From: an uncultured Clostridia bacterium | Lineage (GTDB): Bacteria; Bacillota; Clostridia; Christensenellales; CAG-917 | Reading direction: 5' to 3' | Assembly: GCA_934277615.1 (NCBI GenBank) | Contig: CAKQUV010000001.1 | Span: forward strand, 121,035-185,034 | Length of the DNA: 64,000 nucleotides | Shown: one piece after another, positions 1 to 64,000 of the stretch | Layout of the letters: every line of letters begins with the position of its first letter | Numbering within the stretch: position 1 is the stretch's first letter | The notes under the pieces: generated by a model | Database searches by the model: none | Seen by the model: the letters and a program-made list of their open reading frames with translations, nothing else | What the model was told of the DNA's origin: nothing | Program-made: the position numbers and the translations under genes

Positions 1-206
1 CCGTCGTGCGCCTCTACTGTCGTGCTTTTTGCGTCAACCGCAAGCGACAACACTTTTGCGACGTTGCTCATATCAACGTCCTGCGGCGAAAACTCAACCA
101 CTCTCTCTACGGACGGCGCGGTGTAAAACTTGCTTGCACTTATTTTCTCAAAATTGAACATATACTCCTCCGTTTCACAAAAACATATTCCGAAAAGTCT
201 TGCGAT

Positions 207-482
207 ATGACGAATAAATTTCAAATTATCGGCAAAAATCATTGTATGAGAGAAATCGGACAATCAATCACCGGCGCAAAAGAAAGAGTGCAAAAACTCG
301 TGGGCATACCCGTGCTTATGAAAATCAATACCGGAAGAGGAAAATCCACTCTTCTCAAAGGCGAGGTTACGGCGGTGTTCCCTGCCGTGTTCACGGTCAA
401 ATCCGACGACGGACAAAATCGCACCTTTTCATACTGCGACGTGCATACCAAAAACGTGCTGTTTCTCCCGCGCAAGGACTGA
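207..482 (+). CDS. veg: Veg-like small protein (DUF1021 family)
   Basis: Lies in ORF 6..482. An internal ATG at 207 (alternative 246) gives about 90 aa. LMKINTGRGKSTLLKGEVTAVFPAVFTVKSDDGQNRTFSYCDV matches my recollection of the B. subtilis Veg pattern. A strong terminator follows. Confidence 0.7.
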   Translation: MTNKFQIIGKNHCMREIGQSITGAKERVQKLVGIPVLMKINTGRGKSTLLKGEVTAVFPAVFTVKSDDGQNRTFSYCDVHTKNVLFLPRKD

Positions 483-664
483 AAACGGTATTTTGAATAT
501 ATTATGCGTATAAATAACGATATTTGCGTATAAGAAAAGGCGTTTCGGCAATAATCGTAATATATGGAAAACGCCGAAATCGACGCAAAAACAGTCGATT
601 TCGAAAGCACCCCAAAAGACGAAAACCATTGGCTTTCGCTCCTCATAATACTTCCCCTTATCAA

Positions 665-700
665 GCAAAAGACCGTCGCTTTGGACGGTCTTTTGCTTAT
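665..700. terminator. Bidirectional intrinsic terminator between convergent veg and protease genes
   Basis: 13-bp stem gcaaaagaccgtc/gacggtcttttgc with a 6-nt loop. An A-run lies upstream and a T-run downstream. Confidence 0.7.
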
Positions 701-771
701 ATAATTATTCGTGCTATTTGGTTGTTTTAGATATTAACCATAATTGCGGTTGCCTATTGTCGATATTGCTT

Positions 772-2664
772 TTACTCTTCCGTATCGTTCTTGGGCTCGT
801 CGATAAGCATCGGCTTTCTCTTCTTTGCCACAATCACGATGACGGTGATTATTGCCGCAAGCGCAATCGTAAGACCTACGATGAGCATTGACAAATCAAG
901 CGGACGAAGTATAAACGGCTTGACGATGGCGGTGAATTTGTATTGGAAATCCACAATTGAATTGTCGCCGAAACGTGCCGTAATATAATACGTGCCTGCT
1001 TTCTCGGGGGTGAAATCGAACGTCGCGCCGGATGCAACGTATTCGCCGTTGACGTACCACTTGGTTTCGGTGTTCGGATCGAGATATTTTACGCCCGTGA
1101 GCGCAAATGTCGTTGTTTCGGTTGTGTAAAGCGTTGCGCTCGAGGGTGCCTTCGATACGTCCTCTCCTGCTCTGTTTGCAAGCGTAACACGCACTTCGCC
1201 AACGTAATATTTTCCGTATTCTACGTGGATTTGTTGAGACGTTTCAAGCTTGTAATATGGCAACTTTGCCTTGACTATATAATCGCCGCCGCCCTGCGCC
1301 ACAAACGTCGTGCTCTTGCCTCTGCCGAGAGAGTGCTCTTCAAGCACGGCGGTATCGTCTGCGTCTTTTATCTTTTGCACAACCCATTCGACGCTGTTTT
1401 CGATTGCGGGATCAACCGCTCCGAGAGGCGCAATTTGCACGTCGAAATCGACGGGGGCTATTGCGTCCGCGCGCATATAAACCATATCGGTATAATCGCC
1501 CTCACCCAACGTGCCGTTGTGAACGAGCGTCATTTCGGTAGGAGTCGAATATCCGAGGTTTACGTCGTCGAGATTTGCGCTTGCGACCGTCAAAAGGTTG
1601 AGCGCGGGGAAAGTGTATGCGGAACTCGTGGAAGTCGCGCTTACGCTCACGGTCTTGGGATAATTCATCTTGCAGACAAGTCTTGCAACCGTTCTCGAAT
1701 CGACTTCTCTCGATTGCACTTTGCAGCGGAGTTTCAAAAGAGCGCTTGCAAAGCTCACGCTTGCCGCCGAAAGACTCGTGCCTGTCGCGTTGCCGTATGC
1801 GTTTGCGCCGATATAGCCCTTGGACGTATAGATATCTTGTCCCGGGGCGCAGATGTCCGTCGTATCGTGATAGAAAGACGACGAGTAAAGATTGCCGTCC
1901 GTGCCTTGGTTGGCAACGGATATCACGTTTGGCAAAGAAGCGGGATAGAACGCTTGATTTCTGCTGTCGGCACTCGATTGTTTGTTGCCCGCCGCCGCCA
2001 CGACCACGGAAGTTTCGCTGGCTTTGGATATCGCCAACTCAAAGGCGTTTCTTGCCGATTTGCCGTTGTCGTTGTAGCCTGCCGGCAAAAAGCCGAGGGA
2101 CATATTGACAACGTCCGCTTTGGCGTTGTTTGTCGCCCACTCCACCGCTTTTGTAAGGCTTGCAAGAGTAAATTTATTGTCGCCTTTGTCCGCTTTTATC
2201 GGATAAATTTTGATATAATCTTCAAGTCCGAACTCTTTGATGAGCATTGCTATTGCGCCTGCCACTTCCGAGCCGTGCTTTGTGGAGTTGTCGGATATAT
2301 CCACACTTCCGTCGGAGTTTACGCCGTTTGTATTGTAACCGAGGATTTCGCCTTTTGCGTTTTTGGCAAGTACGCCGTCAAAAAGCTCGTGCGACGCGTC
2401 TATACCCGTATCTATCACCGCGATAACGATAGGTTTGTCTATGCCGCTCAAATTCCAGTTTTCGGCAGCAATAACGGCTTTTGCGCCTTGCACGTCCAAA
2501 AAACCGTCCTTGTAATAGGACAAATCGTCTGTGTTTTTTTCTCCCCACGTCGTCGCATACGCAACGGAGGACGCGGGAGTGAGCACAGCCGAAAACACGC
2601 TTGCCGTAAGGACAAGCAGCGTTATTATCGCAATTATTCTCTTATTTGCAAGAGTAAGTTTCAT
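772..2664 (-). CDS. Secreted, membrane-anchored subtilisin-like serine protease (peptidase S8)
   Basis: D-H-S triad motifs occur in order: AVIDTGID, HGSEVAG, GTSLSAASV, plus the oxyanion motif AAAGN. Signal peptide is MKLTLANKRIIAIITLLVLTASVFSA, with the start moved to M13 at 2664. The C-terminus has beta-rich repeats and one TM anchor (LIVGLTIALAAIITVIVIV). Confidence 0.85.
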   Translation of the reverse strand: MKLTLANKRIIAIITLLVLTASVFSAVLTPASSVAYATTWGEKNTDDLSYYKDGFLDVQGAKAVIAAENWNLSGIDKPIVIAVIDTGIDASHELFDGVLAKNAKGEILGYNTNGVNSDGSVDISDNSTKHGSEVAGAIAMLIKEFGLEDYIKIYPIKADKGDNKFTLASLTKAVEWATNNAKADVVNMSLGFLPAGYNDNGKSARNAFELAISKASETSVVVAAAGNKQSSADSRNQAFYPASLPNVISVANQGTDGNLYSSSFYHDTTDICAPGQDIYTSKGYIGANAYGNATGTSLSAASVSFASALLKLRCKVQSREVDSRTVARLVCKMNYPKTVSVSATSTSSAYTFPALNLLTVASANLDDVNLGYSTPTEMTLVHNGTLGEGDYTDMVYMRADAIAPVDFDVQIAPLGAVDPAIENSVEWVVQKIKDADDTAVLEEHSLGRGKSTTFVAQGGGDYIVKAKLPYYKLETSQQIHVEYGKYYVGEVRVTLANRAGEDVSKAPSSATLYTTETTTFALTGVKYLDPNTETKWYVNGEYVASGATFDFTPEKAGTYYITARFGDNSIVDFQYKFTAIVKPFILRPLDLSMLIVGLTIALAAIITVIVIVAKKRKPMLIDEPKNDTEE

Positions 2665-2665
2665 T

Positions 2666-4111
2666 TTATGCCTTTTGGAGCAAGTCAAGCGAGTACGCAA
2701 GACGGCGCATTGTTTCGTCTTTTTTGAGCACTACCGCCATTTCGATAGCGCCGCCGGGGGTTACGGGTGCGCCGGTGAGCGCAACGCGCATTGAGAACAT
2801 AACTTGTCCGCTCTTTACTCCCACTTGTTCGGAATAGGTTTTTATACGCTCTTTGATAGCGTCCGCGTTCCAATCCTCGAAGTCTTTGAGTGCGTCGATT
2901 GCGGTCTGAACCGCTACCTTTGCGACGTCCTTGTTGACTTTCATCTTTTGATGCTCGTAAAGCGCAAGATCATATTCGCCAAACTCATTGAGGAATGCAA
3001 GTTTTTCAGGGATTTCGCTCAAGATATCAACTCTGGTTTGCATAAGCGAGGCAAGCTCTTTGACGTCGAAATCTTTGCCGTCGATTGCCTTTTCAATCCA
3101 CGGCTTTGCGACGGTCTCAAACTCCTCGGGGGTCATCGCCTTAAGATATTCGCCGTTGAGCCAACGCATCTTTGCCTCGTCGAAAATGGAACTGCTGTGA
3201 GAGATGCCGTCTGTGTCAAACTCCTCTATCATCTCTTGCATGGTCATTTTCTCTTTGTTGTTCTTGGGGCACCAGCCCAAAAGCGCGATATAGTTTACGA
3301 CTGCCTCGGGAAGATATCCTTTTGCGATAAAGTCCTCAAAGTTGGCGTCGCCGAAACGCTTGGAAAGTTTGCGCGTGGCGTCTTTCATAATGGGCGGAAG
3401 GTGCATATACATAGGTCTTTCCCATCCGAACGCGTCGTAAATGAGGTTATATTTGGGAGTGGAACTCAAATACTCCGTGCCTCTGATAACGTGCGTGATA
3501 CCCATAAGGTGGTCGTCGACGACGTTTGCGAAGTTGTACGTCGGAAGCCCGTCGCTCTTGAGAAGAACACCGTCCTCTATGTCCGCGCTGTCAACGCTTA
3601 TCTCTCCGAAAACCATATCCGTGTAGCTGGACACAACGCCCTCGGGCACTTTTTGTCTTATTACGTACGGCTCGCCTGCCGCAAGACGTTTTTGCACTTC
3701 CTCTTTGGAAAGATTACGGCAATGCTTGTCATAAGTGTGCACGCCGTTGGCGTCTTTGAGGCTTTCAAGCCTTTCTTTGTCGCAGAAACAATAGTACGCA
3801 CCGCCGAGTTCGACGAGTTTTTCGGCGTACTCTTTGTATATGCCCATACGCTCGGTTTGCACGTAAGGACCGTATCCGCCGTCTTTGTCGGGGCCTTCGT
3901 CGTAGGTGATACCCGCGGTTGCAAGCGTGCGATATACCATCTCGACTGCGCCTTCGACCTTTCTTTCTTGGTCGGTGTCCTCTATACGCAAAATAAACTT
4001 ACCGCCGTTTTTGCGTGCAAACAAAAACGCGTACAATCCCGTGCGGAGATTGCCGATATGCATAAAGCCCGTCGGGGACGGAGCAAATCTCGTTCTAACC
4101 GTGTTACTCAT
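2666..4111 (-). CDS. gltX: Glutamate--tRNA ligase
   Basis: The N-terminus RFAPSPTGFMHIGNLRTGLY is the class I HIGH-type motif and KLSKR is the KMSKS-type motif. Length is 481 aa. Confidence 0.95.
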   Translation of the reverse strand: MSNTVRTRFAPSPTGFMHIGNLRTGLYAFLFARKNGGKFILRIEDTDQERKVEGAVEMVYRTLATAGITYDEGPDKDGGYGPYVQTERMGIYKEYAEKLVELGGAYYCFCDKERLESLKDANGVHTYDKHCRNLSKEEVQKRLAAGEPYVIRQKVPEGVVSSYTDMVFGEISVDSADIEDGVLLKSDGLPTYNFANVVDDHLMGITHVIRGTEYLSSTPKYNLIYDAFGWERPMYMHLPPIMKDATRKLSKRFGDANFEDFIAKGYLPEAVVNYIALLGWCPKNNKEKMTMQEMIEEFDTDGISHSSSIFDEAKMRWLNGEYLKAMTPEEFETVAKPWIEKAIDGKDFDVKELASLMQTRVDILSEIPEKLAFLNEFGEYDLALYEHQKMKVNKDVAKVAVQTAIDALKDFEDWNADAIKERIKTYSEQVGVKSGQVMFSMRVALTGAPVTPGGAIEMAVVLKKDETMRRLAYSLDLLQKA

Positions 4112-4835
4112 AAAAATTTATACCTTCTTTCAAACAGTTCTTTACATTTTTGATTTTGTCGAGCATACCTTGCTCTTCAAACGAATAATAGTTTGCACCG
4201 CTAAACACATAGTGGTCAAGAAGCGCAATCCCCATTGCCGAGAGCGTCGTATATAGTTCTTGCGTTACATCCACGTCCTTTTGAGACGGTGAGGGATTTC
4301 CGCTGGGGTGATTGTGTGCGACAACCACATTGCACGCTTTGTTTTTGAGTGCGAAATCGACAATGACTCTCACATTGAGTTCCACTGCGTCGGCACTGCC
4401 TTTTGCAAGGCATCTTGCGTCTATCAAGCCGTCTCTGGCGTCGAGTGCGATTGCGTATAATTCCTCTTCGCGCAAGCCGTAAAACTTGTTGCCGAGAAAC
4501 TTGCGTATCTCTCCCCTGCCTTTTAGCGTTTGCTTTTCGCCCTCGCAATCTTGCATATATCTGCGCAAAATCTCGGGCAAACACGCAAAGAAAAGCGACG
4601 CGTTTTGCGTCATGCCGGCAATCTCGTTCAATCTCTTTTCGTCGGCGTTGAGAACGCCCGCCAATGAGCCGAATTTGTCAATAAGCGCATGCGCTATCTC
4701 GTTTGTGTCTTTTCTGGGCACGAACGCGTACAAAAGATATTCCAATATCTCGTGTTCTTCCAAAGTTGCTACGCCGCTTTTGCGTATGCGTGCACGCATA
4801 CGTTCGCGGTGTCCTTCGTGTACTTGTTTAGCCAT
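4104..4835 (-). CDS. radC: RadC-like JAB/MPN domain protein (UPF0758)
   Basis: The JAMM motif HNHPSGNPSPSQKD is present, with an N-terminal HhH-like region. The likely start is M19 (MAKQVHEGHRERM) at 4835. It overlaps the gltX start by 8 nt. Confidence 0.85.
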   Translation of the reverse strand: MAKQVHEGHRERMRARIRKSGVATLEEHEILEYLLYAFVPRKDTNEIAHALIDKFGSLAGVLNADEKRLNEIAGMTQNASLFFACLPEILRRYMQDCEGEKQTLKGRGEIRKFLGNKFYGLREEELYAIALDARDGLIDARCLAKGSADAVELNVRVIVDFALKNKACNVVVAHNHPSGNPSPSQKDVDVTQELYTTLSAMGIALLDHYVFSGANYYSFEEQGMLDKIKNVKNCLKEGINFYE

Positions 4836-4893
4836 TTTTAGTTTGCAGGGCAATACTTTTGCGTTGCTATCCTCTTTCGTCTTATTCAAACGC

Positions 4894-5310
4894 TCACAGT
4901 TCCGGATATTCCTTAAAGACGGTCTCGTCCAACTTAACGAGGCGTATAAGCACGGTTAGAGCGTCGTTTTCGTCCTTAAACCCATAGGTTTTGCCGATAA
5001 CCTTCCACGCTCCGTATGCGTGCAAAAAGTCGTACCAAAAATAACACTCGTCTTGAAGTTGGAAAATTTCGAGATAACTGAAAGACTCGTATTTGCTCCA
5101 ATGTTTAAGCACGTCGATGAGCGCGTTGACCTCTTCGTTGTCGTCGTAACGCGCGTGAATAAATTGAAGCATATACTTCTTGACCTCTTTGGAGAATGTC
5201 ATAACGCCTTGTTTGGCGTTTTCGATGTCCTTTATGATTGCGGCGATTTCGGGATCGTCGCTGTGTTTTTTGAGGACTTTTTGGCACGGAAATGCAAATG
5301 CGTTCGTCAT
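4894..5310 (-). CDS. Hypothetical protein (138 aa), no recognisable motif
   Basis: The ORF is co-directional with radC at a 5-nt gap. Composition is protein-like and aromatic-rich (FWYDFLHAYGAWK). Confidence 0.5.
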   Translation of the reverse strand: MTNAFAFPCQKVLKKHSDDPEIAAIIKDIENAKQGVMTFSKEVKKYMLQFIHARYDDNEEVNALIDVLKHWSKYESFSYLEIFQLQDECYFWYDFLHAYGAWKVIGKTYGFKDENDALTVLIRLVKLDETVFKEYPEL

Positions 5311-5391
5311 AATGCTTAATATTATAAACTAAACTAGTTTATAAATCAAGACGAATTGCACATTTGCGGTTTTTTCACGCCCTGCGAGGTT

Positions 5392-6114
5392 TTACGATTG
5401 GGCGGCAAACGCACATATTCCGTCCGCAATTACGCTTGCGATTCTAAATTGATACTCGGTTAAAATCAAATTTCTTTCGTCGGCAAAATTGCTCAAAAAC
5501 CCGCATTCTATAATGACGGACGGATAAGGACTACATTCGAGAAGATACTTTTTCGCACATAGCGGAGCGTATTCCCGTCCGCCGTCCGCAAGATTGATTT
5601 TTGCGTTGAGAATTGATTGCAAAACGTTTGCAAGCCTTGCGCCGTCCTCGCTTTTCTTGTTGAAAAACACTTGCGAGCCTCGGCGCGTGGGTGCGGAATA
5701 AAAATTTTGATGTATGCTGACCACCGCAAACGGCTTTGCCTCGTTGATAATCTCCCCGCGCTTAAACATATCCGCACGCTTTTTGTTGTTGTTTATCCCC
5801 TCAAACTCGTGCATTGCGTCGTTGCGCCGAGTGAACACGACGGTGTATCCGCGCGCTTTTAGAATTTCACCCAAGTAGATTGCTATTTTGAGGTTGACGA
5901 CCTTCTCTTCAATACCCGTTTTGATGCCCGTTACCCCCGAGTCTATCCCGCCGTGCCCTGCGTCTATCACTATTGTGGACTCGTGCGCTTTTTCGGTATT
6001 TACGGCGTTGATTATAAAGGGTGCGGAGGCGCAATACGACACCAAAAGCACCGCCATAAGGATTGCGCCGATTTTTGAATATTCTTTTTTGTTTCGACTC
6101 TTTTCGACACGCAT
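5392..6114 (-). CDS. cwlD: N-acetylmuramoyl-L-alanine amidase, CwlD-like (Amidase_3)
   Basis: Motifs are IVIDAGHGGIDSGVTG, VSIHQNF and ECGFLSN, with an N-terminal TM/signal segment. The start was moved to M23 (6114) because the longer ORF would run through the DnaA-box cluster. Confidence 0.8.
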   Translation of the reverse strand: MRVEKSRNKKEYSKIGAILMAVLLVSYCASAPFIINAVNTEKAHESTIVIDAGHGGIDSGVTGIKTGIEEKVVNLKIAIYLGEILKARGYTVVFTRRNDAMHEFEGINNNKKRADMFKRGEIINEAKPFAVVSIHQNFYSAPTRRGSQVFFNKKSEDGARLANVLQSILNAKINLADGGREYAPLCAKKYLLECSPYPSVIIECGFLSNFADERNLILTEYQFRIASVIADGICAFAAQS

Positions 6115-6160
6115 ATAGTTACAAAAGCAATTATATTCACGACGGCATAAAAATACGTGT

Positions 6161-6216
6161 TTTTCCACAAAGTTATCCACATTTTGACCTCAGATTGTGG
6201 ACAACTCGGTGGATAA
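6161..6216. promoter_or_regulatory. Cluster of four DnaA-box-like 9-mers in a divergent promoter region
   Basis: The boxes are TTTTCCACA (6161-6169), perfect TTATCCACA (6173-6181), tgtggacaa = TTGTCCACA on minus (6196-6204) and ggtggataa = TTATCCACC on minus (6208-6216). The arrangement is two-plus-two, head to head. Confidence 0.55.
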
Positions 6217-6399
6217 CCCCGTTTTCGACAAAATTTTCACCTCGTTAGAATACCGCTTTTTCAATAAGGTTTTTATGGTATTCTGCGTGCGTTTTTCGGC
6301 TCAATTCGACAATTTTCGCAAATCTATCTTGCCGTATTTTTCATTCTCTCTCGTCATATCGCAAAAGCTATTCGCATACGCTTTTTCGAGGTGTAAATT

Positions 6400-7356
6400 A
6401 TGACTCAATTTTCTCAATTGCAAAACAAACCCGTGCTTGAAAGAGAATCGTCCAATATTGTCGGACGCATAAAAAATGCATATTTTTCGCAAGGATGCAA
6501 ATGTATTGTATATTTGGTTATGAATAGTTGCAAAAACGGAGAGGAAACGCTTATTCCGTTTGACGACGTTTTGTCTTTTAAGGATGCAATCGTCGTGCAA
6601 AATTCCGTAAACTTCAAAAGCGCGCAAGATATAGACTTCACCGCCTTTACGACGGGAATTATGGATATGCCTATATATACGCAAGCGGGCGTACTGAAAG
6701 GCACCGTAAATGAAATCGAGTTCTCTCAAAGCGGAAAAGTGAGCAAAATATGCACGGAAACAGAGCAATTTTCGCCGTCGGCAATACTCTCTGTCGGCAA
6801 TGCGATAATCCTCAAGGGCGCGCAAAAAACGCCAAAAACAAAACCCGTCAAAATTCCCCGTCCGAGCGTTGAAACGCTTGCTGTGATAGAAACCGGCAAT
6901 CTATCCGCCCAAAAAGATAGCGCAAAGGTGAATGTTGCAAGGGATATTTGGGGCGGCACACGAAACGACGCCGACGACACGACGAACGATACGCCTAACG
7001 ATACGAAAATCACTGAAACGGCAACCGATGTCAAGCCCGATTATATTTTGCAAAACGCCGTATTGAAAACCGCACCGCCCGCAGTGTTCGTATCGGGCAA
7101 TTCTCCGCTCTTTACAAAGGACGCATTTGACGCAATCGTCGGCGAAGAGAGCGAATATGAAGATACACACACACCCACTCGCGTAATTTGCGATTATGAA
7201 TTTCTTTTGGGCAGAGTACTGGGGCAAGACCTATATACGTACGCAAACGTGCCTATTGCCAAGAAAGGAGATATCGTCACGGACGAACTCGTAAGCAAAG
7301 CCCGCCTTGCCGGCAAACTCGTCGAACTCACCTTAAATAGCATAAAGCAAGAGTGA
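6400..7356 (+). CDS. PRC-barrel-like domain protein with low-complexity linker
   Basis: RBS gaggtg lies 7 nt upstream. The N-terminal ~120 aa resembles YlmC/YmxH-type PRC barrels (LxxKPVxxxxxxxxGxIxxxxFxxxxxxIxYLV...IPFDDV). A central Asp/Thr-rich linker follows. Confidence 0.55.
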   Translation: MTQFSQLQNKPVLERESSNIVGRIKNAYFSQGCKCIVYLVMNSCKNGEETLIPFDDVLSFKDAIVVQNSVNFKSAQDIDFTAFTTGIMDMPIYTQAGVLKGTVNEIEFSQSGKVSKICTETEQFSPSAILSVGNAIILKGAQKTPKTKPVKIPRPSVETLAVIETGNLSAQKDSAKVNVARDIWGGTRNDADDTTNDTPNDTKITETATDVKPDYILQNAVLKTAPPAVFVSGNSPLFTKDAFDAIVGEESEYEDTHTPTRVICDYEFLLGRVLGQDLYTYANVPIAKKGDIVTDELVSKARLAGKLVELTLNSIKQE

Positions 7357-7420
7357 TAAAATTGTAACTACTTCTCTGCCACGCCTTGTATAAAGACGTG
7401 GCAAACGTTTTATATTAGCA

Positions 7421-7630
7421 TTAATAATTCTTTCTTCCAACGAGATAATCTATATCTACGTCAAAATAATCAGCCAAAAGCCACAAGGATTTTATGCTCG
7501 GTTCTTTCTTTTCAAGCAACCACGCACTTATGGTATTTTGTTTCAAACCGATTTTTTCGGCAAGTTTGCTTTGATTTAAGCCCTCGTCTTTCATAAGTTC
7601 TTTAATTCTTTTTGCAACTATTATTTCCAT
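7421..7630 (-). CDS. XRE-family helix-turn-helix transcriptional regulator
   Basis: LNQSKLAEKIGLKQNTISAWLLEKKEPSIKSLWLLADYFDVDIDYLVGR is the typical Cro/C1 HTH plus a DYL tail. The start was taken at M12. Confidence 0.8.
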   Translation of the reverse strand: MEIIVAKRIKELMKDEGLNQSKLAEKIGLKQNTISAWLLEKKEPSIKSLWLLADYFDVDIDYLVGRKNY

Positions 7631-7656
7631 AATGCAATACCTTCTATAAAAAAGTA

Positions 7657-7685
7657 TTGACATTTTAGCACTAAGGTAGTAATAT
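7657..7685 (+). promoter_or_regulatory. Sigma-A-type promoter for the 7728 gene
   Basis: TTGACA, a 17-nt spacer, then TAATAT. It lies about 40 nt upstream of the RBS ggaggt and ATG 7728, and overlaps the divergent XRE gene start. Confidence 0.5.
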
Positions 7686-7727
7686 TATGACAAACAAGCC
7701 CCTTGGGGCTAATGGAGGTAAAAAGAT

Positions 7728-8069
7728 ATGGGAATTAAAAACTTTTTCAAAAATATGCTCAGAATGAACACTGTTTGTTTGGGCAAAGTGAACGGATCCG
7801 GATTTGCCGGTTGCTACGTCGGACTTGCAAAGAAAAACGACGCTCCCGCATTGATGTTTTTCGGCTCGTCCTTGAAAGAGGATTATATCTTCAACAAAGA
7901 CGATATCGAAAACGTCACCGTTATCGGCAACGGTATGGAGAAAAATGCGAAAGGCGCAATGAGTTCGGTTACGAAGTATCAATTGAAATTCAAAGACGGC
8001 AAAACCGCAATTTGCTCAATAGACCAAAACGGCAGTTTTGTCAGCAATTTTGAAGCAAGAATATTCTAA
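7728..8069 (+). CDS. Hypothetical small protein (113 aa)
   Basis: It has a strong RBS (ggaggtaaaaagatATG), a consensus-like promoter and a strong terminator. It is divergent from an XRE regulator, forming a regulator/cargo pair. Confidence 0.6.
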   Translation: MGIKNFFKNMLRMNTVCLGKVNGSGFAGCYVGLAKKNDAPALMFFGSSLKEDYIFNKDDIENVTVIGNGMEKNAKGAMSSVTKYQLKFKDGKTAICSIDQNGSFVSNFEARIF

Positions 8070-8082
8070 TATTCATTATTGC

Positions 8083-8124
8083 AAAAAGCCCTCGTTACTC
8101 CAAGGACGAGGGCTTTTATTTTTT
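8083..8124 (+). terminator. Intrinsic terminator
   Basis: Stem gccctcgt/acgagggc, followed by the T-run ttttatttttt. Confidence 0.75.
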
Positions 8125-8651
8125 ATATTGAATATACTATAACTAATTGTAAATCTAAATAAATATCTTCTTTTTTATAAAAGTATCATCAATCAAAATA
8201 TTCCATCAGCGCAATTTATTGCGCCTAACGTTGCTCGTAGACAGGCGGAGCCAACGCAAAATCCGTCATCGCGATGATGACAATAAACTCGTTTATTGCC
8301 ATAAATCGCATTTGAATTTTGCTTTTCTAATCGCGCCGATAATTTTTGCTACTATATCTAATAGATACAAAACAACTACCACAATTTCGCAAAATTATCG
8401 GCTTGATGTTTTACCGTTTAATAAACGTTGCTCGTAGACAGGCGGAGCCGTAGTTTATAGAACGACGAAAAATCGTTGTGAGCATCAACTTTCTATCCGA
8501 GCAACTGCCGAGCCGTCTCAAAGTTGCGAGCCCATACGCAAAAAAGCAAGGCTTTGCTTGCTTTTTTGTAGGACGTTTGCGCCTAAATATGTGTCAAGTT
8601 ATCTCAGAGAGATAAGTGACACGTGTTTAGCATTCGGCGCAAAGAAAGTCG

Positions 8652-9974
8652 CTATTTGGTGCGACTTTCCTCGATTTTGGAGATTACGCGGACGACTACA
8701 TCAAGTCCAAGCCCCACCGTGTCTGGGCTGAAACGCTCGGGGACGTCACGGAAGGTGTGATAGTAGTCGGACATGACAGGGTTTTGAGCGGCAAAGGTGA
8801 TGGATTTGACGCCTGCGCGTTGGAAAGGCGTGGAATCGCAGCCGCCGACGGGATTTGCGATGTTGCCGGGCTTTTTGATGCCTGCTTCTTTCATTGCGTC
8901 GAAGAACATATTTTCCAAATCTTTGTCGAAGTGCGGGCAAAGCCAACTGTCGCCGTGGATAACCTCGAAATGCTCCGCATCGGCAACGGAGTCTATGTTG
9001 ATGTGATAGGCGTTGTCGAGCATGCCGTCGTCCTTGTGCTTGCGGGTAAATGCGATAGATCCGCGAAGACCTGACTCCTCCGCACCGACGTTGCAATCGA
9101 TAATACGGCAGTTTTTGGGCATTTTGTCGGGGTTTTCCTTGTAATACTTGACCACTTGATATGCGATGGAAACGCCCGTTGCGTTGTCCATTGCACCGGG
9201 GGAAGCAATCTCTTCCGTCTTTTCGTTATACATCGTGAGCAAGAAGGAGCAAGCAATTGCAAGCGGTGAGCCGTAAAGCGCGATTTGTGCAATTATGCTG
9301 TATGCCTGATATACGTTTAACAAAGTGCTGTAGGAAAGGTTGTCCCCGTATTGTATCATCATCGCAAGCACCGTAAGAGTGATACTGACGATTGTCGCCA
9401 CCGCAACCGCGATTGCGCCGAGGCCCAATCTCAACACGACGCCGACGAAACCGAGCTTGTATTGCGAAGCACTGAGTTTGAGCGTCCAACTCGTGTCGGT
9501 GTGTCCCGTGAGGTAAATCGTATAATCGTATTTGCCGTCTTCGGGAAGAAGCTCCGCATAAGTGTTTTGCGACACTTTGTGTTTGAAACACCAGTCAAAG
9601 CAAGTGTGATATTTGAACACGCTGACGAAAAGCCAAATCCACACGCAAATCATAAACATCGTGCAAACGAAGTGCATTGCGAGCGCGCCGTACATCGAGT
9701 TTGAAAACGATGACAAAATCGTTGCGATAAGCGTAAGCACGCAACCGATAATGCCCGCCCAACCTGCGTACGGAAGTCCGCCGATAGACGCGTGTGGCGC
9801 AAACACAAAGCTTTCGGTTACAGGATTGAGCCCGATTTCTTTGAGTTTGCCCGACATATAGTCGTGGTATTTTTTCTCGTTTTGAGAACCGGGAAGGCGC
9901 GGACCGATTTCATTGGCGGCATATTCCACCATTTCATACGCTTCGTCGCCGTACTTTTTGAGTTCTTCTCTCAT
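8652..9974 (-). CDS. Membrane-embedded M28-family metallopeptidase
   Basis: M28 metal-ligand motifs are GHTDTSW, MDNATGVS, GAEESGLRGS and YHTFRD. Five or six hydrophobic helices are inserted between the N-terminal lobe and the catalytic core. It is a paralog of 41949..43178. Confidence 0.75.
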   Translation of the reverse strand: MREELKKYGDEAYEMVEYAANEIGPRLPGSQNEKKYHDYMSGKLKEIGLNPVTESFVFAPHASIGGLPYAGWAGIIGCVLTLIATILSSFSNSMYGALAMHFVCTMFMICVWIWLFVSVFKYHTCFDWCFKHKVSQNTYAELLPEDGKYDYTIYLTGHTDTSWTLKLSASQYKLGFVGVVLRLGLGAIAVAVATIVSITLTVLAMMIQYGDNLSYSTLLNVYQAYSIIAQIALYGSPLAIACSFLLTMYNEKTEEIASPGAMDNATGVSIAYQVVKYYKENPDKMPKNCRIIDCNVGAEESGLRGSIAFTRKHKDDGMLDNAYHINIDSVADAEHFEVIHGDSWLCPHFDKDLENMFFDAMKEAGIKKPGNIANPVGGCDSTPFQRAGVKSITFAAQNPVMSDYYHTFRDVPERFSPDTVGLGLDVVVRVISKIEESRTK

Positions 9975-10046
9975 AATTTCCTCTCTATCTTTTATTTGTT
10001 ATAAAATGCGAGCGCAAAATTATGCGCCCGCACACTAAAACCTACG

Positions 10047-11330
10047 TTATTTGGTGATTTTTTCCATACCGCCCATGTACTTGCGGAGCACTTCGGGGAT
10101 GGTTACGCTGCCGTCGGCGTTTTGGAACTGTTCGACGATTGCAGGGATAAGGCGCGACGTTGCAAGTCCGCTGCCGTTGAGAGTGTGCACGTATTGAGGT
10201 TTGCCCGTCTTTGAATCGCGATAACGAGTGTTGTTGCGACGTGCCTGATAATCGTTGGCGTTGGAAACGGAAGAGCATTCTTTATAAATGCCCATGGACG
10301 GAATCCAAAGCTCGACGTCGTACGTTCTTGCCATAGAAGCGGAGCAATCGCCTGCGGCAAGTTTGCTGACTCTGAAATGCAAGCCCAGTTGCTCGACAAG
10401 GCGAGAAGCTTTTTCGACAAGCTCTTCAAAAGCCTCTTTGCTGTGCTCGGGATGAGCGTATTGCACCATTTCGATTTTGTTGAATTGGTGTCCTCTTATC
10501 ATGCCTCTCTCTTCCGCTCTTGCGCTGCCTGCTTCTTTTCTGAAGCACGGCGAGTATGCAAAGAACTTCATCGGGAGTTTGCTCTCGTCAATGATTTCGC
10601 CGGCGTACATATTGACAAGCGCGGTTTCTGCGGTCGGGAGCATAAAGCGGTTGCGCTTTCTGTCTTCGTCGCAATCGAGCCAATACACTTCGTCGCTGAA
10701 TTTGGGGAATTGACCTGCGCCGAATCCGCAATTGTAGCCGAGTTGGTAAGGCGGAAGGATAAATTCGTAACCGTCTTTAAGATGTTCGTCGACAAAGTAG
10801 TTGAGCAAAGCCCATTCCAAACGTGCGCCAACGCCTCTGTAAATCCAAAAACCGTTGCCTGAGAGTTTTACGCCTCTTTCGTAGTCTATCATGCCGAGAT
10901 CGGTGCAGATATCCACGTGGTTTTTTAGCGGAAAATCGAATTTGGGTTGTTCGCCGACGATTTTGATGACCTTGTTGTTTTCCTTTTCGCCGGGGAGCAA
11001 ATCCTCGTCGGGGATGTTGGGCATGCATGCGAGCGCGTCGTTGATTTTTGCGATAAGCTCGTTGATTTTTGCGTCGCCTGCGGCAATCTCGTCGCCGAGT
11101 TTTCTCATCTCGTCAAAGATAGGCTCAACGGGTTGTCCTGCCTTTTTGAGAACGGGGATTTGCGCGGAAACTTTGTTCTTTTGCGCTTTGAGTTGCTCGA
11201 TTTGCGTGATTGTGGCTTTTCTTTCGTCATCCCACTTAATCACGTCGGTAAAGTCCGCTTTATATCCTTTTTTTGCAAGTGCGTCAACGACTTCTTGCGG
11301 GTTGTTTCTGATTCTGATAAGGTCTAACAT
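10047..11330 (-). CDS. serS: Serine--tRNA ligase
   Basis: It has an N-terminal coiled-coil arm and class II motifs (FRKEAGSARAEERGMIRGHQF, TLNGSGLATSR). Length is 427 aa. Confidence 0.95.
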   Translation of the reverse strand: MLDLIRIRNNPQEVVDALAKKGYKADFTDVIKWDDERKATITQIEQLKAQKNKVSAQIPVLKKAGQPVEPIFDEMRKLGDEIAAGDAKINELIAKINDALACMPNIPDEDLLPGEKENNKVIKIVGEQPKFDFPLKNHVDICTDLGMIDYERGVKLSGNGFWIYRGVGARLEWALLNYFVDEHLKDGYEFILPPYQLGYNCGFGAGQFPKFSDEVYWLDCDEDRKRNRFMLPTAETALVNMYAGEIIDESKLPMKFFAYSPCFRKEAGSARAEERGMIRGHQFNKIEMVQYAHPEHSKEAFEELVEKASRLVEQLGLHFRVSKLAAGDCSASMARTYDVELWIPSMGIYKECSSVSNANDYQARRNNTRYRDSKTGKPQYVHTLNGSGLATSRLIPAIVEQFQNADGSVTIPEVLRKYMGGMEKITK

Positions 11331-11376
11331 ATATCCCTCTAAATGATTTTATTGTCTATTTTTGTGCGCTATGCGC

Positions 11377-13797
11377 TTATGCTATGATGTTTACGAGCCT
11401 GCCCGGCACCACGATAATTTTCTTGGGTGCACCGCTAAGTTGATCCTTGACTGTTTCGAGCGCTGCTTTTTCGATTTCTTCCTTGCTCGCGCCGTTTGCG
11501 ACAACCACTCTGCCGCGGAGTTTGGAATTGATTTGTACCGCAAGTTCCACCTCGTCGAGCACCATTGCGGACGGATCGAATTTGGGATACGCTTGATTGA
11601 ACACGCTGTACTCTTGTCCGAGCATCTCCCAAAGCTCCTCTGCAAAGTGCGGAGCGAACGGAGCAAGCAACAACACAAGGTCTTTTGCACAGTCCTTGTA
11701 AAACGCGTTCTTCTTGTCAACCGCGCTTTCGTATGCGTAGATTGCGTTGACAAATTCCATAAGACGAGCAACCGCCGTGTTGAACGAGAAAATACCGAGG
11801 TCGTTGGTTACGCACTTGATTGTGTTGTGTCGCACGCGATTGAGCTCCTTTTCCGCCTTTCCGAGCGGTTTTTCCTCAAAATTGACCTCATAACATTTCT
11901 TTACGATGCGCTCCACTCTATCAAAGAAACGATTGATGGAATCTAGACCGTTCTCGTTCCACGGGCCGCCCTCGATATAGTTGAATCCGAACATGAGATA
12001 CACTCTGAATATATCTGCTCCGAATTTTGAAATGCTGTCATCGGGAGATACAACGTTGCCGCGAGATTTGGACATTTTGTTGCCGTCCGGACCCAGAATT
12101 GTGCCTTGGTGAACGAGCGACAAGAACGGTTCGTCAAAGTCGAGATATCCCATATCTCTCAACGCCTTGGTGAAGAAACGCGCGTACAATAGGTGCATGC
12201 AAGCGTGTTCCGCGCCGCCGATGTACTTGTCTACGGGGAGCATCTTGTTTATCCACTCGCTGTCAAACGGCTTATCCGCATTGTGTGCGTCGGGGTATCT
12301 CAAGAAATACCAACTCGAGCATACGAACGTATCGAGCGTATCCGCGTCGCGTTTTGCAGGACGACCGCAAATCGGGCAAACGGTATCTTCAAATTCTTTG
12401 CACTTTTTGAGCGGTGATTCGCCGTCCGGCGTAAAGTTGACGTTGTGCGGAAGAAGTACGGGCAAATCCTTTTCGGGAACGGGCACGTCGCCGCAATGGT
12501 CGCAATGGATAATGGGGATAGGCGCGCCCCAGTAGCGTTGACGGCTTACAAGCCAGTCGCGCAAACGATAGTTGGTCTTTAAACCGCCCTTGCCCATGCT
12601 TTCGAGCTTTTTGAGGATTGCGAGCTTGCCTTCTTCGCTGGTCATACCGTCAAATTCGCCGCTGTTGCAGAGAATGCCGTATTCGCAGAAAGGCAATTCG
12701 TCGTTTTGTCCGTCCTTGCCTTTTATGACTCTCTCTACGGGCAATCCGAGTTTTTGGGCAAACACAAAGTCGCGCTCGTCGTGAGCCGCAACGCCCATAA
12801 CCGCACCCGTGCCGTAGCTTGCGATAACGTAGTCGGCAACCAAAATGGGCACTTCTCTGCCGTTGATGGGGTTGATTGCATAGGAGCCCGTAAGCACGCC
12901 CGTCTTTTCTCTCGTTGAGGACAAGCGGTCTATTTCCGTCGCCATTGCGCTCTTTTCTCTGTATGCCTCGACAGCCTCTTTCTGCTCGGGAGTTACAACA
13001 AGGTCGACAAGCGGGCTTTCGGGAGCAAGAACGACGTAGCTTACGCCGAAAATCGTATCCGCTCTTGTGGTGAACACTTTGAAAGTAACGTCTTTGCCTT
13101 TGACCGCAAATTCGATTTCGCCGCCGTAACTTCTGCCAATCCAGTTCTTTTGCATAAGTTTGGTCTTTTCAGGCCAATCGAGCTTGTCAAGACCGTCAAG
13201 CAATTCGTCCGCATAAGCGGTTATCTTGAAAAACCATTGATTGAGATTCTTGTGCGTAACCTGGCTTCCGCATCTTTCGCAAATGCCGCCTTGCGCCTGT
13301 TCGTTGGCAAGCACGGTGTTGCAGGACGGGCACCAATTGACGGGAGCCTCTTTGCGATATGCCAAGCCCTTTTTGTAGAGCTGCAAAAACATCCATTGCG
13401 TCCACTTGTAGTAATCGGGCATACATGTTTTGATTTCGTAATCCCAATCGTACATTGCGCCGATGCGTTTGAGCTGATTCTCCATCGTTTCGATGTTTTT
13501 GAGAGTGCTTTCTTGGGGGTGAATACCCGTCTTTATGGCGTAGTTTTCCGCAGGCAAACCAAATGCGTCAAAGCCCATCGGCTGAAACACCTCGTAACCT
13601 TGCATTCTCTTGAAGCGCGCAAACGTGTCTGCAGGACCGTAATTGTACCAATGCCCGGCATGAAGTTTTGCGCCCGAGGGATAAGAAAACATTTCAAGAC
13701 AATAATATTTCTTATCGACTTTGGAGCGGTCGAACTTATAAAGCCCCGTTTCCGCCCACTTCTTTTGCCATTTTGCTTCAATTTGCTTATAGTCCAT
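11377..13797 (-). CDS. leuS: Leucine--tRNA ligase
   Basis: Motifs are [14 protein letters not shown] (HIGH-type), KMSKSRGN, the CP1 editing domain and the zinc motif CPSC...CERCG. Length is 806 aa. Confidence 0.95.
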
Positions 13798-13963
13798 AAA
13801 CTTTAAGCACTCCTATACTCTAAAAATAATAATATTTAGTTTAATACCTAAATACCGCTGTTGTCAAGTAGTAAGAGAAAGCGTGTGGCGTGTGCAAGTG
13901 TGGTATTGATTTTAACCAGCAAAAGTGTTAAAATAAATTTTAGTTAAAATATAGGGGTATGTT

Positions 13964-15397
13964 GTGAAAAAAGTTGGTTTTGCGCTTTTGGCGGTTATAT
14001 TGGCGTTTTGCACTCTTGCGCTTTGCGCATGCAACGATGACGCGGACAGAGGCAACGGATACGTGCAGACGCAAGGCGTAAAAATCGTTGACGGCAACGG
14101 CAAGGCGATAGGTCTTTACGGTACGAACCTCGGCGGTTGGCTGGTGCAAGAGAGTTGGCTTGTTCCCACCGACATCGGCAAAGAGTACGGGCAAATCGAT
14201 ATGATGCTCTCGCTTGCAAACAGATTCGAGCTTGACGGCATGAACCGCCTTCTCGACGTGTATATGGACAACTGGGTTACGGAGGCGGATTTTGAAAGCA
14301 TCGCAAAACTCGGTTTCAACTGCGTGCGCATTCCCTTCACATACCTCAATCTAACCGACGCCGTAATGTTCGACGCAAGCGCAAACGAGTACGTGCGCAC
14401 TCCTTTTAAGGATTTGCAAATTCGGGAAAGCGGCTTCGCACGCCTCGATTGGGCGCTTCAGATGTGCCAAAAGTACGGTCTTTACGCCATACTTGACATG
14501 CACGGCGCGGTAGGCTCTCAAAGCGGCAACGACCATACCGGCGATATCGCTTACCCAAACGGCGGACTGCTTTGGAAAAACGACGAAACGGGCGAAATCT
14601 GCCGTCAGAAAAACAAAGAAATCTGGGTTGCGATTGCCGAAAGATACAAGGACAACAAGACGGTTGCGATGTACGACCTTCTCAACGAGCCGGGCATAAA
14701 AACGACTTTCGGACAATTGACGAGCAGCAAAACGGCGGATTATCACGACGAACTTTACAAGGCAATCCGCGAAGTCGATTCCAAGCACGTGATTTGCATG
14801 GAATCCTGCTGGTCGGCAATCAATATCCCCAACCCCTCGGAATACGGCTGGACCAACGTCGTATACGAATATCATCACTACAATTGGGCGAGCAACGGCA
14901 TATCCAACGACGTGTATTACGCAAACCTTGTCAACGACAACAATTCCGCAAAAGATTATAACGTGCCGATTTTGATTGGCGAATTCAACGTTTGGGGCGA
15001 TTCCCACAGCGACAAAGCAAACAAATGGGGCTCATCCCGCACTTCCACTCAAACGGACGAAGAGGCTTGGAACGGCGCAATGGAACTTTATTGCGACCTC
15101 GGCTGGAACTTCACCACGTGGAACTTCAAACATGCCGCCGAGCACTCCTCTTGGGGCGTCTTCAACTACAAAAAAGACGTCGTGGATATGGACAAACAAG
15201 CCAACTACCTCACCATGACGGAAGAAGAAATCGCAACGATTTGGGCAAGACACAACTCGAAAAACTACACCGTAAACCAAACGCTCGTCGATTGTATTAT
15301 TCCGCATATCGCGCATTTCAACGTGAACGGCAACGACACGAGAAGCACGGACGAGCTTGACAAAGACTATTACATTCTCCGTCAAAACTACACTTGA
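13964..15397 (+). CDS. Glycoside hydrolase family 5 lipoprotein (cellulase/glucanase-like)
   Basis: GTG start. The signal peptide ends in LALCAC. The acid/base motif is LLNEPG and the nucleophile motif is IGEFN. GxNLGGWLVQE is typical of GH5. Confidence 0.8.
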   Translation: MKKVGFALLAVILAFCTLALCACNDDADRGNGYVQTQGVKIVDGNGKAIGLYGTNLGGWLVQESWLVPTDIGKEYGQIDMMLSLANRFELDGMNRLLDVYMDNWVTEADFESIAKLGFNCVRIPFTYLNLTDAVMFDASANEYVRTPFKDLQIRESGFARLDWALQMCQKYGLYAILDMHGAVGSQSGNDHTGDIAYPNGGLLWKNDETGEICRQKNKEIWVAIAERYKDNKTVAMYDLLNEPGIKTTFGQLTSSKTADYHDELYKAIREVDSKHVICMESCWSAINIPNPSEYGWTNVVYEYHHYNWASNGISNDVYYANLVNDNNSAKDYNVPILIGEFNVWGDSHSDKANKWGSSRTSTQTDEEAWNGAMELYCDLGWNFTTWNFKHAAEHSSWGVFNYKKDVVDMDKQANYLTMTEEEIATIWARHNSKNYTVNQTLVDCIIPHIAHFNVNGNDTRSTDELDKDYYILRQNYT

Positions 15398-15487
15398 ACA
15401 AAATAGTACCGCTACAATAAACCGCTAAGTGTGGACACAAGGCTCGCTTTGTGCTACAATAATTCAATCAAAACAGGAAGAGGCATT

Positions 15488-16099
15488 ATGTTTGTTTCAT
15501 TCGAAGGTTGCGAAGGCGTAGGAAAATCCACGCAACTCAAACTACTCAAAAACTATCTCGACTCCACTTCTCAGGAGGCGGTTTACGTTCGCGAGCCGGG
15601 AAGCACGGACATCAGCGAGCAAATCCGCAAAGTCATTCTCAATCCGCAAAATACCGCTATGACGGACGTTACGGAGGCATATCTTTATGCCTCGAGCCGC
15701 GCGCAACTCGTGCGTGAAGTCATCAAGCCCGCACTCGCAGAAGGCAAGCTTGTGATATGCGACAGATACGTGGACAGTTCGGTTGCGTATCAGGGCTACG
15801 GAAGAGGTATGGGCGCGGATAAAATCTGGCAAATAAACGCCAATGCTATCGACGGTTGTTTGCCCGATATCACCGTTTTCCTCGACTTGAAACCGAGCGA
15901 ATCCTGGCGCACTTTCAGAATGCCCGACGACAGATTGGAACAAGAATCCAACGAGTTTTTTGACAAGGTATATGAGGGCTTTGATAACGAAATCAAGCGT
16001 TCAAACGGTCGTTTTGTGCGTATAAAACCCGATTTCGATAAAAACGTAACCTCTCAGAAGATAATTCAGGCATTGAGAGAAAGAGGTGCGATAAAGTGA
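15488..16099 (+). CDS. tmk: dTMP (thymidylate) kinase
   Basis: The P-loop is FVSFEGCEGVGKST and the DRY motif is CDRYVDSS. The start was taken at the ATG at 15488. Confidence 0.9.
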   Translation: MFVSFEGCEGVGKSTQLKLLKNYLDSTSQEAVYVREPGSTDISEQIRKVILNPQNTAMTDVTEAYLYASSRAQLVREVIKPALAEGKLVICDRYVDSSVAYQGYGRGMGADKIWQINANAIDGCLPDITVFLDLKPSESWRTFRMPDDRLEQESNEFFDKVYEGFDNEIKRSNGRFVRIKPDFDKNVTSQKIIQALRERGAIK

Positions 16100-17070
16100 A
16101 CGAAATCACCTTTGAAAAATCTTTGCGTGCGTCAAAAGCGTTTTCGCTGATAAGCAGCGATTTAAAGACGGGGCTTGGCCACGCCTATATGGTCGTATCC
16201 CCCGACGACGAAATCGTGGACGAGCTTTTTATGCTTACGGCGGCGAGCGTATATTGCGTATCGCACGAGGCTTGCCTCGATTGCGCAGAGTGCAAAAAGG
16301 TGCTTCACAACAACCAGCCCGACATCTATCACCTCTACCCCGTAAAAGACAAAATCAAGGTTGAGGACATCGAAGGGCTTTTGGACACGGTATCTGTCAA
16401 ATCGCTTTCGGGGCGCAAACTTTATTTTATCCACAGAGCAGATTTGATGAACGTACAAGCGCAAAACAAACTTCTCAAAACGCTTGAGGAGCCGCCGTCG
16501 GACGTAACCATTTTTCTCGGCGTCGCCAACGAGGCAGGCATGCTCGACACCATAAAGTCGCGCACGAGAGAGATTTACGTCGATATATTTGACGAGGACG
16601 TCGTGTATGAGGCGATGCTTGCGCTGGGGCTTGACAAAGAAATGAGCGCTATTGCCGCCGCCTGCAGCGAGGGGCAGCTGGGCAAGGCTCGCAAAATAGC
16701 CACTTCTCCAAAATACGCCGATTTATACAAGAGCGCGCTTTACGTCCTCAATAACCTTTCGCGCAGCAGCGACGTAGTGAAGGTGGACGGGCTTATCGCA
16801 ACGCAAGAGGACATACAAGGATTTTTGGACGTTCTCTCCATTATTTTGCGCGATATGCTCGTAAGCAAACAAAACGAAAAAATGATGTTGTCCAAACACG
16901 TAAGCGAGGACATAATAAATTTGAGCAGCCGATACAGCGAGCGCGCCATTGCGGAGATTATCCTCAAAATCAACGCCGTGCGCAAGAAACTTGCTCTCAA
17001 CGTCAGCGCAATCGCGACGATTGACGACTTGCTCTTCTCTATATTGGAGGTCAGACACAAATGGCAGTAA
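16096..17070 (+). CDS. holB: DNA polymerase III delta-prime subunit
   Basis: A 4-nt overlap with tmk matches the conserved tmk-holB order. It has a degenerate AAA+ region, the Cys cluster CxxCxxC and LLKTLEEPP. Confidence 0.8.
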   Translation: MNEITFEKSLRASKAFSLISSDLKTGLGHAYMVVSPDDEIVDELFMLTAASVYCVSHEACLDCAECKKVLHNNQPDIYHLYPVKDKIKVEDIEGLLDTVSVKSLSGRKLYFIHRADLMNVQAQNKLLKTLEEPPSDVTIFLGVANEAGMLDTIKSRTREIYVDIFDEDVVYEAMLALGLDKEMSAIAAACSEGQLGKARKIATSPKYADLYKSALYVLNNLSRSSDVVKVDGLIATQEDIQGFLDVLSIILRDMLVSKQNEKMMLSKHVSEDIINLSSRYSERAIAEIILKINAVRKKLALNVSAIATIDDLLFSILEVRHKWQ

Positions 17071-17915
17071 TTGTCGGAATAAAATTCAAAAACACCAACA
17101 AAGTGTATTACTTCGATCCCAAGGGTATCGAATTCAGCGAAGGCGACGGCGTGATTGTGGAAACGGCGCGCGGTTTGGAATACGCCACTTGCACCATTCC
17201 CAACAAGGACATGGACGAAAAAGAAATCGTGCAACCCTTGAAACCCGTCGTGCGCAAAGCCACCCCCGAAGACGTCAAAAAGGTGGAGAAAAACAGGCAA
17301 GACAAAGAGCACGCACTCAAAGTCATACGTGAAAAAGTTGCGGAAATGAACATCGATATGAAGCTCGTCGACGCCGAATACACCTTTGACCGCTCCAAAC
17401 TCATCTTCTACTTCACCGCAGAAGGCAGAGTGGATTTCAGAGAACTCGTGCGCGTGCTTGCGTCCATATTCAAAGTGCGTATAGAACTCCGCCAAATTTA
17501 CGAGCGCGACGACACTAAAATGCGCGGCGCGCTTGCTCCTTGCGGCCGCCCCTGCTGCTGCACCACCCACTTGCCGGACTTTGAAAAAGTGTCCATAAAA
17601 ATGGCAAAAGTGCAAGGCTTGAGCCTCAATCCGCAAAAAATCAGCGGCGTTTGCGGCCGACTTATGTGCTGCTTGAAGTACGAAAACGCCTATTACAGCG
17701 AAGTGTACAAACTTATGCCCAAAGTCGGCAGCAAGGTCAAAACTCCCGACGGCGAAGGCACGGTTGAATCCAACGACCTCATAAAGCAAACCGCCCGAGT
17801 GAAAGTTATGCTCAAAGACGGCAGTTTCGATGTCAAAACCTACGCCCTCGGCGATATGAAAATCAGCGAACGCCAATCCACGGCAGAGATTGACGCCCTT
17901 CCCGACCACGAATAA
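17061..17915 (+). CDS. ricT: PSP1-domain protein YaaT/RicT
   Basis: Conserved holB-yaaT synteny. It has the PSP1 C-terminal domain and the Cys cluster CGRPCCC...CGRLMCCL. Confidence 0.85.
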   Translation: MAVIVGIKFKNTNKVYYFDPKGIEFSEGDGVIVETARGLEYATCTIPNKDMDEKEIVQPLKPVVRKATPEDVKKVEKNRQDKEHALKVIREKVAEMNIDMKLVDAEYTFDRSKLIFYFTAEGRVDFRELVRVLASIFKVRIELRQIYERDDTKMRGALAPCGRPCCCTTHLPDFEKVSIKMAKVQGLSLNPQKISGVCGRLMCCLKYENAYYSEVYKLMPKVGSKVKTPDGEGTVESNDLIKQTARVKVMLKDGSFDVKTYALGDMKISERQSTAEIDALPDHE

Positions 17916-17987
17916 AACGGCGCGAGAAAGCGAATAACTTCGGCAGAGCCGTCCGATTGTAACGGCATACAAATAAAACCATCGCTT

Positions 17988-18188
17988 ATGATATGTGCTG
18001 AACGAATAAAAGAGTTGAGGCAAGAGAAAAACCTTTCACAAAGTGTGCTTGCTCAAAAAATCGGCGTAAGTCAAAAGGCTATTGACTACTGGGAGCGTGG
18101 CATCAACGAACCCAAGGCGACCTATATCGTTCGTTTGGCAGACTTTTTTGACGTATCGACGGATTATTTGCTTGGTAGAGAAAATTAA
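17988..18188 (+). CDS. XRE-family HTH regulator (66 aa)
   Basis: LSQSVLAQKIGVSQKAIDYWERGINEPKATYIVRLADFFDVSTDYLLGR. Confidence 0.75.
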   Translation: MICAERIKELRQEKNLSQSVLAQKIGVSQKAIDYWERGINEPKATYIVRLADFFDVSTDYLLGREN

Positions 18189-18263
18189 AAACCTCTTATA
18201 TTTAGCGCGTTTGCAAAACTTCGATATTTAAGCCCCTTGAACAACAATCCTAATTCCCTCTAT

Positions 18264-18390
18264 AAAAAACGCGATAAACAGATGAAGAACAAGAAAGGAC
18301 TGTTCGCACGGCAACCCTAATTTACTTTGCGTAAATGAGTTGACGGGCGGACAGTCCTGCCGAAGTTGTTCGCTGTTTAGCGCGTTTTTT
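18264..18390 (-). other. Conserved ~125-nt compound hairpin element (copy 1), terminator-like
   Basis: It starts 2 nt after the stop of the small ORF. A 17/18-bp basal stem is flanked by an A-run and a T-run. The internal blocks cgaacaacttcggcag and ctttcttgttcttcat are shared with 28921-29044. Confidence 0.45.
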
Positions 18391-18392
18391 GC

Positions 18393-18524
18393 TTACTTGC
18401 AGTCTTTGCAGTCGGAAACGCCCTTCTTCGCACGAGATTTCGTCGTCTTCTCTACTTTCGGTTCGCCGCAATGGCAGCCTTCGGATTTCTTGGTTTGTTT
18501 GCCGGTTGAATTTGTTTTTGCCAT
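18393..18524 (-). CDS. Unannotated 43-aa lysine-rich CxC...CxxC peptide
   Basis: It is below the ORF-track cutoff. Hand translation gives MAKTNSTGKQTKKSEGCHCGEPKVEKTTKSRAKKGVSDCKDCK. A strong RBS aaggag lies 6 nt before the ATG, and a hairpin element follows. Confidence 0.5.
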   Translation of the reverse strand: MAKTNSTGKQTKKSEGCHCGEPKVEKTTKSRAKKGVSDCKDCK

Positions 18525-18633
18525 AAATATCTCCTTTTATTTTGAGGCGTTGTGCCTCGGGTTATCCGTTTGAGCGGATTTGATTATAGTATGGTGAAAA
18601 GCGTGTGTTTATATACCTTGCGCAATCAAAAAA

Positions 18634-19323
18634 TTGTGGTATAATATGGATATGGTCAATATAGGAAACAGTTGGGATGCAATACTGAAAGAGGATTTTG
18701 AGAGCGAAAGTTATCAAAATCTGCGCAAATTTTTGGCGCAAGAGTATCGTGCGCATACGGTTTATCCCGATATGCACGACATTTTCAACGCGCTAAAAGC
18801 AACACCCTACGAGGCGGTGAAAGCGGTGATTTTGGGACAAGACCCCTATCACGGAGAAGGACAAGCTCACGGTATGTGCTTTTCCGTAAAGCCAAACGTC
18901 CCCGCTCCGCCCTCGCTTGTCAACATATTCAAGGAAATCGAGAGCGACGTAGGCGTAAAAAACACGTCGCCGTACCTTGTCAACTGGGCAAAGCAAGGCG
19001 TACTTCTTCTCAACACCGTGCTCACCGTGCGCGAAGGACAGCCCAACTCGCATAGGGGCATGGGCTGGGAAGTGCTGACAGACAGCATTATAAGAAAACT
19101 CAACGCGCGCAAAGAGCCTATCGTGTTTATGCTTTGGGGCGCAAACGCACGCTCCAAAAAGGCGTTGATAACCAATCCGCAACACTTGATTTTGGAATGT
19201 CCGCACCCCTCGCCCTTGTCGGCATACGCAGGATTTTTCGGCTGCAAGCACTTCTCAAAGTGCAACGACTTCCTCGCAAAGCACGGACAAACGCCCATTG
19301 ACTGGCGCACGGACGTACAATAA
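18634..19323 (+). CDS. ung: Uracil-DNA glycosylase (family 1)
   Basis: Motifs are GQDPYH, the water-activating loop and HPSPLS. The start may be M5 or M7 instead. Confidence 0.9.
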   Translation: MWYNMDMVNIGNSWDAILKEDFESESYQNLRKFLAQEYRAHTVYPDMHDIFNALKATPYEAVKAVILGQDPYHGEGQAHGMCFSVKPNVPAPPSLVNIFKEIESDVGVKNTSPYLVNWAKQGVLLLNTVLTVREGQPNSHRGMGWEVLTDSIIRKLNARKEPIVFMLWGANARSKKALITNPQHLILECPHPSPLSAYAGFFGCKHFSKCNDFLAKHGQTPIDWRTDVQ

Positions 19324-19341
19324 GAATATAAGAGGTATTAT

Positions 19342-19563
19342 ATGGATATCGCAAGAATAAACGAACTGGCAAAAAAGGCAAAAACCGTCGAACTCACCGA
19401 CGAGGAAAAAGCCGAGCAAGCAAAACTCCGCAAGGAATATATCCAAAGCGTCGTGGGCGACTTGCGCTCGCAACTTGACAACACCTACGTGCTGGACAAG
19501 GACGAAAACAAGGTCAAACTCACCGACTACAACAAAAATAACCAACCCCCGACGGATAAATAA
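19342..19563 (+). CDS. DUF896/UPF0291 family small protein
   Basis: INELAKKAKTVELTDEEKAEQAKLRKEYIQSVVGDLRSQL matches the YnzC-like pattern. Confidence 0.7.
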   Translation: MDIARINELAKKAKTVELTDEEKAEQAKLRKEYIQSVVGDLRSQLDNTYVLDKDENKVKLTDYNKNNQPPTDK

Positions 19564-19623
19564 CTTGATAATTGTCCGCACACGGATTATAATAAAAACT
19601 CAGTCAAACATCAGAGGGAAACA

Positions 19624-20166
19624 ATGGACAGATTTTACACCGTTGACATCAAAGGCTACAAAGCCGATTTACCTATACTTCCGCTCCCCAACGGGATTAG
19701 TATTTGCTTTTTCAACTTGCACGGCAATCAAGAGATGACCGAGCATTGCGGAAAAGAACTTGCCAAACTTCTCCACGGCTGCGATATCGTTCTCACCGCA
19801 GAGTCCAAAGGCTTGCAACTCTCGCACGTAATCGCGCGTGAACTCGGACAAAAGTATTACGCCGTATGCCGCAAGTCCAAAAAGCTCTATATGCAGGACG
19901 GCATAGAAACAAGCGTGCAATCAATCACCACGGGCGGCACTCAAACGCTGTATTTGTCCAAGCATGACGCAGACCTTCTCAAAGGCAAGAAAGTGGCAAT
20001 CGTCGACGACGTGGTATCCACCGGCGGCAGCCTCAAAGGTCTTGAACAAATCGTAAATCTCGCAGGCGGAATTATCTACAAAAAGGCTTTCGTACTTGCA
20101 GAGGGCGATGCGGCAAACCGCGACGATATAGTGTATCTCGCAAAGATTCCAATCATCACAGACTAA
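19624..20166 (+). CDS. Phosphoribosyltransferase-family protein (Apt/Xpt-like)
   Basis: The PRPP-binding motif is KVAIVDDVVSTGGSL. Confidence 0.7.
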   Translation: MDRFYTVDIKGYKADLPILPLPNGISICFFNLHGNQEMTEHCGKELAKLLHGCDIVLTAESKGLQLSHVIARELGQKYYAVCRKSKKLYMQDGIETSVQSITTGGTQTLYLSKHDADLLKGKKVAIVDDVVSTGGSLKGLEQIVNLAGGIIYKKAFVLAEGDAANRDDIVYLAKIPIITD

Positions 20167-20251
20167 TCGATATTTGTTGAAATCGGCATTTTATAATGCC
20201 GATTTGCATTGATAAACGCTTTATTGCGACAAAAAAGACACAATTTGACTT

Positions 20252-21472
20252 ATGCTTGAACTATTGATGCCTGCAGGCAATCTCAAAAAACTCAAAACTG
20301 CTTTCCACTTCGGCGCGGACGCCGTGTATATCGGCGGCAAGCAGTTTTCTTTGCGCGCCTTTGCGGACAACTTCACCGAAGAAGAGATGATAGAAGGCAT
20401 AAATTTTGCTCACGCGTTGGGCAAAAAAGTCTATGTTACCGTCAACATTTTTGCCAAAAATTCCGACCTCGAAAAGGCAAAAACTTACTTTGAATTTTTG
20501 CAAAAAATCGGCGCTGACGCAGTGCTTATAAGCGATATAGGTCTTGTAACGCTTTGCAAGGAAGTTGCCCCCAATCTTACGATACACCTCTCCACCCAAG
20601 CCAACACAACCAACCTGCTTGCAGTCAAATTTTGGCAAACCATGGGCGTAAAGCGCGTGGTACTTGCGCGCGAACTCGGCTATGACGAGATACTTGCCAT
20701 TCACAACGCCGTGCCTGATATGGAGTTTGAGGCGTTTGTGCACGGCGCAATGTGCATGAGTTACAGCGGACGTTGCTTGCTATCCTCTTATTTCAGCGAC
20801 CGCAGCGCGAACAGAGGCGCTTGCATACAGCCTTGCCGTTGGGGTTATCGCATCACGGAAACGGAGCGCCACGAGGGCAAACCGCTTGATATCGAGCAAG
20901 ACGAGAGAGGCACGTACTTTATGAACAGTCGCGATTTGCGACTTTTGCGCCACATCCCCGAAATTGCGCAATCCGGCATCGTTTCACTCAAAGTGGAAGG
21001 ACGTATGAAGAGCGAATTTTACGTCGCAACGGTGGCGTGCGCATATCGCAAGGCAATTGACGAGTATTTGTCCACTGGGCGCATTGACGACGTTGATATG
21101 CTTGAAACGCGCCTTGAAACAGTTGCTCATCGCACATATACCGACGCATATTTTGACGGCGACAATCTCAACACCGTATGTATGGACGAGGGGCAATCCG
21201 CAGAAAAATACATCTTCACTGCCGTCGTTCTCGACTATTCGGACGGCATAGTAACGGTCGAAATGCGCAATCGTTTCAGATCGAACGACGTTTTGCGAAT
21301 TCTCTCTCCCGACGAAAACGTTGATGACAAACTTTTCACCATCGGCGAGATAACCGACGTTCAATCGGGCGAAAAAACGGACGACGCAAAACTTGTGCAA
21401 CGCACGTATTCCTTTGCTTGCCCATACGCCGTGCAGAAAGGCGATTTGTTGCTTAAAGACGCCGGTATATAA
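20252..21472 (+). CDS. Peptidase U32 family protein
   Basis: LELLMPAGNLKKLKTAFHFGADAVYIGG and the E..VHGAMCMSYSGRC motif are typical of U32. Confidence 0.85.
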   Translation: MLELLMPAGNLKKLKTAFHFGADAVYIGGKQFSLRAFADNFTEEEMIEGINFAHALGKKVYVTVNIFAKNSDLEKAKTYFEFLQKIGADAVLISDIGLVTLCKEVAPNLTIHLSTQANTTNLLAVKFWQTMGVKRVVLARELGYDEILAIHNAVPDMEFEAFVHGAMCMSYSGRCLLSSYFSDRSANRGACIQPCRWGYRITETERHEGKPLDIEQDERGTYFMNSRDLRLLRHIPEIAQSGIVSLKVEGRMKSEFYVATVACAYRKAIDEYLSTGRIDDVDMLETRLETVAHRTYTDAYFDGDNLNTVCMDEGQSAEKYIFTAVVLDYSDGIVTVEMRNRFRSNDVLRILSPDENVDDKLFTIGEITDVQSGEKTDDAKLVQRTYSFACPYAVQKGDLLLKDAGI

Positions 21473-21521
21473 ACTTTATAATTTAAAATTATTCTGCATT
21501 ATTAAAAACTAAAATCAAAAA

Positions 21522-22068
21522 ATGCAACTTTCCCCCTTCCTCATGGTGTTTGGACTTCGGCGTTTGCGCACCGCAATCCGCCTCGTTCGCTTTGGCTACG
21601 ACACATTCACCGAATGTGTCGCTTAACGCGTCGCGCCCATATTCCGTTCCCCCTCTGCGCAATGCTTGAGGGAACCCACGGAACTGCTCCGCAGGGGGCA
21701 ACACGACGCGATTGACTTCGTAACAATCGCTATTCCGTCGCTTCGCTCCTTACGGCACGCGCATAGACAAGTATCGTTCCCTCATTATGCCACTCGTTCG
21801 CCGATAAAAAGAACAACACTTATCGGCTCACTTGTACTGCACCCACAAGGCTTCCACACACAAAAGACAAGCGAACGATAGCGCAATATATAAGATGAAA
21901 GCGCAGTCTTTTGTGTGAAGGAAAAAAGGAGCACCAAGGCAAAAAGCAAGCAATTGGCACAAGTGACAATTGTGGCTAAAAGCCTTGTGTGTGACGCAAG
22001 CTTGGCGCTCGATGCGGTCGGCGCCTTGCGCCTCCAGCTCCGAATAAGCACATACCGTTTACATATGC
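21522..22068 (-). ncRNA. Candidate structured RNA/repeat family, copy A (with ~170-nt hairpin insertion)
   Basis: Its reverse complement aligns with copies B and C over conserved blocks (gtgccgtaaggagcgaagcgacggaatagcgattg; atatgggcgcgacgcgttaa; gtagccaaagcgaacgaggcggattgcggtgcgcaaacgccgaagtccaaa). Stems differ by compensatory changes. Confidence 0.5.
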
Positions 22069-22115
22069 GTTTCTAATATGTTACATATCTATAATAAATT
22101 ATATTATAATAAACA

Positions 22116-22148
22116 ATAAAAAAGCACGCAATATTGCGTGCTTTTTTA
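22116..22148. terminator. Bidirectional intrinsic terminator
   Basis: Stem gcacgca/tgcgtgc with loop atat, flanked by aataaaaaa and tttttt. It lies downstream of the minus-strand membrane-protein operon. Confidence 0.7.
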
Positions 22149-22167
22149 TTGTTTAAATTGTTTGCAA

Positions 22168-24081
22168 TTAAGCCGTTACAGGCACATCGACGGCATCCGT
22201 TGCAGCAGGTGTTTCGCTGCTCTCGCCGTTTTCGGGAGTTTCGGGATTTTCCGGATTATCCTCCGAGCCGAGTTCCTTTGCAAGCATAATACGGTCGCGA
22301 GAATCTTCCGTTCTCTTACGAGTCTTTTCACCCATATCACGGCATACGCCTGCTGCGATGATGAGCACAACGCCGACTGCGCCGAGCGTGCAGAACCAGT
22401 TGCGCAAAGCCACAACGTTGATAACCGCAAAGAGCAAGTTGTCGCTGTCAACCCACGTTGCTTGCATGTAGCCGAGCATACCATAGGGAGCGTTCATCGA
22501 GAAGAGGTTGATTTCAAGCGCGTCGTCGTCATTGAGGCAAAGACCGATTTGAAGAGCCGAGCCTTGCGTTGCCGCCGCGATGACGTCTGCAAGATCTTCT
22601 TGAACCAAACCGCCGACCGCTTTCACTGCGCCGATTTGATCGAGCACGCCGAGAACCAAGTTGACGATTTCGTTATCGAGAGACGTGATTGCCATAGGAT
22701 CGCCGAGCATATCGAGAACAAGCCAGTTGATGGGGCGCTTTGTGTAGCCGGTGGAGAACATCATCCAACCGTCCTCGTTGTAGCCGTACATATCCTTGAC
22801 GACGTTTCCGTTTTGATCGACAAGCGTACCTTCATAAGGGAACGAACCGCCATTCTTGACATATTCGTCAACCATTGCCTTGTCGTACAATTGATAGAGG
22901 AAGTTGCCGTCGTCGCTATAAACGGTCTTGCCGCTGCCATCGGGATTCTCATAACCGGGTTGCGTATAGCTCCAGCCCTTGTTGAGGATGAGGCGCAACA
23001 CTACGGGGATAGTCATACGTCCGTTGACTTGTGCGTAAAGGAGAAGCGGATCGTCGAACGTGAGATAACCGTCTTGGTTGAAGCTGTTGTAGTTGTCGAT
23101 AAACAATTTCTTCACGCGCGGATTGTTGAAGCCTTCTTTGAGAAAGCCTTCGTATCCGCCGTTATTGGCGTTGAAGTATTTGTAGATATAGTCTGTGATT
23201 GCAAGACCGAGAGCACGTCTTTCAACGCTGTTGCTGAAAGCATAGTCATAGTCGTTGAGGATGTCGAACTTGTAGATGAAATCAAAAAGTTCAATCTTTG
23301 CAGGATTTGCCTTTCTGAGATTTTCGATGGCTTTGTCTATGGTTTCGATGTCCATATAGTTTTCGTACCATTCGTTAAATCTATCTCTAATATACTCGTT
23401 GTCATATTCAAGTCCGGTGCGTTTTACGAGAGTTTTGTAGGAGAAGTCGCCGTTTTCCTTGATTGTCAATGCGCCGGTATCTGCGTCAACTTCAAATTCG
23501 TTGAGGTTGCCGTTGAGCACGTTGTACATAAAGAAATCTCTTTCGAGTTTTGCATTCTTCTCTGCCTGAGCCTCGCCGTTGTAATACAAGTCCTCGCAAT
23601 AGAGAGTGCTTTGCGTTGCCTTTGCGATTACGTCGGGGAAAATATAGGTAAGAATAAGTCCGAACACGCAAGTGAGGCATACAAACGCAATGAGCGTGCG
23701 CACTGTTTGCGAACGGATGCTTCTCTTGGAGTTCTTTCTCGTTACGACAAGCGCAATCGTCATGAATATCACGCCGAAAAGGCCTGCGATAATCACGCCG
23801 ACGAACGGCCAGAAGGAATAGTACGGCACAAGATTGTGGCACTTGATGCCGAGCACGAGCGAGATTATGAAGATTGGCAGATATGCAAGCACATACAGCA
23901 CAATCGACGCCACCGTATACAAAACGGACGTTCTGGATTGGTCGTTTTTGGTGCGTTTGCTTATCGGAAAGGCTTTATCGACCTTTGTTTCTGCGACTTC
24001 TTCATTGTTTTGTTGCGTATCGACGATTTCGTCTTGAACTGCGTTGTTCATTTCTTCAACTGCATTATAATTGTCGCTCAT
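22168..24081 (-). CDS. Large polytopic membrane protein, unknown function (637 aa)
   Basis: It has an acidic N-terminal tail, about 4 TM helices, a ~400-aa extracytoplasmic domain rich in Y/N/D, C-terminal TMs and an acidic PE-rich tail. It sits 1 nt downstream of the 894-aa gene. Confidence 0.7.
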   Translation of the reverse strand: MSDNYNAVEEMNNAVQDEIVDTQQNNEEVAETKVDKAFPISKRTKNDQSRTSVLYTVASIVLYVLAYLPIFIISLVLGIKCHNLVPYYSFWPFVGVIIAGLFGVIFMTIALVVTRKNSKRSIRSQTVRTLIAFVCLTCVFGLILTYIFPDVIAKATQSTLYCEDLYYNGEAQAEKNAKLERDFFMYNVLNGNLNEFEVDADTGALTIKENGDFSYKTLVKRTGLEYDNEYIRDRFNEWYENYMDIETIDKAIENLRKANPAKIELFDFIYKFDILNDYDYAFSNSVERRALGLAITDYIYKYFNANNGGYEGFLKEGFNNPRVKKLFIDNYNSFNQDGYLTFDDPLLLYAQVNGRMTIPVVLRLILNKGWSYTQPGYENPDGSGKTVYSDDGNFLYQLYDKAMVDEYVKNGGSFPYEGTLVDQNGNVVKDMYGYNEDGWMMFSTGYTKRPINWLVLDMLGDPMAITSLDNEIVNLVLGVLDQIGAVKAVGGLVQEDLADVIAAATQGSALQIGLCLNDDDALEINLFSMNAPYGMLGYMQATWVDSDNLLFAVINVVALRNWFCTLGAVGVVLIIAAGVCRDMGEKTRKRTEDSRDRIMLAKELGSEDNPENPETPENGESSETPAATDAVDVPVTA

Positions 24082-24082
24082 A

Positions 24083-26713
24083 TTATTCTACCTCCTTTTG
24101 CGTATTTTCTTCCGCAGGCAAGGCGGTATCCTCCGTGGAGGTTGCGTCTGCGTCTTGCGCGACGTTTTCGTCTTGCAAAACGTTTTTGCCTTTCTTTTTG
24201 TTGCGTTTTTTGCCCTCTTTCACTATAGCGGTGCCGTTTGCGTATTCACGTTCTTTCTCTGCGCATACAAAGCTGAGGAAGTAGAAGAATACCACAAGAC
24301 CGGTGAAGAACATAAGCATATCTCTGAGCGAGAAGAGCGGATACATTCTCGGTTTGTATGAGAGATCAACCTTGACTTGTCTTACCGCGTCGAGAGAAGT
24401 AAGACCGAGCGCGGACGGATACGTGCCTGCGCCGATGGTGTCGCCAACAAGAATAGAACCCATCATTTTTCCGTACGTTTGAGCTTCGTATTGTGCTTTG
24501 TAGAATTTCTTTACCGCTGCGTCCACTTCGCCCATTTCGGGATCGATAAATTCCCAGAACGGTTTGATGAACGGCGATTGATAGAAATACAAACCTTGCA
24601 ATACGTTTACGAGAATAGAGGTTATGTCGATAACGGGTTGATAATAAGCGCTGCCGTCCGCTCTCTTTGCTTCTTTGAAGAGCGGAATTTCAATGCCGCT
24701 GATACTGAGCCCTTTCACCGTTTCACCGTTGACGGTGAGATCCTTGAGTACAAGACCGCCGACAAGTTTGCCAATGGTGTTTTTCACGAGGATATTGTAA
24801 AGGTCGATGCCGAACGTGTTGAGCACGCCGTCAAGAGCCGTGTTGAGGAATTGAGAGAGGTGATCGAGATCAAACGCATAATCGTCCTCGCCGAGGAGCG
24901 CGTTGTCAAAGTCGATATCGAGCAACACGTCGCCGCCCTCTGTAGCTTTGGCGGGGTTGGTGCCCATATTACCCTCTTCGTCCGCTCTTACGAGTGCGAC
25001 GTAAAGGTTGTCTTTCTTTTGTCCGAAGATTTCGCCTTTGTAAATCAACACAAGGCTTGCGTTCTTCAATTCGTAACTGTCGTCAGCGCCGACCAAGGAT
25101 TTGATGAGTCCGCCGAGCGTTGTTCCGCCGACGGTGCTGTTCATATCTGCGCCCATCTCTTTGAGGCTCCAACCTTTTTCAAGTTTGGTAAGTATAGGTG
25201 CAATGATGTTTGCAATGGTCGTTTGCTTGCCGTCAAAGTTGATGGAAATGCTGTTGATAAGAGGGATTTTTTCGCCGAGTTTCTTGACAATTTCGCTTGC
25301 GCCGTAATCACCGCTTGCGTTCTTGTCGAGCAACAAGTCGAAAAGTTGGTTGTCGCCGAGCAATGCGCCCACTTGAGCAACAAGATAATCGAGTCTACCG
25401 TGAGTCAAAGAGAATCTATCTGTGAAATAAACTTCTTGATCGTAATACGCGCTCTCTCTTGCGCTTGCCTCGGACGTGTAATACGTGTCGCGAGTGGCAA
25501 TTGCGTTTTGAATAATCATCGCAACTTCAGAAGCATACGTGTCGGAGGTTACGATTGTTTGAGATTCATAATAGTCCTCGAGGATTTCAAGAACGTTGTA
25601 AAGACTGAATACCCAGCCATCGGACATCAATCCGTTGGGATTGTAAATACCCGTGCCGTAGTCGCCTTCCGTGGTGTTGACGACGCTCACCGTGCCGCCT
25701 GCCGCACCTTCGGGAAGTTCTTTGCCGTCTGCGTCAACGTATACCGTGCCGACGGGCATCAAGTCTTTGGCGTACCATACGTAAACGTATTGACCGTTCT
25801 TTTTGGACGCGCCGACGGTTTCCCATTTGCCTTTCTTTTCGTTGTATTGAACGGTTTTGTAACCTTTCTCTTTATACCAGTAATTGGAATAGGTTTTTCC
25901 GTTGATAACGAGTTTTCCGTCAATCGGTTTGAGCTCGACAAGTTGATTTCTTTCAACGTCGGTAATTCTGCCGTCGCCCGGCTCAATGTTGTTGTTCTTG
26001 TCGGCATTGACTCTGGATTCGCCGGTATTCTCATCGACGGTAAAACTGATATCCACGCCGACTTCGACCATTCCGTCCTCTTCGTCGGAGATGATGTAGC
26101 CGTAAGTTACGGGCTTGTTGGAGATGTTGCCTGCAACACCGCCCTTGTCTTTGCCTTCCATCTCGACGTTGTAGGCTTTTTTGAGCAAGTCGATTTTTTC
26201 AATGAGTTTGGTCGTCTCGTTCTTGCTTGCCGCATTTGAAGAAAGCGTGCGATAGTAGGAAAGTTGCGTTTTGTAATCTGCAACAGTAACGCCGTCTCCG
26301 TATGCCTTCTTTGCGTCGGCTGCGATTTGCTCGATTTGAGATTCAAACACAGCGTCCATAACAAAGCCGGTCAAAAGCATAACGACAAGGCACGTCGCGA
26401 CAACCGCAAACATTCTCACTCTGCTGCTTTTCACCGTTTTTGCAAGGATGATGTGCACAATGGAAATAATCGCCCAAAGAGCAAATGCGATCCAAACGCC
26501 GTAAAGAGCGGGTGCGGTGATGTACGACTCCATTTGCATGAAGAAACCGAGTGCGCTTGTGCTCACCGTGTCGCCCATAAACGGGTCATGACCGAGGAAC
26601 TTGACTGTCGTGAAACACACGGCAACCATAAACAGCGGAAGACCAAGCATATAGAACACGATTTTCAGTGCGCGATACAACTTGACCTTTTGGTACTGTT
26701 GATTTTGGCTCAT
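24083..26713 (-). CDS. Large polytopic membrane protein, unknown function (~876 aa)
   Basis: RBS aaggag precedes M19 (MSQNQQYQKV), placing the start at 26713. It has 4 N-terminal TMs, a ~650-aa extracytoplasmic domain, a C-terminal TM and a lysine-rich then acidic tail. Confidence 0.7.
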   Translation of the reverse strand: MSQNQQYQKVKLYRALKIVFYMLGLPLFMVAVCFTTVKFLGHDPFMGDTVSTSALGFFMQMESYITAPALYGVWIAFALWAIISIVHIILAKTVKSSRVRMFAVVATCLVVMLLTGFVMDAVFESQIEQIAADAKKAYGDGVTVADYKTQLSYYRTLSSNAASKNETTKLIEKIDLLKKAYNVEMEGKDKGGVAGNISNKPVTYGYIISDEEDGMVEVGVDISFTVDENTGESRVNADKNNNIEPGDGRITDVERNQLVELKPIDGKLVINGKTYSNYWYKEKGYKTVQYNEKKGKWETVGASKKNGQYVYVWYAKDLMPVGTVYVDADGKELPEGAAGGTVSVVNTTEGDYGTGIYNPNGLMSDGWVFSLYNVLEILEDYYESQTIVTSDTYASEVAMIIQNAIATRDTYYTSEASARESAYYDQEVYFTDRFSLTHGRLDYLVAQVGALLGDNQLFDLLLDKNASGDYGASEIVKKLGEKIPLINSISINFDGKQTTIANIIAPILTKLEKGWSLKEMGADMNSTVGGTTLGGLIKSLVGADDSYELKNASLVLIYKGEIFGQKKDNLYVALVRADEEGNMGTNPAKATEGGDVLLDIDFDNALLGEDDYAFDLDHLSQFLNTALDGVLNTFGIDLYNILVKNTIGKLVGGLVLKDLTVNGETVKGLSISGIEIPLFKEAKRADGSAYYQPVIDITSILVNVLQGLYFYQSPFIKPFWEFIDPEMGEVDAAVKKFYKAQYEAQTYGKMMGSILVGDTIGAGTYPSALGLTSLDAVRQVKVDLSYKPRMYPLFSLRDMLMFFTGLVVFFYFLSFVCAEKEREYANGTAIVKEGKKRNKKKGKNVLQDENVAQDADATSTEDTALPAEENTQKEVE

Positions 26714-26940
26714 AATGTTCTCCTTAACTTCTCGTGCCCACGCCCACGTATGTAAGCGTGCGCACAATATATATAATATTACTTTTCTATCATATCATAA
26801 CAAAAATCATATTTCAATACGATTTTTACAATTTTTTCTCGACACAACAAGTTGTGGTCGCACATAACGCCGTGCGAATATGTGGCTTTTATTACACTTC
26901 ACTTGTTTGAAAACGTGCAAAAAGCGTCGTCCGCGAACTT

Positions 26941-27365
26941 GTGCGCAGGCTTATTAACGGACACTCGTTCAAGGCGTTCTTATACACGAAATGTGCCTAT
27001 TCGGAGCTTCGAGCCGCAGGGCGGCGAGCGGATAAGTGCCGAGCTTGACGATTAGTACAAGTGAGCCAACGAGTGTTGTTCTTTTCGTTGGCGAACGAGT
27101 GGCACAACAAGTGAACGATACTCTTCTATGCGAGTGCCGTAAGGAGCGAAGCGACGGAATAGCGATTGCTACGGAGTCAATCGCGTCTTGCCCCTCTTGC
27201 GAACGATGTTTTGCTTAAGTAGAGTAATGATGTGTATTTGAGCAATATGGGCGCGACGCGTTAAGCAACCCGTCTGGTAGACGAGTTGTAGCCAAAGCGA
27301 ACGAGGCGGATTGCGGTGCGCAAACGCCGAAGTCCAAAGCCCGAAGGGAAGGGGTGATGTTGCAT
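26941..27365 (+). ncRNA. Candidate structured RNA/repeat family, copy B
   Basis: Same conserved blocks as copies A and C. The hairpin gccaacga-GTGTTGTTCTTT-tcgttggc reads gccgataa-GTGTTGTTCTTT-ttatcggc in copy A, which is 3 compensatory pairs. Confidence 0.5.
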
Positions 27366-27575
27366 TAGAGGAGTTACTGCGCACTCATTCAAAAAGACTA
27401 TTCTATCGGCGCAATTATTAATAATACAAACCGCATTTTTTGTGTGCATATAATTCGTTTTCGCGTTTTAATCTTAAAACTCGCGCAAAATGATTTTACT
27501 TTAGATATTGCTTTTAGTTCGATTGCAGTATATTATAAAAATACACAGGCGAAAGCCACATTTCAGGAGGAAATT

Positions 27576-28922
27576 ATGTCATATATCAGTGAAGTCATTG
27601 AACAGACCGAATTGAAAAACCCGGGACAACCCCAGTTTATGCAAACGGTTAAAGAGGTTCTTACGTCTCTCGCACCCGCTGTCGAACAACACGAAGAAAC
27701 TATGAGAAAAAACGTTATTCTCGAGCGTCTTGTAGAGCCCGACAGACAAATTATGTTCCGCGTGCCTTGGATGGACGACAACGGCGTATATCACGTCAAT
27801 CGCGGTTTCCGCGTTCAATTCAACAACGCAATCGGACCGTACAAAGGCGGTTTGCGCTTCCAAAAAGACGTCAACCTCGACGCAATGAAGTTCCTCGGCT
27901 TTGAGCAAACTTTCAAAAACTCCCTCACTTCCCTTCCTATGGGCGGTGCAAAGGGCGGCGCAGACTTTGATCCCACCGGCAAGAGCGACGCTGAAATTAT
28001 GCGTTTCTGCCAATCGTTTATGAACGAGCTTTATCGCCACATCGGCCCCAACATGGACGTTCCAGCAGGCGACATGGGCGTTGGTGGAAGAGAAATCGGT
28101 TATCTCTTCGGTCAATACAAGAAAATCGTCGGTTCTTACGAAAACGGCGTTCTCACCGGCAAAGGTTTGAGCTACGGCGGCTCCCTCATTCGCCCCGAAG
28201 CAACAGGATACGGCGCAACGTACTTCCTTGACGAAGTGCTCAAACACGAAGGCGAACAACTCAAGGGCAAGACCTTCTGCCTCAGCGGTTTCGGCAACGT
28301 CGCTTGGGGCGCGACCGCAAAAATCACCGAGCTCGGCGGCAAGGTCGTTACACTCTCCGGTCCCGACGGATATATCTACGATCCGGACGGCGTAAGCGGT
28401 GAAAAGATTGATTATATGCTCGAAATGCGTGCGTCTAACCGCAACAAAGTCAAAGATTACGCAGACAAATACGGTTGTGAATTCGTCGCAGGCAAGAAGC
28501 CTTGGGGCAACGTCAAAGCAGACGTCTATATGCCCTGCGCAAGACAAAACGAAGTCCTCCTCGAAGACGCAGAGGCTATGGTCAAACTCGGAGTTCCCGT
28601 GCTCAACGAAGTTTCCAACATGCCCACCACCAACGAGGCAATCGCATACTTGCAAGATCACGGCGTTCTCATCACTCCGTCCAAAGCGGTCAACGCAGGC
28701 GGCGTAGCGACCAGCGGTCTTGAAATGTCTCAAAACAGCGAACGTCTTTCCTGGACGGCAGAAGAAGTCGATGCAAAACTCAAACAAATCATGAAAGGCA
28801 TCCACAACCAAATCTGCGACGCTCTCAACTCGTACGGCCTCGACTACAACCTCGTCAAAGGTGCAAACCTTGCTGGTTTCAAGAAGGTTTACGAGGCAAT
28901 GCTCGCTCAAGGCATCAACTAA
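27576..28922 (+). CDS. gdhA: NADP-specific glutamate dehydrogenase
   Basis: RBS aggagg plus ATG 27576. Motifs include GPYKGGLRF and LPMGGAKGG. Length is 448 aa. Confidence 0.95.
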   Translation: MSYISEVIEQTELKNPGQPQFMQTVKEVLTSLAPAVEQHEETMRKNVILERLVEPDRQIMFRVPWMDDNGVYHVNRGFRVQFNNAIGPYKGGLRFQKDVNLDAMKFLGFEQTFKNSLTSLPMGGAKGGADFDPTGKSDAEIMRFCQSFMNELYRHIGPNMDVPAGDMGVGGREIGYLFGQYKKIVGSYENGVLTGKGLSYGGSLIRPEATGYGATYFLDEVLKHEGEQLKGKTFCLSGFGNVAWGATAKITELGGKVVTLSGPDGYIYDPDGVSGEKIDYMLEMRASNRNKVKDYADKYGCEFVAGKKPWGNVKADVYMPCARQNEVLLEDAEAMVKLGVPVLNEVSNMPTTNEAIAYLQDHGVLITPSKAVNAGGVATSGLEMSQNSERLSWTAEEVDAKLKQIMKGIHNQICDALNSYGLDYNLVKGANLAGFKKVYEAMLAQGIN

Positions 28923-29044
28923 AAGGCTGTAAAATAGCGAATAACTGCGGCAGCACCCCATGATTTGCAAATCACGTACGACAGTACGTTGGGTTTGCAC
29001 CTCACGGGGTGCTTTCTTGTTCTTCATCTATTTTACAGCCTTTT
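28921..29044 (+). other. Conserved ~125-nt compound hairpin element (copy 2), terminator-like
   Basis: It begins within the gdhA stop codon. It has a perfect 17-bp basal stem aaaaggctgtaaaatag/ctattttacagcctttt. The inner stem is cacccc/ggggtg, where copy 1 has gactgt/acagtc. The ctttcttgttcttcat block is identical in both copies. Confidence 0.45.
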
Positions 29045-29061
29045 AGAATTTATGTTTTATG

Positions 29062-29468
29062 GGTGCACCTATTAACGGAATATGCCTCTTCGGAGACGGA
29101 ACTCGAGCCGCAGGGCGGCGAGCTAGTCGAGCGCCAAGCTTGACGAAAAGTACAAGCGACTGCGCCGTGTTGTTGCGTAGCTGGCGCACAAAGCGCAGTG
29201 GCATAATGAGGGAAATGTCCCTATCTATGCGCGTGCCGTAAGGAGCGAAGCGACGGAATAGCGATTGGTACGAAGTCAATCGCGTCGCGTGTCCCCCTGC
29301 GGAGCAGTTCCGTGGGTTCCCTCAAACGAAGTGCAGAGGGGGAATGGAATATGGGCGCGACGCGTTAAACGACACATTCGGCGAATGTGTCGTAGCCAAA
29401 GCGAACGAGGCGGATTGCGGTGCGCAAACGCCGAAGTCCAAACACCGTGAGGAAGGGGGAAATTGCAT
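29062..29468 (+). ncRNA. Candidate structured RNA/repeat family, copy C
   Basis: It is closest to copy A in its conserved blocks. It lies between the convergent 3' ends of gdhA and guaB. Confidence 0.5.
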
Positions 29469-29492
29469 TTAAAATATTTACAGCAACTTCGC

Positions 29493-30989
29493 TCAGTAAT
29501 TCTTATTTTTTATCATAACGTCGTGCGCGCCGCCTTCGACGATGCTTGTTGCGGACACGAGCGTGAGTTTTGCGTCTTTGTGCAAGTCCTCGATTGTCGT
29601 AACGCCGCAGTTGCACATGGTGGATTTGACTTTATAAAGGCTCTTGCGCACGTTGTCGGAGAGTTTGCCTGCATACGGAACGTAAGAATCGACGCCCTCT
29701 TCAAACGAAAGTCCGCTCTTTCCGCCGAGGTCGTAACGTTGCCAGTTTCTCGCGCGGTTGCTGCCCTCGCCCCAATATTCTTTGACGTAGTTGCCGTTGA
29801 TATTGAGTTTTGCCGTGGGGCTTTCGTCAAATCTTGCAAAATATCTGCCAAGCATAATGAAATCCGCGCCCATAGCAAGCGCAAGCGTCATATGGTAGTC
29901 TTGCACGATGCCGCCGTCCGAGCAAATGGGGATATATATGCCCGTTTCCTTGTAGTATTCATCGCGCGCCGCCGCCACTTCGATAAGTGCGGTTGCCTGA
30001 CCTCTGCCTATGCCCTTCGTTTCACGCGTAATACAGATAGAGCCGCCGCCTATGCCCACTTTGACAAAATCAGCGCCTGCTTTTGCCAAAAACAAAAATC
30101 CGTCTCTGTCCACCACGTTGCCTGCTCCTACAAGCACGCTATCGCCGTATTTCGACCTTATAAAATCAATGGTTTTTTGCTGCCAGACGGTATATCCCTC
30201 GCTGCTGTCTATACAAAGCACGTCCGCGCCTGCCTCGACAAGGAGAGGAACTCTCTTTTCGTAATCGAGGGTGTTTATACCTGCGCCGACGAGATATCTC
30301 TTTTCGCCATCAAGCACTTCGAGCGGATTTTCTTTGTGCTGCTCATAGTCCTTTCTGAACACGAAATATAGCAATCTGTCCTCACCGTCCACGATAGGCA
30401 ACGTGTTGAGCTTGTTATCCCAAATAATATCGTTTGCCTCGGAAAGCGTTACGCTCGACGGCGCAACCACAAGTTTTTCTCTCGGAGTCATAAACGAGGA
30501 CACTTTGTCATCGAGCGACATTCTCGACACACGGTAATCCCTGCTTGTAACCATACCCAAAAGCTTGCCGTTTGACGTGCCGTCCGACGTTATGGCAATG
30601 GTATTGTGTCCGTTTCTCTCGACGAGATCCAGTACGTCTTTTAGCGTATCGTCGGGAGTAAGGTTGCTGTCGCTCACCACAAAGCCCGCTTTGTATGCTT
30701 TGACTCTACGCACCATATTCGCCTCGTTCTCGGGAGATTGCGAGCCGTATATAAAAGAAATTCCGCCCTCTTTGGCAAGCGCAATAGCCATTTTGTCATC
30801 GCTGACCGATTGCATAATTGCCGAAACGAGCGGAATATTCAACGTGATTTTGGGTGCTTCGCCTTTCTTGAACTTGACGAGCGGAGTTTGCAAACTGACG
30901 TTTGCAGGAATGCATTTTTCCGACGTATATCCCGGAATAAGCAGATACTCGCTGAAAGTCCTCGAGGGTTCTTGAGAATACTTTGCCAT
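29493..30989 (-). CDS. guaB: IMP dehydrogenase
   Basis: It has the catalytic loop [11 protein letters not shown], a tandem CBS insert and a C-terminal flap. Length is 498 aa. Confidence 0.95.
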
Positions 30990-31083
30990 ATTTCACCTCT
31001 ATAAAAATTTTTTGTATTTTACCATAAAAACCGCCATCTTCAAACCGTTTTGCAACCAAATCTCAAAATTAATTTTTCCTACC

Positions 31084-31112
31084 AAAAAGACGGCGTTTCC
31101 GCCGTCCTTTTT
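31084..31112. terminator. Bidirectional intrinsic terminator downstream of the GtrA-like gene
   Basis: aaaaagacggcg-tttc-cgccgtcctttttt. Confidence 0.7.
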
Positions 31113-31128
31113 TCAAATTGTTTGTATG

Positions 31129-31779
31129 TTATTGTTGGTCTGCGCCGCCTTGTTCGTCCGTCGTTTGCTTTGCGTCTTCGCTTGAGGCGACTTCTTCCGC
31201 ATTCTCATCGGCTTTTTTCGCTTTGGGCTTTCTGAACACCACAAACTTCTGCCACATAAACTCTAGCGCAAAGTTGATGATCATAACCGTACCTTCCGCA
31301 ATGATACCTGCAAGCGTAGCGTTTATCTTTGCAGAAAGCAACGGCTCAATCGTGCAGACGTACCACGTTTGGAAAGGATAAAACGGCACGTAGAACAAGA
31401 ATGCCAGAATCATTGCCTTGGGAACGTTGCTTGCGTCCTTAAAAGTGAACTTGCGATTGAGCGTGAAGTTCCAAAGTATAGACGCGCAAAGCGCAACGGT
31501 CGTTGCGACAAAAGTATTGATTGCCGTCGGTTGGATAAAGTTGATTGTCTTTCCGTCATCGGGGATGACGTTGTGCAGTATCGTGAACACAACAAGCTGA
31601 ATGATACCTGCGCTTGCGGCGCAAAGCGCGTATTTGATAAACTGCATTACGCCCTGACGCTTTTCTTTTTTGGCTTGTTTCTCGGCGTGTTTCACGCTGT
31701 AATCCGCAAGTATTCCGCTCGGCTTTTGCTCTCCGCAAACCTCTTGAACCTCTGCTGCTTGTGCGACGTTTTCGTCCAT
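31129..31779 (-). CDS. GtrA-family membrane protein
   Basis: FIKYALCAASAGIIQLVVFTILHNV and 4 TM helices match the GtrA-like pattern. The C-terminus has an acidic tail. The start was taken at M10. Confidence 0.7.
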   Translation of the reverse strand: MDENVAQAAEVQEVCGEQKPSGILADYSVKHAEKQAKKEKRQGVMQFIKYALCAASAGIIQLVVFTILHNVIPDDGKTINFIQPTAINTFVATTVALCASILWNFTLNRKFTFKDASNVPKAMILAFLFYVPFYPFQTWYVCTIEPLLSAKINATLAGIIAEGTVMIINFALEFMWQKFVVFRKPKAKKADENAEEVASSEDAKQTTDEQGGADQQ

Positions 31780-32021
31780 AATTTGTACCTCTATAAAAGT
31801 ATACAATCAGTTTAACAATCTAAATTTGCGATGTCAATATCTATCTTGATATTACTATATTTTTCTATACCGTCTGACATCGTTGTCAACGTATATTCCA
31901 CCTAAATCAATGAGCGCCGCAAAGTCCGTTTTTCTTTTCGCTTTGTGTCGATTTTGCACGAATAACGATTTTATATATTGTTTTGTGCTTATAAACACTG
32001 CCTTTTGGCAAAAATGCGCTT

Positions 32022-33452
32022 GTGAATATATCAGGGCTCGAGCAACTTCTCAAATCAACTTTCTCTCATAGCGACGACTTCAAGTGCCGTCGTCTTTTTG
32101 TCGGACAAAAGGAATGCATGTTTGCCTATCTTGACGGCAACATAGACAAAATGCTCTTTGAGCAAGACATAGTACGTCCTCTCAAAAATGCCGAAGATTT
32201 TGAAAAACCATATCTCAAGGACTTGCAAAACAAGGTTGCATATGCCGATGAAATCGACGTTGTGCCTGTAGCTCAAACGCCCGAAAAAATCGCGTGCTGC
32301 GACATCGCCTTTTATATTGACGGCGAGAATGACGCATACGTTTTTTCTTTGCGAAAACCCAGTGCGCGCGCAATAGGCGAGCCGCCTACGGCCAGCGTTA
32401 TGAAAGGACCTCGCGAGGGATTTATAGAGGAAATCAAAACCAATATGTCCCTCATTCGTCGCCGCATAAAATCGCCAGACCTTGTGGTGAAAACTTTTCA
32501 GGTGGGGCGTTATTCCTCAACGACGGTTGCGCTGATGTATATCCGAGGTATTGCCGACGATGCAATCGTCGAACAATTATCTCACAAAATCGAACGCATA
32601 GACGTTGACGGAGTTGTGGATAGCGCATACGTGCTTTCCTTTATCCAAACTCGCAAAAACTCTTTCTTTTTGCAGGCGGGTTCCACGGAAAAACCCGATG
32701 TCGCCAGCGCAAAACTTCTGGAAGGACGCGTTGCGATAATCGTTGACGGCTCTCCAATCGTCATTACGCTCCCCTATCTCGTATTCGAGGACGTTCAGGA
32801 CGGTTACGATTACTATTCGGGCGACTGGCGCGCCTCTATGATAAGGATGTTCCGCATGCTCGGCGCACTTTTGACAGTGCTGCTGCCCGGCGCATACGTT
32901 GCTCTTCAAACCTACCACTTTCAACTGCTGCCCATAAAGTTTCTTATGACGCTTATGGCGGCAACCACCAACATCCCGTTCCCTCCGGCAATAGAAATGT
33001 TGCTTGTCATGACGCTGTTTGAAATACTCAATCAAGCGTCCATCCGCATGCCGAGATACTTCGGAATATCCCTCTCCGTCGTCGGCGCAATCGTGCTTGG
33101 CGACACGGCGGTAAAAGCAGGGCTCATATCTTCGCCAAGCGTGCTTGTGGTTGCGCTCTCGGCAATAGGCATATTCTGTGTGCCCGACCAGGTAGGTCCG
33201 ATGTCGATAATGAGATTTTTGTTTTTGTGCGTGAGTGCGGTTACGGGATTCGTGGGCATGATAGTGCTTACAATCGTCATCATCGCTTATCTTGCAAGCC
33301 TCGACAACTTCGGCACTCCCTACCTCGCGCCTTACGCCCCTCGCATCATCCCAGACCTACAGGACGGCGTATTAAAAGCGAACGCGTCGTCTATGGAACT
33401 GCGCCCCTACTCTATCCCGACGACAAACCGTCGCCGTATAAGAAAATCATAA
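32022..33452 (+). CDS. Spore germinant receptor, A subunit (GerA family)
   Basis: GPREGFIEEIKTNMSLIRRRIKSPDL plus C-terminal TM helices. GTG start. Confidence 0.85.
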   Translation: MNISGLEQLLKSTFSHSDDFKCRRLFVGQKECMFAYLDGNIDKMLFEQDIVRPLKNAEDFEKPYLKDLQNKVAYADEIDVVPVAQTPEKIACCDIAFYIDGENDAYVFSLRKPSARAIGEPPTASVMKGPREGFIEEIKTNMSLIRRRIKSPDLVVKTFQVGRYSSTTVALMYIRGIADDAIVEQLSHKIERIDVDGVVDSAYVLSFIQTRKNSFFLQAGSTEKPDVASAKLLEGRVAIIVDGSPIVITLPYLVFEDVQDGYDYYSGDWRASMIRMFRMLGALLTVLLPGAYVALQTYHFQLLPIKFLMTLMAATTNIPFPPAIEMLLVMTLFEILNQASIRMPRYFGISLSVVGAIVLGDTAVKAGLISSPSVLVVALSAIGIFCVPDQVGPMSIMRFLFLCVSAVTGFVGMIVLTIVIIAYLASLDNFGTPYLAPYAPRIIPDLQDGVLKANASSMELRPYSIPTTNRRRIRKS

Positions 33453-33468
33453 AACAAGAACTTTAACT

Positions 33469-34704
33469 ATGCAAAACTTTACTGTAAAACACGGATTGCG
33501 CAAAAACCTACCCATAGGCACACTATACAACAGTCAGGTGGCGTCAATTATTCTTATGGTAGGAATAGCCTTCAAACTCTCCGCCGCCCCCGGAATGATA
33601 TCCTCGTATTACGGCTCTTCCACGCTTTGGGTTTTCATATCTTTTTCCGTGGTTGAACTTATATGCGCCTTTATGATATTCGCCTTTTCTCGCATGAGCG
33701 GCGACGGTTTTTTGATTGCCACCAATTCGCTTTGGTACAAAGCGATATGCGCCGTTGCATTTGTGCTTTTGAGCATAAAATGCACGTTCTATTTTTGCTA
33801 TTGCGCCTCATACCTCACCCACGAATTGTTTACGGGCGCGCAACCCGTCTTTATATACGTACTCATCATAGTGCCGATAATCTATCTCGGAGCGAAAGGC
33901 ACTCGCTCTATAGCGCGCTCTTGCGAGTTGTTTGCGCCGCTGTTTCTGGCAGTGATAATCCTCAATCTCGCATTTTTGGACACGGAATTCGACATAGGTC
34001 GCAATCTCCCCGTTTTCTCGGTAAGTCCCGTCGACTTCTTTTCAAAGCTTCCGCATTACGGGCTATGGCTTGGCGATTTGTTGCCTTTTGCATTTATACG
34101 CATTCGCAATAAAAAACTGCCCTATATAACGTGCGGCGTTGCGATAACGTGGGTGCTTGCCAACCTAATCGTAATGTTCGGAGTGGCAATTTACGGCGAC
34201 GCGCTCAAAATGGTGTCCGACCTTCTCATCCACATCGCGAGTTTCAACCAACTATCTCTCGAAATAGGCAGAATGGAATGGACAAACCTCTTTGTCATCC
34301 TTGCGATGTCCATATTCTCCATATCCTTTCTATACGACGGCGCAAACAACGCCTTCCGACGTGCGTTCGGCTCGGCGGTACCCTCAAAAATCATATGCCC
34401 TATCGTAATTCTTTGCACGGCGATATTCGTAACGTCCACTCAAACGGTAACGGATTTTGCCGTAGGCGCATTCGGCTACGCATTGTCGATAACGTCCGTT
34501 GCCGTACCCCTTTTATTCCTTATTTTCGCCCTTGTGCAAAAGCGAAAAATGCGCGGATTTTACAATGCTGCCGACAGCGAATATATACCTCAAAAAGTCA
34601 AAAAACCGTCCGTTCCCGACAGTGAACTCGACGGCGTATTATGCAACGAAAAAGGCACTTGCGCAACGCTTGCCGCACACGGCGCGACAGGAGGCGACCA
34701 ATGA
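33469..34704 (+). CDS. Spore germinant receptor, B subunit (APC-type permease-like)
   Basis: About 10 TM helices, in the operon position after the A subunit. Confidence 0.8.
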   Translation: MQNFTVKHGLRKNLPIGTLYNSQVASIILMVGIAFKLSAAPGMISSYYGSSTLWVFISFSVVELICAFMIFAFSRMSGDGFLIATNSLWYKAICAVAFVLLSIKCTFYFCYCASYLTHELFTGAQPVFIYVLIIVPIIYLGAKGTRSIARSCELFAPLFLAVIILNLAFLDTEFDIGRNLPVFSVSPVDFFSKLPHYGLWLGDLLPFAFIRIRNKKLPYITCGVAITWVLANLIVMFGVAIYGDALKMVSDLLIHIASFNQLSLEIGRMEWTNLFVILAMSIFSISFLYDGANNAFRRAFGSAVPSKIICPIVILCTAIFVTSTQTVTDFAVGAFGYALSITSVAVPLLFLIFALVQKRKMRGFYNAADSEYIPQKVKKPSVPDSELDGVLCNEKGTCATLAAHGATGGDQ

Positions 34705-35855
34705 AAAAACAGACGGTTCCATCCTATCTCGCACGCACAAAATGGTTTGTCTTTGCCCTCATTACGCTCATCCTCATAGTGTTCGGTCGCACGGTGGAAA
34801 CGCCCTCGCTCACCAAATCCGCCGTGGTGCTGGGCATAGGCATAGACTATGCGGAGGACGCCTCTCTTTTCACCGTAAGCGCGCAATGTGTTCTTGTCGG
34901 GTCGTCAAGCGGCGACACGTCGGAAACGACTTTCAACACCTACTCGTCATCGGGCAATACTATTGCAGGCGCAATGGATGGTATTTCACGCAAAATGGGG
35001 TTAATCATATCGCTTGCGCATTGTAATGTGGTTGTTATGTCGCAATCCGCGCTTAAACTCGATCATATGCAACTTATATATCCACTCACGGAAATGTACG
35101 CTTTGCCCGAGCAAACCATAATCGTCTCCTGCCCGGATTCGCCCGAAAAACTGCTCTCTTTGCGTGTAGGTTCGACGCTCAGCGCGCCCTTCTTTTTGCA
35201 GCAAGCGCTCATAAACGAAGAGAGTTCCGACGGTATGATCCGCACCACCTCAAAGGACTTCTTGGCACGCTCGCTATCTCGCAGCGAGGCAAACGCAGTG
35301 CCCTATATCAAGGTGCAAAAACTACAAAGTCCGCCCATTAGTCAGCAAGGCAACGACGAGGATTCATACGAACTTCTGATAGGCGACGCGCTTGTGTTTA
35401 ATCACAACAAATTTGCAGTGATAGACAAGGAGCACGCCGAGGTGCTTGCCCTCTTCCTCGGACACGGCGTAACCGGCACTTTCAACTACACTGATTCAGA
35501 GGGCGGTTCTATGGAATTTAAGGTGCTCAAAAAAGACGTCAAACTAAAAGCGAACGGGCGCGACGTAAAAGCGGAAATCAATCTTTCCGTCGATTTGAGC
35601 GACGTGCAGAACGTAAGCACCGACAAAGTGCTTTCAAGCGCGGACGAAATAGTAAAGCGGTACGCCCAAAACCTTGCGGACGATATAAAAGCCAAATTCG
35701 AATATCTTTATGAGTTTTCAAAAAAGGAAAATATCGACTTTTTGAATTTGCAGACAAAAGCTTATCAATCGGTGGGGCGCGCTCTCGAGCATGACTGTCT
35801 TTCTACCATATCTTTCACCCCAACCGTCAAAATCAGCGTACGAGAAACGGGCTGA
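34701..35855 (+). CDS. Spore germinant receptor, C subunit (Ger(x)C family)
   Basis: An ATGA overlap with the B subunit places the start at M21 of the tracked ORF. The N-terminal anchor is followed by AVVLGIGIDY, typical of Ger(x)C. Confidence 0.75.
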   Translation: MKKQTVPSYLARTKWFVFALITLILIVFGRTVETPSLTKSAVVLGIGIDYAEDASLFTVSAQCVLVGSSSGDTSETTFNTYSSSGNTIAGAMDGISRKMGLIISLAHCNVVVMSQSALKLDHMQLIYPLTEMYALPEQTIIVSCPDSPEKLLSLRVGSTLSAPFFLQQALINEESSDGMIRTTSKDFLARSLSRSEANAVPYIKVQKLQSPPISQQGNDEDSYELLIGDALVFNHNKFAVIDKEHAEVLALFLGHGVTGTFNYTDSEGGSMEFKVLKKDVKLKANGRDVKAEINLSVDLSDVQNVSTDKVLSSADEIVKRYAQNLADDIKAKFEYLYEFSKKENIDFLNLQTKAYQSVGRALEHDCLSTISFTPTVKISVRETG

Positions 35856-36088
35856 TTCACGCCCGTTCGCTTTGCGCTCATATAGTAAAGCGGAGGCTTT
35901 TATGGACTACACACTTCCCGACGACGCGACAATGGAAAAAATGCGCCAAGCCTATAACGAACAACTCTCTCGCAAGGCGGACGCGCTCTGCTACATACCC
36001 GACGCTGTAAGCGTCGCGCCCGAACGCTTTACGTGCGCGCATATTTTATTTCTTTACATTGCAATGCTTTTGAGGTATAATAACGGGT

Positions 36089-37753
36089 ATGGAAATCAAA
36101 TTTATGACGCCCACGGAAGTGTGGGAGGGATTCGATGCTCACAAAGCGCCTTTGGAAGCATCAATAATCTCGGCGCAATCGCAAGATAACATCGTTTGCT
36201 CGCAGCAGATATTCACGGCGGACACGACAAAAGAAGGTCGCGTGCGTGTCTTTTGCAAGATTTATTACGACGGACGTTGGCAAGACAAACGCCCTGCGCT
36301 TTTGGTTTTGCCCTCTTTTGACAACCCCTATTCCAACGAGGCGATACGCTATCTCGTGGAGGAGGGCTACGTTACTTGCCTGCTCGATTATTGCGGAACT
36401 TTTGTGGATACCCACACCTCTTACCCCTCGGATTTGAGCTTTGCCGCACTCCCCTCTTGCAGAGAGCATCTTGACGACATTCACGGCGGCGCGCGCAACA
36501 CGCCTTGGTTTGTATGGAGCAAGGTCGCAAGAAGAGCCATAAGTCTGCTCGAAGAGCAAAGCCTTGTGGCGGCAGACCGTATTGGCGTAATAGGATTCGG
36601 CATAGGCGCTCAGCTTTCGTGGCAAGTTGCAGGCACGGACAACAGAGTACGTGCGCTTGTCGCGGCAAACGGCGGCGGCTACCGCTGGGCAACCGACAGC
36701 CCCAAATTCCTGGGCAAGGACATCCCGTCCGACGACGAGCAACTTGCATATTCCACAGGCGTGGGCGCGGAAACGTACGCAATGTTTGTGCATTGCCCCA
36801 CACTTGCGATTGCAACCAGAGATTCCGTTGCTTGCGACGTTGACAGAATCGGCGACATGCTCGACCTTGTCAAATGCAAGGAAAAACAACTCATAATATC
36901 CGACTCCTGCGGTCAACAATTGACAAAATCCGTCGGCGCCGCCTGCCTTTGCTGGCTGCGCAAGCATCTTGCCTCCGACGGCGACGAAGCCGCAACTATG
37001 CCGACAATGAAATTTGACACCACGGACGGTAGATTGTACGTTCGCGTCAACTCCGCAAAAGGCGCAAAATCTCGCAGATTGTACATAAGCTACGGCGAGC
37101 CGATATCCAAGGAACGCTATTGGCGAGTGCTTGACATCAAGCAAAAAGTCGGCGAACACGAGTATGTATGCGACGTGCCCGTGTATGACGAAAACGAACT
37201 TATAGTGGCATACGCCACAATCGATTACGACGACGGCGACATCATCTCCACAAAAGTTATCGACGTCATTCCCTCAAAGCACGACGTTACGGCAATCGAC
37301 TCTGCTATGCGCAATTCCAGCATCATTTACGACGGAAGTATGGGTATAGGCGGCTTCTCTGCAAAGTCCGATTCCGCACTCCTTGACGAAAACTCCCTCA
37401 AAGTCAAAGAAGGTCCTTTCGGCATAAAGGGAATTACGCTCGACAGCGGAGTTCTCTCTCTTTGCCGCAGTATACACGAGATGAAGGCGCTTCCTCGCTC
37501 TGCGTCGCTGCACATAGACGCATACTCAAAAACCGAGCGCAAATTGGAAGTGTCCGTATTGTCTTATCCGGAGCTCAAACGCTACACCGCTCATGCCGAC
37601 CTCACCGGCGGCGAGTTCTGGCAAAAATTGCTTTTCGAATGTTCCGACTTCAAGAGCGAAGAAGGCAGAACACTATCCGCTTTCAGCAACGCGAAAGTGA
37701 TTGAAGTCATCTCTGTGGACGGCGCGATACTCAACAATTTTTTGTGGATTTGA
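36089..37753 (+). CDS. Alpha/beta-hydrolase-fold-like protein, nucleophile position degenerate
   Basis: The N-terminal third resembles acetyl-xylan-esterase/dienelactone-hydrolase folds. The elbow reads VIGFGIGAQ (G-F-G-I-G), so the Ser is absent. Confidence 0.5.
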   Translation: MEIKFMTPTEVWEGFDAHKAPLEASIISAQSQDNIVCSQQIFTADTTKEGRVRVFCKIYYDGRWQDKRPALLVLPSFDNPYSNEAIRYLVEEGYVTCLLDYCGTFVDTHTSYPSDLSFAALPSCREHLDDIHGGARNTPWFVWSKVARRAISLLEEQSLVAADRIGVIGFGIGAQLSWQVAGTDNRVRALVAANGGGYRWATDSPKFLGKDIPSDDEQLAYSTGVGAETYAMFVHCPTLAIATRDSVACDVDRIGDMLDLVKCKEKQLIISDSCGQQLTKSVGAACLCWLRKHLASDGDEAATMPTMKFDTTDGRLYVRVNSAKGAKSRRLYISYGEPISKERYWRVLDIKQKVGEHEYVCDVPVYDENELIVAYATIDYDDGDIISTKVIDVIPSKHDVTAIDSAMRNSSIIYDGSMGIGGFSAKSDSALLDENSLKVKEGPFGIKGITLDSGVLSLCRSIHEMKALPRSASLHIDAYSKTERKLEVSVLSYPELKRYTAHADLTGGEFWQKLLFECSDFKSEEGRTLSAFSNAKVIEVISVDGAILNNFLWI

Positions 37754-37786
37754 AAATAATTTGCAAAAGATAAAATATACTTTGAT

Positions 37787-38410
37787 ATGCAAGATTCATT
37801 ACAAACGGACATCCCGGAAGTTCAGCCCGAACACAACAACTCAAAGCGCATAATCATATCCGTGATATGCGTGCTTTTGGTTGTGGCGCTTGCGGTAACT
37901 AGCGCGTTGCTCCTCAAAAAGTACGTGTTCTCGTCCTTCATTGTGGACGGCATATCAATGTATCCCACTCTTGACGGCGGCAACGGCGCAATGATAGAGG
38001 GCGACAGCGACAAGGAACGCACCAACGGCGAAGTTCTATATCTCAACAAAAAGGCAGAGCTAAGACGCGGCGATATCGTAGTCTTTACGCCGGACTGGAT
38101 TGCGGACGGAAAGACCGGGCAAAACGCCTCTCTCGTAAAGCGCGTAATTGCGCTCGGCGGCGACCATATTCAAATAACGGGCGGCAAAGTATACGTCAAC
38201 GGCGAAGCGCTTGACGAGCCTTATATAAACAGCGATTCCGTCATGGAAGAAGAGATAGATTTGGTCGTACCCGACGGACAAATGTTTTGCATGGGCGACA
38301 ACCGCAACCACTCTGCCGATAGTCGCGTTTACGGTTGCGCAAGCCTCGATACGCTTGTGGGAAAGTGCTTCCTGATAAAAGGTCTGGACGGTAAATTGCG
38401 CAAGCCTTAA
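37787..38410 (+). CDS. lepB: Signal peptidase I
   Basis: N-terminal TM, then GISMYPTL (catalytic Ser), VKRVIALGGD (Lys) and GDNRNHSADSR. Confidence 0.9.
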   Translation: MQDSLQTDIPEVQPEHNNSKRIIISVICVLLVVALAVTSALLLKKYVFSSFIVDGISMYPTLDGGNGAMIEGDSDKERTNGEVLYLNKKAELRRGDIVVFTPDWIADGKTGQNASLVKRVIALGGDHIQITGGKVYVNGEALDEPYINSDSVMEEEIDLVVPDGQMFCMGDNRNHSADSRVYGCASLDTLVGKCFLIKGLDGKLRKP

Positions 38411-38561
38411 TTCATAGAAAGCCGTTGTTGCAAACAACTCAAACGACAAAAACGATGCAAACAATACGACAAATTATGCCGCTTGCAATACCATTTGCGC
38501 CTCGTCCAAGAGTTGCATTATATTGCAAAATCAACGGTTTATGACACAAAAATATATGTTT

Positions 38562-38594
38562 AAACTCTCGCTTTGGGCGAGAGTTTGTTTTTTT
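38562..38594 (+). terminator. Intrinsic terminator
   Basis: Stem aactctcgc/gcgagagtt, then tgttttttt. Confidence 0.7.
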
Positions 38595-38694
38595 GTTTAT
38601 ATTGTGATTTGACTTTAAAGATGCGAAATTCTTGTGTAGCAACGGCTTGCAGAGCAAGCCGTCGCCGTCTCCCTCCCGACCTCCCAAAATCAAA

Positions 38695-39405
38695 TCATTT
38701 TATTTCTTCGATATAGTGGATGTATTCGATACTTCTCAACGCCTCGATAATTTCATCGTGCGTTTTGTATTTTTTAAGCTCTTTACTTTCAATGGAAAGT
38801 CGCAAAGAATACACGCTGAGTCCCGAGTTGATAAAAGCCGAATTGAGTTCCACGTCGTCTATGCGCATGCCCAGTTGTCGAAGGGTTGACATAAACGTTT
38901 GCAAATCGTTTTTGGACAACAATTCAAGATGAATTTCAAAGTGGCTGGAGCGTTGTTTGAGATATTTTTCAAGCGTCGGAAACGCTTGCAAAATCACCAC
39001 GTAAACAACAAGCAATACAAGCGCGATTGTGTATAATCCTGCGCCGACTATAAGCCCGAAAACACTGCACGACCACAGCCACGCCGATGTCGTAAGACCT
39101 TTGATTTGGTTTTTTGCGCCAAACAAAATGGAGTTGCCGCCAAGCATCGCAGTGCCGATTATCGCGCCAACCGAACAGACAGGCACTTTGAGTCCGAAAC
39201 TTGCGTCAATCAACATACACGCCGTTGACGACAGCGAGAGCAAAATGAACGTTTTAAGCCCTGCGGTGTGTCCTTTTGTGGACCTTTCGCACCCCACGTA
39301 AAACGCAAACAGCACGGGCACCAACACCCTCAACAATATGGAATATACCGTAACGGTATAAGACCATTCCCCCATAACCCTGGCAAGCGGATCGATATAA
39401 TTCAT
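38695..39405 (-). CDS. mgtC: MgtC/SapB family protein
   Basis: N-terminal MgtC membrane domain (RVLVPVLFAFYVGCERSTKGHTAGLKTFILLSL) plus a C-terminal ACT-like soluble domain. Confidence 0.8.
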   Translation of the reverse strand: MNYIDPLARVMGEWSYTVTVYSILLRVLVPVLFAFYVGCERSTKGHTAGLKTFILLSLSSTACMLIDASFGLKVPVCSVGAIIGTAMLGGNSILFGAKNQIKGLTTSAWLWSCSVFGLIVGAGLYTIALVLLVVYVVILQAFPTLEKYLKQRSSHFEIHLELLSKNDLQTFMSTLRQLGMRIDDVELNSAFINSGLSVYSLRLSIESKELKKYKTHDEIIEALRSIEYIHYIEEIK

Positions 39406-39415
39406 TTTGCACCTC

Positions 39416-40825
39416 CTATCTCTTTACACGTTGTCTTGAATTGAACAAATAGTATTCTTCTGCGGCATCGTCAAACGCCTTTTCGTCCTCCTGGACGGGT
39501 TCGGGCGGTGGCAAAGCCTGTCTGATGTGGTTGATTTTATCTATAAGCACCTCTACGTCGCTCTTCCCTGCCACATCTTCCACCTTTTCGTCCGGAACGA
39601 CCGTATTTATATCGTTGGAATAGGACTTAGACAGATACAGCGCAAGTTTTGCACACGCCGGGCCTATAAGTTCATACAGCACGCTGGATGCAAGTATTAT
39701 GGTTTCCAGCGCGCTTCCCGTATCGCCGCCGATCGTTCTCGAAGCAAGCGTGGCAAGACCAATGGCAACGCCTGCCTGCGGTATGAGCGCAAGCCCCAGA
39801 TAGTTGCGCACTTTCTTGTCCTTTTTGGTTACAAGACAGCCGAGGAAGGAACCGCCGTATTTGCCGAGTATTCTCACAAAGAAATACACGACGCCTATCA
39901 CGAGCAATGACACACCGCCCACCGATCCGCCGCTTGTAACGAGCGCGTCAAGTTTGAAATTCACTCCCGAGCGCACAAAAAACAACAGCAGTATAGGCGG
40001 CGAGAAATAGTTGAGTTGTTTGAAGAGTTTGTCGTCGCCGGACGTATTCATATACACCGTACCCATAGCCATACAGCCGAGAAGCGGTGACACGTCCATA
40101 AACGAGCATATCCCGCAAAAGCCGAATATCGTCGCAACGGCAATAATAAGACGGTTGTCCGTCGAGCGTTTGGATATGAGCAGTTTTAGCAAAAATCCGA
40201 GCAAACCGCCAACGACGAACGCCACGATATTGTACACGATAGGCAGCAATACGTTTCCCACGGTAACAGTGCCGGCAAGCGAGGCGGTTGCAACCGCAAT
40301 AGCCACGGAAAACGCCACAAGCCCCACCACGTCGTCCAGCGCCACTACCTGCAAAAGCGTATCCACAAAATCGCCTTTTGAATTGGTCTGTCTTATCGTC
40401 ATCATAGTGGACGCAGGCGCGGTAGCTGCCGCGAGCGCGCCGAGCACGATTGAGAACGGCAAGCTCAACCCGAGCGCAAAATACATCACCAAAAACACGA
40501 CAATGGAAGCAAGCAACGCCTCGAATACGGTTATAACGATATTTTTACCACCGTTCTTTTTGAGTGTGGACATTTTAAAGAACTCACCCGTACTGAACGC
40601 AATAAACGCAAGCGCGATATCCGCAAGGAAACTCATTCCTTCCACGACTTTGGTCGGGATAACATTGATGCAATACGGACCTATCAATATGCCCGCGATA
40701 ATATACCCCGTGACGTTGGGGAGTTTAAGTTTTTTTGTCAAGCGCGACATAACGTATCCCGCGATGAGCATGACCGCGACGGATATTATGACTTGCGATA
40801 CGCTTGAAAAATTTTGCAACAACAT
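39416..40825 (-). CDS. Cation:proton antiporter (CPA family)
   Basis: About 12 TM helices. It has a typical Na+/H+ exchanger N-terminus (LPNVTGYIIAGILIGP) and a soluble acidic tail. Confidence 0.8.
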   Translation of the reverse strand: MLLQNFSSVSQVIISVAVMLIAGYVMSRLTKKLKLPNVTGYIIAGILIGPYCINVIPTKVVEGMSFLADIALAFIAFSTGEFFKMSTLKKNGGKNIVITVFEALLASIVVFLVMYFALGLSLPFSIVLGALAAATAPASTMMTIRQTNSKGDFVDTLLQVVALDDVVGLVAFSVAIAVATASLAGTVTVGNVLLPIVYNIVAFVVGGLLGFLLKLLISKRSTDNRLIIAVATIFGFCGICSFMDVSPLLGCMAMGTVYMNTSGDDKLFKQLNYFSPPILLLFFVRSGVNFKLDALVTSGGSVGGVSLLVIGVVYFFVRILGKYGGSFLGCLVTKKDKKVRNYLGLALIPQAGVAIGLATLASRTIGGDTGSALETIILASSVLYELIGPACAKLALYLSKSYSNDINTVVPDEKVEDVAGKSDVEVLIDKINHIRQALPPPEPVQEDEKAFDDAAEEYYLFNSRQRVKR

Positions 40826-40963
40826 CTTTTCACCTCGACTTTTCCGTTTATTTTTCGGATTTGTCTTGCCAAGTTGGTAATGTTATGTTATGATTTTGTC
40901 ATCATAAAGTCAAATTATTGATGTTTATATGTTGATAACTATTCATAATAATTGAGGTGTATT

Positions 40964-41872
40964 ATGTCATTGCTTGACGACAGACTTGACACGCTTATCA
41001 CCGTGTGCGAAACAAAGAACTTTACAAAAGCAGGCGAGATTTTATCGCTTACCCAACCTGCGGTAAGCCAACACATAAAGAAATTGGAAGAAGAACTCAA
41101 CACAACGCTTTTTTTGCGTAAAAAGGGTGAATTGGTCCTCTCTCCAGAGGGCGAAATCGCGCTATTGTATGCGCGGAGAATGAAAGCCCTTGCCGAAAAG
41201 ATGCAAGAAAAAATCAAGAACGCCAAGTACAACATCAGCAAAATCCGCATAGGCATCACTCACACGCAAGAGAGCGGTTTTATGGTCGAGGCTTTGTCCA
41301 AAATGGCGCTCGGCGACGATAATCTAAACATAACGCTAATAACTGACAATATAAAAAATCTTTATGATATGTTGGAAAATTTTGAAATCGATATCGCAAT
41401 TATCGAGGAAAAACCCACCAATCCGTCTTTCAACTTTATGGTTATCGACACGGATATGTTGCTTTGCATGACCTCGCCACAGAATCCGCTTGCCAAAAAG
41501 ACGGCAATCACCCTGTCCGAGCTCAAAAAGCAACACCTTATCTTGCGCTTGCCCTCTTCTTCCACCCGTGAGAAGTTTGAAAGCGCCCTCACGTCTATAG
41601 GCGAATCCCTTGACGACTTTGACGTAACAATTGAGGTTGACAGCATCGCCACCATCCGCAATCTCGTCAAAAAAGACATCGGCGTATCAATACTTTCAAA
41701 GAGCGCGTGTTACAAGGAAATCAACAAAGGCTCGCTCGTCGCGCTTCCGATAGAAAACCTGAGCATGATTCGAGAAACCGCGATAGTCTATCACCGCACG
41801 TTCTCACATCCAAACATCATAGAAGGCATATCCAGAGCGTACAACGATATGGCAAACATGCTCAAAAAGTAA
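40964..41872 (+). CDS. LysR-family transcriptional regulator
   Basis: The HTH is FTKAGEILSLTQPAVSQHIKKLEEEL, followed by a LysR substrate-binding domain. It is divergent from the antiporter-mgtC operon. Confidence 0.85.
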   Translation: MSLLDDRLDTLITVCETKNFTKAGEILSLTQPAVSQHIKKLEEELNTTLFLRKKGELVLSPEGEIALLYARRMKALAEKMQEKIKNAKYNISKIRIGITHTQESGFMVEALSKMALGDDNLNITLITDNIKNLYDMLENFEIDIAIIEEKPTNPSFNFMVIDTDMLLCMTSPQNPLAKKTAITLSELKKQHLILRLPSSSTREKFESALTSIGESLDDFDVTIEVDSIATIRNLVKKDIGVSILSKSACYKEINKGSLVALPIENLSMIRETAIVYHRTFSHPNIIEGISRAYNDMANMLKK

Positions 41873-41948
41873 ACTTTAGTCCTGCGCGCATATTGACTTA
41901 TAAAAAGGATTTATTTATAATCTAATTATTCCGATAAGGAGAAAAAAT

Positions 41949-43178
41949 ATGAAACTCACAAAACTCAAAGACAACAAGGCGCAGAGTGCGCAATATATGC
42001 ACGGGTTTATATCCCACGTGATAAAATCCTTCGGGAAGCGCGACTGCGGTAGCAAAGGCGAAGTAGACGCGGTAAAATATATGGCGCAAGAAGTCGCGCC
42101 CTATGCAACCGACGTAAAAACTGAGCCGTACGACGTGCACACTCTTGCATTTATGGGCTGGATTTACATCACCGTAACGCTCATTCTCGGCGCTTTCGTA
42201 AGCGCGTTCTTTATGCCGATGCTCTCAATTATCCTCATTTGCGTAGGCATGGCGCTTATGGTTCTGGAATTCGTATTCTACCGTCAAGTGGTAGATTTTC
42301 TCTTCCCCAAACGCCAATCTCTCAACATGACCGCAATCAAAAAGCCGCAAGGCGAAGTCAAACGTCGCGTGCTCATATCGGGACACGCGGACGCGGCATA
42401 CGAGTGGACTCTCAACTATTATTTGGGCGGGAAAGCGTTTATCGCGCACTTCCTCATCTCCATTATCGGTATTCTGTACTTTATGGCAGTCGCAATCGCG
42501 GCGTGCGTAAAGGGCGCAATTTTCACGCCTATCACCGACCGGGCAATATTTATCGCGCTTTGCTGCAGCGGCGTATTCGTGCCGTTCTGGATACTTATGT
42601 ACTTCCTCTTCAATCCTCGCGTGATTGCAGACGGCGCAACGGACAACCTAACGGGTTGCGCAATGGGCATAAGTTTCCTCAAAGCGCTCAGCGACAACGG
42701 CATAGAGTTTGAAAACACCGAAGTCGGCTGCATTTGCGCAGGCGGCGAAGAGGCAGGTTTGCGCGGCTCCAAAGCATGGGTGAAAGCGCACAAAAACGAC
42801 TTCAAAGACTGCCCCACCACAATACTTTGCATCGATACTATTCGCGAGGACGACCATATTTTGGTCAACTACAAGGATATGAACGGCTTTATCAAATGCG
42901 ACCCCGAAGCAACCGAGCTTTGGCTGGATGCGTGCAAGGAAGAAGGTATCCCCTGCAAAAAAGGCAGCGTGGCTCTCGGCGCAACGGACGCGGCGGCTTA
43001 TACGCAAGGCGGCTTCAACAGCGTTTGCGTAACCGCAATGAACTTCAATCTTCCCAGATACTACCACACTCGCCTCGACGTCGCAGAGGACGTAAACGAG
43101 GATTGCCTTGCCAAAACTTTCAGCGTGCTTTGCTCCTTCGTTGAGAAAATCGACGACCTCGCTCAAAAAGAAAACTGA
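41949..43178 (+). CDS. Membrane-embedded M28-family metallopeptidase (paralog of 8652..9974)
   Basis: Motifs are SGHADAAYEW, TDNLTGCAMG, GGEEAGLRGS and YHTRLD, with the same inserted TM bundle. Confidence 0.75.
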   Translation: MKLTKLKDNKAQSAQYMHGFISHVIKSFGKRDCGSKGEVDAVKYMAQEVAPYATDVKTEPYDVHTLAFMGWIYITVTLILGAFVSAFFMPMLSIILICVGMALMVLEFVFYRQVVDFLFPKRQSLNMTAIKKPQGEVKRRVLISGHADAAYEWTLNYYLGGKAFIAHFLISIIGILYFMAVAIAACVKGAIFTPITDRAIFIALCCSGVFVPFWILMYFLFNPRVIADGATDNLTGCAMGISFLKALSDNGIEFENTEVGCICAGGEEAGLRGSKAWVKAHKNDFKDCPTTILCIDTIREDDHILVNYKDMNGFIKCDPEATELWLDACKEEGIPCKKGSVALGATDAAAYTQGGFNSVCVTAMNFNLPRYYHTRLDVAEDVNEDCLAKTFSVLCSFVEKIDDLAQKEN

Positions 43179-43256
43179 TCGATAACGCCTCGCAAACTCG
43201 CAAATTTGCGCCACATCGCAAAGTATGCAAAAACTCTTTTATCACAACATCCACAA

Positions 43257-43285
43257 ATCCCCCGACGATGTCGGGGTTTTTGTTT
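43257..43285 (+). terminator. Intrinsic terminator
   Basis: Stem ccccgac/gtcgggg with loop gat, then tttttgttt. Confidence 0.7.
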
Positions 43286-43405
43286 GCGCCTTATATCGGT
43301 CTGCGCAACAAAACATGTTAGAATTTGAAAAATAAAAACGGCAAATCGAAAGCGTGCGGACAGAAACATAAATCGCAATATTTTTTTCAATATTTGCGAA
43401 AGAAC

Positions 43406-43434
43406 TTGTCAAAACCGTTTTTTTGAGTTACAAT
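43406..43434 (+). promoter_or_regulatory. Sigma-A-type promoter upstream of the tRNA-Pro repeat array
   Basis: TTGTCA, a 17-nt spacer, then TACAAT. Confidence 0.5.
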
Positions 43435-43487
43435 ACCTATGCTGTTTGAGAGAAATGCGCAAAATGCGGCAATCTCAAAGGCAGTAA

Positions 43488-43904
43488 AAAACAATTTAAT
43501 GATTCTAATCGGGGTATAGCGCAGTTTGGTTTGCGATAAGCAACGACCGCAAACAAAGTTGTTCCGTATCCGACATCGTCACCTGTCGCGTTGTGTCGAA
43601 AACGCAAGACCTGACGGAAATGCGCGAGCGCGCTCCCAAACATAAGGACACGCCGTCGAATAAAGGCAGTAATGATACAAACTTAATAATTCTAATCGGG
43701 GTATAGCGCAGTTTGGTTTGCGATAAGCAACGACCGCAAACAAAGTTGTTCCGTATCCGACATCGTCACCTGTCGCGTTGTGTCGAAAACGCAAGACCTG
43801 ACGGAAATGCGCGAGCGCGCTCCCAAACATAAGGACACGCCGTCGAATAAAGGCAGTAATGATACAAACTTAATAATTCTAATCGGGGTATAGCGCAGTT
43901 TGGT
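43488..43904 (+). repeat. Tandem 187-bp duplication carrying the first 21 nt of tRNA-Pro
   Basis: Units 43510-43696 and 43697-43883 are identical by eye. Each begins cggggtatagcgcagtttggt, as does the real tRNA at 43884. A partial diverged copy lies upstream. Confidence 0.9.
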
Positions 43905-43960
43905 AGCGCGCTTGACTGGGGGTCAAGAGGCCATGGGTTCAAGTCCCGTTACTCCGACCA
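43884..43960 (+). tRNA. tRNA-Pro (anticodon GGG)
   Basis: Hand-folded cloverleaf: acceptor cggggta/tactccg, D arm gcgc-agtttggta-gcgc, anticodon arm cttga-CUGGGGG-tcaag, T arm atggg-ttcaagt-cccgt. CCA is encoded. Length is 77 nt. Confidence 0.9.
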
Positions 43961-43969
43961 CAAACTTCG

Positions 43970-44002
43970 CTGAGTGCATACATTGTGTGCACTCAGTTTT
44001 TT
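43970..44002 (+). terminator. Intrinsic terminator after tRNA-Pro
   Basis: Stem ctgagtgca/tgcactcag, then tttttt. Confidence 0.8.
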
Positions 44003-44221
44003 ATATCCGTTCAACTTGCGCTTGCGCAAACGTTGAAACGGATATAAAAACAAGCACGCCTTGCGTGCCGAAGTTTGTGTAGTGGAACGAGCCATTAGGC
44101 GAAGTACCACAAAACTATCGTAGCAGAGTACCTCTGCCAAGTTTCTTGAATTGGAACGAACGAAGTGAGTACCACAAAACTTCATCGTTTCTTATCGAAT
44201 CTATCAAATGACGTTCAAAAA

Positions 44222-44250
44222 TTGATTTTTTGCAATCGTTGTGTTATTAT
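44222..44250 (+). promoter_or_regulatory. Possible sigma-A promoter for tRNA-Arg
   Basis: TTGATT, a 17-nt spacer, then TATTAT, ending 12 nt before the tRNA 5' end. Confidence 0.45.
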
Positions 44251-44262
44251 AAAAGCACTCAA

Positions 44263-44339
44263 GTTTCCGTAGCTCAGCAGGATAGAGCGTTCGCCTCCTA
44301 AGCGAAAGGCCGTGGGTTCGACTCCCGCCGGGAACACCA
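44263..44339 (+). tRNA. tRNA-Arg (anticodon CCU)
   Basis: Hand-folded cloverleaf: acceptor gtttccg/cgggaac, D arm gctc-agcaggata-gagc, anticodon arm ttcgc-CUCCUAA-gcgaa, T arm gtggg-ttcgact-cccgc. CCA is encoded. Length is 77 nt. Confidence 0.9.
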
Positions 44340-44726
44340 ATCACACCCCCACAGGGGTGTGTTTGTTTTTCTTGCGGTAGTTGTGCGCCTTGCGCACGTG
44401 CTTCGCACTCGACCCCACTTCCGTGGCTGACGCTTCGCTATTCCGTCATTCCATTCCTTACGACTCCCGCCGGGAACACCAATCACACCCCCACAGGGGT
44501 GTGTTTGTTTTTCTTGCGGTAGTTGTGCGCCTTGCGCACGTGCTTCGCACTCGACCCCACTTCCGTGGCTGACGCTTCGCTATTCCGTCATTCCATTCCT
44601 TACGACTCCCGCCGGGAACACCAATCACACCCCCACAGGGGTGTGTTTGTTTTTCTTGCGGTAGTTGTGTGCTTTGCGCACATGCTTTACACCCGCCCCC
44701 TCTTCCGTGGCTGACGCTTCGCTATT
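44319..44726 (+). repeat. Tandem 142-bp repeats, each starting with the last 21 nt of tRNA-Arg plus its terminator
   Basis: cgactcccgccgggaacacca occurs at 44319, 44461 and 44603. Each is followed by the hairpin cacaccccc-aca-ggggtgtg plus a T-run. Units 1 and 2 are identical. Unit 3 is diverged and is cut off at ~44726 by the stop codon of the first island gene. Confidence 0.9.
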
Positions 44727-47172
44727 CAACCTCATCCAACATTTTTGTAAGCTCTTCTATACAGTTGTCATACTCGTTATTGTCTGGATCAATTCTTTTT
44801 AACCAACTATACATTAATATGCCTTTTTCAATAGGAATACGATGTCTGTCAACGTAAGACAAAATGCGCCAAGCTTCGGCTACATCTTTTATGTCGTCGA
44901 TCATTTCCAACGTTATGTGTGCTTTTCCGTCTTCGGTTGGTGCCATTGTGGCGTTTAAACATTTCTCAATGATGGGAATCATTACGTTTATTGCTCTCAA
45001 ATAATGCTCTCGAATATCGTATAATTCCTCTTCTGTCATTTCGAGATCGTTTGAGTTTTTAGATTCAGCTCTGTCCATCTGTTTTTCTAACAGTGTGGAC
45101 GCAATCGCCATATTCCCCTTGTATATACTTCTTCTACATTCGGGGAAATCGGCTTTAGACAGAACCTTGTTTAGTAAATCGATAGATTCTTTATAACACG
45201 ATAGTTCTTCCTCGATTTTTCCTTGTGCATGATTTAATTTTGCTATGTGACTATAACAATTCGCTTTATCGCTATAATCTTCCACAGCATCAGACTGTTT
45301 CAATACTTGCTCAATGTAGCCAATCGCCTCGGAAAACCATGCTTTGGCATCTTCAAACTCATTTAGCTTTGTGCACTCAATCCCTGCTCTGAAGCAAACA
45401 ACAAAAGCCACTCTATAATACGGCAGTTTTTGCTTGTCTATTAAAAAACGCTTAATCAACTCCATTGCCTTGTCATAGTAATCTAAGCTTGCTTCGCCAT
45501 TATAATCTGCGATGGCGCCGAGATTACTATACATTATTGCCATTACATATGCATTATCTTCTTTATTTCGCACAGACTCTCCGTGCGAATGATTTTGTAT
45601 TGAGAAAGCCGATTCTATATAGTCTTTAGCATATTCGAGATCTCCTGCCTTTAAAAACAGCGTCCCCAGATTATTATAAACTTCTGCCAAATAATCCCCT
45701 GCCGACTCAATATGATTTGAATAGCAGCGTTCCATTAAATCTTTTGCTTTTCTATAAGATTTTGCGGCAGCGGACATCTCGTTTTCAGTACTATAGCAAA
45801 ATGCCAATTTGTTATAACACAGGTTATAATAATAAAGAGTTTTTCCATTCAATTTACTTTCATCTATTAACGATAAAAGTTTTATCGCCTCTTCAAGTTT
45901 TTCTATCGCTTGATTCAATCTATAAATCTCTATCAACAAACTTGCACAATTGCAAATAGATCCGACATAATCCAAATACTCATCTTGATTATCCGGTGAG
46001 GCTTTATCTTTTTTTATTTCTATAATCGTGTTTTGGTATGCAATTGCTTTATCGTAATCAATAGAGACGCCATGCCCCCTATGATAAATGTCAACAAGCT
46101 TTTCTATTGCAGGTAAATAATTATATTCCGAACACTTTGTTAATATCGTTATCCCTTTTTCCGTATTAACCTCTACGTCTATACCGAATAAATACGCCAA
46201 TCCAATAAGGTATTTATGTTCAGGTAAAAAGTCGTTGTTTTTTACATTTAAATAAGACAAGGCGTCTATCAGTGAACTGTCGAAAACAGGTTTGTCGTGA
46301 ACGTTTACCAATTCGGGAATATCATCAAACGCATCAAACACCGATTGTTTATTCGTTTCCACCAACTCTACCGGGAATATGTATTTACCTCTCGCTTTTG
46401 CAATAGGATACTCTGTGGTAATAATATAATTGAGTTCATTGACTACGTTTGGAGTGATCACCACGGAAAAAACATCGCATTTGTCGATCTCCTGCTCTAT
46501 TTCATAATTAAAGTTTTCTCCGGGCGTTAAAAATTCGTCATACCAAACCCCGACATCTTCAAGTTTATCGTTTTCATGCATCAACTTTATGAATTCATTG
46601 GCGTATTTTCTGTCTTTTTTTCTATAACTAACAAACACATGCGCATCGAATTCTGATTTTATTTGTTCGATTGTTTCATCTTCCAATAAAACAGATTTTA
46701 AAAATCTTTCCAGCTTCTTGGAAAATGGAATTGAAGTATTGTCCAAGTCAAATCTGGACATGAATTGGACATTGCCAAAAATCTTATTATATGATTCTAA
46801 AATATCTGTCTCTTGTAAAATCGGTAAAATCGGGATACGTTTTTCTCTTATAAATACAAATTCTTTAGAATTTATCAAATTGCTATCACTTAAAAATCTA
46901 TTTGTAATCGGAATCACAATTAGTTGCATTTGTCCCAACGTCAATTCCAAATCATCCTCTATATATTCGCTCGAATCCGGCTTATACCAAATAGAACAAT
47001 TTGCAACATCCAGAATATCCCTGCATATTTCGTCAAAAAACAATTTATAGTCTTCAGAGTGAGCGAAAAAATAAACCCTAGCCTTCCCCGTTGGCAAACT
47101 ATCCCCTCGAGTTTTGCATAATAATTGCATAATACTTAGCCCCTTTATCGTTAAATTAGCATAACGATTCAA
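44722..47172 (-). CDS. Tandem TIR-like domains fused to Sel1/TPR repeats (816 aa)
   Basis: The first TIR-like module is RVYFFAHSEDY...CSIWYKPD...LIVIPIT. The second is canonical: HVFVSYRKKDRKYANEF...VGVWYDEFLTPGENF...DVFSVVITPNVVNE. Sel1-like repeats follow (IYHRGHGVSIDYDKAIAY), then a long TPR-like region. The gene is AT-rich. An alternative start is at 47130. Confidence 0.75.
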   Translation of the reverse strand: MNRYANLTIKGLSIMQLLCKTRGDSLPTGKARVYFFAHSEDYKLFFDEICRDILDVANCSIWYKPDSSEYIEDDLELTLGQMQLIVIPITNRFLSDSNLINSKEFVFIREKRIPILPILQETDILESYNKIFGNVQFMSRFDLDNTSIPFSKKLERFLKSVLLEDETIEQIKSEFDAHVFVSYRKKDRKYANEFIKLMHENDKLEDVGVWYDEFLTPGENFNYEIEQEIDKCDVFSVVITPNVVNELNYIITTEYPIAKARGKYIFPVELVETNKQSVFDAFDDIPELVNVHDKPVFDSSLIDALSYLNVKNNDFLPEHKYLIGLAYLFGIDVEVNTEKGITILTKCSEYNYLPAIEKLVDIYHRGHGVSIDYDKAIAYQNTIIEIKKDKASPDNQDEYLDYVGSICNCASLLIEIYRLNQAIEKLEEAIKLLSLIDESKLNGKTLYYYNLCYNKLAFCYSTENEMSAAAKSYRKAKDLMERCYSNHIESAGDYLAEVYNNLGTLFLKAGDLEYAKDYIESAFSIQNHSHGESVRNKEDNAYVMAIMYSNLGAIADYNGEASLDYYDKAMELIKRFLIDKQKLPYYRVAFVVCFRAGIECTKLNEFEDAKAWFSEAIGYIEQVLKQSDAVEDYSDKANCYSHIAKLNHAQGKIEEELSCYKESIDLLNKVLSKADFPECRRSIYKGNMAIASTLLEKQMDRAESKNSNDLEMTEEELYDIREHYLRAINVMIPIIEKCLNATMAPTEDGKAHITLEMIDDIKDVAEAWRILSYVDRHRIPIEKGILMYSWLKRIDPDNNEYDNCIEELTKMLDEVE

Positions 47173-47173
47173 T

Positions 47174-48262
47174 TTACTTCCCTCGTATTGCTATAGATAC
47201 AAACACCGCAAGTTCGCCGTCTTTGCCTATCGCTTGACTATGCTGTGCGTCAATCTGCTCTTTTATCGGCAAATCCCAGTCAAGCGTAACAAGCTCGTCC
47301 CCGAACACAAGCCGGAACAAACTCCCCTTTTTATCCAATGTCGCAATGTCCCCGTTAAAACTGCAAAGCGAATTGTCATTCCCAAATTTTTTGACAATGC
47401 CTCTTTTGTTGTAATGCGCAAATACTCTTAGCAATACCGCAAGCGGCGTATCCGACAAATCCGCCTTCACCATAACGGTGGTATGTACTTTGTTCAGCCA
47501 CAACGGTATCTCTTTCGGGCGTTCCTCTTTTCCCACGAGTTTTTTCCTCAAATCGTCGATTTGCGACATAATTGCGCTCACTTCGGTATCTTCTGCCAAA
47601 GGCGTTTCATCCGCGGATTCTTCACTTTGCGGTTCTTCCTCTTGCGACACTCTCGCATTGGCAATGATTTTGGAAAGTTCCTCCTCTTCCTTCTCTTCCT
47701 CGGCTTTTCTCGCCGCTGCGGCCCTTTCCTGCCGTTCACCTTCCGCGTCCATCTTCCGCTTCATTTCGGCTTTGTCCTTTTTGAACATGTTTACCATTTT
47801 GATGTAATCATCTTCGCCTATTGTGCCACGATACATATCTCCGTCCTGCACGACAAGCCCTCTCGCTTGCAAATACGCAAGCGTGGCGTCCACGTCGATT
47901 GCGGCGTCTTTTGACGCGGCGCGAAGCTCATCGACGGTCTTTCCTTCGAGATCTTCCAGCATTCTAATGACGTTAAATGCCTGCATATCTATCTCATACA
48001 TAATCTCTTTAAGCTCGCTGTTGGAGAACTCCTTTTTCCAATCTCCGTTCTCTTTGCGCACCTGCTCGATTTTCTCATTATCTTCCGTAACGGCAAACTC
48101 ACCGTCCCCGCTTTCCTCGATAATGCCTTTCCCCAGCAAATATCGCATAACGTCAAAAGCCTCTTCATAAGAGCAACTTCCGATAGCCGCCACGCTTTCG
48201 AGATTGACGGATTTTGTTTTCATCATTTTTCTGAGAGATCTTATCAACAGTCTATCGTCCAT
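47174..48262 (-). CDS. Hypothetical protein: two winged-helix-like modules, acidic coiled coil, beta-rich C-terminus
   Basis: The ORF stops 1 nt before the next gene. AFDVMRYLLGKGIIEE and ATLAYLQARGLVVQDG look like wHTH recognition regions. There is an EEKEEEE linker. No enzymatic motif was seen. Confidence 0.55.
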   Translation of the reverse strand: MDDRLLIRSLRKMMKTKSVNLESVAAIGSCSYEEAFDVMRYLLGKGIIEESGDGEFAVTEDNEKIEQVRKENGDWKKEFSNSELKEIMYEIDMQAFNVIRMLEDLEGKTVDELRAASKDAAIDVDATLAYLQARGLVVQDGDMYRGTIGEDDYIKMVNMFKKDKAEMKRKMDAEGERQERAAAARKAEEEKEEEELSKIIANARVSQEEEPQSEESADETPLAEDTEVSAIMSQIDDLRKKLVGKEERPKEIPLWLNKVHTTVMVKADLSDTPLAVLLRVFAHYNKRGIVKKFGNDNSLCSFNGDIATLDKKGSLFRLVFGDELVTLDWDLPIKEQIDAQHSQAIGKDGELAVFVSIAIRGK

Positions 48263-48283
48263 TTTACACCTTTCGCTTAGATA

Positions 48284-50866
48284 TTATTTCTTCCAGAATA
48301 CGCGCGCGACGTTTACGATATCATAATCGTTGTACGTTTCGTCAAGCATAGAAAACGGCACCAGACAATCATGTTCGTTTCTGGCTTTTCCCGCTTTTTT
48401 TGGCGCTTTACGACGCTCTTCAAAATCATCTTCGCTTTCGCCCTCTTGTCTTGAAGGCATTTTTTGATTGAACGTCCAGCCACCGGCAATATACGACCTA
48501 TTCCACCTCTCGTGCTCGAGCTCTGCCAGCAACCGCACCTCGTCGTAAGTATAAGCGCTCGTACAATAGCACTCCCTCATCGCCGCCATAACTTTCATAA
48601 ACAAGGACGCGGACTTGTTCGATTCTCTTTCTGCGAGAGTAACCTCTTTCCATTCCGTTCTCAAACACTCTTTGTCCTCGTTTTGCACAGCCGTATTGAA
48701 ATCGCGCAACAAAGTGTAATACCCACCGTTTTTATCCGGGGTTTCTCTGTTGGGAAAATACTGTTTCATTTCCGGAACTTGATTTTCGAGCTGTTCTCTT
48801 CTGAGGAGCACGTATGCGTGATTGTACTTCATCTGCTCGTCCTCGTCGATGATTTGATTGTACGAGTAAATCTCATCCCTGTTTCCGAAAACGATCACTT
48901 TCAAATTGCCGTATCGTTTGGCGTCGTCATCGCTCCAGTTGATTCTGTCGCGGTTTTTCTTATTGAGGATATTGATTGCAATCGTTTGCAACTTTGCAGG
49001 TCTTGCCGCATTGCGCAGATTGTTGAGTTCGTGTTTGATATCCGCAAGCAAGGCGTTTGCCATCTTGATATTATCCTCGTCTTTCCCGAGGGCAACTATT
49101 ATAAGGTTATATTCCTGCGAGCGCGAATCTGCGCCCGTTCTCGAATCCAGATAATCCAGATAATCCGAGCTGAAACACGACGCATTGTGCATAACCACCA
49201 CAGGCAACTTCATTTGATTTTCGATGTCCTCGAGCGTCGCCGCGCGATCTTTTTTGAAATCCGAGGAAAGATTCATCGTTTTGCCGACTAAGCTATGATA
49301 CGTCGTATCGATTTTCTCTCTACGTTTGTTCCTGATTTGTTCTTCAATCTCGTTTTGACTAAGAACGCCCTTGTCGTCGACGCACACGATCAACGGATGT
49401 TGCAATTCAAAAATACCGCTCACAGAACCTGCGTCTTTATCGAATATGTCGGCTCTGAATTGCGTCGGCATGTGGTAATCGGGCTGTTTGTTGTCTATTT
49501 TAGTCGACATAACATAGGATTGCAACATAGTCCTTTGGCCCGTCGCGCCAAAGCCGACAACCATGACTTTGTACGTCGATTCGCCCGTATCCTGAATCAA
49601 CGAATTCGCGTCCCACTCATTGTTTCTTGCCTCCGCAAACAGTTTTGCGGTTATGTCGGACTCGTTGACAATATGCAAGGAAAACTCATTCTCATTGACG
49701 ACGCCGCGAGGATTGCGCACTTCGATTGCTCCGTTTTCAAGCACGGACGCCTTCTCGCGATTTTTACGGTGAATTCGCGGATTTGCGGATTCTAAGCCGC
49801 TATCTACGCACTTTTTCTTGTAATTGTCGTAATACGTGTAGTTTATATCTCTGTTTGTAAGTATGTAGTAATCGACAAAAACAGGTTTCTTGTTGCATTC
49901 CACGATTTCTCGCGCGACGTTCTCGATTTCGTTAAATACGATTTCCGTATTCACGGTTTCTTCGCCGCTGAAATCCTCGTCGTTATGCATTGCAAAAATA
50001 TGGATTCTGCTGCTTTTTGCCTTGGCTTTGACAACGATTTTTTTGCCTTTTCGTTTATCTTTTTCCTCATCGTTTTGCGGCGGTTTTGTTTCAAAAAACA
50101 CGTTGTCTACATATAGTCCGAGCCTCTTGAGCATGGAAGATTCCTTATCGCCGGTTTTCTTTGAGTAAGACCAGAATATATATCCGTTGGACATAATCTC
50201 TCTGTGCAGCGGATTTTTACGGTCGAAAGACCCGATATCGTCGCCTGCAAAAATCACTTTACTTCTTCTAGGTTTTTCGGGTTTTTGAGCGTCTTTACCT
50301 GCGCCTTTGTCCTCTCGATATGCCTTTAGTGCCTTTTTGTAATTTTCCTTATCTTTGAACCTCTTTTCGTTGATGCTGTTTGCCAAAAGCAACGAATCCT
50401 GCGTTACGGACGTAAACAAATATATATCGGTATTCGTATCCGTTTTCAACCTCAAACGCAGGAAGAACAGCAACACGCCGCTGTACATCTCATAGCTGAT
50501 TCTTGTAAGGATGATACTGAAGAACACAAGCCCCGCAAGCGCCGAACTTCCAGAATACAGCCATTGCACCAGCACTCCGCCCACTTCTCCGGGGGATGAC
50601 AAGCCCTCGAATTCGAGTCCGCCGATGCTCGAATAAATGGAATAAAAGACCGTTGCAAGTCCGTCATCGAACGCGTCCGGTCTGCCCGCCGCAAAAACGG
50701 CAAATTTAACGCCAAAACTAAACGCAAACACAATAGCTATAAAAAACAACTCAACCGCAAACTTTGCGCCGGAAAATCTTTTCCTTGCCGCAATGTATGC
50801 AAACATAATCAAACCATACGCCGTCAATAAAGCTACTGCCCCTATAACTGCTCCGAGTGCCGCCAT
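48284..50866 (-). CDS. TM + Rossmann-like + C-terminal RyR-domain protein (860 aa)
   Basis: About 4 N-terminal hydrophobic helices. The glycine-rich motif is VMVVGFGATGQ. The C-terminus is LAELEHERWNRSYIAGGWTF...EHDCLVPFSMLDETYNDYDI, which fits the bacterial RyR-domain pattern EH-x-RW...GW...H-x-x-LVP(F/Y). It is a full-length paralog of 53320..55803. Confidence 0.65.
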   Translation of the reverse strand: MAALGAVIGAVALLTAYGLIMFAYIAARKRFSGAKFAVELFFIAIVFAFSFGVKFAVFAAGRPDAFDDGLATVFYSIYSSIGGLEFEGLSSPGEVGGVLVQWLYSGSSALAGLVFFSIILTRISYEMYSGVLLFFLRLRLKTDTNTDIYLFTSVTQDSLLLANSINEKRFKDKENYKKALKAYREDKGAGKDAQKPEKPRRSKVIFAGDDIGSFDRKNPLHREIMSNGYIFWSYSKKTGDKESSMLKRLGLYVDNVFFETKPPQNDEEKDKRKGKKIVVKAKAKSSRIHIFAMHNDEDFSGEETVNTEIVFNEIENVAREIVECNKKPVFVDYYILTNRDINYTYYDNYKKKCVDSGLESANPRIHRKNREKASVLENGAIEVRNPRGVVNENEFSLHIVNESDITAKLFAEARNNEWDANSLIQDTGESTYKVMVVGFGATGQRTMLQSYVMSTKIDNKQPDYHMPTQFRADIFDKDAGSVSGIFELQHPLIVCVDDKGVLSQNEIEEQIRNKRREKIDTTYHSLVGKTMNLSSDFKKDRAATLEDIENQMKLPVVVMHNASCFSSDYLDYLDSRTGADSRSQEYNLIIVALGKDEDNIKMANALLADIKHELNNLRNAARPAKLQTIAINILNKKNRDRINWSDDDAKRYGNLKVIVFGNRDEIYSYNQIIDEDEQMKYNHAYVLLRREQLENQVPEMKQYFPNRETPDKNGGYYTLLRDFNTAVQNEDKECLRTEWKEVTLAERESNKSASLFMKVMAAMRECYCTSAYTYDEVRLLAELEHERWNRSYIAGGWTFNQKMPSRQEGESEDDFEERRKAPKKAGKARNEHDCLVPFSMLDETYNDYDIVNVARVFWKK

Positions 50867-50942
50867 AATTTATCCCCTTTTCTTTTGTTTTTCAAAATAG
50901 TGATTTATTACATCTAAACGCGTCTTTTTGCAAAAACGCGGA

Positions 50943-51467
50943 TCATTCCAATATCTTGTCGATAAGCCCGTACCCCAATGCTTCTTTTGCGCTCATCCAC
51001 TTATCTCTTTCGCAATCCGCATGCAGCGTCTCGAGCGATTTGTCCATGTTATCCGCCATAATGGTTTCCAATTCGTTTCTGGATTTCGCCATATCTTCCG
51101 CAATACGTTGCATTGCGGTTTGAGGACGTGGCACTCCTTGCCTAAGCTGCATAAGCGGCTGATGAATAAGCATTCTGCTATGCGGCAAGGCATATCTTTT
51201 GCCCTTCTCTCCGCACGAAAGCAAGAATGCGCCCATGGACGCAGCCATGCCGTAGCATACGGTGGAAACGGGTGCTTTGATGAGCTTTATCGTATCGTAG
51301 ATTGCCAATCCGTAAACTATGCTGCCGCCGTTTGAATTGATATACAAACTTATCTCTTTGTTTTCGTCCTGTCTGTTGAGCTCGAGCAACTGCAAAATGA
51401 CTTTCATTGCGGAATCTTCATCCACCGTTCCGTTCAATAGCACTATACGAGGGTTATTGTTTTTCAT
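50943..51467 (-). CDS. ClpP-family serine protease, N-terminally truncated, catalytic triad intact
   Basis: It aligns by eye to E. coli ClpP from ~residue 30 onward, using my recalled E. coli sequence: YINSNGGS, GMAASMGAFLL (Ser), MLIHQP (His), CERDKWMSAKEALGYGLID (Asp). It lacks the axial-loop segment that contains DIYSRLL. Confidence 0.85.
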   Translation of the reverse strand: MKNNNPRIVLLNGTVDEDSAMKVILQLLELNRQDENKEISLYINSNGGSIVYGLAIYDTIKLIKAPVSTVCYGMAASMGAFLLSCGEKGKRYALPHSRMLIHQPLMQLRQGVPRPQTAMQRIAEDMAKSRNELETIMADNMDKSLETLHADCERDKWMSAKEALGYGLIDKILE

Positions 51468-51482
51468 ATCGTTCTCCTCCTT

Positions 51483-52031
51483 TCACTCGAGTATCTCGTC
51501 GACAATTCCGTATTCCAAAGCCTGTTGTGCGCTTAGGCTCACCCCGACTTCGCAATCTCGGTGTATTTTGTCAAAATCCGTATTCGTCTTTTGAGCAAGC
51601 ATATTCTCAAAAATCTCTCTTTCAAGCTTGACTTCTTTTGCCTCGATTGCAATCTCCGTCTCCTGATTGGCGCCGGATTGCAACATCCCGTACGGCTGCT
51701 CGAAAGAAATCTGACTATGTCTGAGCGCATATCTTTTTCCCTTGGCGCAACACGCAAGCAACAGCGCGCTATACCCGTCCGCCATGCCGACGCACGTCCC
51801 GGATATTGGCGCTTTTATGGTGTTCATCGTATCGATAATCGCCATCATATCCAAGTAACTTCCGCCGCTCGAGCCGATAAACAACTGAATATCTTCCTTC
51901 TCGCTTTTGGCATTGTAATCCATCATCTGAAAAATAATGCTCGCCGCCTTGTCCGAATTGACATATCCGCTCACGACGATAATACGGCTCTCCTCCAGCT
52001 CCTCACCAAGCGACCTAGCCTCTTTTGCCAT
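51483..52031 (-). CDS. ClpP-fold pseudoprotease (all three catalytic residues replaced)
   Basis: RBS aggagg plus M46 of the tracked ORF. In the same hand alignment to recalled E. coli ClpP, GMADGYSALLL puts Gly at the Ser position, ISFEQP puts Glu at the His position, and DCEVGVSLSA puts Gly at the Asp position. The stop lies 15 nt upstream of the active paralog. Confidence 0.75.
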   Translation of the reverse strand: MAKEARSLGEELEESRIIVVSGYVNSDKAASIIFQMMDYNAKSEKEDIQLFIGSSGGSYLDMMAIIDTMNTIKAPISGTCVGMADGYSALLLACCAKGKRYALRHSQISFEQPYGMLQSGANQETEIAIEAKEVKLEREIFENMLAQKTNTDFDKIHRDCEVGVSLSAQQALEYGIVDEILE

Positions 52032-52102
52032 AATCCTTCCTCCTGTTCCATGTGTATGATATTGAACTATATTCATCCTTAAGTTGCGACATTTTATTTG
52101 CA

Positions 52103-53278
52103 TCAATTGTATACATATGGAAGAATTTCTTTTAGACTCTTCAATCTGCGGATAAAATGATGCCAAATTTTATCATTATAAAAATCTGTATTTTTAGGGT
52201 TGATACAAAGAGTTTCAACCATTGTTGTATAAATGAACTCATCATTAAACGAATTCCCTACATATAAAATGTCTTTTGGTGAAACATGTGTCGACTGAAT
52301 AATTTTGTTTACAAATCGCGCTTTCCCCTCAAAGTCATATGGCGTACCTATAATGCCATTTAACATTCCCTGATCATCAAAAGTAAATCGATTCGCTTTA
52401 ATCTCTGTAAAACAATCTACAAGTTCTTTCCCCAATACGCATTCCACATATTGTTTAATTGATCCAGATACATTGTATAATTTTATTCCCTTGGATTTTA
52501 ATTCCATTATCACTTCTCTGGCATCATCAACGAGTTGTGCTCTTTGAGCCACTTCTTTTATATGATGTTTGTTGCACCCCACTTTTATGAACATTTTTTC
52601 TGTTATTTCACACCATTCATCATGAGAAATTTCATTATTGCTGAATTGCTTGTGATATTTTTCGCATTCACTAACATCATAACCCAAGATAGTCCACATC
52701 AGTTCCCATGTATTAGAATCTACACGCGGTTTAGTAAGTGTTCCATCGAAATCAAATACCACTATCTTTTTATTAACATGTTGAGAAACCAATTCGCTAA
52801 ATATAAGTTCTATAACTTGGCTTTTATATTGAAACACATACGGAACCGGTGGCGAGCCAATAATTCTTTTCATTGCATCTTCTCCCCAAAGAGCAGATAC
52901 TATATCTTGGTTAACCATACCATTTGTTTCGTTTTCCCATGCAAAATCTGGAAAAATCACGGGAATAAACTTTACATTTTTATTTTTTAACACCTCATCC
53001 ATCTCAATCCTTGTAACCGAATTGAGATTTGGTGTGCCATTGACAATAAACCCCTCAAAAAAATTTTTTGTTAATAGCATAATGAAATTTTCTACATTAC
53101 CCAAATATTTTTGAGGATCTAGTAAAAAATTCCTCATTTCGCTCGCATAAATTTTTTCTGGAGAATAGTAAGTTGCACCTACTTCTTCACTTTTTTGACT
53201 CATCGCAACATAGATCTCATTTGCGATTTGAATTCCTGCAGATGAGCCTCCCCGATAGCAAATAAAATTTCTATACAT
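52103..53278 (-). CDS. TIR domain fused to HAD-superfamily (PSP-like) phosphatase
   Basis: N-terminus is MYRNFICYRGGSSAG...FIMLLTKNFFEG...RIEMDEVL (TIR-like). C-terminal HAD motifs are VVFDFDGTLTK (I), VSGS (II), K-x (III) and VGNSFNDE (IV). The gene is AT-rich. Confidence 0.75.
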   Translation of the reverse strand: MYRNFICYRGGSSAGIQIANEIYVAMSQKSEEVGATYYSPEKIYASEMRNFLLDPQKYLGNVENFIMLLTKNFFEGFIVNGTPNLNSVTRIEMDEVLKNKNVKFIPVIFPDFAWENETNGMVNQDIVSALWGEDAMKRIIGSPPVPYVFQYKSQVIELIFSELVSQHVNKKIVVFDFDGTLTKPRVDSNTWELMWTILGYDVSECEKYHKQFSNNEISHDEWCEITEKMFIKVGCNKHHIKEVAQRAQLVDDAREVIMELKSKGIKLYNVSGSIKQYVECVLGKELVDCFTEIKANRFTFDDQGMLNGIIGTPYDFEGKARFVNKIIQSTHVSPKDILYVGNSFNDEFIYTTMVETLCINPKNTDFYNDKIWHHFIRRLKSLKEILPYVYN

Positions 53279-53319
53279 TATCGTTTCCTCTTTGCCAATG
53301 GCGCACATGCTCTGTGCGC

Positions 53320-55803
53320 TTAAGCCTTTCTTTTGTGCGTTTTCTTCTTCTTGCCTGCGCTTTCGCCTTTATTCTCGGCGTTTTTAGCCTCTGCGTTTTG
53401 ATTTTCGGCGTTTTGGCTTTCTGCGCCTTTTTTCTCTGCTTCTATTTCCTTTTCGCTCTTCCTTTTCACGATCATGTACCCGTTTTGATTGAGTAACCAC
53501 ACCAAATCGTCCATAATCTGATAATCGTATTTGATAACGTCAGTCTTTTCTTCGCTGCAGTTATCTTTCTTAGCCATAATCTTGCGGAATTCCACAAGCC
53601 CCTCGAACGTGGTAACGTTTCCGTGCCGTCTGAGCGCGAGATTTTTGGAATCGCCATTCTCGATTTGCTCGATAGTTGACGGAATAACGCCGTTGGATAT
53701 CATATAAGCGTTCCATCTTTGATGTTCGAGGATGGCCATAGCCTGTCTTTTACTGCCATTCACAAAGTCTATGGTATATTTGACAGGGAGTTTGCCTTTG
53801 ATACCGTCTCTTTCCTTGCCGTAGACAATGGGATCGCCCTCTTCGTATTTCTTTTCATACTCGGCGCAAGTGTCTTTTTCGTCATTGGTTCTCGGTATAT
53901 AGTCATAGCCCAAAAGATTGAGCTTTTCTCTTATGCACATACACACGTACACGTTGTTATCTCGCTGTATCTGCGATTGCGCATACCAACTCTTAAGAGC
54001 GTCTCTCTTCACGTCCTCTTCGTATTCATACTTGGTATCGCCGACAAAAAGCCGTCCGTCCGTGGGCTTTTCCGCCTCGGAAGAGTTGATTGCCGCAACC
54101 ATCGCCGCCGCCTTTTCCTTGTCCGCCTCATACCATTTCTTTATGTAATCCAAAAGCGTCATTTTCCCGTCTTTGACGGCTTGTCTGTCTTTTGCGATGT
54201 CCACTTTCTTGTACTTCGCGTCCTCGAGTTGATACGTCATGTGTTTATCTCTTGCCATCATCTCCTGATTTTCATCCACGATTTGAGAGAGATTGTACAC
54301 AAGGTTCCTCTCTATGCCGAAAGTGATAAATTCTTCTTTTAGTTTTGCTTCTTTGAATGTCGTTATGGTGTCTTTGATACCGTTAGACAACTTGTCGCTT
54401 CTTATCTTCACAAACACTTTGGTCTTATCGTACAAGCCCCATTCTTTGAGTTTTGCGACGATTTTTTCTACCATATCAAGGTTTGCCATATCCGAGCCGA
54501 ACGCGATTATCACGTAATTGAACGCACCCTCAACGTCAATATCTCTCTTTACCGATTCATAAAATCCTGCATCGTTCACGTCGAGTTTTTGACGGAAAAC
54601 AATGTTTGCGGGCTTTGGAGGCAACGGCAAGTATTTGCTCTTATCTGCCCTATCGAGCACCTCGTTTTCATACCTGAAATATGTGTGATTGAGGTTTTTA
54701 TCGTTCTCTGCGTCGCGCTTGTCGTAAACGTAATAGTTCACGTCTTTTTGCACGAGTTTTCCGTCTTTTTTCGTCAAGAATTGATTGTTGGCAACAGACG
54801 TAAGGAACACTTGTTGGCTTGTTTTGCCAAAGCCGATCATCACCACGTTCATGTTCACGTCCGATCTTATCGTGGCGCTATCGTAGTCTATCTGCTCTTC
54901 CGTCATATACCTTGTAAGCGGATAATTGCTCACAAAATCTCTGGCAATCAACTTGTACTTGTTGATGTAATGCACGCATCCCTTAGTAAGTTCCACATAT
55001 TGCAGATACGACGTCATGTTTTCGGGCTCGCCGAACACGTAGACGTTGACGCCTCTTTTTTCGTCTATTACGAAATCCGACAATTTCATCTCTTCTATGG
55101 TTTTGCTCACCTGCTGCACGTATATGAGATTCTGAGATTCGTCCTCGGTGTTGATTATCACGTTGATTTGCTTTTTGGTGAAGTCCTTAAAAGTCTTTAT
55201 CAGCGTTTTGTCAAGGTCGTCGCCCTTCTCAAATTTGATATGAGCAACCTTTTGCGCATAGCAGAAGTCCAGTATCTCATCCGTGCTTTCCGAAAGCAGC
55301 ACCACGTCCGTTTTTTCGTCTGCGGACTTGATTATGTCAACGTTATGCTCGTTGTATCCGACTACCACAAAAACCTTTTTGCTTCCCTTCGTCATCTTGA
55401 CCTTTTCGGCAAAGTTGAACATTTTTCTGTGGAATATCGTAACGGCAAATAAGATTGCGTTGAGCGTTACGAGAACAAAGCAGATGTCCATCACCGCGCG
55501 ATAGAACACGTTGTCCGCCATAAGTGCGGACACCATACTGTAGTTATAGCTCAAGACGACCAGCTCGATAGTCGCTTTTACAGAGCGCAACAGCGACTCC
55601 CAAATCGACGCGCCCGAATAGGCGATGCCCATCCAATACATGGGTATTGCCACTATATAAATCAAAGCAAACTGACCTTTTTTAAATCCCTTCAAAAACT
55701 TCAGTTTTTCTTCTCTGTTCAACAAGAACAGCCTTACGATGACGCCGACGACGATTGCCAGCATACATACAAGACACAGTGCTATAACAACGTTCATAAA
55801 CAC
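53320..55803 (-). CDS. TM + Rossmann-like + C-terminal RyR-domain protein (827 aa), paralog of 48284..50866
   Basis: N-terminal TMs. VVMIGFGKTSQQ corresponds to VMVVGFGATGQR. FNYVIIAFGSDMANLDM corresponds to YNLIIVALGKDEDNIKM. The C-terminus is AILEHQRWNAYMISNG...HGNVTTFEGL...YDYQIMDDL, followed by a lysine/glutamate-rich tail. Confidence 0.65.
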   Translation of the reverse strand: MFMNVVIALCLVCMLAIVVGVIVRLFLLNREEKLKFLKGFKKGQFALIYIVAIPMYWMGIAYSGASIWESLLRSVKATIELVVLSYNYSMVSALMADNVFYRAVMDICFVLVTLNAILFAVTIFHRKMFNFAEKVKMTKGSKKVFVVVGYNEHNVDIIKSADEKTDVVLLSESTDEILDFCYAQKVAHIKFEKGDDLDKTLIKTFKDFTKKQINVIINTEDESQNLIYVQQVSKTIEEMKLSDFVIDEKRGVNVYVFGEPENMTSYLQYVELTKGCVHYINKYKLIARDFVSNYPLTRYMTEEQIDYDSATIRSDVNMNVVMIGFGKTSQQVFLTSVANNQFLTKKDGKLVQKDVNYYVYDKRDAENDKNLNHTYFRYENEVLDRADKSKYLPLPPKPANIVFRQKLDVNDAGFYESVKRDIDVEGAFNYVIIAFGSDMANLDMVEKIVAKLKEWGLYDKTKVFVKIRSDKLSNGIKDTITTFKEAKLKEEFITFGIERNLVYNLSQIVDENQEMMARDKHMTYQLEDAKYKKVDIAKDRQAVKDGKMTLLDYIKKWYEADKEKAAAMVAAINSSEAEKPTDGRLFVGDTKYEYEEDVKRDALKSWYAQSQIQRDNNVYVCMCIREKLNLLGYDYIPRTNDEKDTCAEYEKKYEEGDPIVYGKERDGIKGKLPVKYTIDFVNGSKRQAMAILEHQRWNAYMISNGVIPSTIEQIENGDSKNLALRRHGNVTTFEGLVEFRKIMAKKDNCSEEKTDVIKYDYQIMDDLVWLLNQNGYMIVKRKSEKEIEAEKKGAESQNAENQNAEAKNAENKGESAGKKKKTHKRKA

Positions 55804-55878
55804 TCCTCGCTATACGGATATACTTAATAGTATTATAATATCATACTTAATGTAGTTTTCATAGTATAACTTTGCGAT

Positions 55879-58017
55879 TTACGCTCTTTTGACGCGTTTT
55901 TCATCGATTTCGATATCTCCCGAGCAATAATCGACGACTTCGCCCTTTTCGCCTTTATCGCCTTTACTGCCGCTCAAAGCAAAGAGTCCGCCGTCTCCTC
56001 CGGGACCTCCGTCGCCGCCGCTGCCTGCATAACCCTTTCTGAGCGTTATTTTCCCCGTGAAATCGTGAGCGCTCACTTTTTCGCAATCTATTGCGTATCC
56101 GGAATTGCCGCCTTTTCCTCCCGTTCCGCCTTTGCCGCCGCTTTGACCTATCGACCCGTTCGAGCCTTTTTCGCCCATACCGCCCGTTCCGCCGTTGCCG
56201 GCAGTGAGCGCAATACGCCCCTTGCCGGTAAATGTTACGTTCTTTCCGCTTATAGCCGCTTTGCCTGCCTCACCGTCTTTACCCGTCAGACCGGACTTTC
56301 CCGTTTCGCCCCATATATTATTTCGTCCGTACACTTTGATTTCGACGTTTTCCGAGCTCAAAACGAGTCCGCCGTGAGTTATATTCACGTCGCACAATAT
56401 AACCTTTTCCGCCGCCGTCTTAATCGTAAGCGAATACTGCTTATCGTAATCGGACTTTATCACCAACGTTTTGCAGTTCTCGCCCGTAACGATAGTCGTG
56501 CCGACGGAATCCGCAACGTTAGAAATATCCAACGCCACGATCTCCTCGTTCAGGTATTGTCTTGACTCCTCGAAAGAATATATGCGCACCGTTTCGTAAT
56601 TCAAAAGCGTTTCCGTTTTCGGCTTGCCCACGCCGCAGTATATTTCCATTCCTAAACAAGTCAGCATAATCACCATTGAAAGAGCGATTGTTCCTACCGT
56701 TTCGGCAACGTCGCCGCCTTTTCTCGATATTACGACAAAAATTATCGCGCATATCAACAACCCGGGTATAGCCAACGCCGGCGCTAACGCCATCGCTTCG
56801 CAGAACATCATTAAAAAGAGATATCCGCTTTTTTTATCGGAAATCCACGCCATTCCCGCCGTCGTCGCTATGGACGCAATAATACTTGCTCCCGTCGCAA
56901 CGCCCAAATAAATCTTTACACGGAAAGGATCGGCGTCTATCAAATAAGTGAATTCTGTAAAGCATAATATGTAATCGCTCTTCATGTATCCCAGCCACAT
57001 ACACGTAAGCCCCACCGCGCAAGAAAGGAAGGTCAGCAAAAGCGGCACTTTTTCTTCGTTGTACGTAACGCACAACAACGAGATAGCGGAAGTGGCAAAT
57101 ATTCCCACGTAACCGGCAATAGTAGGGCTTACCCCCAAAAATACAGTCGATGAGATAAAATAGAACGTGCTTATTTCAAGCTCTTTATCATCGGCGAGTT
57201 TCCAACATCTGATTATGACGTGAATCACGGAAACAAAACAACACGCGGACGAAACGTATAAAACGACCGGGGGAACCGCATCAAAAAACAAAGAGAGCGG
57301 TCTAATATATCCGTTTTTGAAATAAAAAATGTATTGATACAGTTGCCCTGCGATAAATGCGATTATCGGAACTATTACGGCAAAGACTTTGCAAACTATC
57401 TTATTGCGATACTCTTTAAGTCTTGCTCTCTCCTCTTCGCTCAACGTTTCGTCCGCTACGTCCGTCGTGATCGTCGTGGTCGGACGTGTCGGCGCTGTTG
57501 TACGTCTTGTCGTATCCGTCGTGCTTGTCGTCGTACTAGGACGTGTAGGAGTCGTCGGACGCGTCGGCGTAATCGGGCGCGTCGGAGCAGGTTCTTCCGA
57601 CGACGAAAATGCGTCCGTTTTGAACGCACTCTCATCAACGGTTTTTGCCGTAGGTTTTGCTTTCAACGCCCTGCAATTTCTAAACGCCTCGGGGCCGATA
57701 CTGTCAAGCGTACCCTCGCACACGACGTTTTCGAGATTGACGCAGTCTTTGAACGCTTGCATTAATATGCTCAGGACTTCGTCGTGCAAGACGACGGTTT
57801 TTATATTCTTGTTGCCCTCGAAAGCACGCTCTCCGATTACGTTGTATTCCGACGGCACGATGAGCGCGCCCGACACTATATCGAGCGCCAGAGCCTTCTC
57901 GCGCGTCAAAACAGACTTGCGGTTTTCCACCACAAATTTCTCCGTGCATCCGCACAGTTCGCAAGCGGTAAGCGAATCGTCGTTATCCGAATTACAATTT
58001 TTACAAACCCACGTCAT
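55879..58017 (-). CDS. Zinc-ribbon + BspA-type LRR + Pro/Thr linker + multi-TM + glycine-rich C-terminal domain protein (712 aa)
   Basis: The zinc ribbon is CKNCNSDNDDSLTACELCGC. The LRR_5-like region is IGERAFEGNKNIKTVVL...AFKDCVNLENV...EAFRNCRAL. The linker is PTRPITPTRPTTPTRP. About 9 hydrophobic helices follow. The C-terminus has G-rich runs (GGKGGTGGKGGNSG, GSGGDGGPGGDGG, GDKGEKGE). Confidence 0.65.
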   Translation of the reverse strand: MTWVCKNCNSDNDDSLTACELCGCTEKFVVENRKSVLTREKALALDIVSGALIVPSEYNVIGERAFEGNKNIKTVVLHDEVLSILMQAFKDCVNLENVVCEGTLDSIGPEAFRNCRALKAKPTAKTVDESAFKTDAFSSSEEPAPTRPITPTRPTTPTRPSTTTSTTDTTRRTTAPTRPTTTITTDVADETLSEEERARLKEYRNKIVCKVFAVIVPIIAFIAGQLYQYIFYFKNGYIRPLSLFFDAVPPVVLYVSSACCFVSVIHVIIRCWKLADDKELEISTFYFISSTVFLGVSPTIAGYVGIFATSAISLLCVTYNEEKVPLLLTFLSCAVGLTCMWLGYMKSDYILCFTEFTYLIDADPFRVKIYLGVATGASIIASIATTAGMAWISDKKSGYLFLMMFCEAMALAPALAIPGLLICAIIFVVISRKGGDVAETVGTIALSMVIMLTCLGMEIYCGVGKPKTETLLNYETVRIYSFEESRQYLNEEIVALDISNVADSVGTTIVTGENCKTLVIKSDYDKQYSLTIKTAAEKVILCDVNITHGGLVLSSENVEIKVYGRNNIWGETGKSGLTGKDGEAGKAAISGKNVTFTGKGRIALTAGNGGTGGMGEKGSNGSIGQSGGKGGTGGKGGNSGYAIDCEKVSAHDFTGKITLRKGYAGSGGDGGPGGDGGLFALSGSKGDKGEKGEVVDYCSGDIEIDEKRVKRA

Positions 58018-58037
58018 CTTCCCAAATCCACACTTTA

Positions 58038-58952
58038 TCAGTACAATTTATCGCATTCAACTGCAAGTTCTGAAATCGACTTTGCATTGCTGCCTCTGCC
58101 GACCGCTTTGAAAACCCATTCGCTGCCAACCCTTGTCGCAATCCCTACGACCAACGCCGTATTGCCGCCCATGTTTGCGTTTACCCTATATTCCACAAGC
58201 GGAGTGTGCGAAACGGGATCGTAAAGTTTTATGTACATATTCTTCACTTTGGACAAATTCTGCTTTCTTTTCACGCAGTCGTATATGTTGAGCACAAACA
58301 CGAGTTTATCTCTGTCCGTCGGCACTTTGTCCAAAAACACGTCTATGTTTTCATCGTCTACGTTTGGTCCTATATCGACGCCCGTAAGGTTGTCGCCGTG
58401 ATGCACCACGCATCCGCTCGGATGTTTCAATTTTCCGAAATACACGATGTCGAATCCTCTTTGCCCCATCACGAACACCGACGAATCGATATCCATATTC
58501 GCTCTTTCGGTTGCGCCGACGGGATCCCATCCCAATCCGACGACAATTCTCTTCAACGGCTTATTGTTGAATCTGATTTTAATCTCCTGCCCTTGCGACA
58601 ACCTGATTACGTCGCCGTCTTTATAGCCCGATACTCTCGTCGCGTCCGAATAGTCGATTTTCATATTCTTGCAATATATGCATTGAAAATCCGCGCCTCT
58701 GCCGCCCTGGCATTCTCTTGCCTTGCAGGCGCAGCCTCCGACAACGCGACTGCGGCACTTGTCGCACGGCAAAAGCGTTGAATTTGTCTCGAACTTTGCC
58801 TGCCTTATTTCGGAGGTCATAACTTTCGCCTCGTCGGCGGATATTTCCAAAAAGTTTACGACCTTCCACTCGCCGCCGAATTGTTTGATTTCCAAACCGA
58901 AATGCTTTCCCGTAAGCGAACATTGCGCTTTCAAAAACTTCGTGTTTTCCAT
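58038..58952 (-). CDS. Cys-rich zinc-ribbon N-terminus fused to a TerD-family domain
   Basis: The Cys cluster is CDKCRSRVVGGCACKARECQ...CIYC. The TerD core is VGLGWDP...MDIDSSVFVM...VVHHGDNLTG...DDENIDVFLDKVP...LVFVLNIY. Confidence 0.75.
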   Translation of the reverse strand: MENTKFLKAQCSLTGKHFGLEIKQFGGEWKVVNFLEISADEAKVMTSEIRQAKFETNSTLLPCDKCRSRVVGGCACKARECQGGRGADFQCIYCKNMKIDYSDATRVSGYKDGDVIRLSQGQEIKIRFNNKPLKRIVVGLGWDPVGATERANMDIDSSVFVMGQRGFDIVYFGKLKHPSGCVVHHGDNLTGVDIGPNVDDENIDVFLDKVPTDRDKLVFVLNIYDCVKRKQNLSKVKNMYIKLYDPVSHTPLVEYRVNANMGGNTALVVGIATRVGSEWVFKAVGRGSNAKSISELAVECDKLY

Positions 58953-58954
58953 TT

Positions 58955-60004
58955 TTAGACCTCCAAATATTTTTTATCTATCCCCTCGGACAACAGCAAC
59001 GCTTTTCTTTGCCGTATCTGCGCTTGCACAAGAAGTCGCAAAGGCGTTCTCCCCGAGCAAACCCAGGTCGCGCGTTTTGTCCACGTCCTGTTGTATGCCA
59101 TTTCTTTATCAGTGCAACCGAAATACTTGTCTATCGTCTTGTCCGCCGACGTTGCGTCCCACGTTACGTCAACGTGAAAATACTCTTTATTGTCAAACGA
59201 AACGACGTTCCAGGCGTGCGTACACAACTGACCTTTAACTTGTCCGTGCACGACGTAGCACGTAATTCCCTGCGTATCCAGCAATCTTTTGTACGCCTCC
59301 GCAAAGCCTTGGCACACGCACTTTTTATTGACAAGCGCGCCGTATGCGCTTTGTTTGTACCCTTTATCCACGGGATTAAGTTTCTTCCCTCCCGTGTACC
59401 AGTATTCCACCGTCTTGGCAAGATAGTTGTGCGCGACGTACGCTTTTATCTCGGGCGTCATGCTTTTTGAAAAGATTGCGCTTGCGACCTCTTTCAGTTT
59501 GTCGTTCAATTCTCTTTTAAGCATATCCGAGAGCACTTTGCCGATTCTGTATTCAAATTTGAAAACGGCAAATTTGATTTTGTAAGTTTTCCAGGTATAC
59601 GGCTGATACGACACGATTTGCAGATTTGAATAAAACGCCTTATTCGCGACAAAGTCCGAATACAACGCTTTATAATCCAAATCAACCCCGGGTTTTGGAA
59701 AAACAACCAATCGTTTTTGAAATTGTTCCACGGCGTTTATCATAGCGTCCTCGGCTTGATATCCGTCGCTAACGTTCACGATATCCTGCCTTTTGACTTC
59801 CGTGTTTGTGTATTTAAAATCAAAAACGACTTTCCCTTCAACCACTTTCGTTTTCTGTTCGGCAATATAAACGCCTATCCCGGGATCTTTCGCTACCGCC
59901 TGCGCTATGACGGCGGCAGGGGACGTTCCTCCCTCATATTCGATGTGGAGTTGAAAGTCGTATATCCCGTCTATAAATGCGTCTATATTGTTTACCGTGA
60001 TCAT
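58955..60004 (-). CDS. Transglutaminase-like cysteine protease-fold protein
   Basis: The start was moved to M62 (MITVNN) at 60004, 2 nt after the kinase stop. The Cys-His-Asp core is KKCVCQGFAEAYKRLL...CTHAWNVVSF...YFHVDVTWD. Confidence 0.75.
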   Translation of the reverse strand: MITVNNIDAFIDGIYDFQLHIEYEGGTSPAAVIAQAVAKDPGIGVYIAEQKTKVVEGKVVFDFKYTNTEVKRQDIVNVSDGYQAEDAMINAVEQFQKRLVVFPKPGVDLDYKALYSDFVANKAFYSNLQIVSYQPYTWKTYKIKFAVFKFEYRIGKVLSDMLKRELNDKLKEVASAIFSKSMTPEIKAYVAHNYLAKTVEYWYTGGKKLNPVDKGYKQSAYGALVNKKCVCQGFAEAYKRLLDTQGITCYVVHGQVKGQLCTHAWNVVSFDNKEYFHVDVTWDATSADKTIDKYFGCTDKEMAYNRTWTKRATWVCSGRTPLRLLVQAQIRQRKALLLSEGIDKKYLEV

Positions 60005-60006
60005 TT

Positions 60007-61449
60007 TTATTTCTTCTTTGCGTATCCGAACATTACGAGTTGGTGTATCAACACAAATTGATTTGTGCCGTCTTTTCTCATTAAAACGTAGCCTTTTCTG
60101 CCGTTTTTCTGATGTTTTGCAATGCCTGCGTACCCGTCGCTTTTCGCTTTTTCGCCGTCTATACAATACCCTGCGTCCGTATCCCAAACTTCGTTCGACA
60201 AAACAAACGCTGCGGTTGTCGATTCTTTTTTCTTTTCATCCGCGCTCGACGGAGCGACAACCCAGCCAAGAATTTTCAGCGTATTTATGGAGAACACGTT
60301 GCTCGTGCCGTCCGCTCTATAGAATTTATAACAATTCACGCCCTTTCTGTTGATTCTTTTCGATGACGCAAATCCGCTTTCTCTGAGCTTTGCGATATCG
60401 AATTTGCATTTGTGCTCTTCCCACGGCTCGCAATAGCCTTTCGGCACTTCTGTATCTGAATCTCTCGTCGTCGCGCTCGGCTTTATCGGGGATACCGCCG
60501 TCATTCCTTCAATAACGACGCCTTGTCCTTCGTCGAAAGGAAGAACGCGCTTGCTTTTCAGCACGTCCAGCACCTCCTGAGCGGAAATTCTCTTTTCGGG
60601 ATCGGCATACAGCATATTCGCAATCAAGCGTTGCATATATTCGTCTTTTATCTTTTTGGATATCACAAGCTTTGCGTCCGAAACCAACGCCTCTCCGCAA
60701 TACACCACTTTTCCCTCGTCCGCTTTGGCTTTCAACTTGTCGCTAAGCCCCGTGATTTTGGGGAATTCGCCTTTTGTCAGATAGTTATAAAAGACGATAC
60801 CCAGCGAAAACACGTCGGATTTTGTGGACAATTTCGCCATAGCGTCCTCTTCGCATTCGCTGATAAGGCACCAGGTGAGCTCCGGCGACATATATAGTTG
60901 ATCTCCGCCCAAATCTTTTTCTCTCACGCTGTTTGCAAAATAGCTCTTATCGAAGTCGATGATTTTTGCAACCACTTTCCCCGACGAATTTCTTGCGGCG
61001 AGGATATTTGTGCGTTTTAAGTCGCTATGCACGATGTTTTTTCCGTGGATATCCTTGATGGCTTTTGCCGCCGTCATCATCACGAAATTCAACTCGTCGC
61101 CCGATAGCTCCATTATCTTTTCGTCCTCTATGAGGTCGTTGATAAACTCGGTGGCTTCTATAAAGTTGATATCGTCCACAAACCATTTCGTCGGCAAAAT
61201 GATGTTTCCGCCCTCGCACGCAATCGTCGAAAGAGCCTCGTTTATGGCGGATCTGTATTTTACAAAGTCGTTGAACTCGGCGTTTAGTCTTGCAAAAAGT
61301 CTGTCGCTCGTCGCCGCGTTTTTTCTGGGCTTTTTGTATTCGCCGTAGCGTTTGAGAAAGTATTTTTTGCTTCCCTTTGTCGCCAAAGCCGTAAAGCCGA
61401 CGTTCGATACCTTCCAATCCCCTATCAGTTCATATCCCCCGACATTCAT
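60007..61449 (-). CDS. Ser/Thr protein kinase with two C-terminal ~60-aa repeats
   Basis: Motifs are YFLKRY (catalytic Lys region), IVHSDLKRTNIL (HxDLKxxN), IIDFDKS (DFG variant) and YMSPE (APE). The C-terminal repeats are GYC...RKG...Y..R.DGT...F....L...G(W/Y). Confidence 0.8.
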   Translation of the reverse strand: MNVGGYELIGDWKVSNVGFTALATKGSKKYFLKRYGEYKKPRKNAATSDRLFARLNAEFNDFVKYRSAINEALSTIACEGGNIILPTKWFVDDINFIEATEFINDLIEDEKIMELSGDELNFVMMTAAKAIKDIHGKNIVHSDLKRTNILAARNSSGKVVAKIIDFDKSYFANSVREKDLGGDQLYMSPELTWCLISECEEDAMAKLSTKSDVFSLGIVFYNYLTKGEFPKITGLSDKLKAKADEGKVVYCGEALVSDAKLVISKKIKDEYMQRLIANMLYADPEKRISAQEVLDVLKSKRVLPFDEGQGVVIEGMTAVSPIKPSATTRDSDTEVPKGYCEPWEEHKCKFDIAKLRESGFASSKRINRKGVNCYKFYRADGTSNVFSINTLKILGWVVAPSSADEKKKESTTAAFVLSNEVWDTDAGYCIDGEKAKSDGYAGIAKHQKNGRKGYVLMRKDGTNQFVLIHQLVMFGYAKKK

Positions 61450-63209
61450 ACTCTTGCCCCCTTAAAATACTTCTTATAACTCCTCTCGTATTCGGCATAT
61501 ATTTCATCTCTTACGCCGATTTTTTTCAATATCTGCTCGTTTTCTTCTTCGAGTGCGGCAAGTTTTTCTTCTTTCTCTTCACACTCTTGCGCGTCGAGCA
61601 AATCTCTTTTTCCTTCCCAAATCTTTCGTATAATCTCGTTGCGCCTCGTTCTCCAAAACCGCATCGTGCATTGCGCTATCATATCGCGTTGCTGCCTGCC
61701 GCAAAGATCGTTCTGCTCTTCGTCTATGGCGCTAAGCTCGTCCAAAATTGCTCGAAACTCTTCCTTCTTTTCGGCAAGTTTTCTCATCTGCTTTGCGCTA
61801 TGCGTTTCGATATTGAAAGAAACGTACTGCCCCGACAATTCGCCTCGCAAAAGCATATCGAACAGCGTTTCGTTATCTTCCTCGTTCACCGACTCGCTCA
61901 AGAACTGCTTTTTATTGTCATCGAACCAATCCATGGTTTTCTTTTTCGCAATCTCGACTTTCGCTTCCAGCGCGTGCAGTTTTTCAAGAAACTCTTCTTT
62001 CGCTTTGATAAACGGCTCGTATTGCGCCTCTCTCATCAATCCGAAAACATACTGAAACACCCTATTTGAATTTATCCAATCCGTCGCGTTTTCAAGAATG
62101 ATATCGTCTTTCTTTTCCTCTATTTTTTGCGCCTCGTCCGAATAATCCGCCTCGAATATGTCCGACAGCCTGCTTACGATGTGTTTTTTTATATAATACA
62201 GCCTGTCTTTCACGGCTCTTTTGAAAACGTCGTAATCCTCTTTGCCCTTGAAATCGTTGTATCCGAACATTTGCAACGCCATAGAATTGCTGTCGTCGTG
62301 CCTTCCGATGCGCTTGTATTCTTCCTCAAAGTTTAATGCTGCCTCCTCTGTCGAGTTTGCCTTGTAAAACGCTTCGAGAAAGGTCATTTCCATCTCGAGA
62401 GGCGAGGCATAACACGAGCATTTGTAACAGCCGTCCGTTGCGACGAACACTACGCACGGTTTGTCGAAACTCGCGTATCTCGATTCAATCTTAAAATCGC
62501 GCGACAAAGTTATGAGGTTATACATCGTTTCGGCGTCTTCGTGATCGTCCGTTATTTGAGCAAGCCCGTCCTTATTCCACATATACGCGCGAGAGTCGCC
62601 CGCCCACAAAAACACGGCTCTGACGGATTTCTTTTCTTCTTTGACGAGCGCGATTTGCAGCGTCGTCGGAAGCAGATATGCCCCGGTAACGCTCGTTTCT
62701 ATTTCCAAATCTATTTTCTTCGCTATTTTTTCAAGTTTATAGCGGATTTCTATTGCAAGTTTTTGCGCGTATTCGCTCAACACGTCGTCAATTTTATCCT
62801 GATTGTTTTGTATATCCTCAAACAGTTTTTCTTTGTCGAATGCTTTGACATACTTGATTTCGTACAAGGCGATAGCCGCCACAAGGCGAGAAGCAAAATA
62901 TCCGCTCGTCCTTATTGCGCTTTCGCATTCGAAATAATAATCTTTCATCTCGAAAATTTCAGAAAAGCCGTTCACGACGTAATCGACAAAATCCTCGTCC
63001 ACATCCCCTTTATACACGTCGCCAAAGACAAGTTCATAGAACTTGTCTTTGTCTACGATTCCCCTATCTGCCTTCTTGTGCGGGTATCCGCCTCTTCCTC
63101 CCAATCCGTCCGCGACGAGCAAAATCCCATCCTTCGCATACGGATGCGCGTCCTCCCCGATATAAACTTTGGGTTCCCCTTTTTGTATTTTTTGATTGTA
63201 AACAATCAT
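61446..63209 (-). CDS. PP2C-family phosphatase with long helical C-terminal extension
   Basis: RBS gggggaaaaggg plus M9 at 63209. Motifs are LLVADGLGGRGG, WAGDSRAY, ITDDHE and VATDGC. It overlaps the kinase start by 4 nt. Confidence 0.8.
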   Translation of the reverse strand: MIVYNQKIQKGEPKVYIGEDAHPYAKDGILLVADGLGGRGGYPHKKADRGIVDKDKFYELVFGDVYKGDVDEDFVDYVVNGFSEIFEMKDYYFECESAIRTSGYFASRLVAAIALYEIKYVKAFDKEKLFEDIQNNQDKIDDVLSEYAQKLAIEIRYKLEKIAKKIDLEIETSVTGAYLLPTTLQIALVKEEKKSVRAVFLWAGDSRAYMWNKDGLAQITDDHEDAETMYNLITLSRDFKIESRYASFDKPCVVFVATDGCYKCSCYASPLEMEMTFLEAFYKANSTEEAALNFEEEYKRIGRHDDSNSMALQMFGYNDFKGKEDYDVFKRAVKDRLYYIKKHIVSRLSDIFEADYSDEAQKIEEKKDDIILENATDWINSNRVFQYVFGLMREAQYEPFIKAKEEFLEKLHALEAKVEIAKKKTMDWFDDNKKQFLSESVNEEDNETLFDMLLRGELSGQYVSFNIETHSAKQMRKLAEKKEEFRAILDELSAIDEEQNDLCGRQQRDMIAQCTMRFWRTRRNEIIRKIWEGKRDLLDAQECEEKEEKLAALEEENEQILKKIGVRDEIYAEYERSYKKYFKGARV

Positions 63210-63225
63210 CCCTTTTCCCCCTAGG

Positions 63226-63263
63226 AAAAACAAACGGATTGCCCCAAGGGGAGCAATCCGTTT
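63226..63263 (-). terminator. Intrinsic terminator-like hairpin between the vWA and PP2C genes
   Basis: The minus strand reads caaacggattgctccccttggggcaatccgtttgttttt, with an ~11-bp stem and a T-run. It ends ~15 nt before the PP2C RBS. Confidence 0.5.
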
Positions 63264-63336
63264 GCGTCAACAGGCACAAAGCCTTTTTGTAACAATTCTT
63301 TGCTCCGTAAGTTATCTCGGACAAATAAATGTCGCA

Positions 63337-63987
63337 TTAAATTGAGTTTACCAACATGTGTATGCAAGTGGCGATATCCGTGTCGCTACAACCGTCGCCT
63401 GCTTTGGACGCCGAATGGAACGTGTTTTTCCAGTCCACCAAATCGGACCACGGCTCGGTGTCGGGCGCGAATATGAGCAATCTCTTTGCTTTCTCCTCCA
63501 TCTCTTGACCTTCCCACCATTCGTGCAATTCCGCAAGGTCTGCCGGCATATCGCCCGGATAGCTGGATGACGATTTTCTCGCGCCGAGCGCAAGTGCCGG
63601 AGCGTCTGTCCACATGATGATGACGTGGCGTCTTTTGGAGCCCGATCTCACCCAATCGGATTTCATCGCCAAAGCAATTGCTTCAAGCGAGTTTTCGGGA
63701 CCGTCGCCGCCGCCCGTCGCCTCTATTCCGTTGACGAAATTGTGGAAGTCCGTGCTTTCGTCGTCGAGCACGAAGAACTTGGACTCCACCATAGGCTCCG
63801 TGTCGCAGCCGTAATCTCTGAACGCAATCACCTTGATACGCAATTGTTGTACGGATTTATCTTTTGCTTCCATCTCCTGGACAAATTTGCGATAGAAAGA
63901 AAGCGCGTTTGCTTTTACGTCGTTGATGATTGACGACATGCTTCCCGTTGCGTCGATACACATAACGATATCTACATTGTAATCCAA
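63337..63987 (-). CDS. von Willebrand factor A (vWA) domain protein, TerY-like
   Basis: MIDAS-type motifs are VMCIDATGSMS, GGGDGPE and IIMWTDA. Length is 216 aa, and the start lies 13 nt from the window end. Confidence 0.8.
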   Translation of the reverse strand: MDYNVDIVMCIDATGSMSSIINDVKANALSFYRKFVQEMEAKDKSVQQLRIKVIAFRDYGCDTEPMVESKFFVLDDESTDFHNFVNGIEATGGGDGPENSLEAIALAMKSDWVRSGSKRRHVIIMWTDAPALALGARKSSSSYPGDMPADLAELHEWWEGQEMEEKAKRLLIFAPDTEPWSDLVDWKNTFHSASKAGDGCSDTDIATCIHMLVNSI

Positions 63988-64000
63988 CCCTTGATTTGTA

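Follow-up and report, generated by a model that had tools for sequence, protein, structure and literature searches.

We describe a previously unnamed family of non-coding elements of 290–550 nt, here called X, which has no match in Rfam and whose core is a conserved multi-helix RNA-type fold on one strand, kept by compensatory changes. Three of its copies, A, B and C, lie in the window (the whole 64,000-nt stretch of DNA analysed). Taken globally, the evidence leads us to favour, at somewhat better than even confidence, the view that X is a new lineage-specific interspersed repeat of structured RNA, high-copy, modular and non-autonomous, that probably moves or recombines. A first-pass annotation had described a three-copy family; its observation is confirmed and its interpretation partly supported, the family being in fact a high-copy, modular and polymorphic interspersed repeat of which A, B and C represent the minority long form.

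Copies A, B and C in the window

A search with nhmmer recovered the three repeats at essentially the coordinates first noted. The limits of the elements were also roughly as proposed, except that copy B runs further, with a 5′ leader at 26888–26984 and a tail reaching 27390. The parts of the copies and their context are as follows:

21520–22059, minus strand: copy A, long form with an extra inserted subdomain, 540 nt (nhmmer limits 21519–22058)
21839–21997, minus strand: insert of copy A, an optional, self-complementary subdomain of ~159 nt, sited after helix P3
26888–26984, plus strand: 5′ leader of copy B, a degenerate mini-unit and then the M box
26929–26950, plus strand: mini-unit hairpin GTCCGC..GCAGGC in the copy B leader
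26956–26984, plus strand: M box, AACGGACACTCGTTCAAGGCGTTCTTATA, in the copy B leader
26985–27368, plus strand: copy B core, long form, 384 nt (nhmmer limits 26986–27368)
27367–27390, plus strand: 3′ tail of copy B, AGAGGAGTTACTGCGCACTCATTC, tail type 2
29074–29471, plus strand: copy C core, long form, 398 nt (nhmmer limits 29075–29471)
27011–27029, plus strand (also 29105–29123): helix P2 of domain 1, GAGCCGCAGGGCGGCGAGC, the best covarying hairpin, in the family core
27139–27187 (plus), 29238–29286 (plus) and 21705–21753 (minus): optional sub-module, GTAAGGAGCGAAGCGACGGAATAGCGATTG-loop-CAATCGCGTC
27241–27367 (plus), 29345–29470 (plus) and 21520–21646 (minus): optional 3′ module, with, in order, GGGCGCGACGCG, the covarying hairpin P7, the invariant GTAGCCAAAGCGAACGAGGCGGATTGC..GCAAACGCC hairpin, and a small terminal hairpin with AAGGGG
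28924–29028, plus strand: terminator-like repeat T, context outside the element, directly upstream of copy C
~18281–18395, minus strand: second T copy

The copies had been placed in intergenic sequence, with open reading frames that are not conserved among them, and both statements hold. Copy A lies downstream of the intrinsic terminator of a gene for a 637-aa protein and converges on a peptidase U32 gene. Copy B sits between a divergent gene for an 894-aa protein and gdhA, while copy C follows gdhA and the T element and converges on an IMPDH gene, both element orientations being present within 8 kb of window sequence. The flanking 637-aa and 894-aa proteins gave no Pfam match, which leaves the first-pass label of giant membrane protein putative. 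The neighbouring T element resembles the SPRITE repeats considered below.

Copy B precedes gdhA by 76 nt on the same strand, a position that would suit a cis-regulatory leader (riboswitch, T-box or attenuator) acting on the downstream gene, and the 3′ end of the element carries a Shine-Dalgarno-like AAGGGGG paired to an upstream C/U-rich stretch. Such a role is contradicted by gene orientation, as copies A and C, and ~40% of all copies in the family, face a convergent or opposite-strand gene. The downstream genes have no common function, no expression platform or terminator is conserved, and X occupies neither the constant 5′ UTR position nor the coherent gene set of a riboswitch, T-box or leader. 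We find a leader role hardly credible at all.

The long blocks common to A, B and C are invariant over 35–51 nt, and two 29-mers taken from them gave three matches each, against none expected (100 shuffles). These blocks had been presented as conserved; they are exact in the three copies, but most of them (the GTAAGGAGCGAAGCGACGGAATAGCGATTG sub-module and the 3′ module) are optional modules absent from most members of the family. The claim of selection on structure is likewise supported as regards structure, whereas the conserved-block signal may partly reflect gene conversion between copies, a process that could account for the invariant blocks with no need for selection. The insertion in copy A is self-complementary, as described, with a length of ~159 nt rather than ~170 nt; it folds at −47.3 kcal/mol (z −3.4) and is also found in L006, L018, L043, L059, L081 and L099.

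Size and architecture of the family

Some 230 copies of X were catalogued in Christensenellales-like human-gut genomes and metagenomes. Species-representative genomes hold more than 104 loci, with many matches at contig ends, and human-gut metagenomes 120, both collection scans having started from conserved words, so that their yield is biased. Additional copies in the flanks of the loci occur at 16–35 per Mb, a density that by extrapolation gives an estimated ~35–100 copies per genome. The phage and plasmid collections contained no X matches, and IMG/VR a single one, at a contig end.

The common, short form measures ~290 nt and is without most of the long conserved blocks; among 148 chains sampled by their 5′ domain, 95 were of the short form and 11 of the long form. 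The core of ~290 nt consists of a 5′ domain closed by AUGUGCC/GGCAUAA and a second domain whose closing helix pairs AAGGGGG with a C/U-rich stretch, and the core often carries a tail that ends with ACUCUUGUAGAGGAAGAA. Optional structured modules are added at fixed positions: a 49-nt GUAAGGAGCGAAGCGACGGAAUAGCG sub-module, a 127-nt 3′ module and the 159-nt insert. The 49-nt GTAAGGAGCGAAGCGACGGAATAGCGATTG sub-module is missing from the short forms and is found elsewhere inserted in antisense T elements. Internal variation amounts to a few discrete cassette types, which are linked, and both truncated mini-units and partial tandem duplications of the two ends are seen among the copies. The host genomes are also rich in other small palindromic intergenic repeats, in BIME-like mosaics.

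No conserved ORF was found in X copies, and no gene-sized split between the two halves of the element was detected when gaps of up to 3.5 kb were allowed. An autonomous form, in which an ORF would separate the 5′ from the 3′ part, was rejected, as no chain exceeded 700 nt.

The fold, its strand and the leader

The copies had been read as non-coding and structured, with compensatory stem changes, and this reading is supported. With more homologues, the helices quoted at the outset still covary: the compensated stems GCCAACGA/TCGTTGGC in B (27065–27092) versus GCCGATAA/TTATCGGC in A (21800–21827), and GCCGC/GCGGC in B and C versus GGCGC/GCGCC in A, as well as a hairpin whose stem differs in sequence, CGACACATTC/GAATGTGTCG in C and A versus CAACCCGTC/GACGAGTTG in B.

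Helices from RNAalifold were recovered in two independent subtype alignments. In alignment A4, 95.8% of the cells are paired, 10 of the 24 pairs are changed on both sides, and the covariation score is 0.348, a value that none of 500 shuffles attains (0.155) and that compares with at most 0.089 in slid controls, mutual-information and shuffle controls being inflated by relatedness through the linked cassette types. Hairpin P7 has half of its pairs (5 of 10) altered on both sides, and the type I P4 stem presents several Watson-Crick variants around a similar loop. An alternative pairing competes with helix P1, and another with P3. A de novo mutual-information map was uninformative, being dominated by cassette-type linkage.

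Among the paired positions, 38 cells are G·U and 2 are A·C, an excess that places the fold on the sense strand. The MFE is −162.2 kcal/mol for the sense strand versus −142.5 kcal/mol for the antisense strand.

Overall, ~9% of the paired cells are G·U, some of them conserved, which is typical of RNA and argues against an element that works at the DNA level, with the fold formed in single-stranded DNA and either read by an HUH-type enzyme (REP/RAYT-like or IS200/IS605 PATE-like) or used as a single-strand origin, the RNA being irrelevant. A DNA-level element would agree with the favouring of one strand, with copies lying behind terminators without sigma-70 promoters, with genomes full of small palindromic repeats in BIME-like mosaics, and with the GCGAAGC/CGAAG mini-hairpin motifs within X, such mini-hairpins being very stable in DNA. 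However, the multi-junction fold of 290–550 nt is far above the size of known ssDNA recognition hairpins, the 5′-flank hairpins vary in sequence by copy, unlike transposase-bound hairpins, and no fixed target tetra- or pentanucleotide accompanies copies that take both orientations within 8 kb. An element of this kind seems to us quite improbable.

Leader and tail are conserved where present, and many copies have no leader. The M box duplicates, in degenerate form, the 5′ end of the element itself, an origin to which the conservation of the leader spacer is also due, and its geometry (AAC-N16-CGTTC) is of the ECF-sigma promoter type, a pattern from which we only infer a putative ECF-sigma promoter. 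No sigma-70 promoter was predicted upstream of A, B or C, and this candidate was set aside, the leader being closer to the ECF-type AAC-N16-CGT pattern. Copies A and C are without an M-box leader and lie directly behind strong terminators, so that an RNA-level function of either would need read-through. Mechanistically, X would be transcribed from the ECF-sigma-like promoter in the 5′ leader where present and otherwise by read-through, and its RNA fold would be recognised by a trans-acting factor.

Several smaller motifs were considered and rejected. A small ORF or peptide in the 3′ tail rested on similar 11–12-codon frames in two copies, with start, frame and stop varying elsewhere. The palindromic 3′ segment, taken as a dimerisation site, did not differ significantly from shuffles in mean half-length (2.99 versus 2.90 ± 0.085). 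The word UUGUAGAG, considered as a repeated protein-binding site, occurs at least twice in only 9 copies and is essentially the tail motif; in 99 copies it has 52 sense and 0 antisense occurrences. A CsrA-type sponge was discarded with a GGA density near expectation, and an anti-Shine-Dalgarno mimic because its UAAGGAG word is lost in the T-element version of the sub-module.

Neighbours, turnover and known elements

Clustering of the neighbouring ORFs revealed no transposase, nuclease, reverse transcriptase or other recurrent partner gene beside the ~230 copies. The recurrent neighbours are housekeeping genes (ABC transporter, histidine kinase, Spo0A, GAPDH and folate genes). A 466-aa recurrent neighbour (L014/L170) is secreted or membrane-anchored, with tandem paralogues, and was dismissed as an enzyme candidate; a 471-aa apparent neighbour proved to be a spurious antisense ORF. 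Copies are intergenic, mostly following gene 3′ ends and terminators, and in tandem gene contexts 22 are co-oriented versus 8 anti-oriented.

The first-pass annotation had also raised an orphan transposon-guide-like RNA, that is, a guide or scaffold RNA of a transposon RNA-guided enzyme (IscB omega-RNA/HEARO, TnpB reRNA or IS110 bridge RNA) whose protein is encoded elsewhere. HEARO was a multi-copy orphan motif before IscB was understood, and HEARO/IscB omega-RNA and TnpB reRNA are tied to mobile DNA, often without the protein gene. Like them, X is large, structured and multi-copy; it is tied to polymorphic sites, and variable flanks stand beside its conserved ends, as guides would. The data nevertheless go against this idea. 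No HEARO or IS605-orfB match was obtained in Rfam, even at E ≤ 10, and the HEARO model gave none at E ≤ 1 on L043 2300–5900 either. None of the ~230 copies adjoins an IscB (RuvC-HNH), tnpB-like, IS110 recombinase or reverse transcriptase gene. There is no fixed target motif and there are no IS200/IS605-type end hairpins, the flank hairpins differing in sequence between copies. Internal variation is cassette-like, limited to few types, rather than that of a hypervariable guide, and nothing in guide RNAs corresponds to the optional modules or to the partial end duplications in tandem. We regard an orphan guide RNA as highly improbable.

The first-pass annotation could not match the copies to a known family, and this stands: the three copies gave no match in Rfam 15 at the gathering threshold, nor any at E ≤ 10 over 21000–30000. 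The absence of an Rfam match extends to ROOL, GOLLD, OLE, raiA, HEARO, IS605-orfB motifs, T-box, riboswitches and group I/II introns. ORF-less class C group II introns are ~400 nt long, multi-copy, and located immediately behind terminators, with the same orientation as the gene upstream. X has the ~400-nt size, the multi-copy state and the post-terminator position in common with them, but it has no domain V, no intron-encoded protein anywhere and no GUGYG...AY boundaries, and the group II intron models (RF00029, D1–D4) gave no match at E ≤ 10. ROOL, GOLLD and OLE occur in one or few copies per genome, often in prophages or by specific genes, whereas X reaches an estimated 35–100 copies, is absent from the searched phage collection and has no Rfam match. 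These three are ornate non-coding RNAs of several hundred nucleotides and unassigned function, known from comparative genomics (PMC12286853).

The presence of X differs between close relatives. The pairs L039/L049 and L085/L088, with a flank identity of 92–94%, show two reciprocal filled/empty sites each, and the metagenome loci yielded no pairs beyond these four; a single site holds the element in one orientation in L077 and in the other in L102. Copy A and its orthologue at the same locus in L006 are mosaics differing by swapped modules. At the four filled/empty sites, no target-site duplication, terminal inverted repeats or common junction motif was found and the junctions are not clean, so that the apparent mobility could instead be deletion or recombination. 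Terminal inverted repeats were also rejected for the family, complementarity between the 5′ end and tail type 1 being limited to some copies. A MITE was discarded as well: AACGGTATGTGC at the 5′ end is in part complementary to GTACACGCCGTT of tail type 1 in some copies, not family-wide, and no duplication was seen at L039/L049 or L085/L088.

The shared locus of copy A also bears on whether X is an ordinary family of cellular ncRNA genes, in which trans-acting paralogues (protein sponge, scaffold or RNA-only assembly) are kept and duplicated by the host and are not mobile. Copy A is positionally conserved in two species, its 159-nt insert being 96% identical versus 84–90% for the flanking genes, and the complex fold with conserved unpaired blocks, the promoter-like leader of conserved geometry and the co-orientation with neighbours, as for ordinary genes, point the same way. 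So does Gut-1, a genuine ncRNA according to its discoverers (PMC2864571), which is fused upstream of some copies. Against host-kept genes stand the reciprocal presence and absence between genomes 92–95% identical, the truncated mini-units, the partial tandem end duplications and the leader missing from many copies. Estimated at 35–100 copies per genome, of 290–550 nt each, X would also go beyond any sRNA paralogue family known to us. A gene family is, in our judgement, an unlikely explanation.

The interspersed repeat that we favour can be compared with bcr1 of Bacillus cereus and BOX of Streptococcus pneumoniae, which are multi-copy, intergenic, patchy between close strains, transcribed and without their own transposase; bcr1 is a two-stem cruciform of ~155 bp with 5-bp direct repeats and base-pair compensatory changes in its fold, and BOX a modular array of simple hairpins, 67–637 nt long (PMC3184786). 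X was found to be likewise multi-copy and intergenic, with a distribution differing between close relatives, no transposase of its own, compensatory substitutions in its fold (as in bcr1) and modularity (as in BOX). It differs from both in its multi-helix, two-domain fold of 290–550 nt with long conserved unpaired blocks and in having no sequence similarity to them, and from bcr1 in showing no target duplication or terminal inverted repeats in the four filled/empty comparisons. By analogy, X would spread and homogenise as a non-autonomous mobile or recombining element, as bcr1 and BOX do, with a fold far more elaborate than theirs.

REP/BIME mosaics and the terminator-like SPRITE repeats occupy a niche after gene 3′ ends, with mixed repeat types and strand-specific hairpins (PMC3184786). 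X has the niche, the mosaics of repeat types and the strand-specific hairpins in common with them; REP is a palindrome of ~25–35 nt, whereas X is ten times larger and not a simple palindrome. Gut-1 (RF01706; Weinberg 2010) is a structured intergenic repeat of unassigned function, found only in the human gut and sometimes in tandem, formed by a 77-nt array of small hairpins spaced by AGUGAWAU (PMC2864571). Its model does not match X itself. Gut-1 occurs in the same genomes, with 9–12 of its 42 matches followed, on the same strand and within 150 nt, by an X copy; the window has none, though X is present.

A bolder reading makes X the RNA component of a new kind of system, either an element that would move via its own RNA, by a trans-encoded enzyme or as a ribozyme, or an abundant assembly, RNA-only or RNP, confined to Christensenellales-like gut bacteria, with Gut-1 as another module. 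We consider it rather unlikely.

As a large, ornate, modular and polymorphic element without an Rfam family, X stands out in an abundant uncultured human-gut lineage, and the long-orphan Gut-1 motif gains from it a host lineage and a place in a larger composite element. Short-read assemblies break at X, since many of its copies lie at contig ends, which is of practical concern for the quality of MAGs from these genomes. Multi-copy structured RNAs without a partner have been productive leads before; HEARO was later recognised as the guide RNA of IscB, from which Cas9 descends. If expressed, the X RNA would lend itself readily to structure determination and to a search for whatever protein or mechanism copies it.

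Anatomy and fold of the X repeats

The X repeat family is modular. Its three members in the window, copies A, B and C, were found as reported by the first-pass annotation, all of them in intergenic DNA as claimed. The relevant features, including two copies of a separate terminator-like repeat family, T, are as follows.

Features of the window around the X copies
~18281-18395, minus: second copy of T
21520-22059, minus: copy A, 3' of the terminator of the 637-aa gene and convergent with a peptidase U32 gene
22168-24081, minus: 637-aa gene
24083-26767, minus: 894-aa gene (876 aa as called in the public assembly)
26985-27368, plus: copy B, between the divergent 894-aa gene and gdhA
28924-29028, plus: T
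29074-29471, plus: copy C, 3' of gdhA and convergent with an IMP dehydrogenase gene

Alignment of A, B and C bore out the shared blocks, with invariant runs of 35-51 nt between copy-specific hairpins; two 29-mers from these runs have 3 exact matches each in the window against 0 expected. The stem differences quoted among the copies are all real, as is the self-complementary insertion in copy A (21839-21997), which measures 159 nt and not the ~170 nt first given. The absence of conserved coding sequence also held, since reading frames are unconserved on both strands across 28 full copies. The label of "giant membrane protein operon" for the two genes between A and B found no confirmation, neither having a Pfam match at E<=0.001.

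Sampling by the 5' domain (domain 1) showed that 95 of 148 chains are of a short form (~260-300 nt), which runs from domain 1 through the linker UCUAUGYGAGUGCCGA into one of two alternative irregular hairpin cassettes, followed by a small terminal hairpin, AAGGGGK, ~8 nt and AUUUAGAG, and often by a tail ending ACUCUUGUAGAGGAAGAA. The long form, represented by the window copies, makes up only 11 of the 148 and adds a 49-nt sub-module (GUAAGGAGCGAAGCGACGGAAUAGCGAUUG-loop-CAAUCGCGUC) and a 127-nt 3' module. Given this dominance of the short form, the long conserved blocks listed by the first-pass annotation, while real, are for the larger part accessory modules missing from most members. The 159-nt insert, a third option, recurs in other genomes with hardly any change; the 3' module is also seen following unrelated 5' parts, and some copies carry a second terminal hairpin unit in tandem. 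Conservation stops downstream directly after GAGGAAGAA and reaches ~30 nt upstream of X, into an "M box" (consensus across the boundary aacGaa.ACTtATTCaagGCGTaCTTATa|AACGGaATGTGC) that is a degenerate duplicate of X's own first ~22 nt. Upstream of the M box the modules vary: a mini-unit (the 5' 30 nt of X plus a hairpin), a GGGTGGG..CCCACCC hairpin after AT-rich repeats, a CAAACCGCAATT..GCTTGCTTGGTG module, or the Gut-1 RNA (RF01706).

The core helices of domain 1 agree between two subtype alignments. In a 17-sequence alignment, paired cells amount to 95.8% and 10 of 24 pairs show changes on both sides, with columns such as CG 9/UA 8, CG 11/AU 3/GC 3 and CG 9/GC 5/UA 3. The covariation score of 0.348 was reached by 0 of 500 shuffles (0.155 +/- 0.015) and was at most 0.089 with slid partners, although the variation consists largely of linked cassette types, so that mutual information is uninformative and the shuffle controls are generous. 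Type I of the P4 stem keeps a similar loop across several Watson-Crick variants, and hairpin P7 of the 3' module is changed on both sides in 5 of 10 pairs. The hairpin beside P7, GGCG..UUGC-loop-GCAA..CGCC, is invariant but for the length of its loop, so that the indel falls there. Competing pairings exist for helices P1 (AUGUGCC/GGCAUAA; competitor GCAUA/UAUGY) and P3 (CUYGAC/GUACRAG; competitor CGAG/CUUG). The fold belongs to the given (sense) strand; there are 38 G.U cells versus 2 A.C cells, and copy C folds at -162.2 kcal/mol (z -3.65) in sense versus -142.5 kcal/mol in antisense.

Hosts, genomic context and polymorphism

The window comes from a spore-forming Clostridia MAG of a Hadza human-gut assembly. 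Among the matches listed, a 19-mer from the 3' block matched more than 104 stretches in species-representative genomes, with single assemblies holding at least 10-11 each. Real matches were separated from chance by nhmmer, those in GC-rich soil taxa being chance; confirmed carriers are "Christensenella sp. UBA..." MAGs, uncultured Clostridiales UMGS1042/1170/1366, CAG:238 and Hadza MAGs, together with a few bins under other names. Another scan, this time with a seed from the 5' domain, gave 120 loci, all from human-gut assemblies wherever the record name states the source. The repeat breaks assemblies, as shown by the many matches located at the ends of contigs. With the anchoring copy left out, flanking DNA holds 16-35 further copies per Mb, which suggests roughly 35-100 copies per 2-3 Mb genome; our catalogue totals ~230.

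All X copies are intergenic. Of the copies lying between tandem genes, 22 point the same way as both neighbours and 8 the opposite way; a further 12 contexts are convergent and 6 divergent. Neighbour proteins fall into 377 clusters, none dominant, the ten most recurrent being housekeeping genes or artefacts. That X might be a cis-regulatory leader is contradicted by tests in this analysis, as is the orphan transposon guide RNA proposed by the first-pass annotation; an ORF-sized gap between X halves was found in no copy.

Comparison of numbered loci (L) from other genomes and metagenomes revealed polymorphic sites. A short-form copy in L039 corresponds to 20 nt in L049, and a long-form copy in L049 to 43 nt in L039; L085 and L088 are reciprocal in the same way at sites 1.4 kb apart (flanks 92-94% identical in both comparisons). 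One site carries X in opposite orientations (L077 versus L102), and at another an X copy in L032 is matched by a small HTH gene in L092. The filled/empty junctions are ragged, with no target duplication or inverted termini seen. The ortholog of copy A, at the same locus in L006, departs from it in whole modules: P2 (GGCGC/GCGCC in A versus GCCGC/GCGGC), P4 (type I versus type II), the middle block (present versus absent) and the type of terminal hairpin. The insert is 96% identical and the flanking genes 84-90%. Such whole-module differences around a well-kept insert indicate that modules are swapped between copies, with gene conversion as the probable route, and that the family consensus evolves slowly.

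X copies also lie between and beside tandem paralogous genes of ~465 aa (L014 1536-2933 and 3603-4994; L170 1267-2658 and 3317-4714; L022 469-1854), which suggests that they are carried along in segmental duplications. The paralogues lack any Pfam domain; each combines a signal peptide with a membrane anchor at the C-terminus, whose tail is rich in lysine and glutamate.

Relation to known families

The Rfam search advocated at first pass was run against Rfam 15, and the X copies match no model. At the gathering threshold the whole window contains two tRNAs and nothing else; at E<=10, 21000-30000 yields only terminator look-alikes (22089-22201) and two weak chance matches over T (28924-29041). 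Excluded at model level are ROOL, GOLLD, OLE, raiA, HEARO and IS605-orfB motifs, as well as group I/II introns, T-box, riboswitches, tmRNA, RNase P, SRP and 6S. No sequence resembling X was present in the phage and plasmid collections. The 19-mer occurs in one viral contig only, at its very start (L108 55-73, IMGVR_UViG_3300015159_000032), probably as host DNA from the edge of a prophage or contig and not as a phage-borne copy. Neither Rfam 15 nor the searched literature gives a named description; X may already stand as an unnamed cluster in bulk resources such as PMC8040213.

X is best placed among the structured interspersed repeats, as a new and elaborate member. That class includes bcr1, with compensatory changes, transcription and strain variability, and BOX, which is modular, non-autonomous and transcribed (PMC3184786); X differs from both by its ornate two-domain fold with plug-in modules. 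The G.U usage, fold complexity, promoter-like leader and fusion to Gut-1 suggest that the fold acts as RNA, its rival being an element working at the level of single-stranded DNA. Polymorphism, copy number and end-retaining mini-units point to a probably mobile family, with a host ncRNA gene family as the rival explanation.

Companion repeats and Gut-1

Intergenic regions of carrier genomes are mosaics of at least 4 or 5 repeat families. T, present at many loci (e.g. L057, L072, L076) and without a match in Rfam, is a long conserved hairpin, GCGAATAACTGYG-[stem]-CAA(A/C)TCA..ACG...GT..TTAGGGTTG-[stem']-CTTTCTTGTTCTTCATC, lying directly after stop codons; it behaves like a conserved intrinsic terminator and is comparable to SPRITE of pneumococcus. 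The 49-nt sub-module of X (GTAAGGAACGAAGTGACGGAATAGCGATTG-loop-CAATCGCGTC) also occurs as an antisense insertion within T elements (L006 1840-1900; L014 2953-3013; L044 4687-4747; L095 4134-4190; L102 5109-5167; L107 1873-1924), and thus behaves as an independent plug-in module common to two repeat families. Another recurrent intergenic module consists of AT-rich (TTAATAAT)n runs, a GGGTGGG..CCCACCC or GGAAGGC..GCCTTA hairpin and GAAAC/GAAT (L085 2240-2290; L088 4230-4290; upstream of X in L035, L042 and L074).

Tandem units also adjoin two window tRNAs. Two 187-nt units precede tRNA-Pro(GGG) (43493-43960), each beginning with a copy of the tRNA 5' part (CGGGGTATAGCGCAGTTTGGT). Three 142-nt units follow tRNA-Arg(CCT) (44263-44744); units 1-2 end with a copy of its 3' part (GACTCCCGCCGGGAACACCA), resembling repeated att sites, and include 36 nt that match the X sub-module, in reverse complement, at 78% identity, while unit 3 is degenerate at that end.

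Gut-1, absent from the window, gave 42 nhmmer matches at 31 loci in these Christensenellales-like genomes (e.g. L088 1938-2015; L200 1407-1485; L043 5683-5760; three tandem copies at L085 5694-6022), in 9-12 cases directly upstream of X. Its 2010 description rated it as certainly an RNA, from "human gut only" and with no known host (PMC2864571). Gut-1 thereby gains a host lineage and, in X, a genomic partner.

Follow-up and report, generated by a model that had tools for sequence, protein, structure and literature searches.

The stretch of DNA analysed here, 64,000 nucleotides from an uncultured gut Christensenellales and hereafter called the window, carries a tRNA-Arg(CCU) gene (44263-44339, + strand; ARAGORN/Rfam) that is followed by tandem copies of its own 3′ end and, behind these, by a low-GC island of conflict-system genes on the minus strand. 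The question raised by this locus is whether the copies are the scar left by the insertion of that island, as a sequence-only reading of the window had proposed, or whether they have a history of their own.

TRF delimited the array at 44319-44727, with a period of 142, 2.9 copies and 97% matches. Three tandem units led by the last 21 nt of the tRNA gene were confirmed, the first copy of this repeat core being the gene's own end (44319-44339, from the T-loop to CCA). The core 21-mer, CGACTCCCGCCGGGAACACCA, occurs exactly three times in the window, at 44319, 44461 and 44603, and no further copy was found elsewhere in the window with up to five mismatches allowed. Each unit is non-coding and consists of these 21 nt and 121 bp. 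Unit 1 (44319-44460, + strand) is composed of the core, a terminator hairpin at 44342-44361 with its T-run, 24 nt that are invariant, and a 75-nt tail. The hairpin (CACACCCC-CACA-GGGGTGTG) has a G+C-rich stem of 8 bp and, as had been described, stands with its T-run behind every 21-mer. Unit 2 (44461-44602, + strand) was 100% identical to unit 1 in a repeat search, which placed the start of the third copy at 44603; this identity had also been read correctly, and unit 2 may be missing or collapsed in other assemblies. Unit 3 (44603-44727, + strand) is truncated to 125 nt, its homology ending after ...GCTTCGCTATTC at 44727, the cut-off point given before. It is diverged, as had been noted, but by eight substitutions and not by about ten. 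All of them lie past position 67 and are confined to unit positions 68-99, so that units 1 and 3 show 0/67 differences in positions 1-67 and 8/58 (14%) thereafter (Fisher p = 0.0016).

The sequence-only reading had itself named an assembly artefact as an alternative; short-read assembly would then have made or miscounted the repeats. Copy numbers do vary in this way between near-identical contigs that are one unit apart: the Hadza contig L040 has two Arg 21-mers against three in the window, L041 and L042 have two 21-mers against three in a second array at the neighbouring tRNA-Pro gene (see below), and many contigs end within the arrays. However, units 1 and 3 differ at eight positions, so at least two units are real, and the duplicated 21-mer is found in two records of a related lineage (L017 and L076). 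In addition, contig L041/L060 (a single scaffold obtained from a different sample) stops exactly at unit position 67, beyond which units 1 and 3 diverge; a true tandem of unit 1 and unit 3 would break the assembly graph at this very point. An artefact is extremely improbable as the source of the array. The array is not an artefact in kind, and the number of identical copies in short-read assemblies is unreliable.

We gathered 77 loci by way of the flanking peptidase gene, exact-protein matches and one DNA scan. The peptidase gene (M28 family, 41949-43178), which is also present in gut metagenomes from the Hadza and elsewhere, shares 97% identity with its counterpart in 'Christensenella sp. UBA7571'. 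An empty site, which had been proposed as a check on the att-site reading, was found in L046-L049 and L077. There the sequence runs ...GGGAACACCA|AAAAGCCGTTTTC..., with the tRNA-Arg gene directly abutting its own terminator. This terminator (AAAAGCCGTTTTC...GAAAACGGCTTTTT) differs from that of the unit and is followed by the conserved flank. An occupied site was found in L017 and L076, two separate records with an identical unit sequence. Their order is tRNA-Arg, one 143-bp unit collinear with that of the window, a second 21-mer (CGACTCCCGTCGGGAACACCG, 19/21 with two changes), and a terminator and flank orthologous to those of the empty site; BLAST aligned L017 12415-12533 with L046 8206-8323. 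The unit tails of the window and L017 are identical at 65/75 positions (87%), and none of the 24 nt 3′ of the terminator varies between unit 1, unit 3 and the L017 unit. Comparison of the empty and occupied sequences shows the ancestral form of the array to be a single insert of about 121-122 bp between 21-bp direct repeats, attL-insert-attR-like in its arrangement and independent of the island. The att-site-like anatomy first seen in the window alone is thus borne out by a co-oriented 3′ end fragment lying downstream and reaching from T-loop to CCA, and by relatives with empty and single-unit occupied sites. Among the loci gathered, the Arg unit is restricted to L017/L076 and to the window species, in which two or three units are followed by the island.

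The claim that the scar marks the edge of the island did not survive the same comparison. L017 and L076 hold the unit and the duplicated 21-mer with other genes next to them and no TIR island. The sequence-only reading had held that the repeat would be unrelated to island insertion if island-less relatives carried the same triple repeat, and in substance these two loci, which carry the unit, are such relatives. In the window, the island joins unit 3 within the unit and away from the 21-nt core. The junction is a 6-nt microhomology, CTATTC (44722-44727), common to unit 3 and the end of the first island gene; it lies 15 nt before the unit end and far from any 21-mer. This gene encodes a TIR-TPR protein (44722-47130, - strand; 802 aa from ATG) and lies outside the repeat, and CTATTC represents its last codon and natural stop codon (GAA TAG on the minus strand). 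A TIR-TPR gene truncated at the junction was considered and rejected: its closest homologues (57-64% identity, 800-808 aa) share the position of the last residue, and the gene is therefore complete. Read from its sequence, the junction is the signature of an illegitimate join and not of site-specific integration. Homologues of the TIR-TPR gene elsewhere are situated mid-cluster in similar TerD/transglutaminase/ClpP clusters, and no tRNA link was seen for them in the other genomes inspected. A scan of sixteen large ORFs from 39.4 to 64 kb found no recombinase domain and no integrase (none within 20 kb), in agreement with the earlier remark that no integrase is visible. Judged by these comparisons, the repeat is older than the adjacent TIR/TerD/ClpP defence island and unrelated to it. 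A duplicated tRNA end need not bound the island that adjoins it, and this calls for caution.

The likely present role of the array lies in termination. Every unit provides a terminator, and the first of them likely closes off transcription of tRNA-Arg. In unit 3, the hairpin at 44626-44645 is situated behind the TIR-TPR gene, scores as a terminator on the minus strand as well, and probably ends the convergent transcript of that gene.

Other loci document further events at the same tRNA gene. In L038, L064/65 and L068, inserts of related sequence interrupt the native tRNA-Arg immediately past the anticodon loop and supply an entire foreign tRNA-Arg(CCU) that has its own promoter. In L001, the native gene breaks off after 9 nt and a foreign tRNA-Arg is supplied. 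Behind the latter lies a 2.2-kb integrase-less islet whose sole coding content is a DUF4143 ATPase, and then a 45-nt stretch that repeats the 3′ half of this foreign gene. Across the loci compared, the tRNA-Arg(CCU) gene has proven to be a much-used integration hot spot in the clade.

The Arg array resembles several described systems. Islander defines tDNA islands by an intact tRNA gene and a co-oriented end fragment, a 3′ fragment lying downstream or a 5′ fragment upstream, with sublocations at the anticodon loop, the T-loop and the T/acceptor junction and a length of 2-200 kb (PMC4383910). Likewise, the fragments at 44461 and 44603 are 21/21 identical to 44319-44339, lie on the + strand downstream of the gene and extend to CCA; the identity begins within the T-loop (ttCGACT), and relatives with the same flank have an empty site. 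Unlike in such islands, the interval is here 121 bp, without ORF or integrase, whereas Islander rejects anything below 2 kb, and the copies are head-to-tail with the whole interval repeated. In Dehalococcoides, tandem ssrA islands are accompanied by repeated 20-bp copies of the ssrA 3′ end (PMC3146451). They share with the window several direct 3′-end repeats downstream of the gene, insertion in the T-loop and some units without integration genes, but the repeats there enclose gene-bearing islands, most with a serine recombinase module (PMC3146451), where the window has 121 bp of non-coding DNA. A minisatellite-like duplication would account for identical adjacent units, for a copy number that varies between assemblies and for precise loss between direct repeats; slippage alone, however, leaves the foreign insert of about 122 bp with its T-loop-to-CCA repeat unexplained.

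PMC5704250 describes cis-mobilizable elements (CIMEs) as attL/attR-flanked elements without integration or transfer genes, and presents decay to gene-less att-flanked elements and tandem accretion as described processes (Pavlovic 2004, cited in PMC5704250). The Arg unit has the 21-nt repeat on both sides and no genes, and tandem structures at a tRNA 3′ end are common to both. The CIMEs described so far are kilobases long and come from identifiable ICEs or IMEs, whereas no parent element was found here, and unequal crossing-over is a simpler account of the expansion than repeated integration would be. CIMEs are the nearest described category, and the Arg unit is far smaller than any that we found described. 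The Arg array is a new, miniature and tandemly expanded form of a known type of structure. It shows that a scar of the att type can be reduced to about 120 bp, outlast speciation and become multiplied in tandem. Such scars escape island finders that filter by length and integrase, and in short-read assemblies they cause contig breaks or wrong copy numbers.

The origin that we prefer, at about an even chance of being right, is a composite one: a decayed or miniature integrative-element remnant (CIME-like) would have been expanded in tandem by unequal crossing-over. In a first step, recombination in the T-loop of the tRNA gene would have produced the insert, the incoming DNA having carried, like other integrative elements, a terminator and a tRNA 3′ end of its own. 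This element would since have been lost almost wholly, or it may have been an att-sized mini-element from the outset; either way, what remains would be a gene-less remnant like that of a cis-mobilizable element. In a second step, the direct repeats would have permitted unequal crossing-over or slippage, giving two diverged units (types 1 and 3); the second identical unit would have been gained recently, and some relatives may have lost theirs precisely by the same route. In a third step, the TIR/TerD/ClpP island would have joined later by illegitimate recombination at the 6-nt microhomology in unit 3, with deletion of the array end and the original flank. Taken as a whole, the locus can be read as a compact natural record of events at tRNA-Arg(CCU) in uncultured gut Christensenellales, among them repeated integration, replacement of the tRNA gene, decay and illegitimate joins.

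This composite origin is supported by the contrast of empty (L046-L049, L077) and occupied (L017, L076) sites and by the co-oriented, downstream end fragment that starts in the T-loop, the configuration that defines Islander islands (PMC4383910). The record of this tRNA gene as a hot spot in the clade, the described decay to gene-less att-flanked elements and tandem accretion (PMC5704250), and the island junction at CTATTC beside a full-length TIR-TPR gene count in its favour as well. Crossing-over within the array predicts the observed distribution of differences, with units 1 and 3 identical over positions 1-67 and 14% different after them (p = 0.0016). Unequal crossing-over best explains the later history, given the identity of units 1 and 2, the patchy differences between units 1 and 3 and the ease of precise loss between direct repeats.

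Several observations count against it. No integrase was found from 44.7 to 64 kb, and a circle of 142 bp is a very small substrate for recombination. Viral contigs, GenBank phages, JGI metagenomes and the gathered loci yielded no full-length element with the unit halves at its ends. Exact-pattern scans of viral contigs gave no match for the Arg unit halves (together or singly), for the start of the tRNA-Pro unit or for the motif of the 400-nt repeat family described below; blastn of GenBank phages returned tRNA matches only, and a JGI metagenome scan with the Arg unit gave no match. A second metagenome scan, with the invariant tRNA-Pro block, returned two contigs only, both of known types. Moreover, the unit is closer between the window and L017, in its tail as well as in the invariant 24 nt, than the neutral 4-fold sites of the flanking gene (54%). 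Such similarity would be unexpected for a dead scar unless recombination had exchanged the region.

The same similarity would suit an active miniature non-autonomous element, in which the 142-bp unit is a bare attP that a recombinase encoded elsewhere reinserts into the T-loop site, each new insertion shifting older copies downstream. The older-looking unit 3 is indeed farthest from the tRNA while the identical units adjoin it, and presence of the unit varies between relatives as close as L017 and L046, which are 98% identical in the flanking gene. Against this, the unit occurs at one site only among the gathered loci and was absent from the viral and metagenome scans, and no candidate recombinase was found. 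The order of the units is explained more simply by unequal crossing-over, and the flank divergence between L017 and L046 makes the presence/absence polymorphism explicable by homologous exchange. We regard such an element as improbable. The divergence concerns the intergenic flank of L017, which has moved away from its L046 counterpart.

A different origin of the 121 bp would be the decay of tandem tRNA-Arg duplicates, with the tail as the degenerate 5′ two-thirds of a tRNA copy. In a MAFFT alignment, the tail segments TTCCGTGGCT, GCTTCGC and TTCCTTA face, with their order preserved, the tRNA segments TTCCGTAGCT, GTTCGC and CTCCTAA. Nevertheless, the likeness of the tail is not significant against shuffles (local p = 0.12; global p = 0.34 in the window and 0.07 in L017), and neither ARAGORN nor Rfam reported a pseudo-tRNA. 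Nor could uniform decay make the 5′ part unrecognisable and yet spare all 21 of 21 positions at the 3′ end. The tail was rejected as a degenerate tRNA 5′ part on these p values, and decayed duplicates are a very improbable source of the array.

A second array, which the sequence-only reading had missed, lies at the 5′ end of the neighbouring tRNA-Pro(GGG) gene (43884-43960, + strand; ARAGORN/Rfam). TRF placed it at 43477-43904 (+ strand), with a 187-bp period and 2.3 copies. Its two units, 43510-43696 and 43697-43883, are identical. Each opens with the 21-mer CGGGGTATAGCGCAGTTTGGT, which is the start of tRNA-Pro as far as the D-loop (the genuine one is at 43884, the copies at 43510 and 43697), and closes with a repeat of the leader found directly ahead of the real tRNA. 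Upstream of the array is a sigma-70-like promoter for the tRNA-Pro transcript (43406-43434, + strand; TTGTCA-17-TACAAT) that is conserved in all relatives. The two arrays are thus mirror images, a 5′ stub being repeated upstream of the first tRNA gene and a 3′ stub downstream of the second. With respect to Islander, the Pro 21-mer starts at +1 and lies upstream, which is the correct side, but its boundary, in the D-loop, is outside the listed sublocations.

The mirror symmetry around one two-tRNA cassette is a point for integrase-free cassette replacement. A foreign segment running from tRNA-Pro to tRNA-Arg, with its own flanks, would have taken the place of its resident counterpart by way of two illegitimate joins, one made in the resident tRNA-Pro at nt 21 and the other in the resident tRNA-Arg at nt 56. 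Outward-facing stubs (5′ upstream, 3′ downstream) would have been left, which then served as direct repeats for tandem expansion. Identity that stops exactly at the tRNA ends would follow automatically, and a D-loop boundary would need no known integrase site. Foreign copies have replaced tRNA-Arg in L001, L038, L064 and L068, and the locus is mosaic between strains: the peptidase genes of L017 and L046 are 98% identical, whereas the variable block of their Pro units is 76% identical. However, two independent illegitimate joins in one event are unlikely, and the Arg boundary in the T-loop is a classic integrase site. The arrays are also distributed differently. The Arg unit is found in the window species and L017/L076 only, while the Pro unit is widespread; it is present in every examined lineage of the clade with tRNA-Pro beside the peptidase gene and is missing only from the single contigs L038 and L067. 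Cassette replacement stands as a minor possibility beside the remnant expanded by unequal crossing-over. For the latter, the Pro array is itself a difficulty: its sequence is clearly constrained and its D-loop boundary matches no known integrase sublocation, so that one mechanism may not fit both arrays.

This constraint is visible across lineages. Identity in the Pro unit is 93-100% over positions 1-44 (the 21-mer and 23 nt), 96-100% over positions 90-137 and 62-80% in the block between them, whereas the same lineages, close to saturation at synonymous sites, show 50-54% identity to the window at 4-fold sites of the flanking gene. The upstream Pro 21-mer is 21/21 in all six lineages. By this conservation, the Pro unit is judged to be under purifying selection and not a neutral scar. 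A small ORF in the unit (28 codons from ATGCGCGAG) was rejected as coding: the conservation is at the nucleotide level, with no synonymous pattern.

Such conservation raises the reading that both units are functional RNA or DNA modules under selection, either as a leader and trailer in which the tRNA end serves processing, termination or regulation, or as an antisense or decoy RNA. Besides the conserved blocks and the intact 21-mer of the Pro unit, the invariance of the 24 nt past the Arg terminator in unit 1, unit 3 and L017 agrees with it. The Arg unit folds well (z = -4.4), the hairpin GTGCGCCTTGCGCAC has a stem-compensated twin in the spacer between the two tRNA genes, and its tail has a motif in common with a structured RNA family. 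On the other hand, the terminator hairpin gives much of the fold energy, and covariation offers no support (RNAalifold covariation term -0.72, the changes being one-sided transitions). The folds had suggested an anti-fragment in each unit that would pair with its 21-mer, but the duplex energies did not stand out clearly from those of controls (p = 0.03-0.08 for Arg and 0.4 for Pro), and the units had no Rfam match at gathering thresholds or relaxed E-values. The Arg unit is also dispensable, being absent from L046 and L077, and the Pro unit is absent from L038 and L067. Selected function is an unlikely explanation of the arrays, one that carries most weight for the Pro unit. It is quite unlikely that the 142-bp Arg and 187-bp Pro units together represent an undescribed class of small non-coding modules carrying an exact tRNA end, whether as att-sized mini-elements of a recombinase acting in trans or as selected leader and trailer RNAs. 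The tRNA-Pro leader array is nevertheless the part of the locus likeliest to hide something new and the more intriguing lead.

The motif in the Arg tail is shared with a family of structured repeats of about 420 nt, with three copies in the window (at about 21.5, 27.0 and 29.1 kb) and no match in Rfam, relaxed E-values included. The sequence-only reading had reported a match between the unit and the core of this family. The match is statistically real, though short: a 36-nt stretch (TCGCTATTCCGTC-N8-TCCTTACG) at 78%, located at 44435-44470 and again at 44577-44612 (+ strand), across the junction of the unit tail and the next 21-mer. Read on its minus strand, the unit matches the most conserved block of the family, CGTAAGG-N8-GACGGAATAGCGA. 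The local alignment score between unit and family was 32, against 16.7±2.6 for shuffles, and nhmmer gave E = 0.003 for the window and 2e-4 for L017, which is closer to the family. The likeness of tRNA-Arg itself to the family was not significant. Membership of the unit in the family was rejected: the match spans 34-40 nt only, and the rest of the unit does not align. The insert may contain a captured fragment of such an RNA gene. L068 has a shorter member of the family between tRNA-Pro and tRNA-Arg, without exactly that conserved block.

In the spacer between the two tRNA genes of the window (43961-44262, + strand), tRNA-Pro has its terminator at 43969-43997 and tRNA-Arg its promoter at 44222-44250; the spacer also contains modular hairpins, one of them GCACGCCTTGCGTGC at 44054. 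The stem-compensated twin of the GTGCGCCTTGCGCAC hairpin lies in this spacer. In L006, a neighbouring spacer module is likewise tandemly repeated.

The native tRNA-Arg(CCU) gene is cut in several of the relatives' loci fetched for comparison, at L038 11040-11330, L064 6000-6300, L068 6360-6613 and L001 12060-12215. The cut lies directly 3' of the anticodon loop in several relatives and after 9 nt in L001; 170-200 nt farther downstream, L038, L064, L068 and L001 each have a complete tRNA-Arg(CCU) gene of foreign origin, equipped with a promoter of its own. Since the inserted element brings a complete tRNA gene together with a promoter, the events in these loci are replacements, not repairs, of the native tRNA. 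L001 also carries a 2.2-kb islet (12135-14436) without an integrase, the sole coding content of which is an AAA/DUF4143 ATPase. This islet is flanked by tRNA-Arg(CCU) on one side and on the other by a 45-nt copy of the 3' half of the same tRNA, from the anticodon loop on.

A mirror-image tandem array was found upstream of tRNA-Pro(GGG) in the window (43477-43904). Each of its 187-bp units starts with the first 21 nt of tRNA-Pro, and two blocks of the unit (positions 1-44 and 90-137) are near-invariant between lineages whose 4-fold sites in the flanking M28 peptidase gene (41949-43178) share about 52% identity. The spacer between tRNA-Pro and tRNA-Arg (window 43961-44262; L006 14260-14690, minus strand) is made up of repeated hairpin modules. 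The tRNA-Pro trailer CACAAACTTCG is complementary to CGAAGTTTGTG of this spacer, and a stem-compensated twin of the spacer hairpin GCACGCCTTGCGTGC occurs as GTGCGCCTTGCGCAC within the 142-bp tandem unit that carries the 3' end of tRNA-Arg. In L006, a spacer module occurs three times in tandem, with a length of about 117 bp as estimated by eye.

In the conspecific strain L056, 7437-13230 corresponds to the window from position about 43388 onward, and divergence between the two sets in just upstream of the tRNA-Pro promoter. Past this point L056 has an IS30-like ORF (HTH and a weak rve) and a gene for a rolling-circle Rep (REP_ORF2-G2P), together with unknown genes; no tRNAs were found within 6 kb.

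Downstream of the Arg units lies a conflict-system-like gene cluster (44722-64000, minus strand), encoding a TIR-TPR protein, two unknown proteins (362 and 860 aa), two ClpP paralogues, a HAD protein, an 827-aa protein, a BspA-type LRR protein, TerD, a transglutaminase, a Ser/Thr kinase, a 595-aa protein and a VWA protein. Its GC content is low in parts, with 33-36% in the stretches 45-47 kb and 52-53 kb, and no recombinase was detected in it.

A family of structured repeats about 420 nt in length, with conserved blocks and compensated hairpins, had no match in Rfam. Its members lie at window 21540-22060 (minus strand), 26960-27380 and 29060-29480 (both plus strand); copy A has an additional insertion of about 150 nt, and a glutamate dehydrogenase gene lies downstream of copy B. 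A shorter member in L068 (about 6020-6290, minus strand) is flanked by tRNA-Pro and tRNA-Arg. Tandem Repeats Finder also reported two short repeats in the window: 18 bp x2 (24151-24186), at the overlap of large ORFs on opposite strands, and 15 bp x3 (53371-53415), within ORF 53320-55803 (minus strand).

Follow-up and report, generated by a model that had tools for sequence, protein, structure and literature searches.

An open reading frame (ORF) in the 64,000-nucleotide window analysed here, the whole stretch of contig CAKQUV010000001.1 under study, encodes a protein with two TIR-type modules in tandem followed by Sel1-like and TPR repeats. Across a large family of relatives the TIR head is conserved and the repeat tail varies, the second TIR domain keeps catalytic-type residues, and no partner gene is obligatory. 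We put it at about an even chance that this TIR-TPR protein is a cytoplasmic immune-type sensor-effector acting as a single polypeptide, in which a TPR sensor would control a TIR NADase autonomously.

The TIR-TPR gene and its product

The ORF at 44722-47172 on the minus strand was confirmed, and the motifs HVFVSYRKKDRKYANEF, WYDEF and VVITPNVVNE, on which the original prediction drew, were all found in its translation. Its proposed start has to be moved: the frame gives 816 aa if read from a TTG, and translation almost certainly begins at the ATG at position 47130, the product most likely being 802 aa. An AAAGGGG ribosome-binding site (47140-47146) lies 9 nt before this ATG, and the publicly annotated gene and all close homologues begin at the matching Met. 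An 802-aa cluster representative in public metagenomes (P0001) is 100% identical to the protein.

44722..47130, minus strand: TIR-TPR coding sequence, 802 aa plus stop (ORF, homologue starts, ATG at 47130)
47131..47172, minus strand: 14-codon TTG extension, probably untranslated (homologues start at the Met before 'KTRG')

A predicted pair of TIR domains

46681..47130, minus strand: degenerate TIR-like domain, aa 1-150 (hhalign, AlphaFold2 (AF2), Foldseek)
46354..46638, minus strand: canonical TIR domain, Pfam TIR_2 match, aa 165-259
46516-46524, minus strand: BB-loop P203-G204-E205; P203 and G204 invariant, E205 in 113/115 members
46411-46413, minus strand: E240, putative catalytic Glu, invariant (115/115 members)

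The second module had been read as a canonical TIR domain, and this reading stands. It matches Pfam TIR_2 (PF13676) with 45.9 bits (cut-off 28; E 9.3e-12), and a PDB profile search with it matched AbTIR, an NADase, and TLR10. When residue conservation was scored on 115 diverse family members, W196-E199 proved invariant, as did E240 and the PG of the BB-loop. From its conservation and its position in a helix, E240 would be the catalytic Glu; HMMER placed the Glu of AbTIR four residues before it. Judged from these features, the module is a bona fide TIR domain with catalytic-type residues and a putative NADase. An AF2 model of both domains (pLDDT 86) had SPARTA, SARM1, AbTIR, MyD88 and PdTIR among its Foldseek matches.

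The first module, proposed to be a degenerate TIR-like domain, was likewise borne out. Compared with the family's TIR profile, it gave an hhalign probability of 96.9% (E 1.9e-10). Its AF2 model (pLDDT 90) has a beta-alpha-beta fold, and the best matches in a Foldseek search of the PDB were TIR domains (E 7e-5 to 1e-3, TM 0.5-0.64), including RPS4/RRS1, AbTir (TM 0.60) and SPARTA (TM 0.64). Pfam gave no match to this module in the TIR-TPR protein and a weak one in 2/29 relatives. The PG BB-loop is missing, the loop being modelled at low confidence, and the equivalent of the conserved Glu, E90, is retained in just 85 of the 115 members. A profile of the N-terminal domain matched two stretches in each family protein, which supports a tandem head. 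Profiles and models together indicate that the first module is a diverged duplicate of the second TIR.

A Sel1-like neck and a variable TPR array

46021..46224, minus strand: two conserved Sel1-like repeats, a neck joining the TIR head to the TPR array, aa 303-370
44725..46020, minus strand: variable TPR array, putative sensor, aa 371-802 (Pfam TPR matches)

Behind the head, Sel1-like and TPR repeats together span about 500 aa, as originally described. The TPR part of that description is firm: TPR_12 matches with E 1.5e-13, and TPR_2, TPR_8 and TPR_10 are also above cut-off. The Sel1 part scores below the Pfam cut-off in this protein (PF08238, 15.5 bits vs 30.7; E 0.027); recorded PF08238 matches are present in many homologues, phrog_8741 matches the neck over aa 303-377, and the neck has invariant columns at H305, L311-Y313, G316, G352 and G354. 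The heads share 35-72% identity with those of relatives, a figure that drops to 13-60% for the C-terminal half. The protein has no signal peptide or transmembrane (TM) segment (maximum hydropathy 1.16). It also lacks an NTPase, as had been remarked: there is no match to an NTPase family, no Walker A and no hhhhD[DE] motif.

Family members are usually lone genes

Clustered at 50% identity, the family falls into at least 2,300 clusters; its genome loci number at least 562. It is confined to gut and rumen Clostridia, with several copies in some genomes, and its proteins range from 520 to 1900 aa. NCBIfam holds no model for it, and PADLOC gave the TIR-TPR protein weak, TIR-level matches (PDC-S66, 1.3e-4; ThsB, 2.4e-4). 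We compared the neighbourhoods of 80 loci by all-against-all clustering of 929 flanking ORFs. No neighbour family occurs at more than 8 of the 80 loci, so a conserved partner gene was rejected, and the window's own flanking genes were met again only in L003/L005; a link to RyR-domain proteins, described below, is seen only at the domain level. A family member is usually a lone gene without an obligatory partner, and its immediate neighbours elsewhere are mostly housekeeping genes. Few neighbours reach PADLOC models at 1e-10, and no model family is matched by more than 2 of 126. Carriage by phages or plasmids was also rejected, with no match in phage or plasmid collections; in IMG/VR the family is nearly absent (2 loci, each close to a contig end).

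Probable recent acquisition next to a tRNA-Arg repeat array

52103..53308, minus strand: HAD-family hydrolase gene (Pfam), a second low-GC cassette (GC 0.333, GC3 0.279)
44263..44339, plus strand: tRNA-Arg(CCT), convergent with the TIR-TPR gene (ARAGORN; Rfam 67 bits)
44319..44727, plus strand: three tandem copies of a 142-nt unit (44319-44460, 44461-44602 and, truncated, 44603-44727)

The GC profile of the window is not uniform. With a GC of 0.353 and a GC3 of 0.349, the TIR-TPR gene stands apart from the window mean (GC 0.466), from the neighbouring genes (GC3 0.52-0.63) and from host genes (GC3 about 0.55); apart from one other gene, the remainder of the co-directional cluster resembles the host in GC. 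The lowest 500-nt window (GC 0.31) does fall within the TIR-TPR gene, as the original prediction implied, but the mean GC of the HAD gene is lower still, so the TIR-TPR gene is not uniquely the lowest. Its closest relatives lie in genomes of 30-34% GC, and the nearest, P0002 and P0003, match the composition of theirs (31-34% GC). Taken with the low GC3, this compositional evidence supports recent horizontal acquisition of the gene from a low-GC clostridial donor.

Each 142-nt copy opens with the last 21 nt of the tRNA-Arg and bears a terminator-like hairpin. The third copy is truncated (125/142 nt) and 86% identical; the stop codon of the TIR-TPR gene (CTA on the plus strand, 44722-44724) and its last codon fall within it, as had been noticed. 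Copy number varies by assembly, with three copies here, two in L090 and one in L009, a related contig from a different strain that has an insertion in the same tRNA-Arg. That the gene marks an island terminus, as was further proposed, stays a tentative reading. No integrase was identified in the scanned part of the cluster or in the 10 kb beyond the window, and the tRNA 3' 21-mer occurs in the window only as the three adjacent copies and is absent from those 10 kb; a distal att site or island boundary was not found over this range. All recovered long contigs with the flanking M28 gene have the cluster, and L009 has it too. Nor is adjacency to tRNA-Arg(CCU) a family trait: a tRNA lies within about 500 nt at only 3 of the scanned loci of relatives, none of them tRNA-Arg(CCU). 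Rfam searches at E up to 1 over the repeat arrays returned two tRNAs only and no hidden RNA, and the Arg codon usage of the TIR-TPR gene shows no notable bias tied to the neighbouring tRNA.

RyR-domain proteins in the neighbourhood

47174..48262, minus strand: 362-aa protein with a weak winged-helix signal, directly upstream of the TIR-TPR gene (43-nt gap)
48284..50866, minus strand: 860-aa membrane protein: TM helices at the N-terminus, a GxGxxG Rossmann-like region, and at the C-terminus a RyR domain, about aa 745-860
53320..55803, minus strand: 827-aa protein (p827) with a second RyR-like domain, ILEHQRW at about 53730

The TIR-TPR gene is the last of a co-directional TerY-P/TerD/ClpP/RyR cluster and lies against the repeat array. 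The cluster holds a vWA/PP2C/kinase TerY-P triad (as defined in PMC11090510), whose kinase matches the PADLOC models mad6, MkoA and PD-T4-6, and includes transglutaminase, HAD and LRR_5 genes. The triad gives the TIR-TPR gene a defence-like setting in this window. Two RyR-domain genes lie upstream of the TIR-TPR gene, at rank 2 (860 aa) and rank 6 (827 aa); both had gone unnoticed in the first reading of the window. The 860-aa protein matches Pfam RyR (E 1.4e-4), carries ELEHERW at about 48520 and is collinear with TM-TrkA_N-RyR proteins encoded beside other TIR-TPR genes.

RyR-domain ORFs occur near family members at 11 of the 80 loci. All 13 such ORFs lie at gene rank 1-3, with none among the 464 ORFs beyond rank 3 (hypergeometric p 2.6e-5); at 8 of the 11 loci one is at rank 1 (p 4.7e-5). 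They show at least three architectures. RyR-domain proteins therefore adjoin the TIR-TPR family more often than chance, in a facultative association. The reverse association is weak, whether tested from homologues of the 860-aa protein or from a 475-aa RyR family. A three-gene module of RyR protein, small protein and TIR-TPR protein was rejected, as the proteins encoded in between show no homology from one locus to another, and no homologue of the 362-aa protein was found beside other family members.

Recent work showed that RyR domains can bind or cleave TIR-made 2'/3'cADPR (PMC13232231), a finding that hints at a Thoeris-like pair of signalling proteins. The recurrent RyR neighbours raise the prospect that what the TIR makes could act as a signal, in which case NAD+ depletion would not be the end-point. 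One could propose a Thoeris-like two-component system in which the TIR-TPR protein senses a trigger and makes a 2'/3'cADPR-type signal that the adjacent RyR proteins read or terminate; the 860-aa and 827-aa proteins would then be membrane effectors (receptors) or a RyDEP-like glycosidase off-switch. We regard this as possible but rather unlikely. In its favour, besides the positional enrichment and the several architectures, a profile of the 860-aa protein's RyR domain and related neighbour domains matches ryanodine-receptor Repeat12 and 3NRT (E down to 2.7e-29), and the only two xEHxRW motifs of the window are both in this cluster. The spacing of H..W, H and D(+17) is as in RyDEP (H75, W78, H100, D117; PMC13232231), the D at +17 being kept in the 860-aa protein, whereas p827 has its nearest D at +20. 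Phage RyDEP and the RyR (R12) domain share the EHxRW...H motifs with both proteins. RyDEPs, however, are small phage anti-defence proteins, whereas the window's RyR domains are chromosomal and fused to membrane and Rossmann-like modules. No RyR gene is within reach at 86% of family loci, the closest relatives of the TIR-TPR gene (L001-L003) have none, and the genes between TIR-TPR and RyR partners differ from locus to locus. Homologues of the 860-aa protein keep two ClpP genes and a TraG-like pair as neighbours, with no TIR nearby, and no TIR-TPR gene adjoins the 70%-identical homologues of the 475-aa RyR proteins. As the TIR-TPR gene is a recent insertion here, its adjacency to RyR genes may also be fortuitous. 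None of the known Thoeris effectors (SIR2/SLOG, Macro, DUF2270, SLATT etc.) was found near the TIR-TPR gene in the window.

The TIR-TPR protein might instead work within the Ter-type cluster (TerY-P triad, TerD, transglutaminase, HAD, ClpP), supplying or processing an NAD-derived nucleotide metabolite. The gene is co-directional with the cluster and 43 nt from the gene upstream, and that of P0002 (64% identical) also lies within a TerD/transglutaminase/LRR_5/ClpP cluster, one with many NUDIX, metallophosphatase, His-phosphatase and Zeta-kinase genes that also encodes a second TIR protein. Nevertheless, TerD, HAD, p827, kinase, PP2C, vWA and the 860-aa RyR protein are found at 0 of the 80 genome loci, where only weak partial LRR_5 and transglutaminase matches occur. 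Co-occurrence with Ter genes is limited to the window's species and L003/L005, P0003 and P0005 are in contexts unrelated to the window's cluster, and the foreign GC3 of the TIR-TPR gene marks it as a recent arrival in the cluster. We consider such a role improbable.

Slightly less probable again is that the TIR domains are non-enzymatic adaptors, forming an assembly scaffold or a Tcp-like host-directed factor: many TIR domains do have an adaptor role, the N-terminal one here is clearly degenerate and TPR arrays are generic interaction platforms, but the Glu and PG BB-loop of the second TIR are invariant across the diverse members, the protein lacks export or membrane signals, and the organisms are gut commensal Clostridia in which a secretion context is not conserved.

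Proposed mode of action and relation to known systems

We hypothesize that the autonomous sensor-effector would work as follows. The fast-evolving C-terminal TPR array would be the sensor and would bind a trigger, most plausibly a protein of a phage or another invader. The head, which is conserved, would be a built-in pair of a degenerate N-terminal TIR and a catalytic TIR. Trigger binding would free or rearrange the heads, and TIR-TIR contacts, in a presumed oligomer, would then complete the active site. NAD+ would be cut into nicotinamide and ADPR or cADPR-type products, and its loss would lead to growth arrest of the infected cell. We infer the trigger, oligomerisation, NADase activity and defence role largely by analogy, and on that footing the immune 'sensor-scaffold' role first suggested for this protein is plausible.

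The closest precedent is E. coli TIR-II, a single TIR and TPR protein that protects against phage, requires the TIR catalytic residues and is reported to be more widespread than the other new E. coli TIR systems (PMC11350192). Like TIR-II, the family combines TIR and TPR in one polypeptide and has no conserved partner across the 80 loci. Unlike the family, TIR-II has no described tandem TIR, and about 30% of TIR-II also have an ATPase (PMC11350192); TIR-II comes from E. coli, the present family from Clostridia. DSR2 is a single-gene abortive-infection system whose tail binds a phage protein (PMC11850899). It likewise places an N-terminal NADase-type head and a long helical-repeat tail in one gene, but its SIR2 head is not homologous to the TIR head.

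SARM1, among the structural matches, is a TIR NADase that is restrained by a helical-repeat (ARM) domain and needs TIR-TIR assembly; it differs in its SAM-domain octamerisation, its single TIR and its eukaryotic origin. TIR-STAND/Avs proteins and plant TIR-NLRs share with the TIR-TPR protein the logic of a TIR effector and a C-terminal repeat sensor, but the STAND NTPase that defines them is missing. In Thoeris (types I-XI), the phage-sensing TIR enzyme ThsB turns NAD+ into cADPR-type signals (bioRxiv 10.64898/2025.12.03.692087). A possible Thoeris-like feature of the family is the adjacent protein with RyR, a cADPR-binding domain type, at 14% of loci; unlike Thoeris, the TIR-TPR protein combines a second TIR with a large TPR sensor, and its PADLOC match to ThsB is marginal. 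The main text of that survey contains no 'RyR'.

Significance

Single-protein TIR and TPR defence genes are already known from E. coli. What stands out here is a large family of gut and rumen Clostridia with a conserved built-in TIR pair, for which we found no literature description and no curated model. The pseudo-TIR/TIR head could reveal, within one chain, how contacts between TIR domains control NADase activity.

Action of RyR domains on TIR-made cADPR isomers has so far been shown only for phage counter-defence proteins (PMC13232231), and the RyR adjacency is a lead that bacteria may have RyR domains of their own that receive or regulate TIR signals. It is conceivable, at perhaps one chance in four, that tandem-TIR/TPR and chromosomal RyR proteins form an unrecognised Thoeris-like axis in gut Clostridia. 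Just as tentatively, a membrane TM/TrkA_N-like/RyR protein would in that axis receive a 2'/3'cADPR-type signal, or a RyDEP-like glycosidase would clear it. If so, the RyR axis would parallel, in bacteria, the link between cADPR and the ryanodine receptor in animals, and dispersed, variable TIR-TPR paralogues might feed one shared effector.

The gene and its start

The TIR-TPR gene lies in a minus-strand ORF (44722-47172) that gives 816 aa from a TTG start and contains all motifs quoted in the original prediction. An ATG at 47130, 14 codons downstream of the TTG, has AAAGGGG upstream of it. A 100% identical public-metagenome protein is called from this ATG (802 aa), and the equivalent Met is the first residue in 120/120 best homologues, where a conserved segment, KTRGxSSPQGKPRVYF, follows directly. 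On these three grounds, the upstream AAAGGGG, the public gene call and the homologue starts, 802-aa numbering is used. The gene is the final member of a co-directional run (44.7-64 kb) and converges with two tRNA genes:

44263-44339, tRNA-Arg(CCT), convergent with the TIR-TPR gene
43884-43960, tRNA-Pro(GGG), convergent with the TIR-TPR gene

Two TIR modules and a repeat tail

The second module of the head (aa 165-259) matches Pfam TIR_2 above the cut-off (E 9.3e-12). Residues 1-315 of 29 diverse relatives were made into a profile and searched against the PDB; its matches included AbTIR (an NADase), TLR10 and further TIRs, solely via this module. The first module had no Pfam match in the TIR-TPR protein. 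Compared with the family's own TIR profile, a first-module profile aligned from beta-B to beta-D with a probability of 96.9% (E 1.9e-10), pairing NCAVWY...MQLFVIPVT...EFxFA...IPVLP with DIAIWYDEF...LFALVVTPN...EYPxA...ILPAE. In a library of 1.84 billion proteins, the N-domain profile found two matching stretches in essentially every family member. AlphaFold2 gave models with two beta-alpha-beta-alpha units (pLDDT 86 for both domains, 90 for the N-domain alone), and the best PDB matches of the N-domain model were TIR domains (RPS4/RRS1, SNC1, BtpA, SARM1, EcThsB), with TM 0.60 to AbTir and 0.64 to SPARTA TIR-APAZ. Judged by profile match, paired stretches and model, the first module is a diverged TIR.

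The modules differ in the residues they retain. Box-1 (FDAxxFxSYRKKD) and the BB-loop P203-G204-E205 are kept in the second, and its Glu, E240, is invariant (115/115 sequences). The first has no PG loop, and 85/115 sequences retain its Glu equivalent, E90. The head is therefore a pseudo-TIR followed by a catalytic-type TIR, in agreement with the degenerate and canonical TIRs originally proposed. The absence of an NTPase was likewise borne out, with neither an NTPase family match nor a Walker A motif.

The head is followed by two Sel1-like repeats of high conservation (aa 303-370) and then a TPR array, in support of the Sel1/TPR architecture put forward for the tail. Several Pfam TPR families span aa 400-700; the Sel1 score is below threshold. 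No TM segment was found in the protein. The array diverges far faster than the head, with identities to relatives of 13-60% in the C-terminal half versus 35-72% in the heads.

A family of gut and rumen Clostridia

A word-indexed search recovered more than 1,500 relatives. An exhaustive N-domain search gave 2,359 clusters at 50% identity, the domain always sitting at the N-terminus (protein lengths 520-1,900 aa), and at least 562 family loci turned up across the species-representative genomes scanned. The hosts are gut and rumen Clostridia (Christensenellaceae, Lachnospiraceae, Oscillospiraceae, Acutalibacteraceae, Gemmiger formicilis, Pseudoflavonifractor capillosus), and several MAGs carry two or three copies. 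Database names are limited to "tetratricopeptide repeat protein" or "TIR domain-containing protein"; no NCBIfam model covers the family, and PADLOC gave weak matches only, at the TIR level. The family was not found in phage and plasmid collections and was almost absent from IMG/VR. One library protein of 1903 aa (P0121) has matches in four stretches, its N-terminal domain lying at residues 938-1087; by sequence it resembles a fusion of, or a read-through between, two family genes.

Probable recent acquisition beside a tRNA repeat array

Recent horizontal acquisition of the gene, as originally suggested, is supported by its GC3 (0.349 versus 0.52-0.63 in the neighbours) and by the loci of two relatives, P0002 and P0003, which are 31-34% GC and match their genes in composition. 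Its low GC was confirmed; the claim that this is the lowest in the window is weakened by the HAD hydrolase gene (52103-53308), whose gene-wide GC is lower than any other there (0.333; GC3 0.279). That gene is a second compositionally foreign cassette within the cluster, which strengthens the picture of a cluster swapping in foreign cassettes.

Three copies of a 142-nt unit lie at 44319-44727. The unit is made up of the final 21 nt of tRNA-Arg, a hairpin resembling a terminator and roughly 90 further nt. The first two copies do not differ, and the third, at 86% identity, is truncated to 125 nt, ending exactly at the final codon and stop of the TIR-TPR gene; the position of the stop codon in a truncated third copy had been noticed. 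Copy number differs among same-species assemblies, being 3 in the window, 2 in L090 (12371-12637) and 1 in L009 (12380-12560), and many metagenome contigs of the species break within tRNA repeat arrays. The strain behind L009 is 99.3% identical, and there tRNA-Arg is interrupted in the anticodon loop; what precedes the break is unrelated DNA carrying a Fic/HTH gene (12556-14672). tRNA-Arg is therefore an active integration site, and the break points to integration of a different element there. No distal repeat marking the TIR-TPR cluster as an island was found in the window or in the next 10 kb, nor an integrase in the scanned part of the cluster, and at the relatives' loci scanned, other family members do not lie at tRNA-Arg(CCU); an island terminus is therefore unproven.

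A 187-nt unit at 43493-43904 forms two tandem copies plus the 38-nt start of a third. Each copy includes 17 nt from upstream and the initial 21 nt of tRNA-Pro(GGG); the final copy leads into the real tRNA. Copy number is 2 in the window and L090 versus 1 in contigs L091/L092, and an Rfam search with the unit gave no match.

The surrounding cluster

Gene order upstream of the TIR-TPR gene
First: 362-aa weak winged-helix protein, then RyR860 (860-aa membrane protein, C-terminal RyR domain)
Second: two ClpP paralogues, HAD hydrolase, 827-aa protein, LRR_5 protein
Third: TerD, transglutaminase-like protein, Ser/Thr kinase, PP2C, vWA protein

The kinase, PP2C and vWA genes form a TerY-P triad (PMC11090510), located with the TerD, transglutaminase-like and LRR_5 genes at 58038-63987. 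Beyond 64 kb the cluster extends further, reaching an HTH gene as well as a divergent pair encoding a 301-aa and a TraG/VirD4-like protein (L096 1-10000). A comparable cluster surrounds only P0002, a 64% identical relative (TerD 54%, ClpP 48%, transglutaminase 30% identical), and is absent around P0003, P0005 and the 80 genome loci.

The module of two ClpP proteins, the TM-RyR protein and a small protein (47174-52166) and the TraG-like/~300-aa pair are conserved in an unrelated genome (L100 3874-11431), with a 30% identical RyR homologue and no TIR gene. The 827-aa protein (53320-55803) weakly matches CofC-like nucleotidyltransferases (E 6e-4) and carries a C-terminal RyR-like domain (ILEHQRW at ~53730). 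The longest transglutaminase-like ORF (58955-60187; 410 aa from TTG) overlaps the kinase gene (60007-61449) by 181 nt; public calls are shorter (349 aa), so the true start is probably downstream of the TTG.

RyR-domain neighbours and a possible mechanism

RyR is among the few recurrent Pfam domains in 126 immediate neighbours of family members. An iterative search found 13 RyR-domain ORFs at 11/80 family loci, all within three genes of TIR-TPR, and none among 464 more distant ORFs (p 2.6e-5). They show at least three architectures (TM/TrkA_N-like/RyR, HD-like/RyR, small proteins), and at some loci ORFs overlap in an operon-like layout. Within the 64 kb, the xEHxRW motif occurs just twice, once in RyR860 and once in the 827-aa protein. 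The RyR-domain profile matches ryanodine-receptor Repeat12 and a B. thetaiotaomicron RyR-like protein (E down to 2.7e-29).

In the cultured isolates G. formicilis An723 (L057 1311-8603) and P. capillosus An386a (L062 9620-17141), TIR-TPR is followed by two RyR genes, for a 475-aa TM/Rossmann-like/RyR and a roughly 660-aa HD-like/RyR protein.

A 2026 preprint (PMC13232231) shows that RyR (R12) domains of phage proteins bind 2'/3'cADPR, which TIR domains produce, or hydrolyse it, via H75, W78, H100 and D117. The same type of residue spacing is seen in RyR domains here (D at +17 in RyR860, nearest D at +20 in the 827-aa protein), which, with the clustering, suggests a Thoeris-like pairing of TIR-TPR with RyR-domain proteins. 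The link is facultative, 86% of family loci having no RyR gene; the closest relatives of the window's gene lack an RyR neighbour, and TIR genes are missing from beside most homologues of the RyR proteins. We therefore keep this pairing, which we think rather improbable, as the main rival and as the novel reading.

We infer that the protein is most simply read as an autonomous sensor-effector, which fits with the finding of no obligatory neighbour gene for the family. The variable TPR tail would sense, the conserved TIR head would cleave NAD+, and the pseudo-TIR within the same chain may imitate or obstruct the TIR-TIR contact required by active TIR assemblies. The immediate neighbours of family members elsewhere are mostly housekeeping genes, a point against a simple defence-island picture. 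E. coli TIR-II likewise carries TIR and TPR on one polypeptide, with its TIR catalytic residues needed for defence (PMC11350192), and DSR2 and SARM1 are parallel in logic. TIR+TPR single-protein sensors are already known; the tandem TIR head is a new variant, and the candidate RyR-domain partners are a testable and timely lead from this family.
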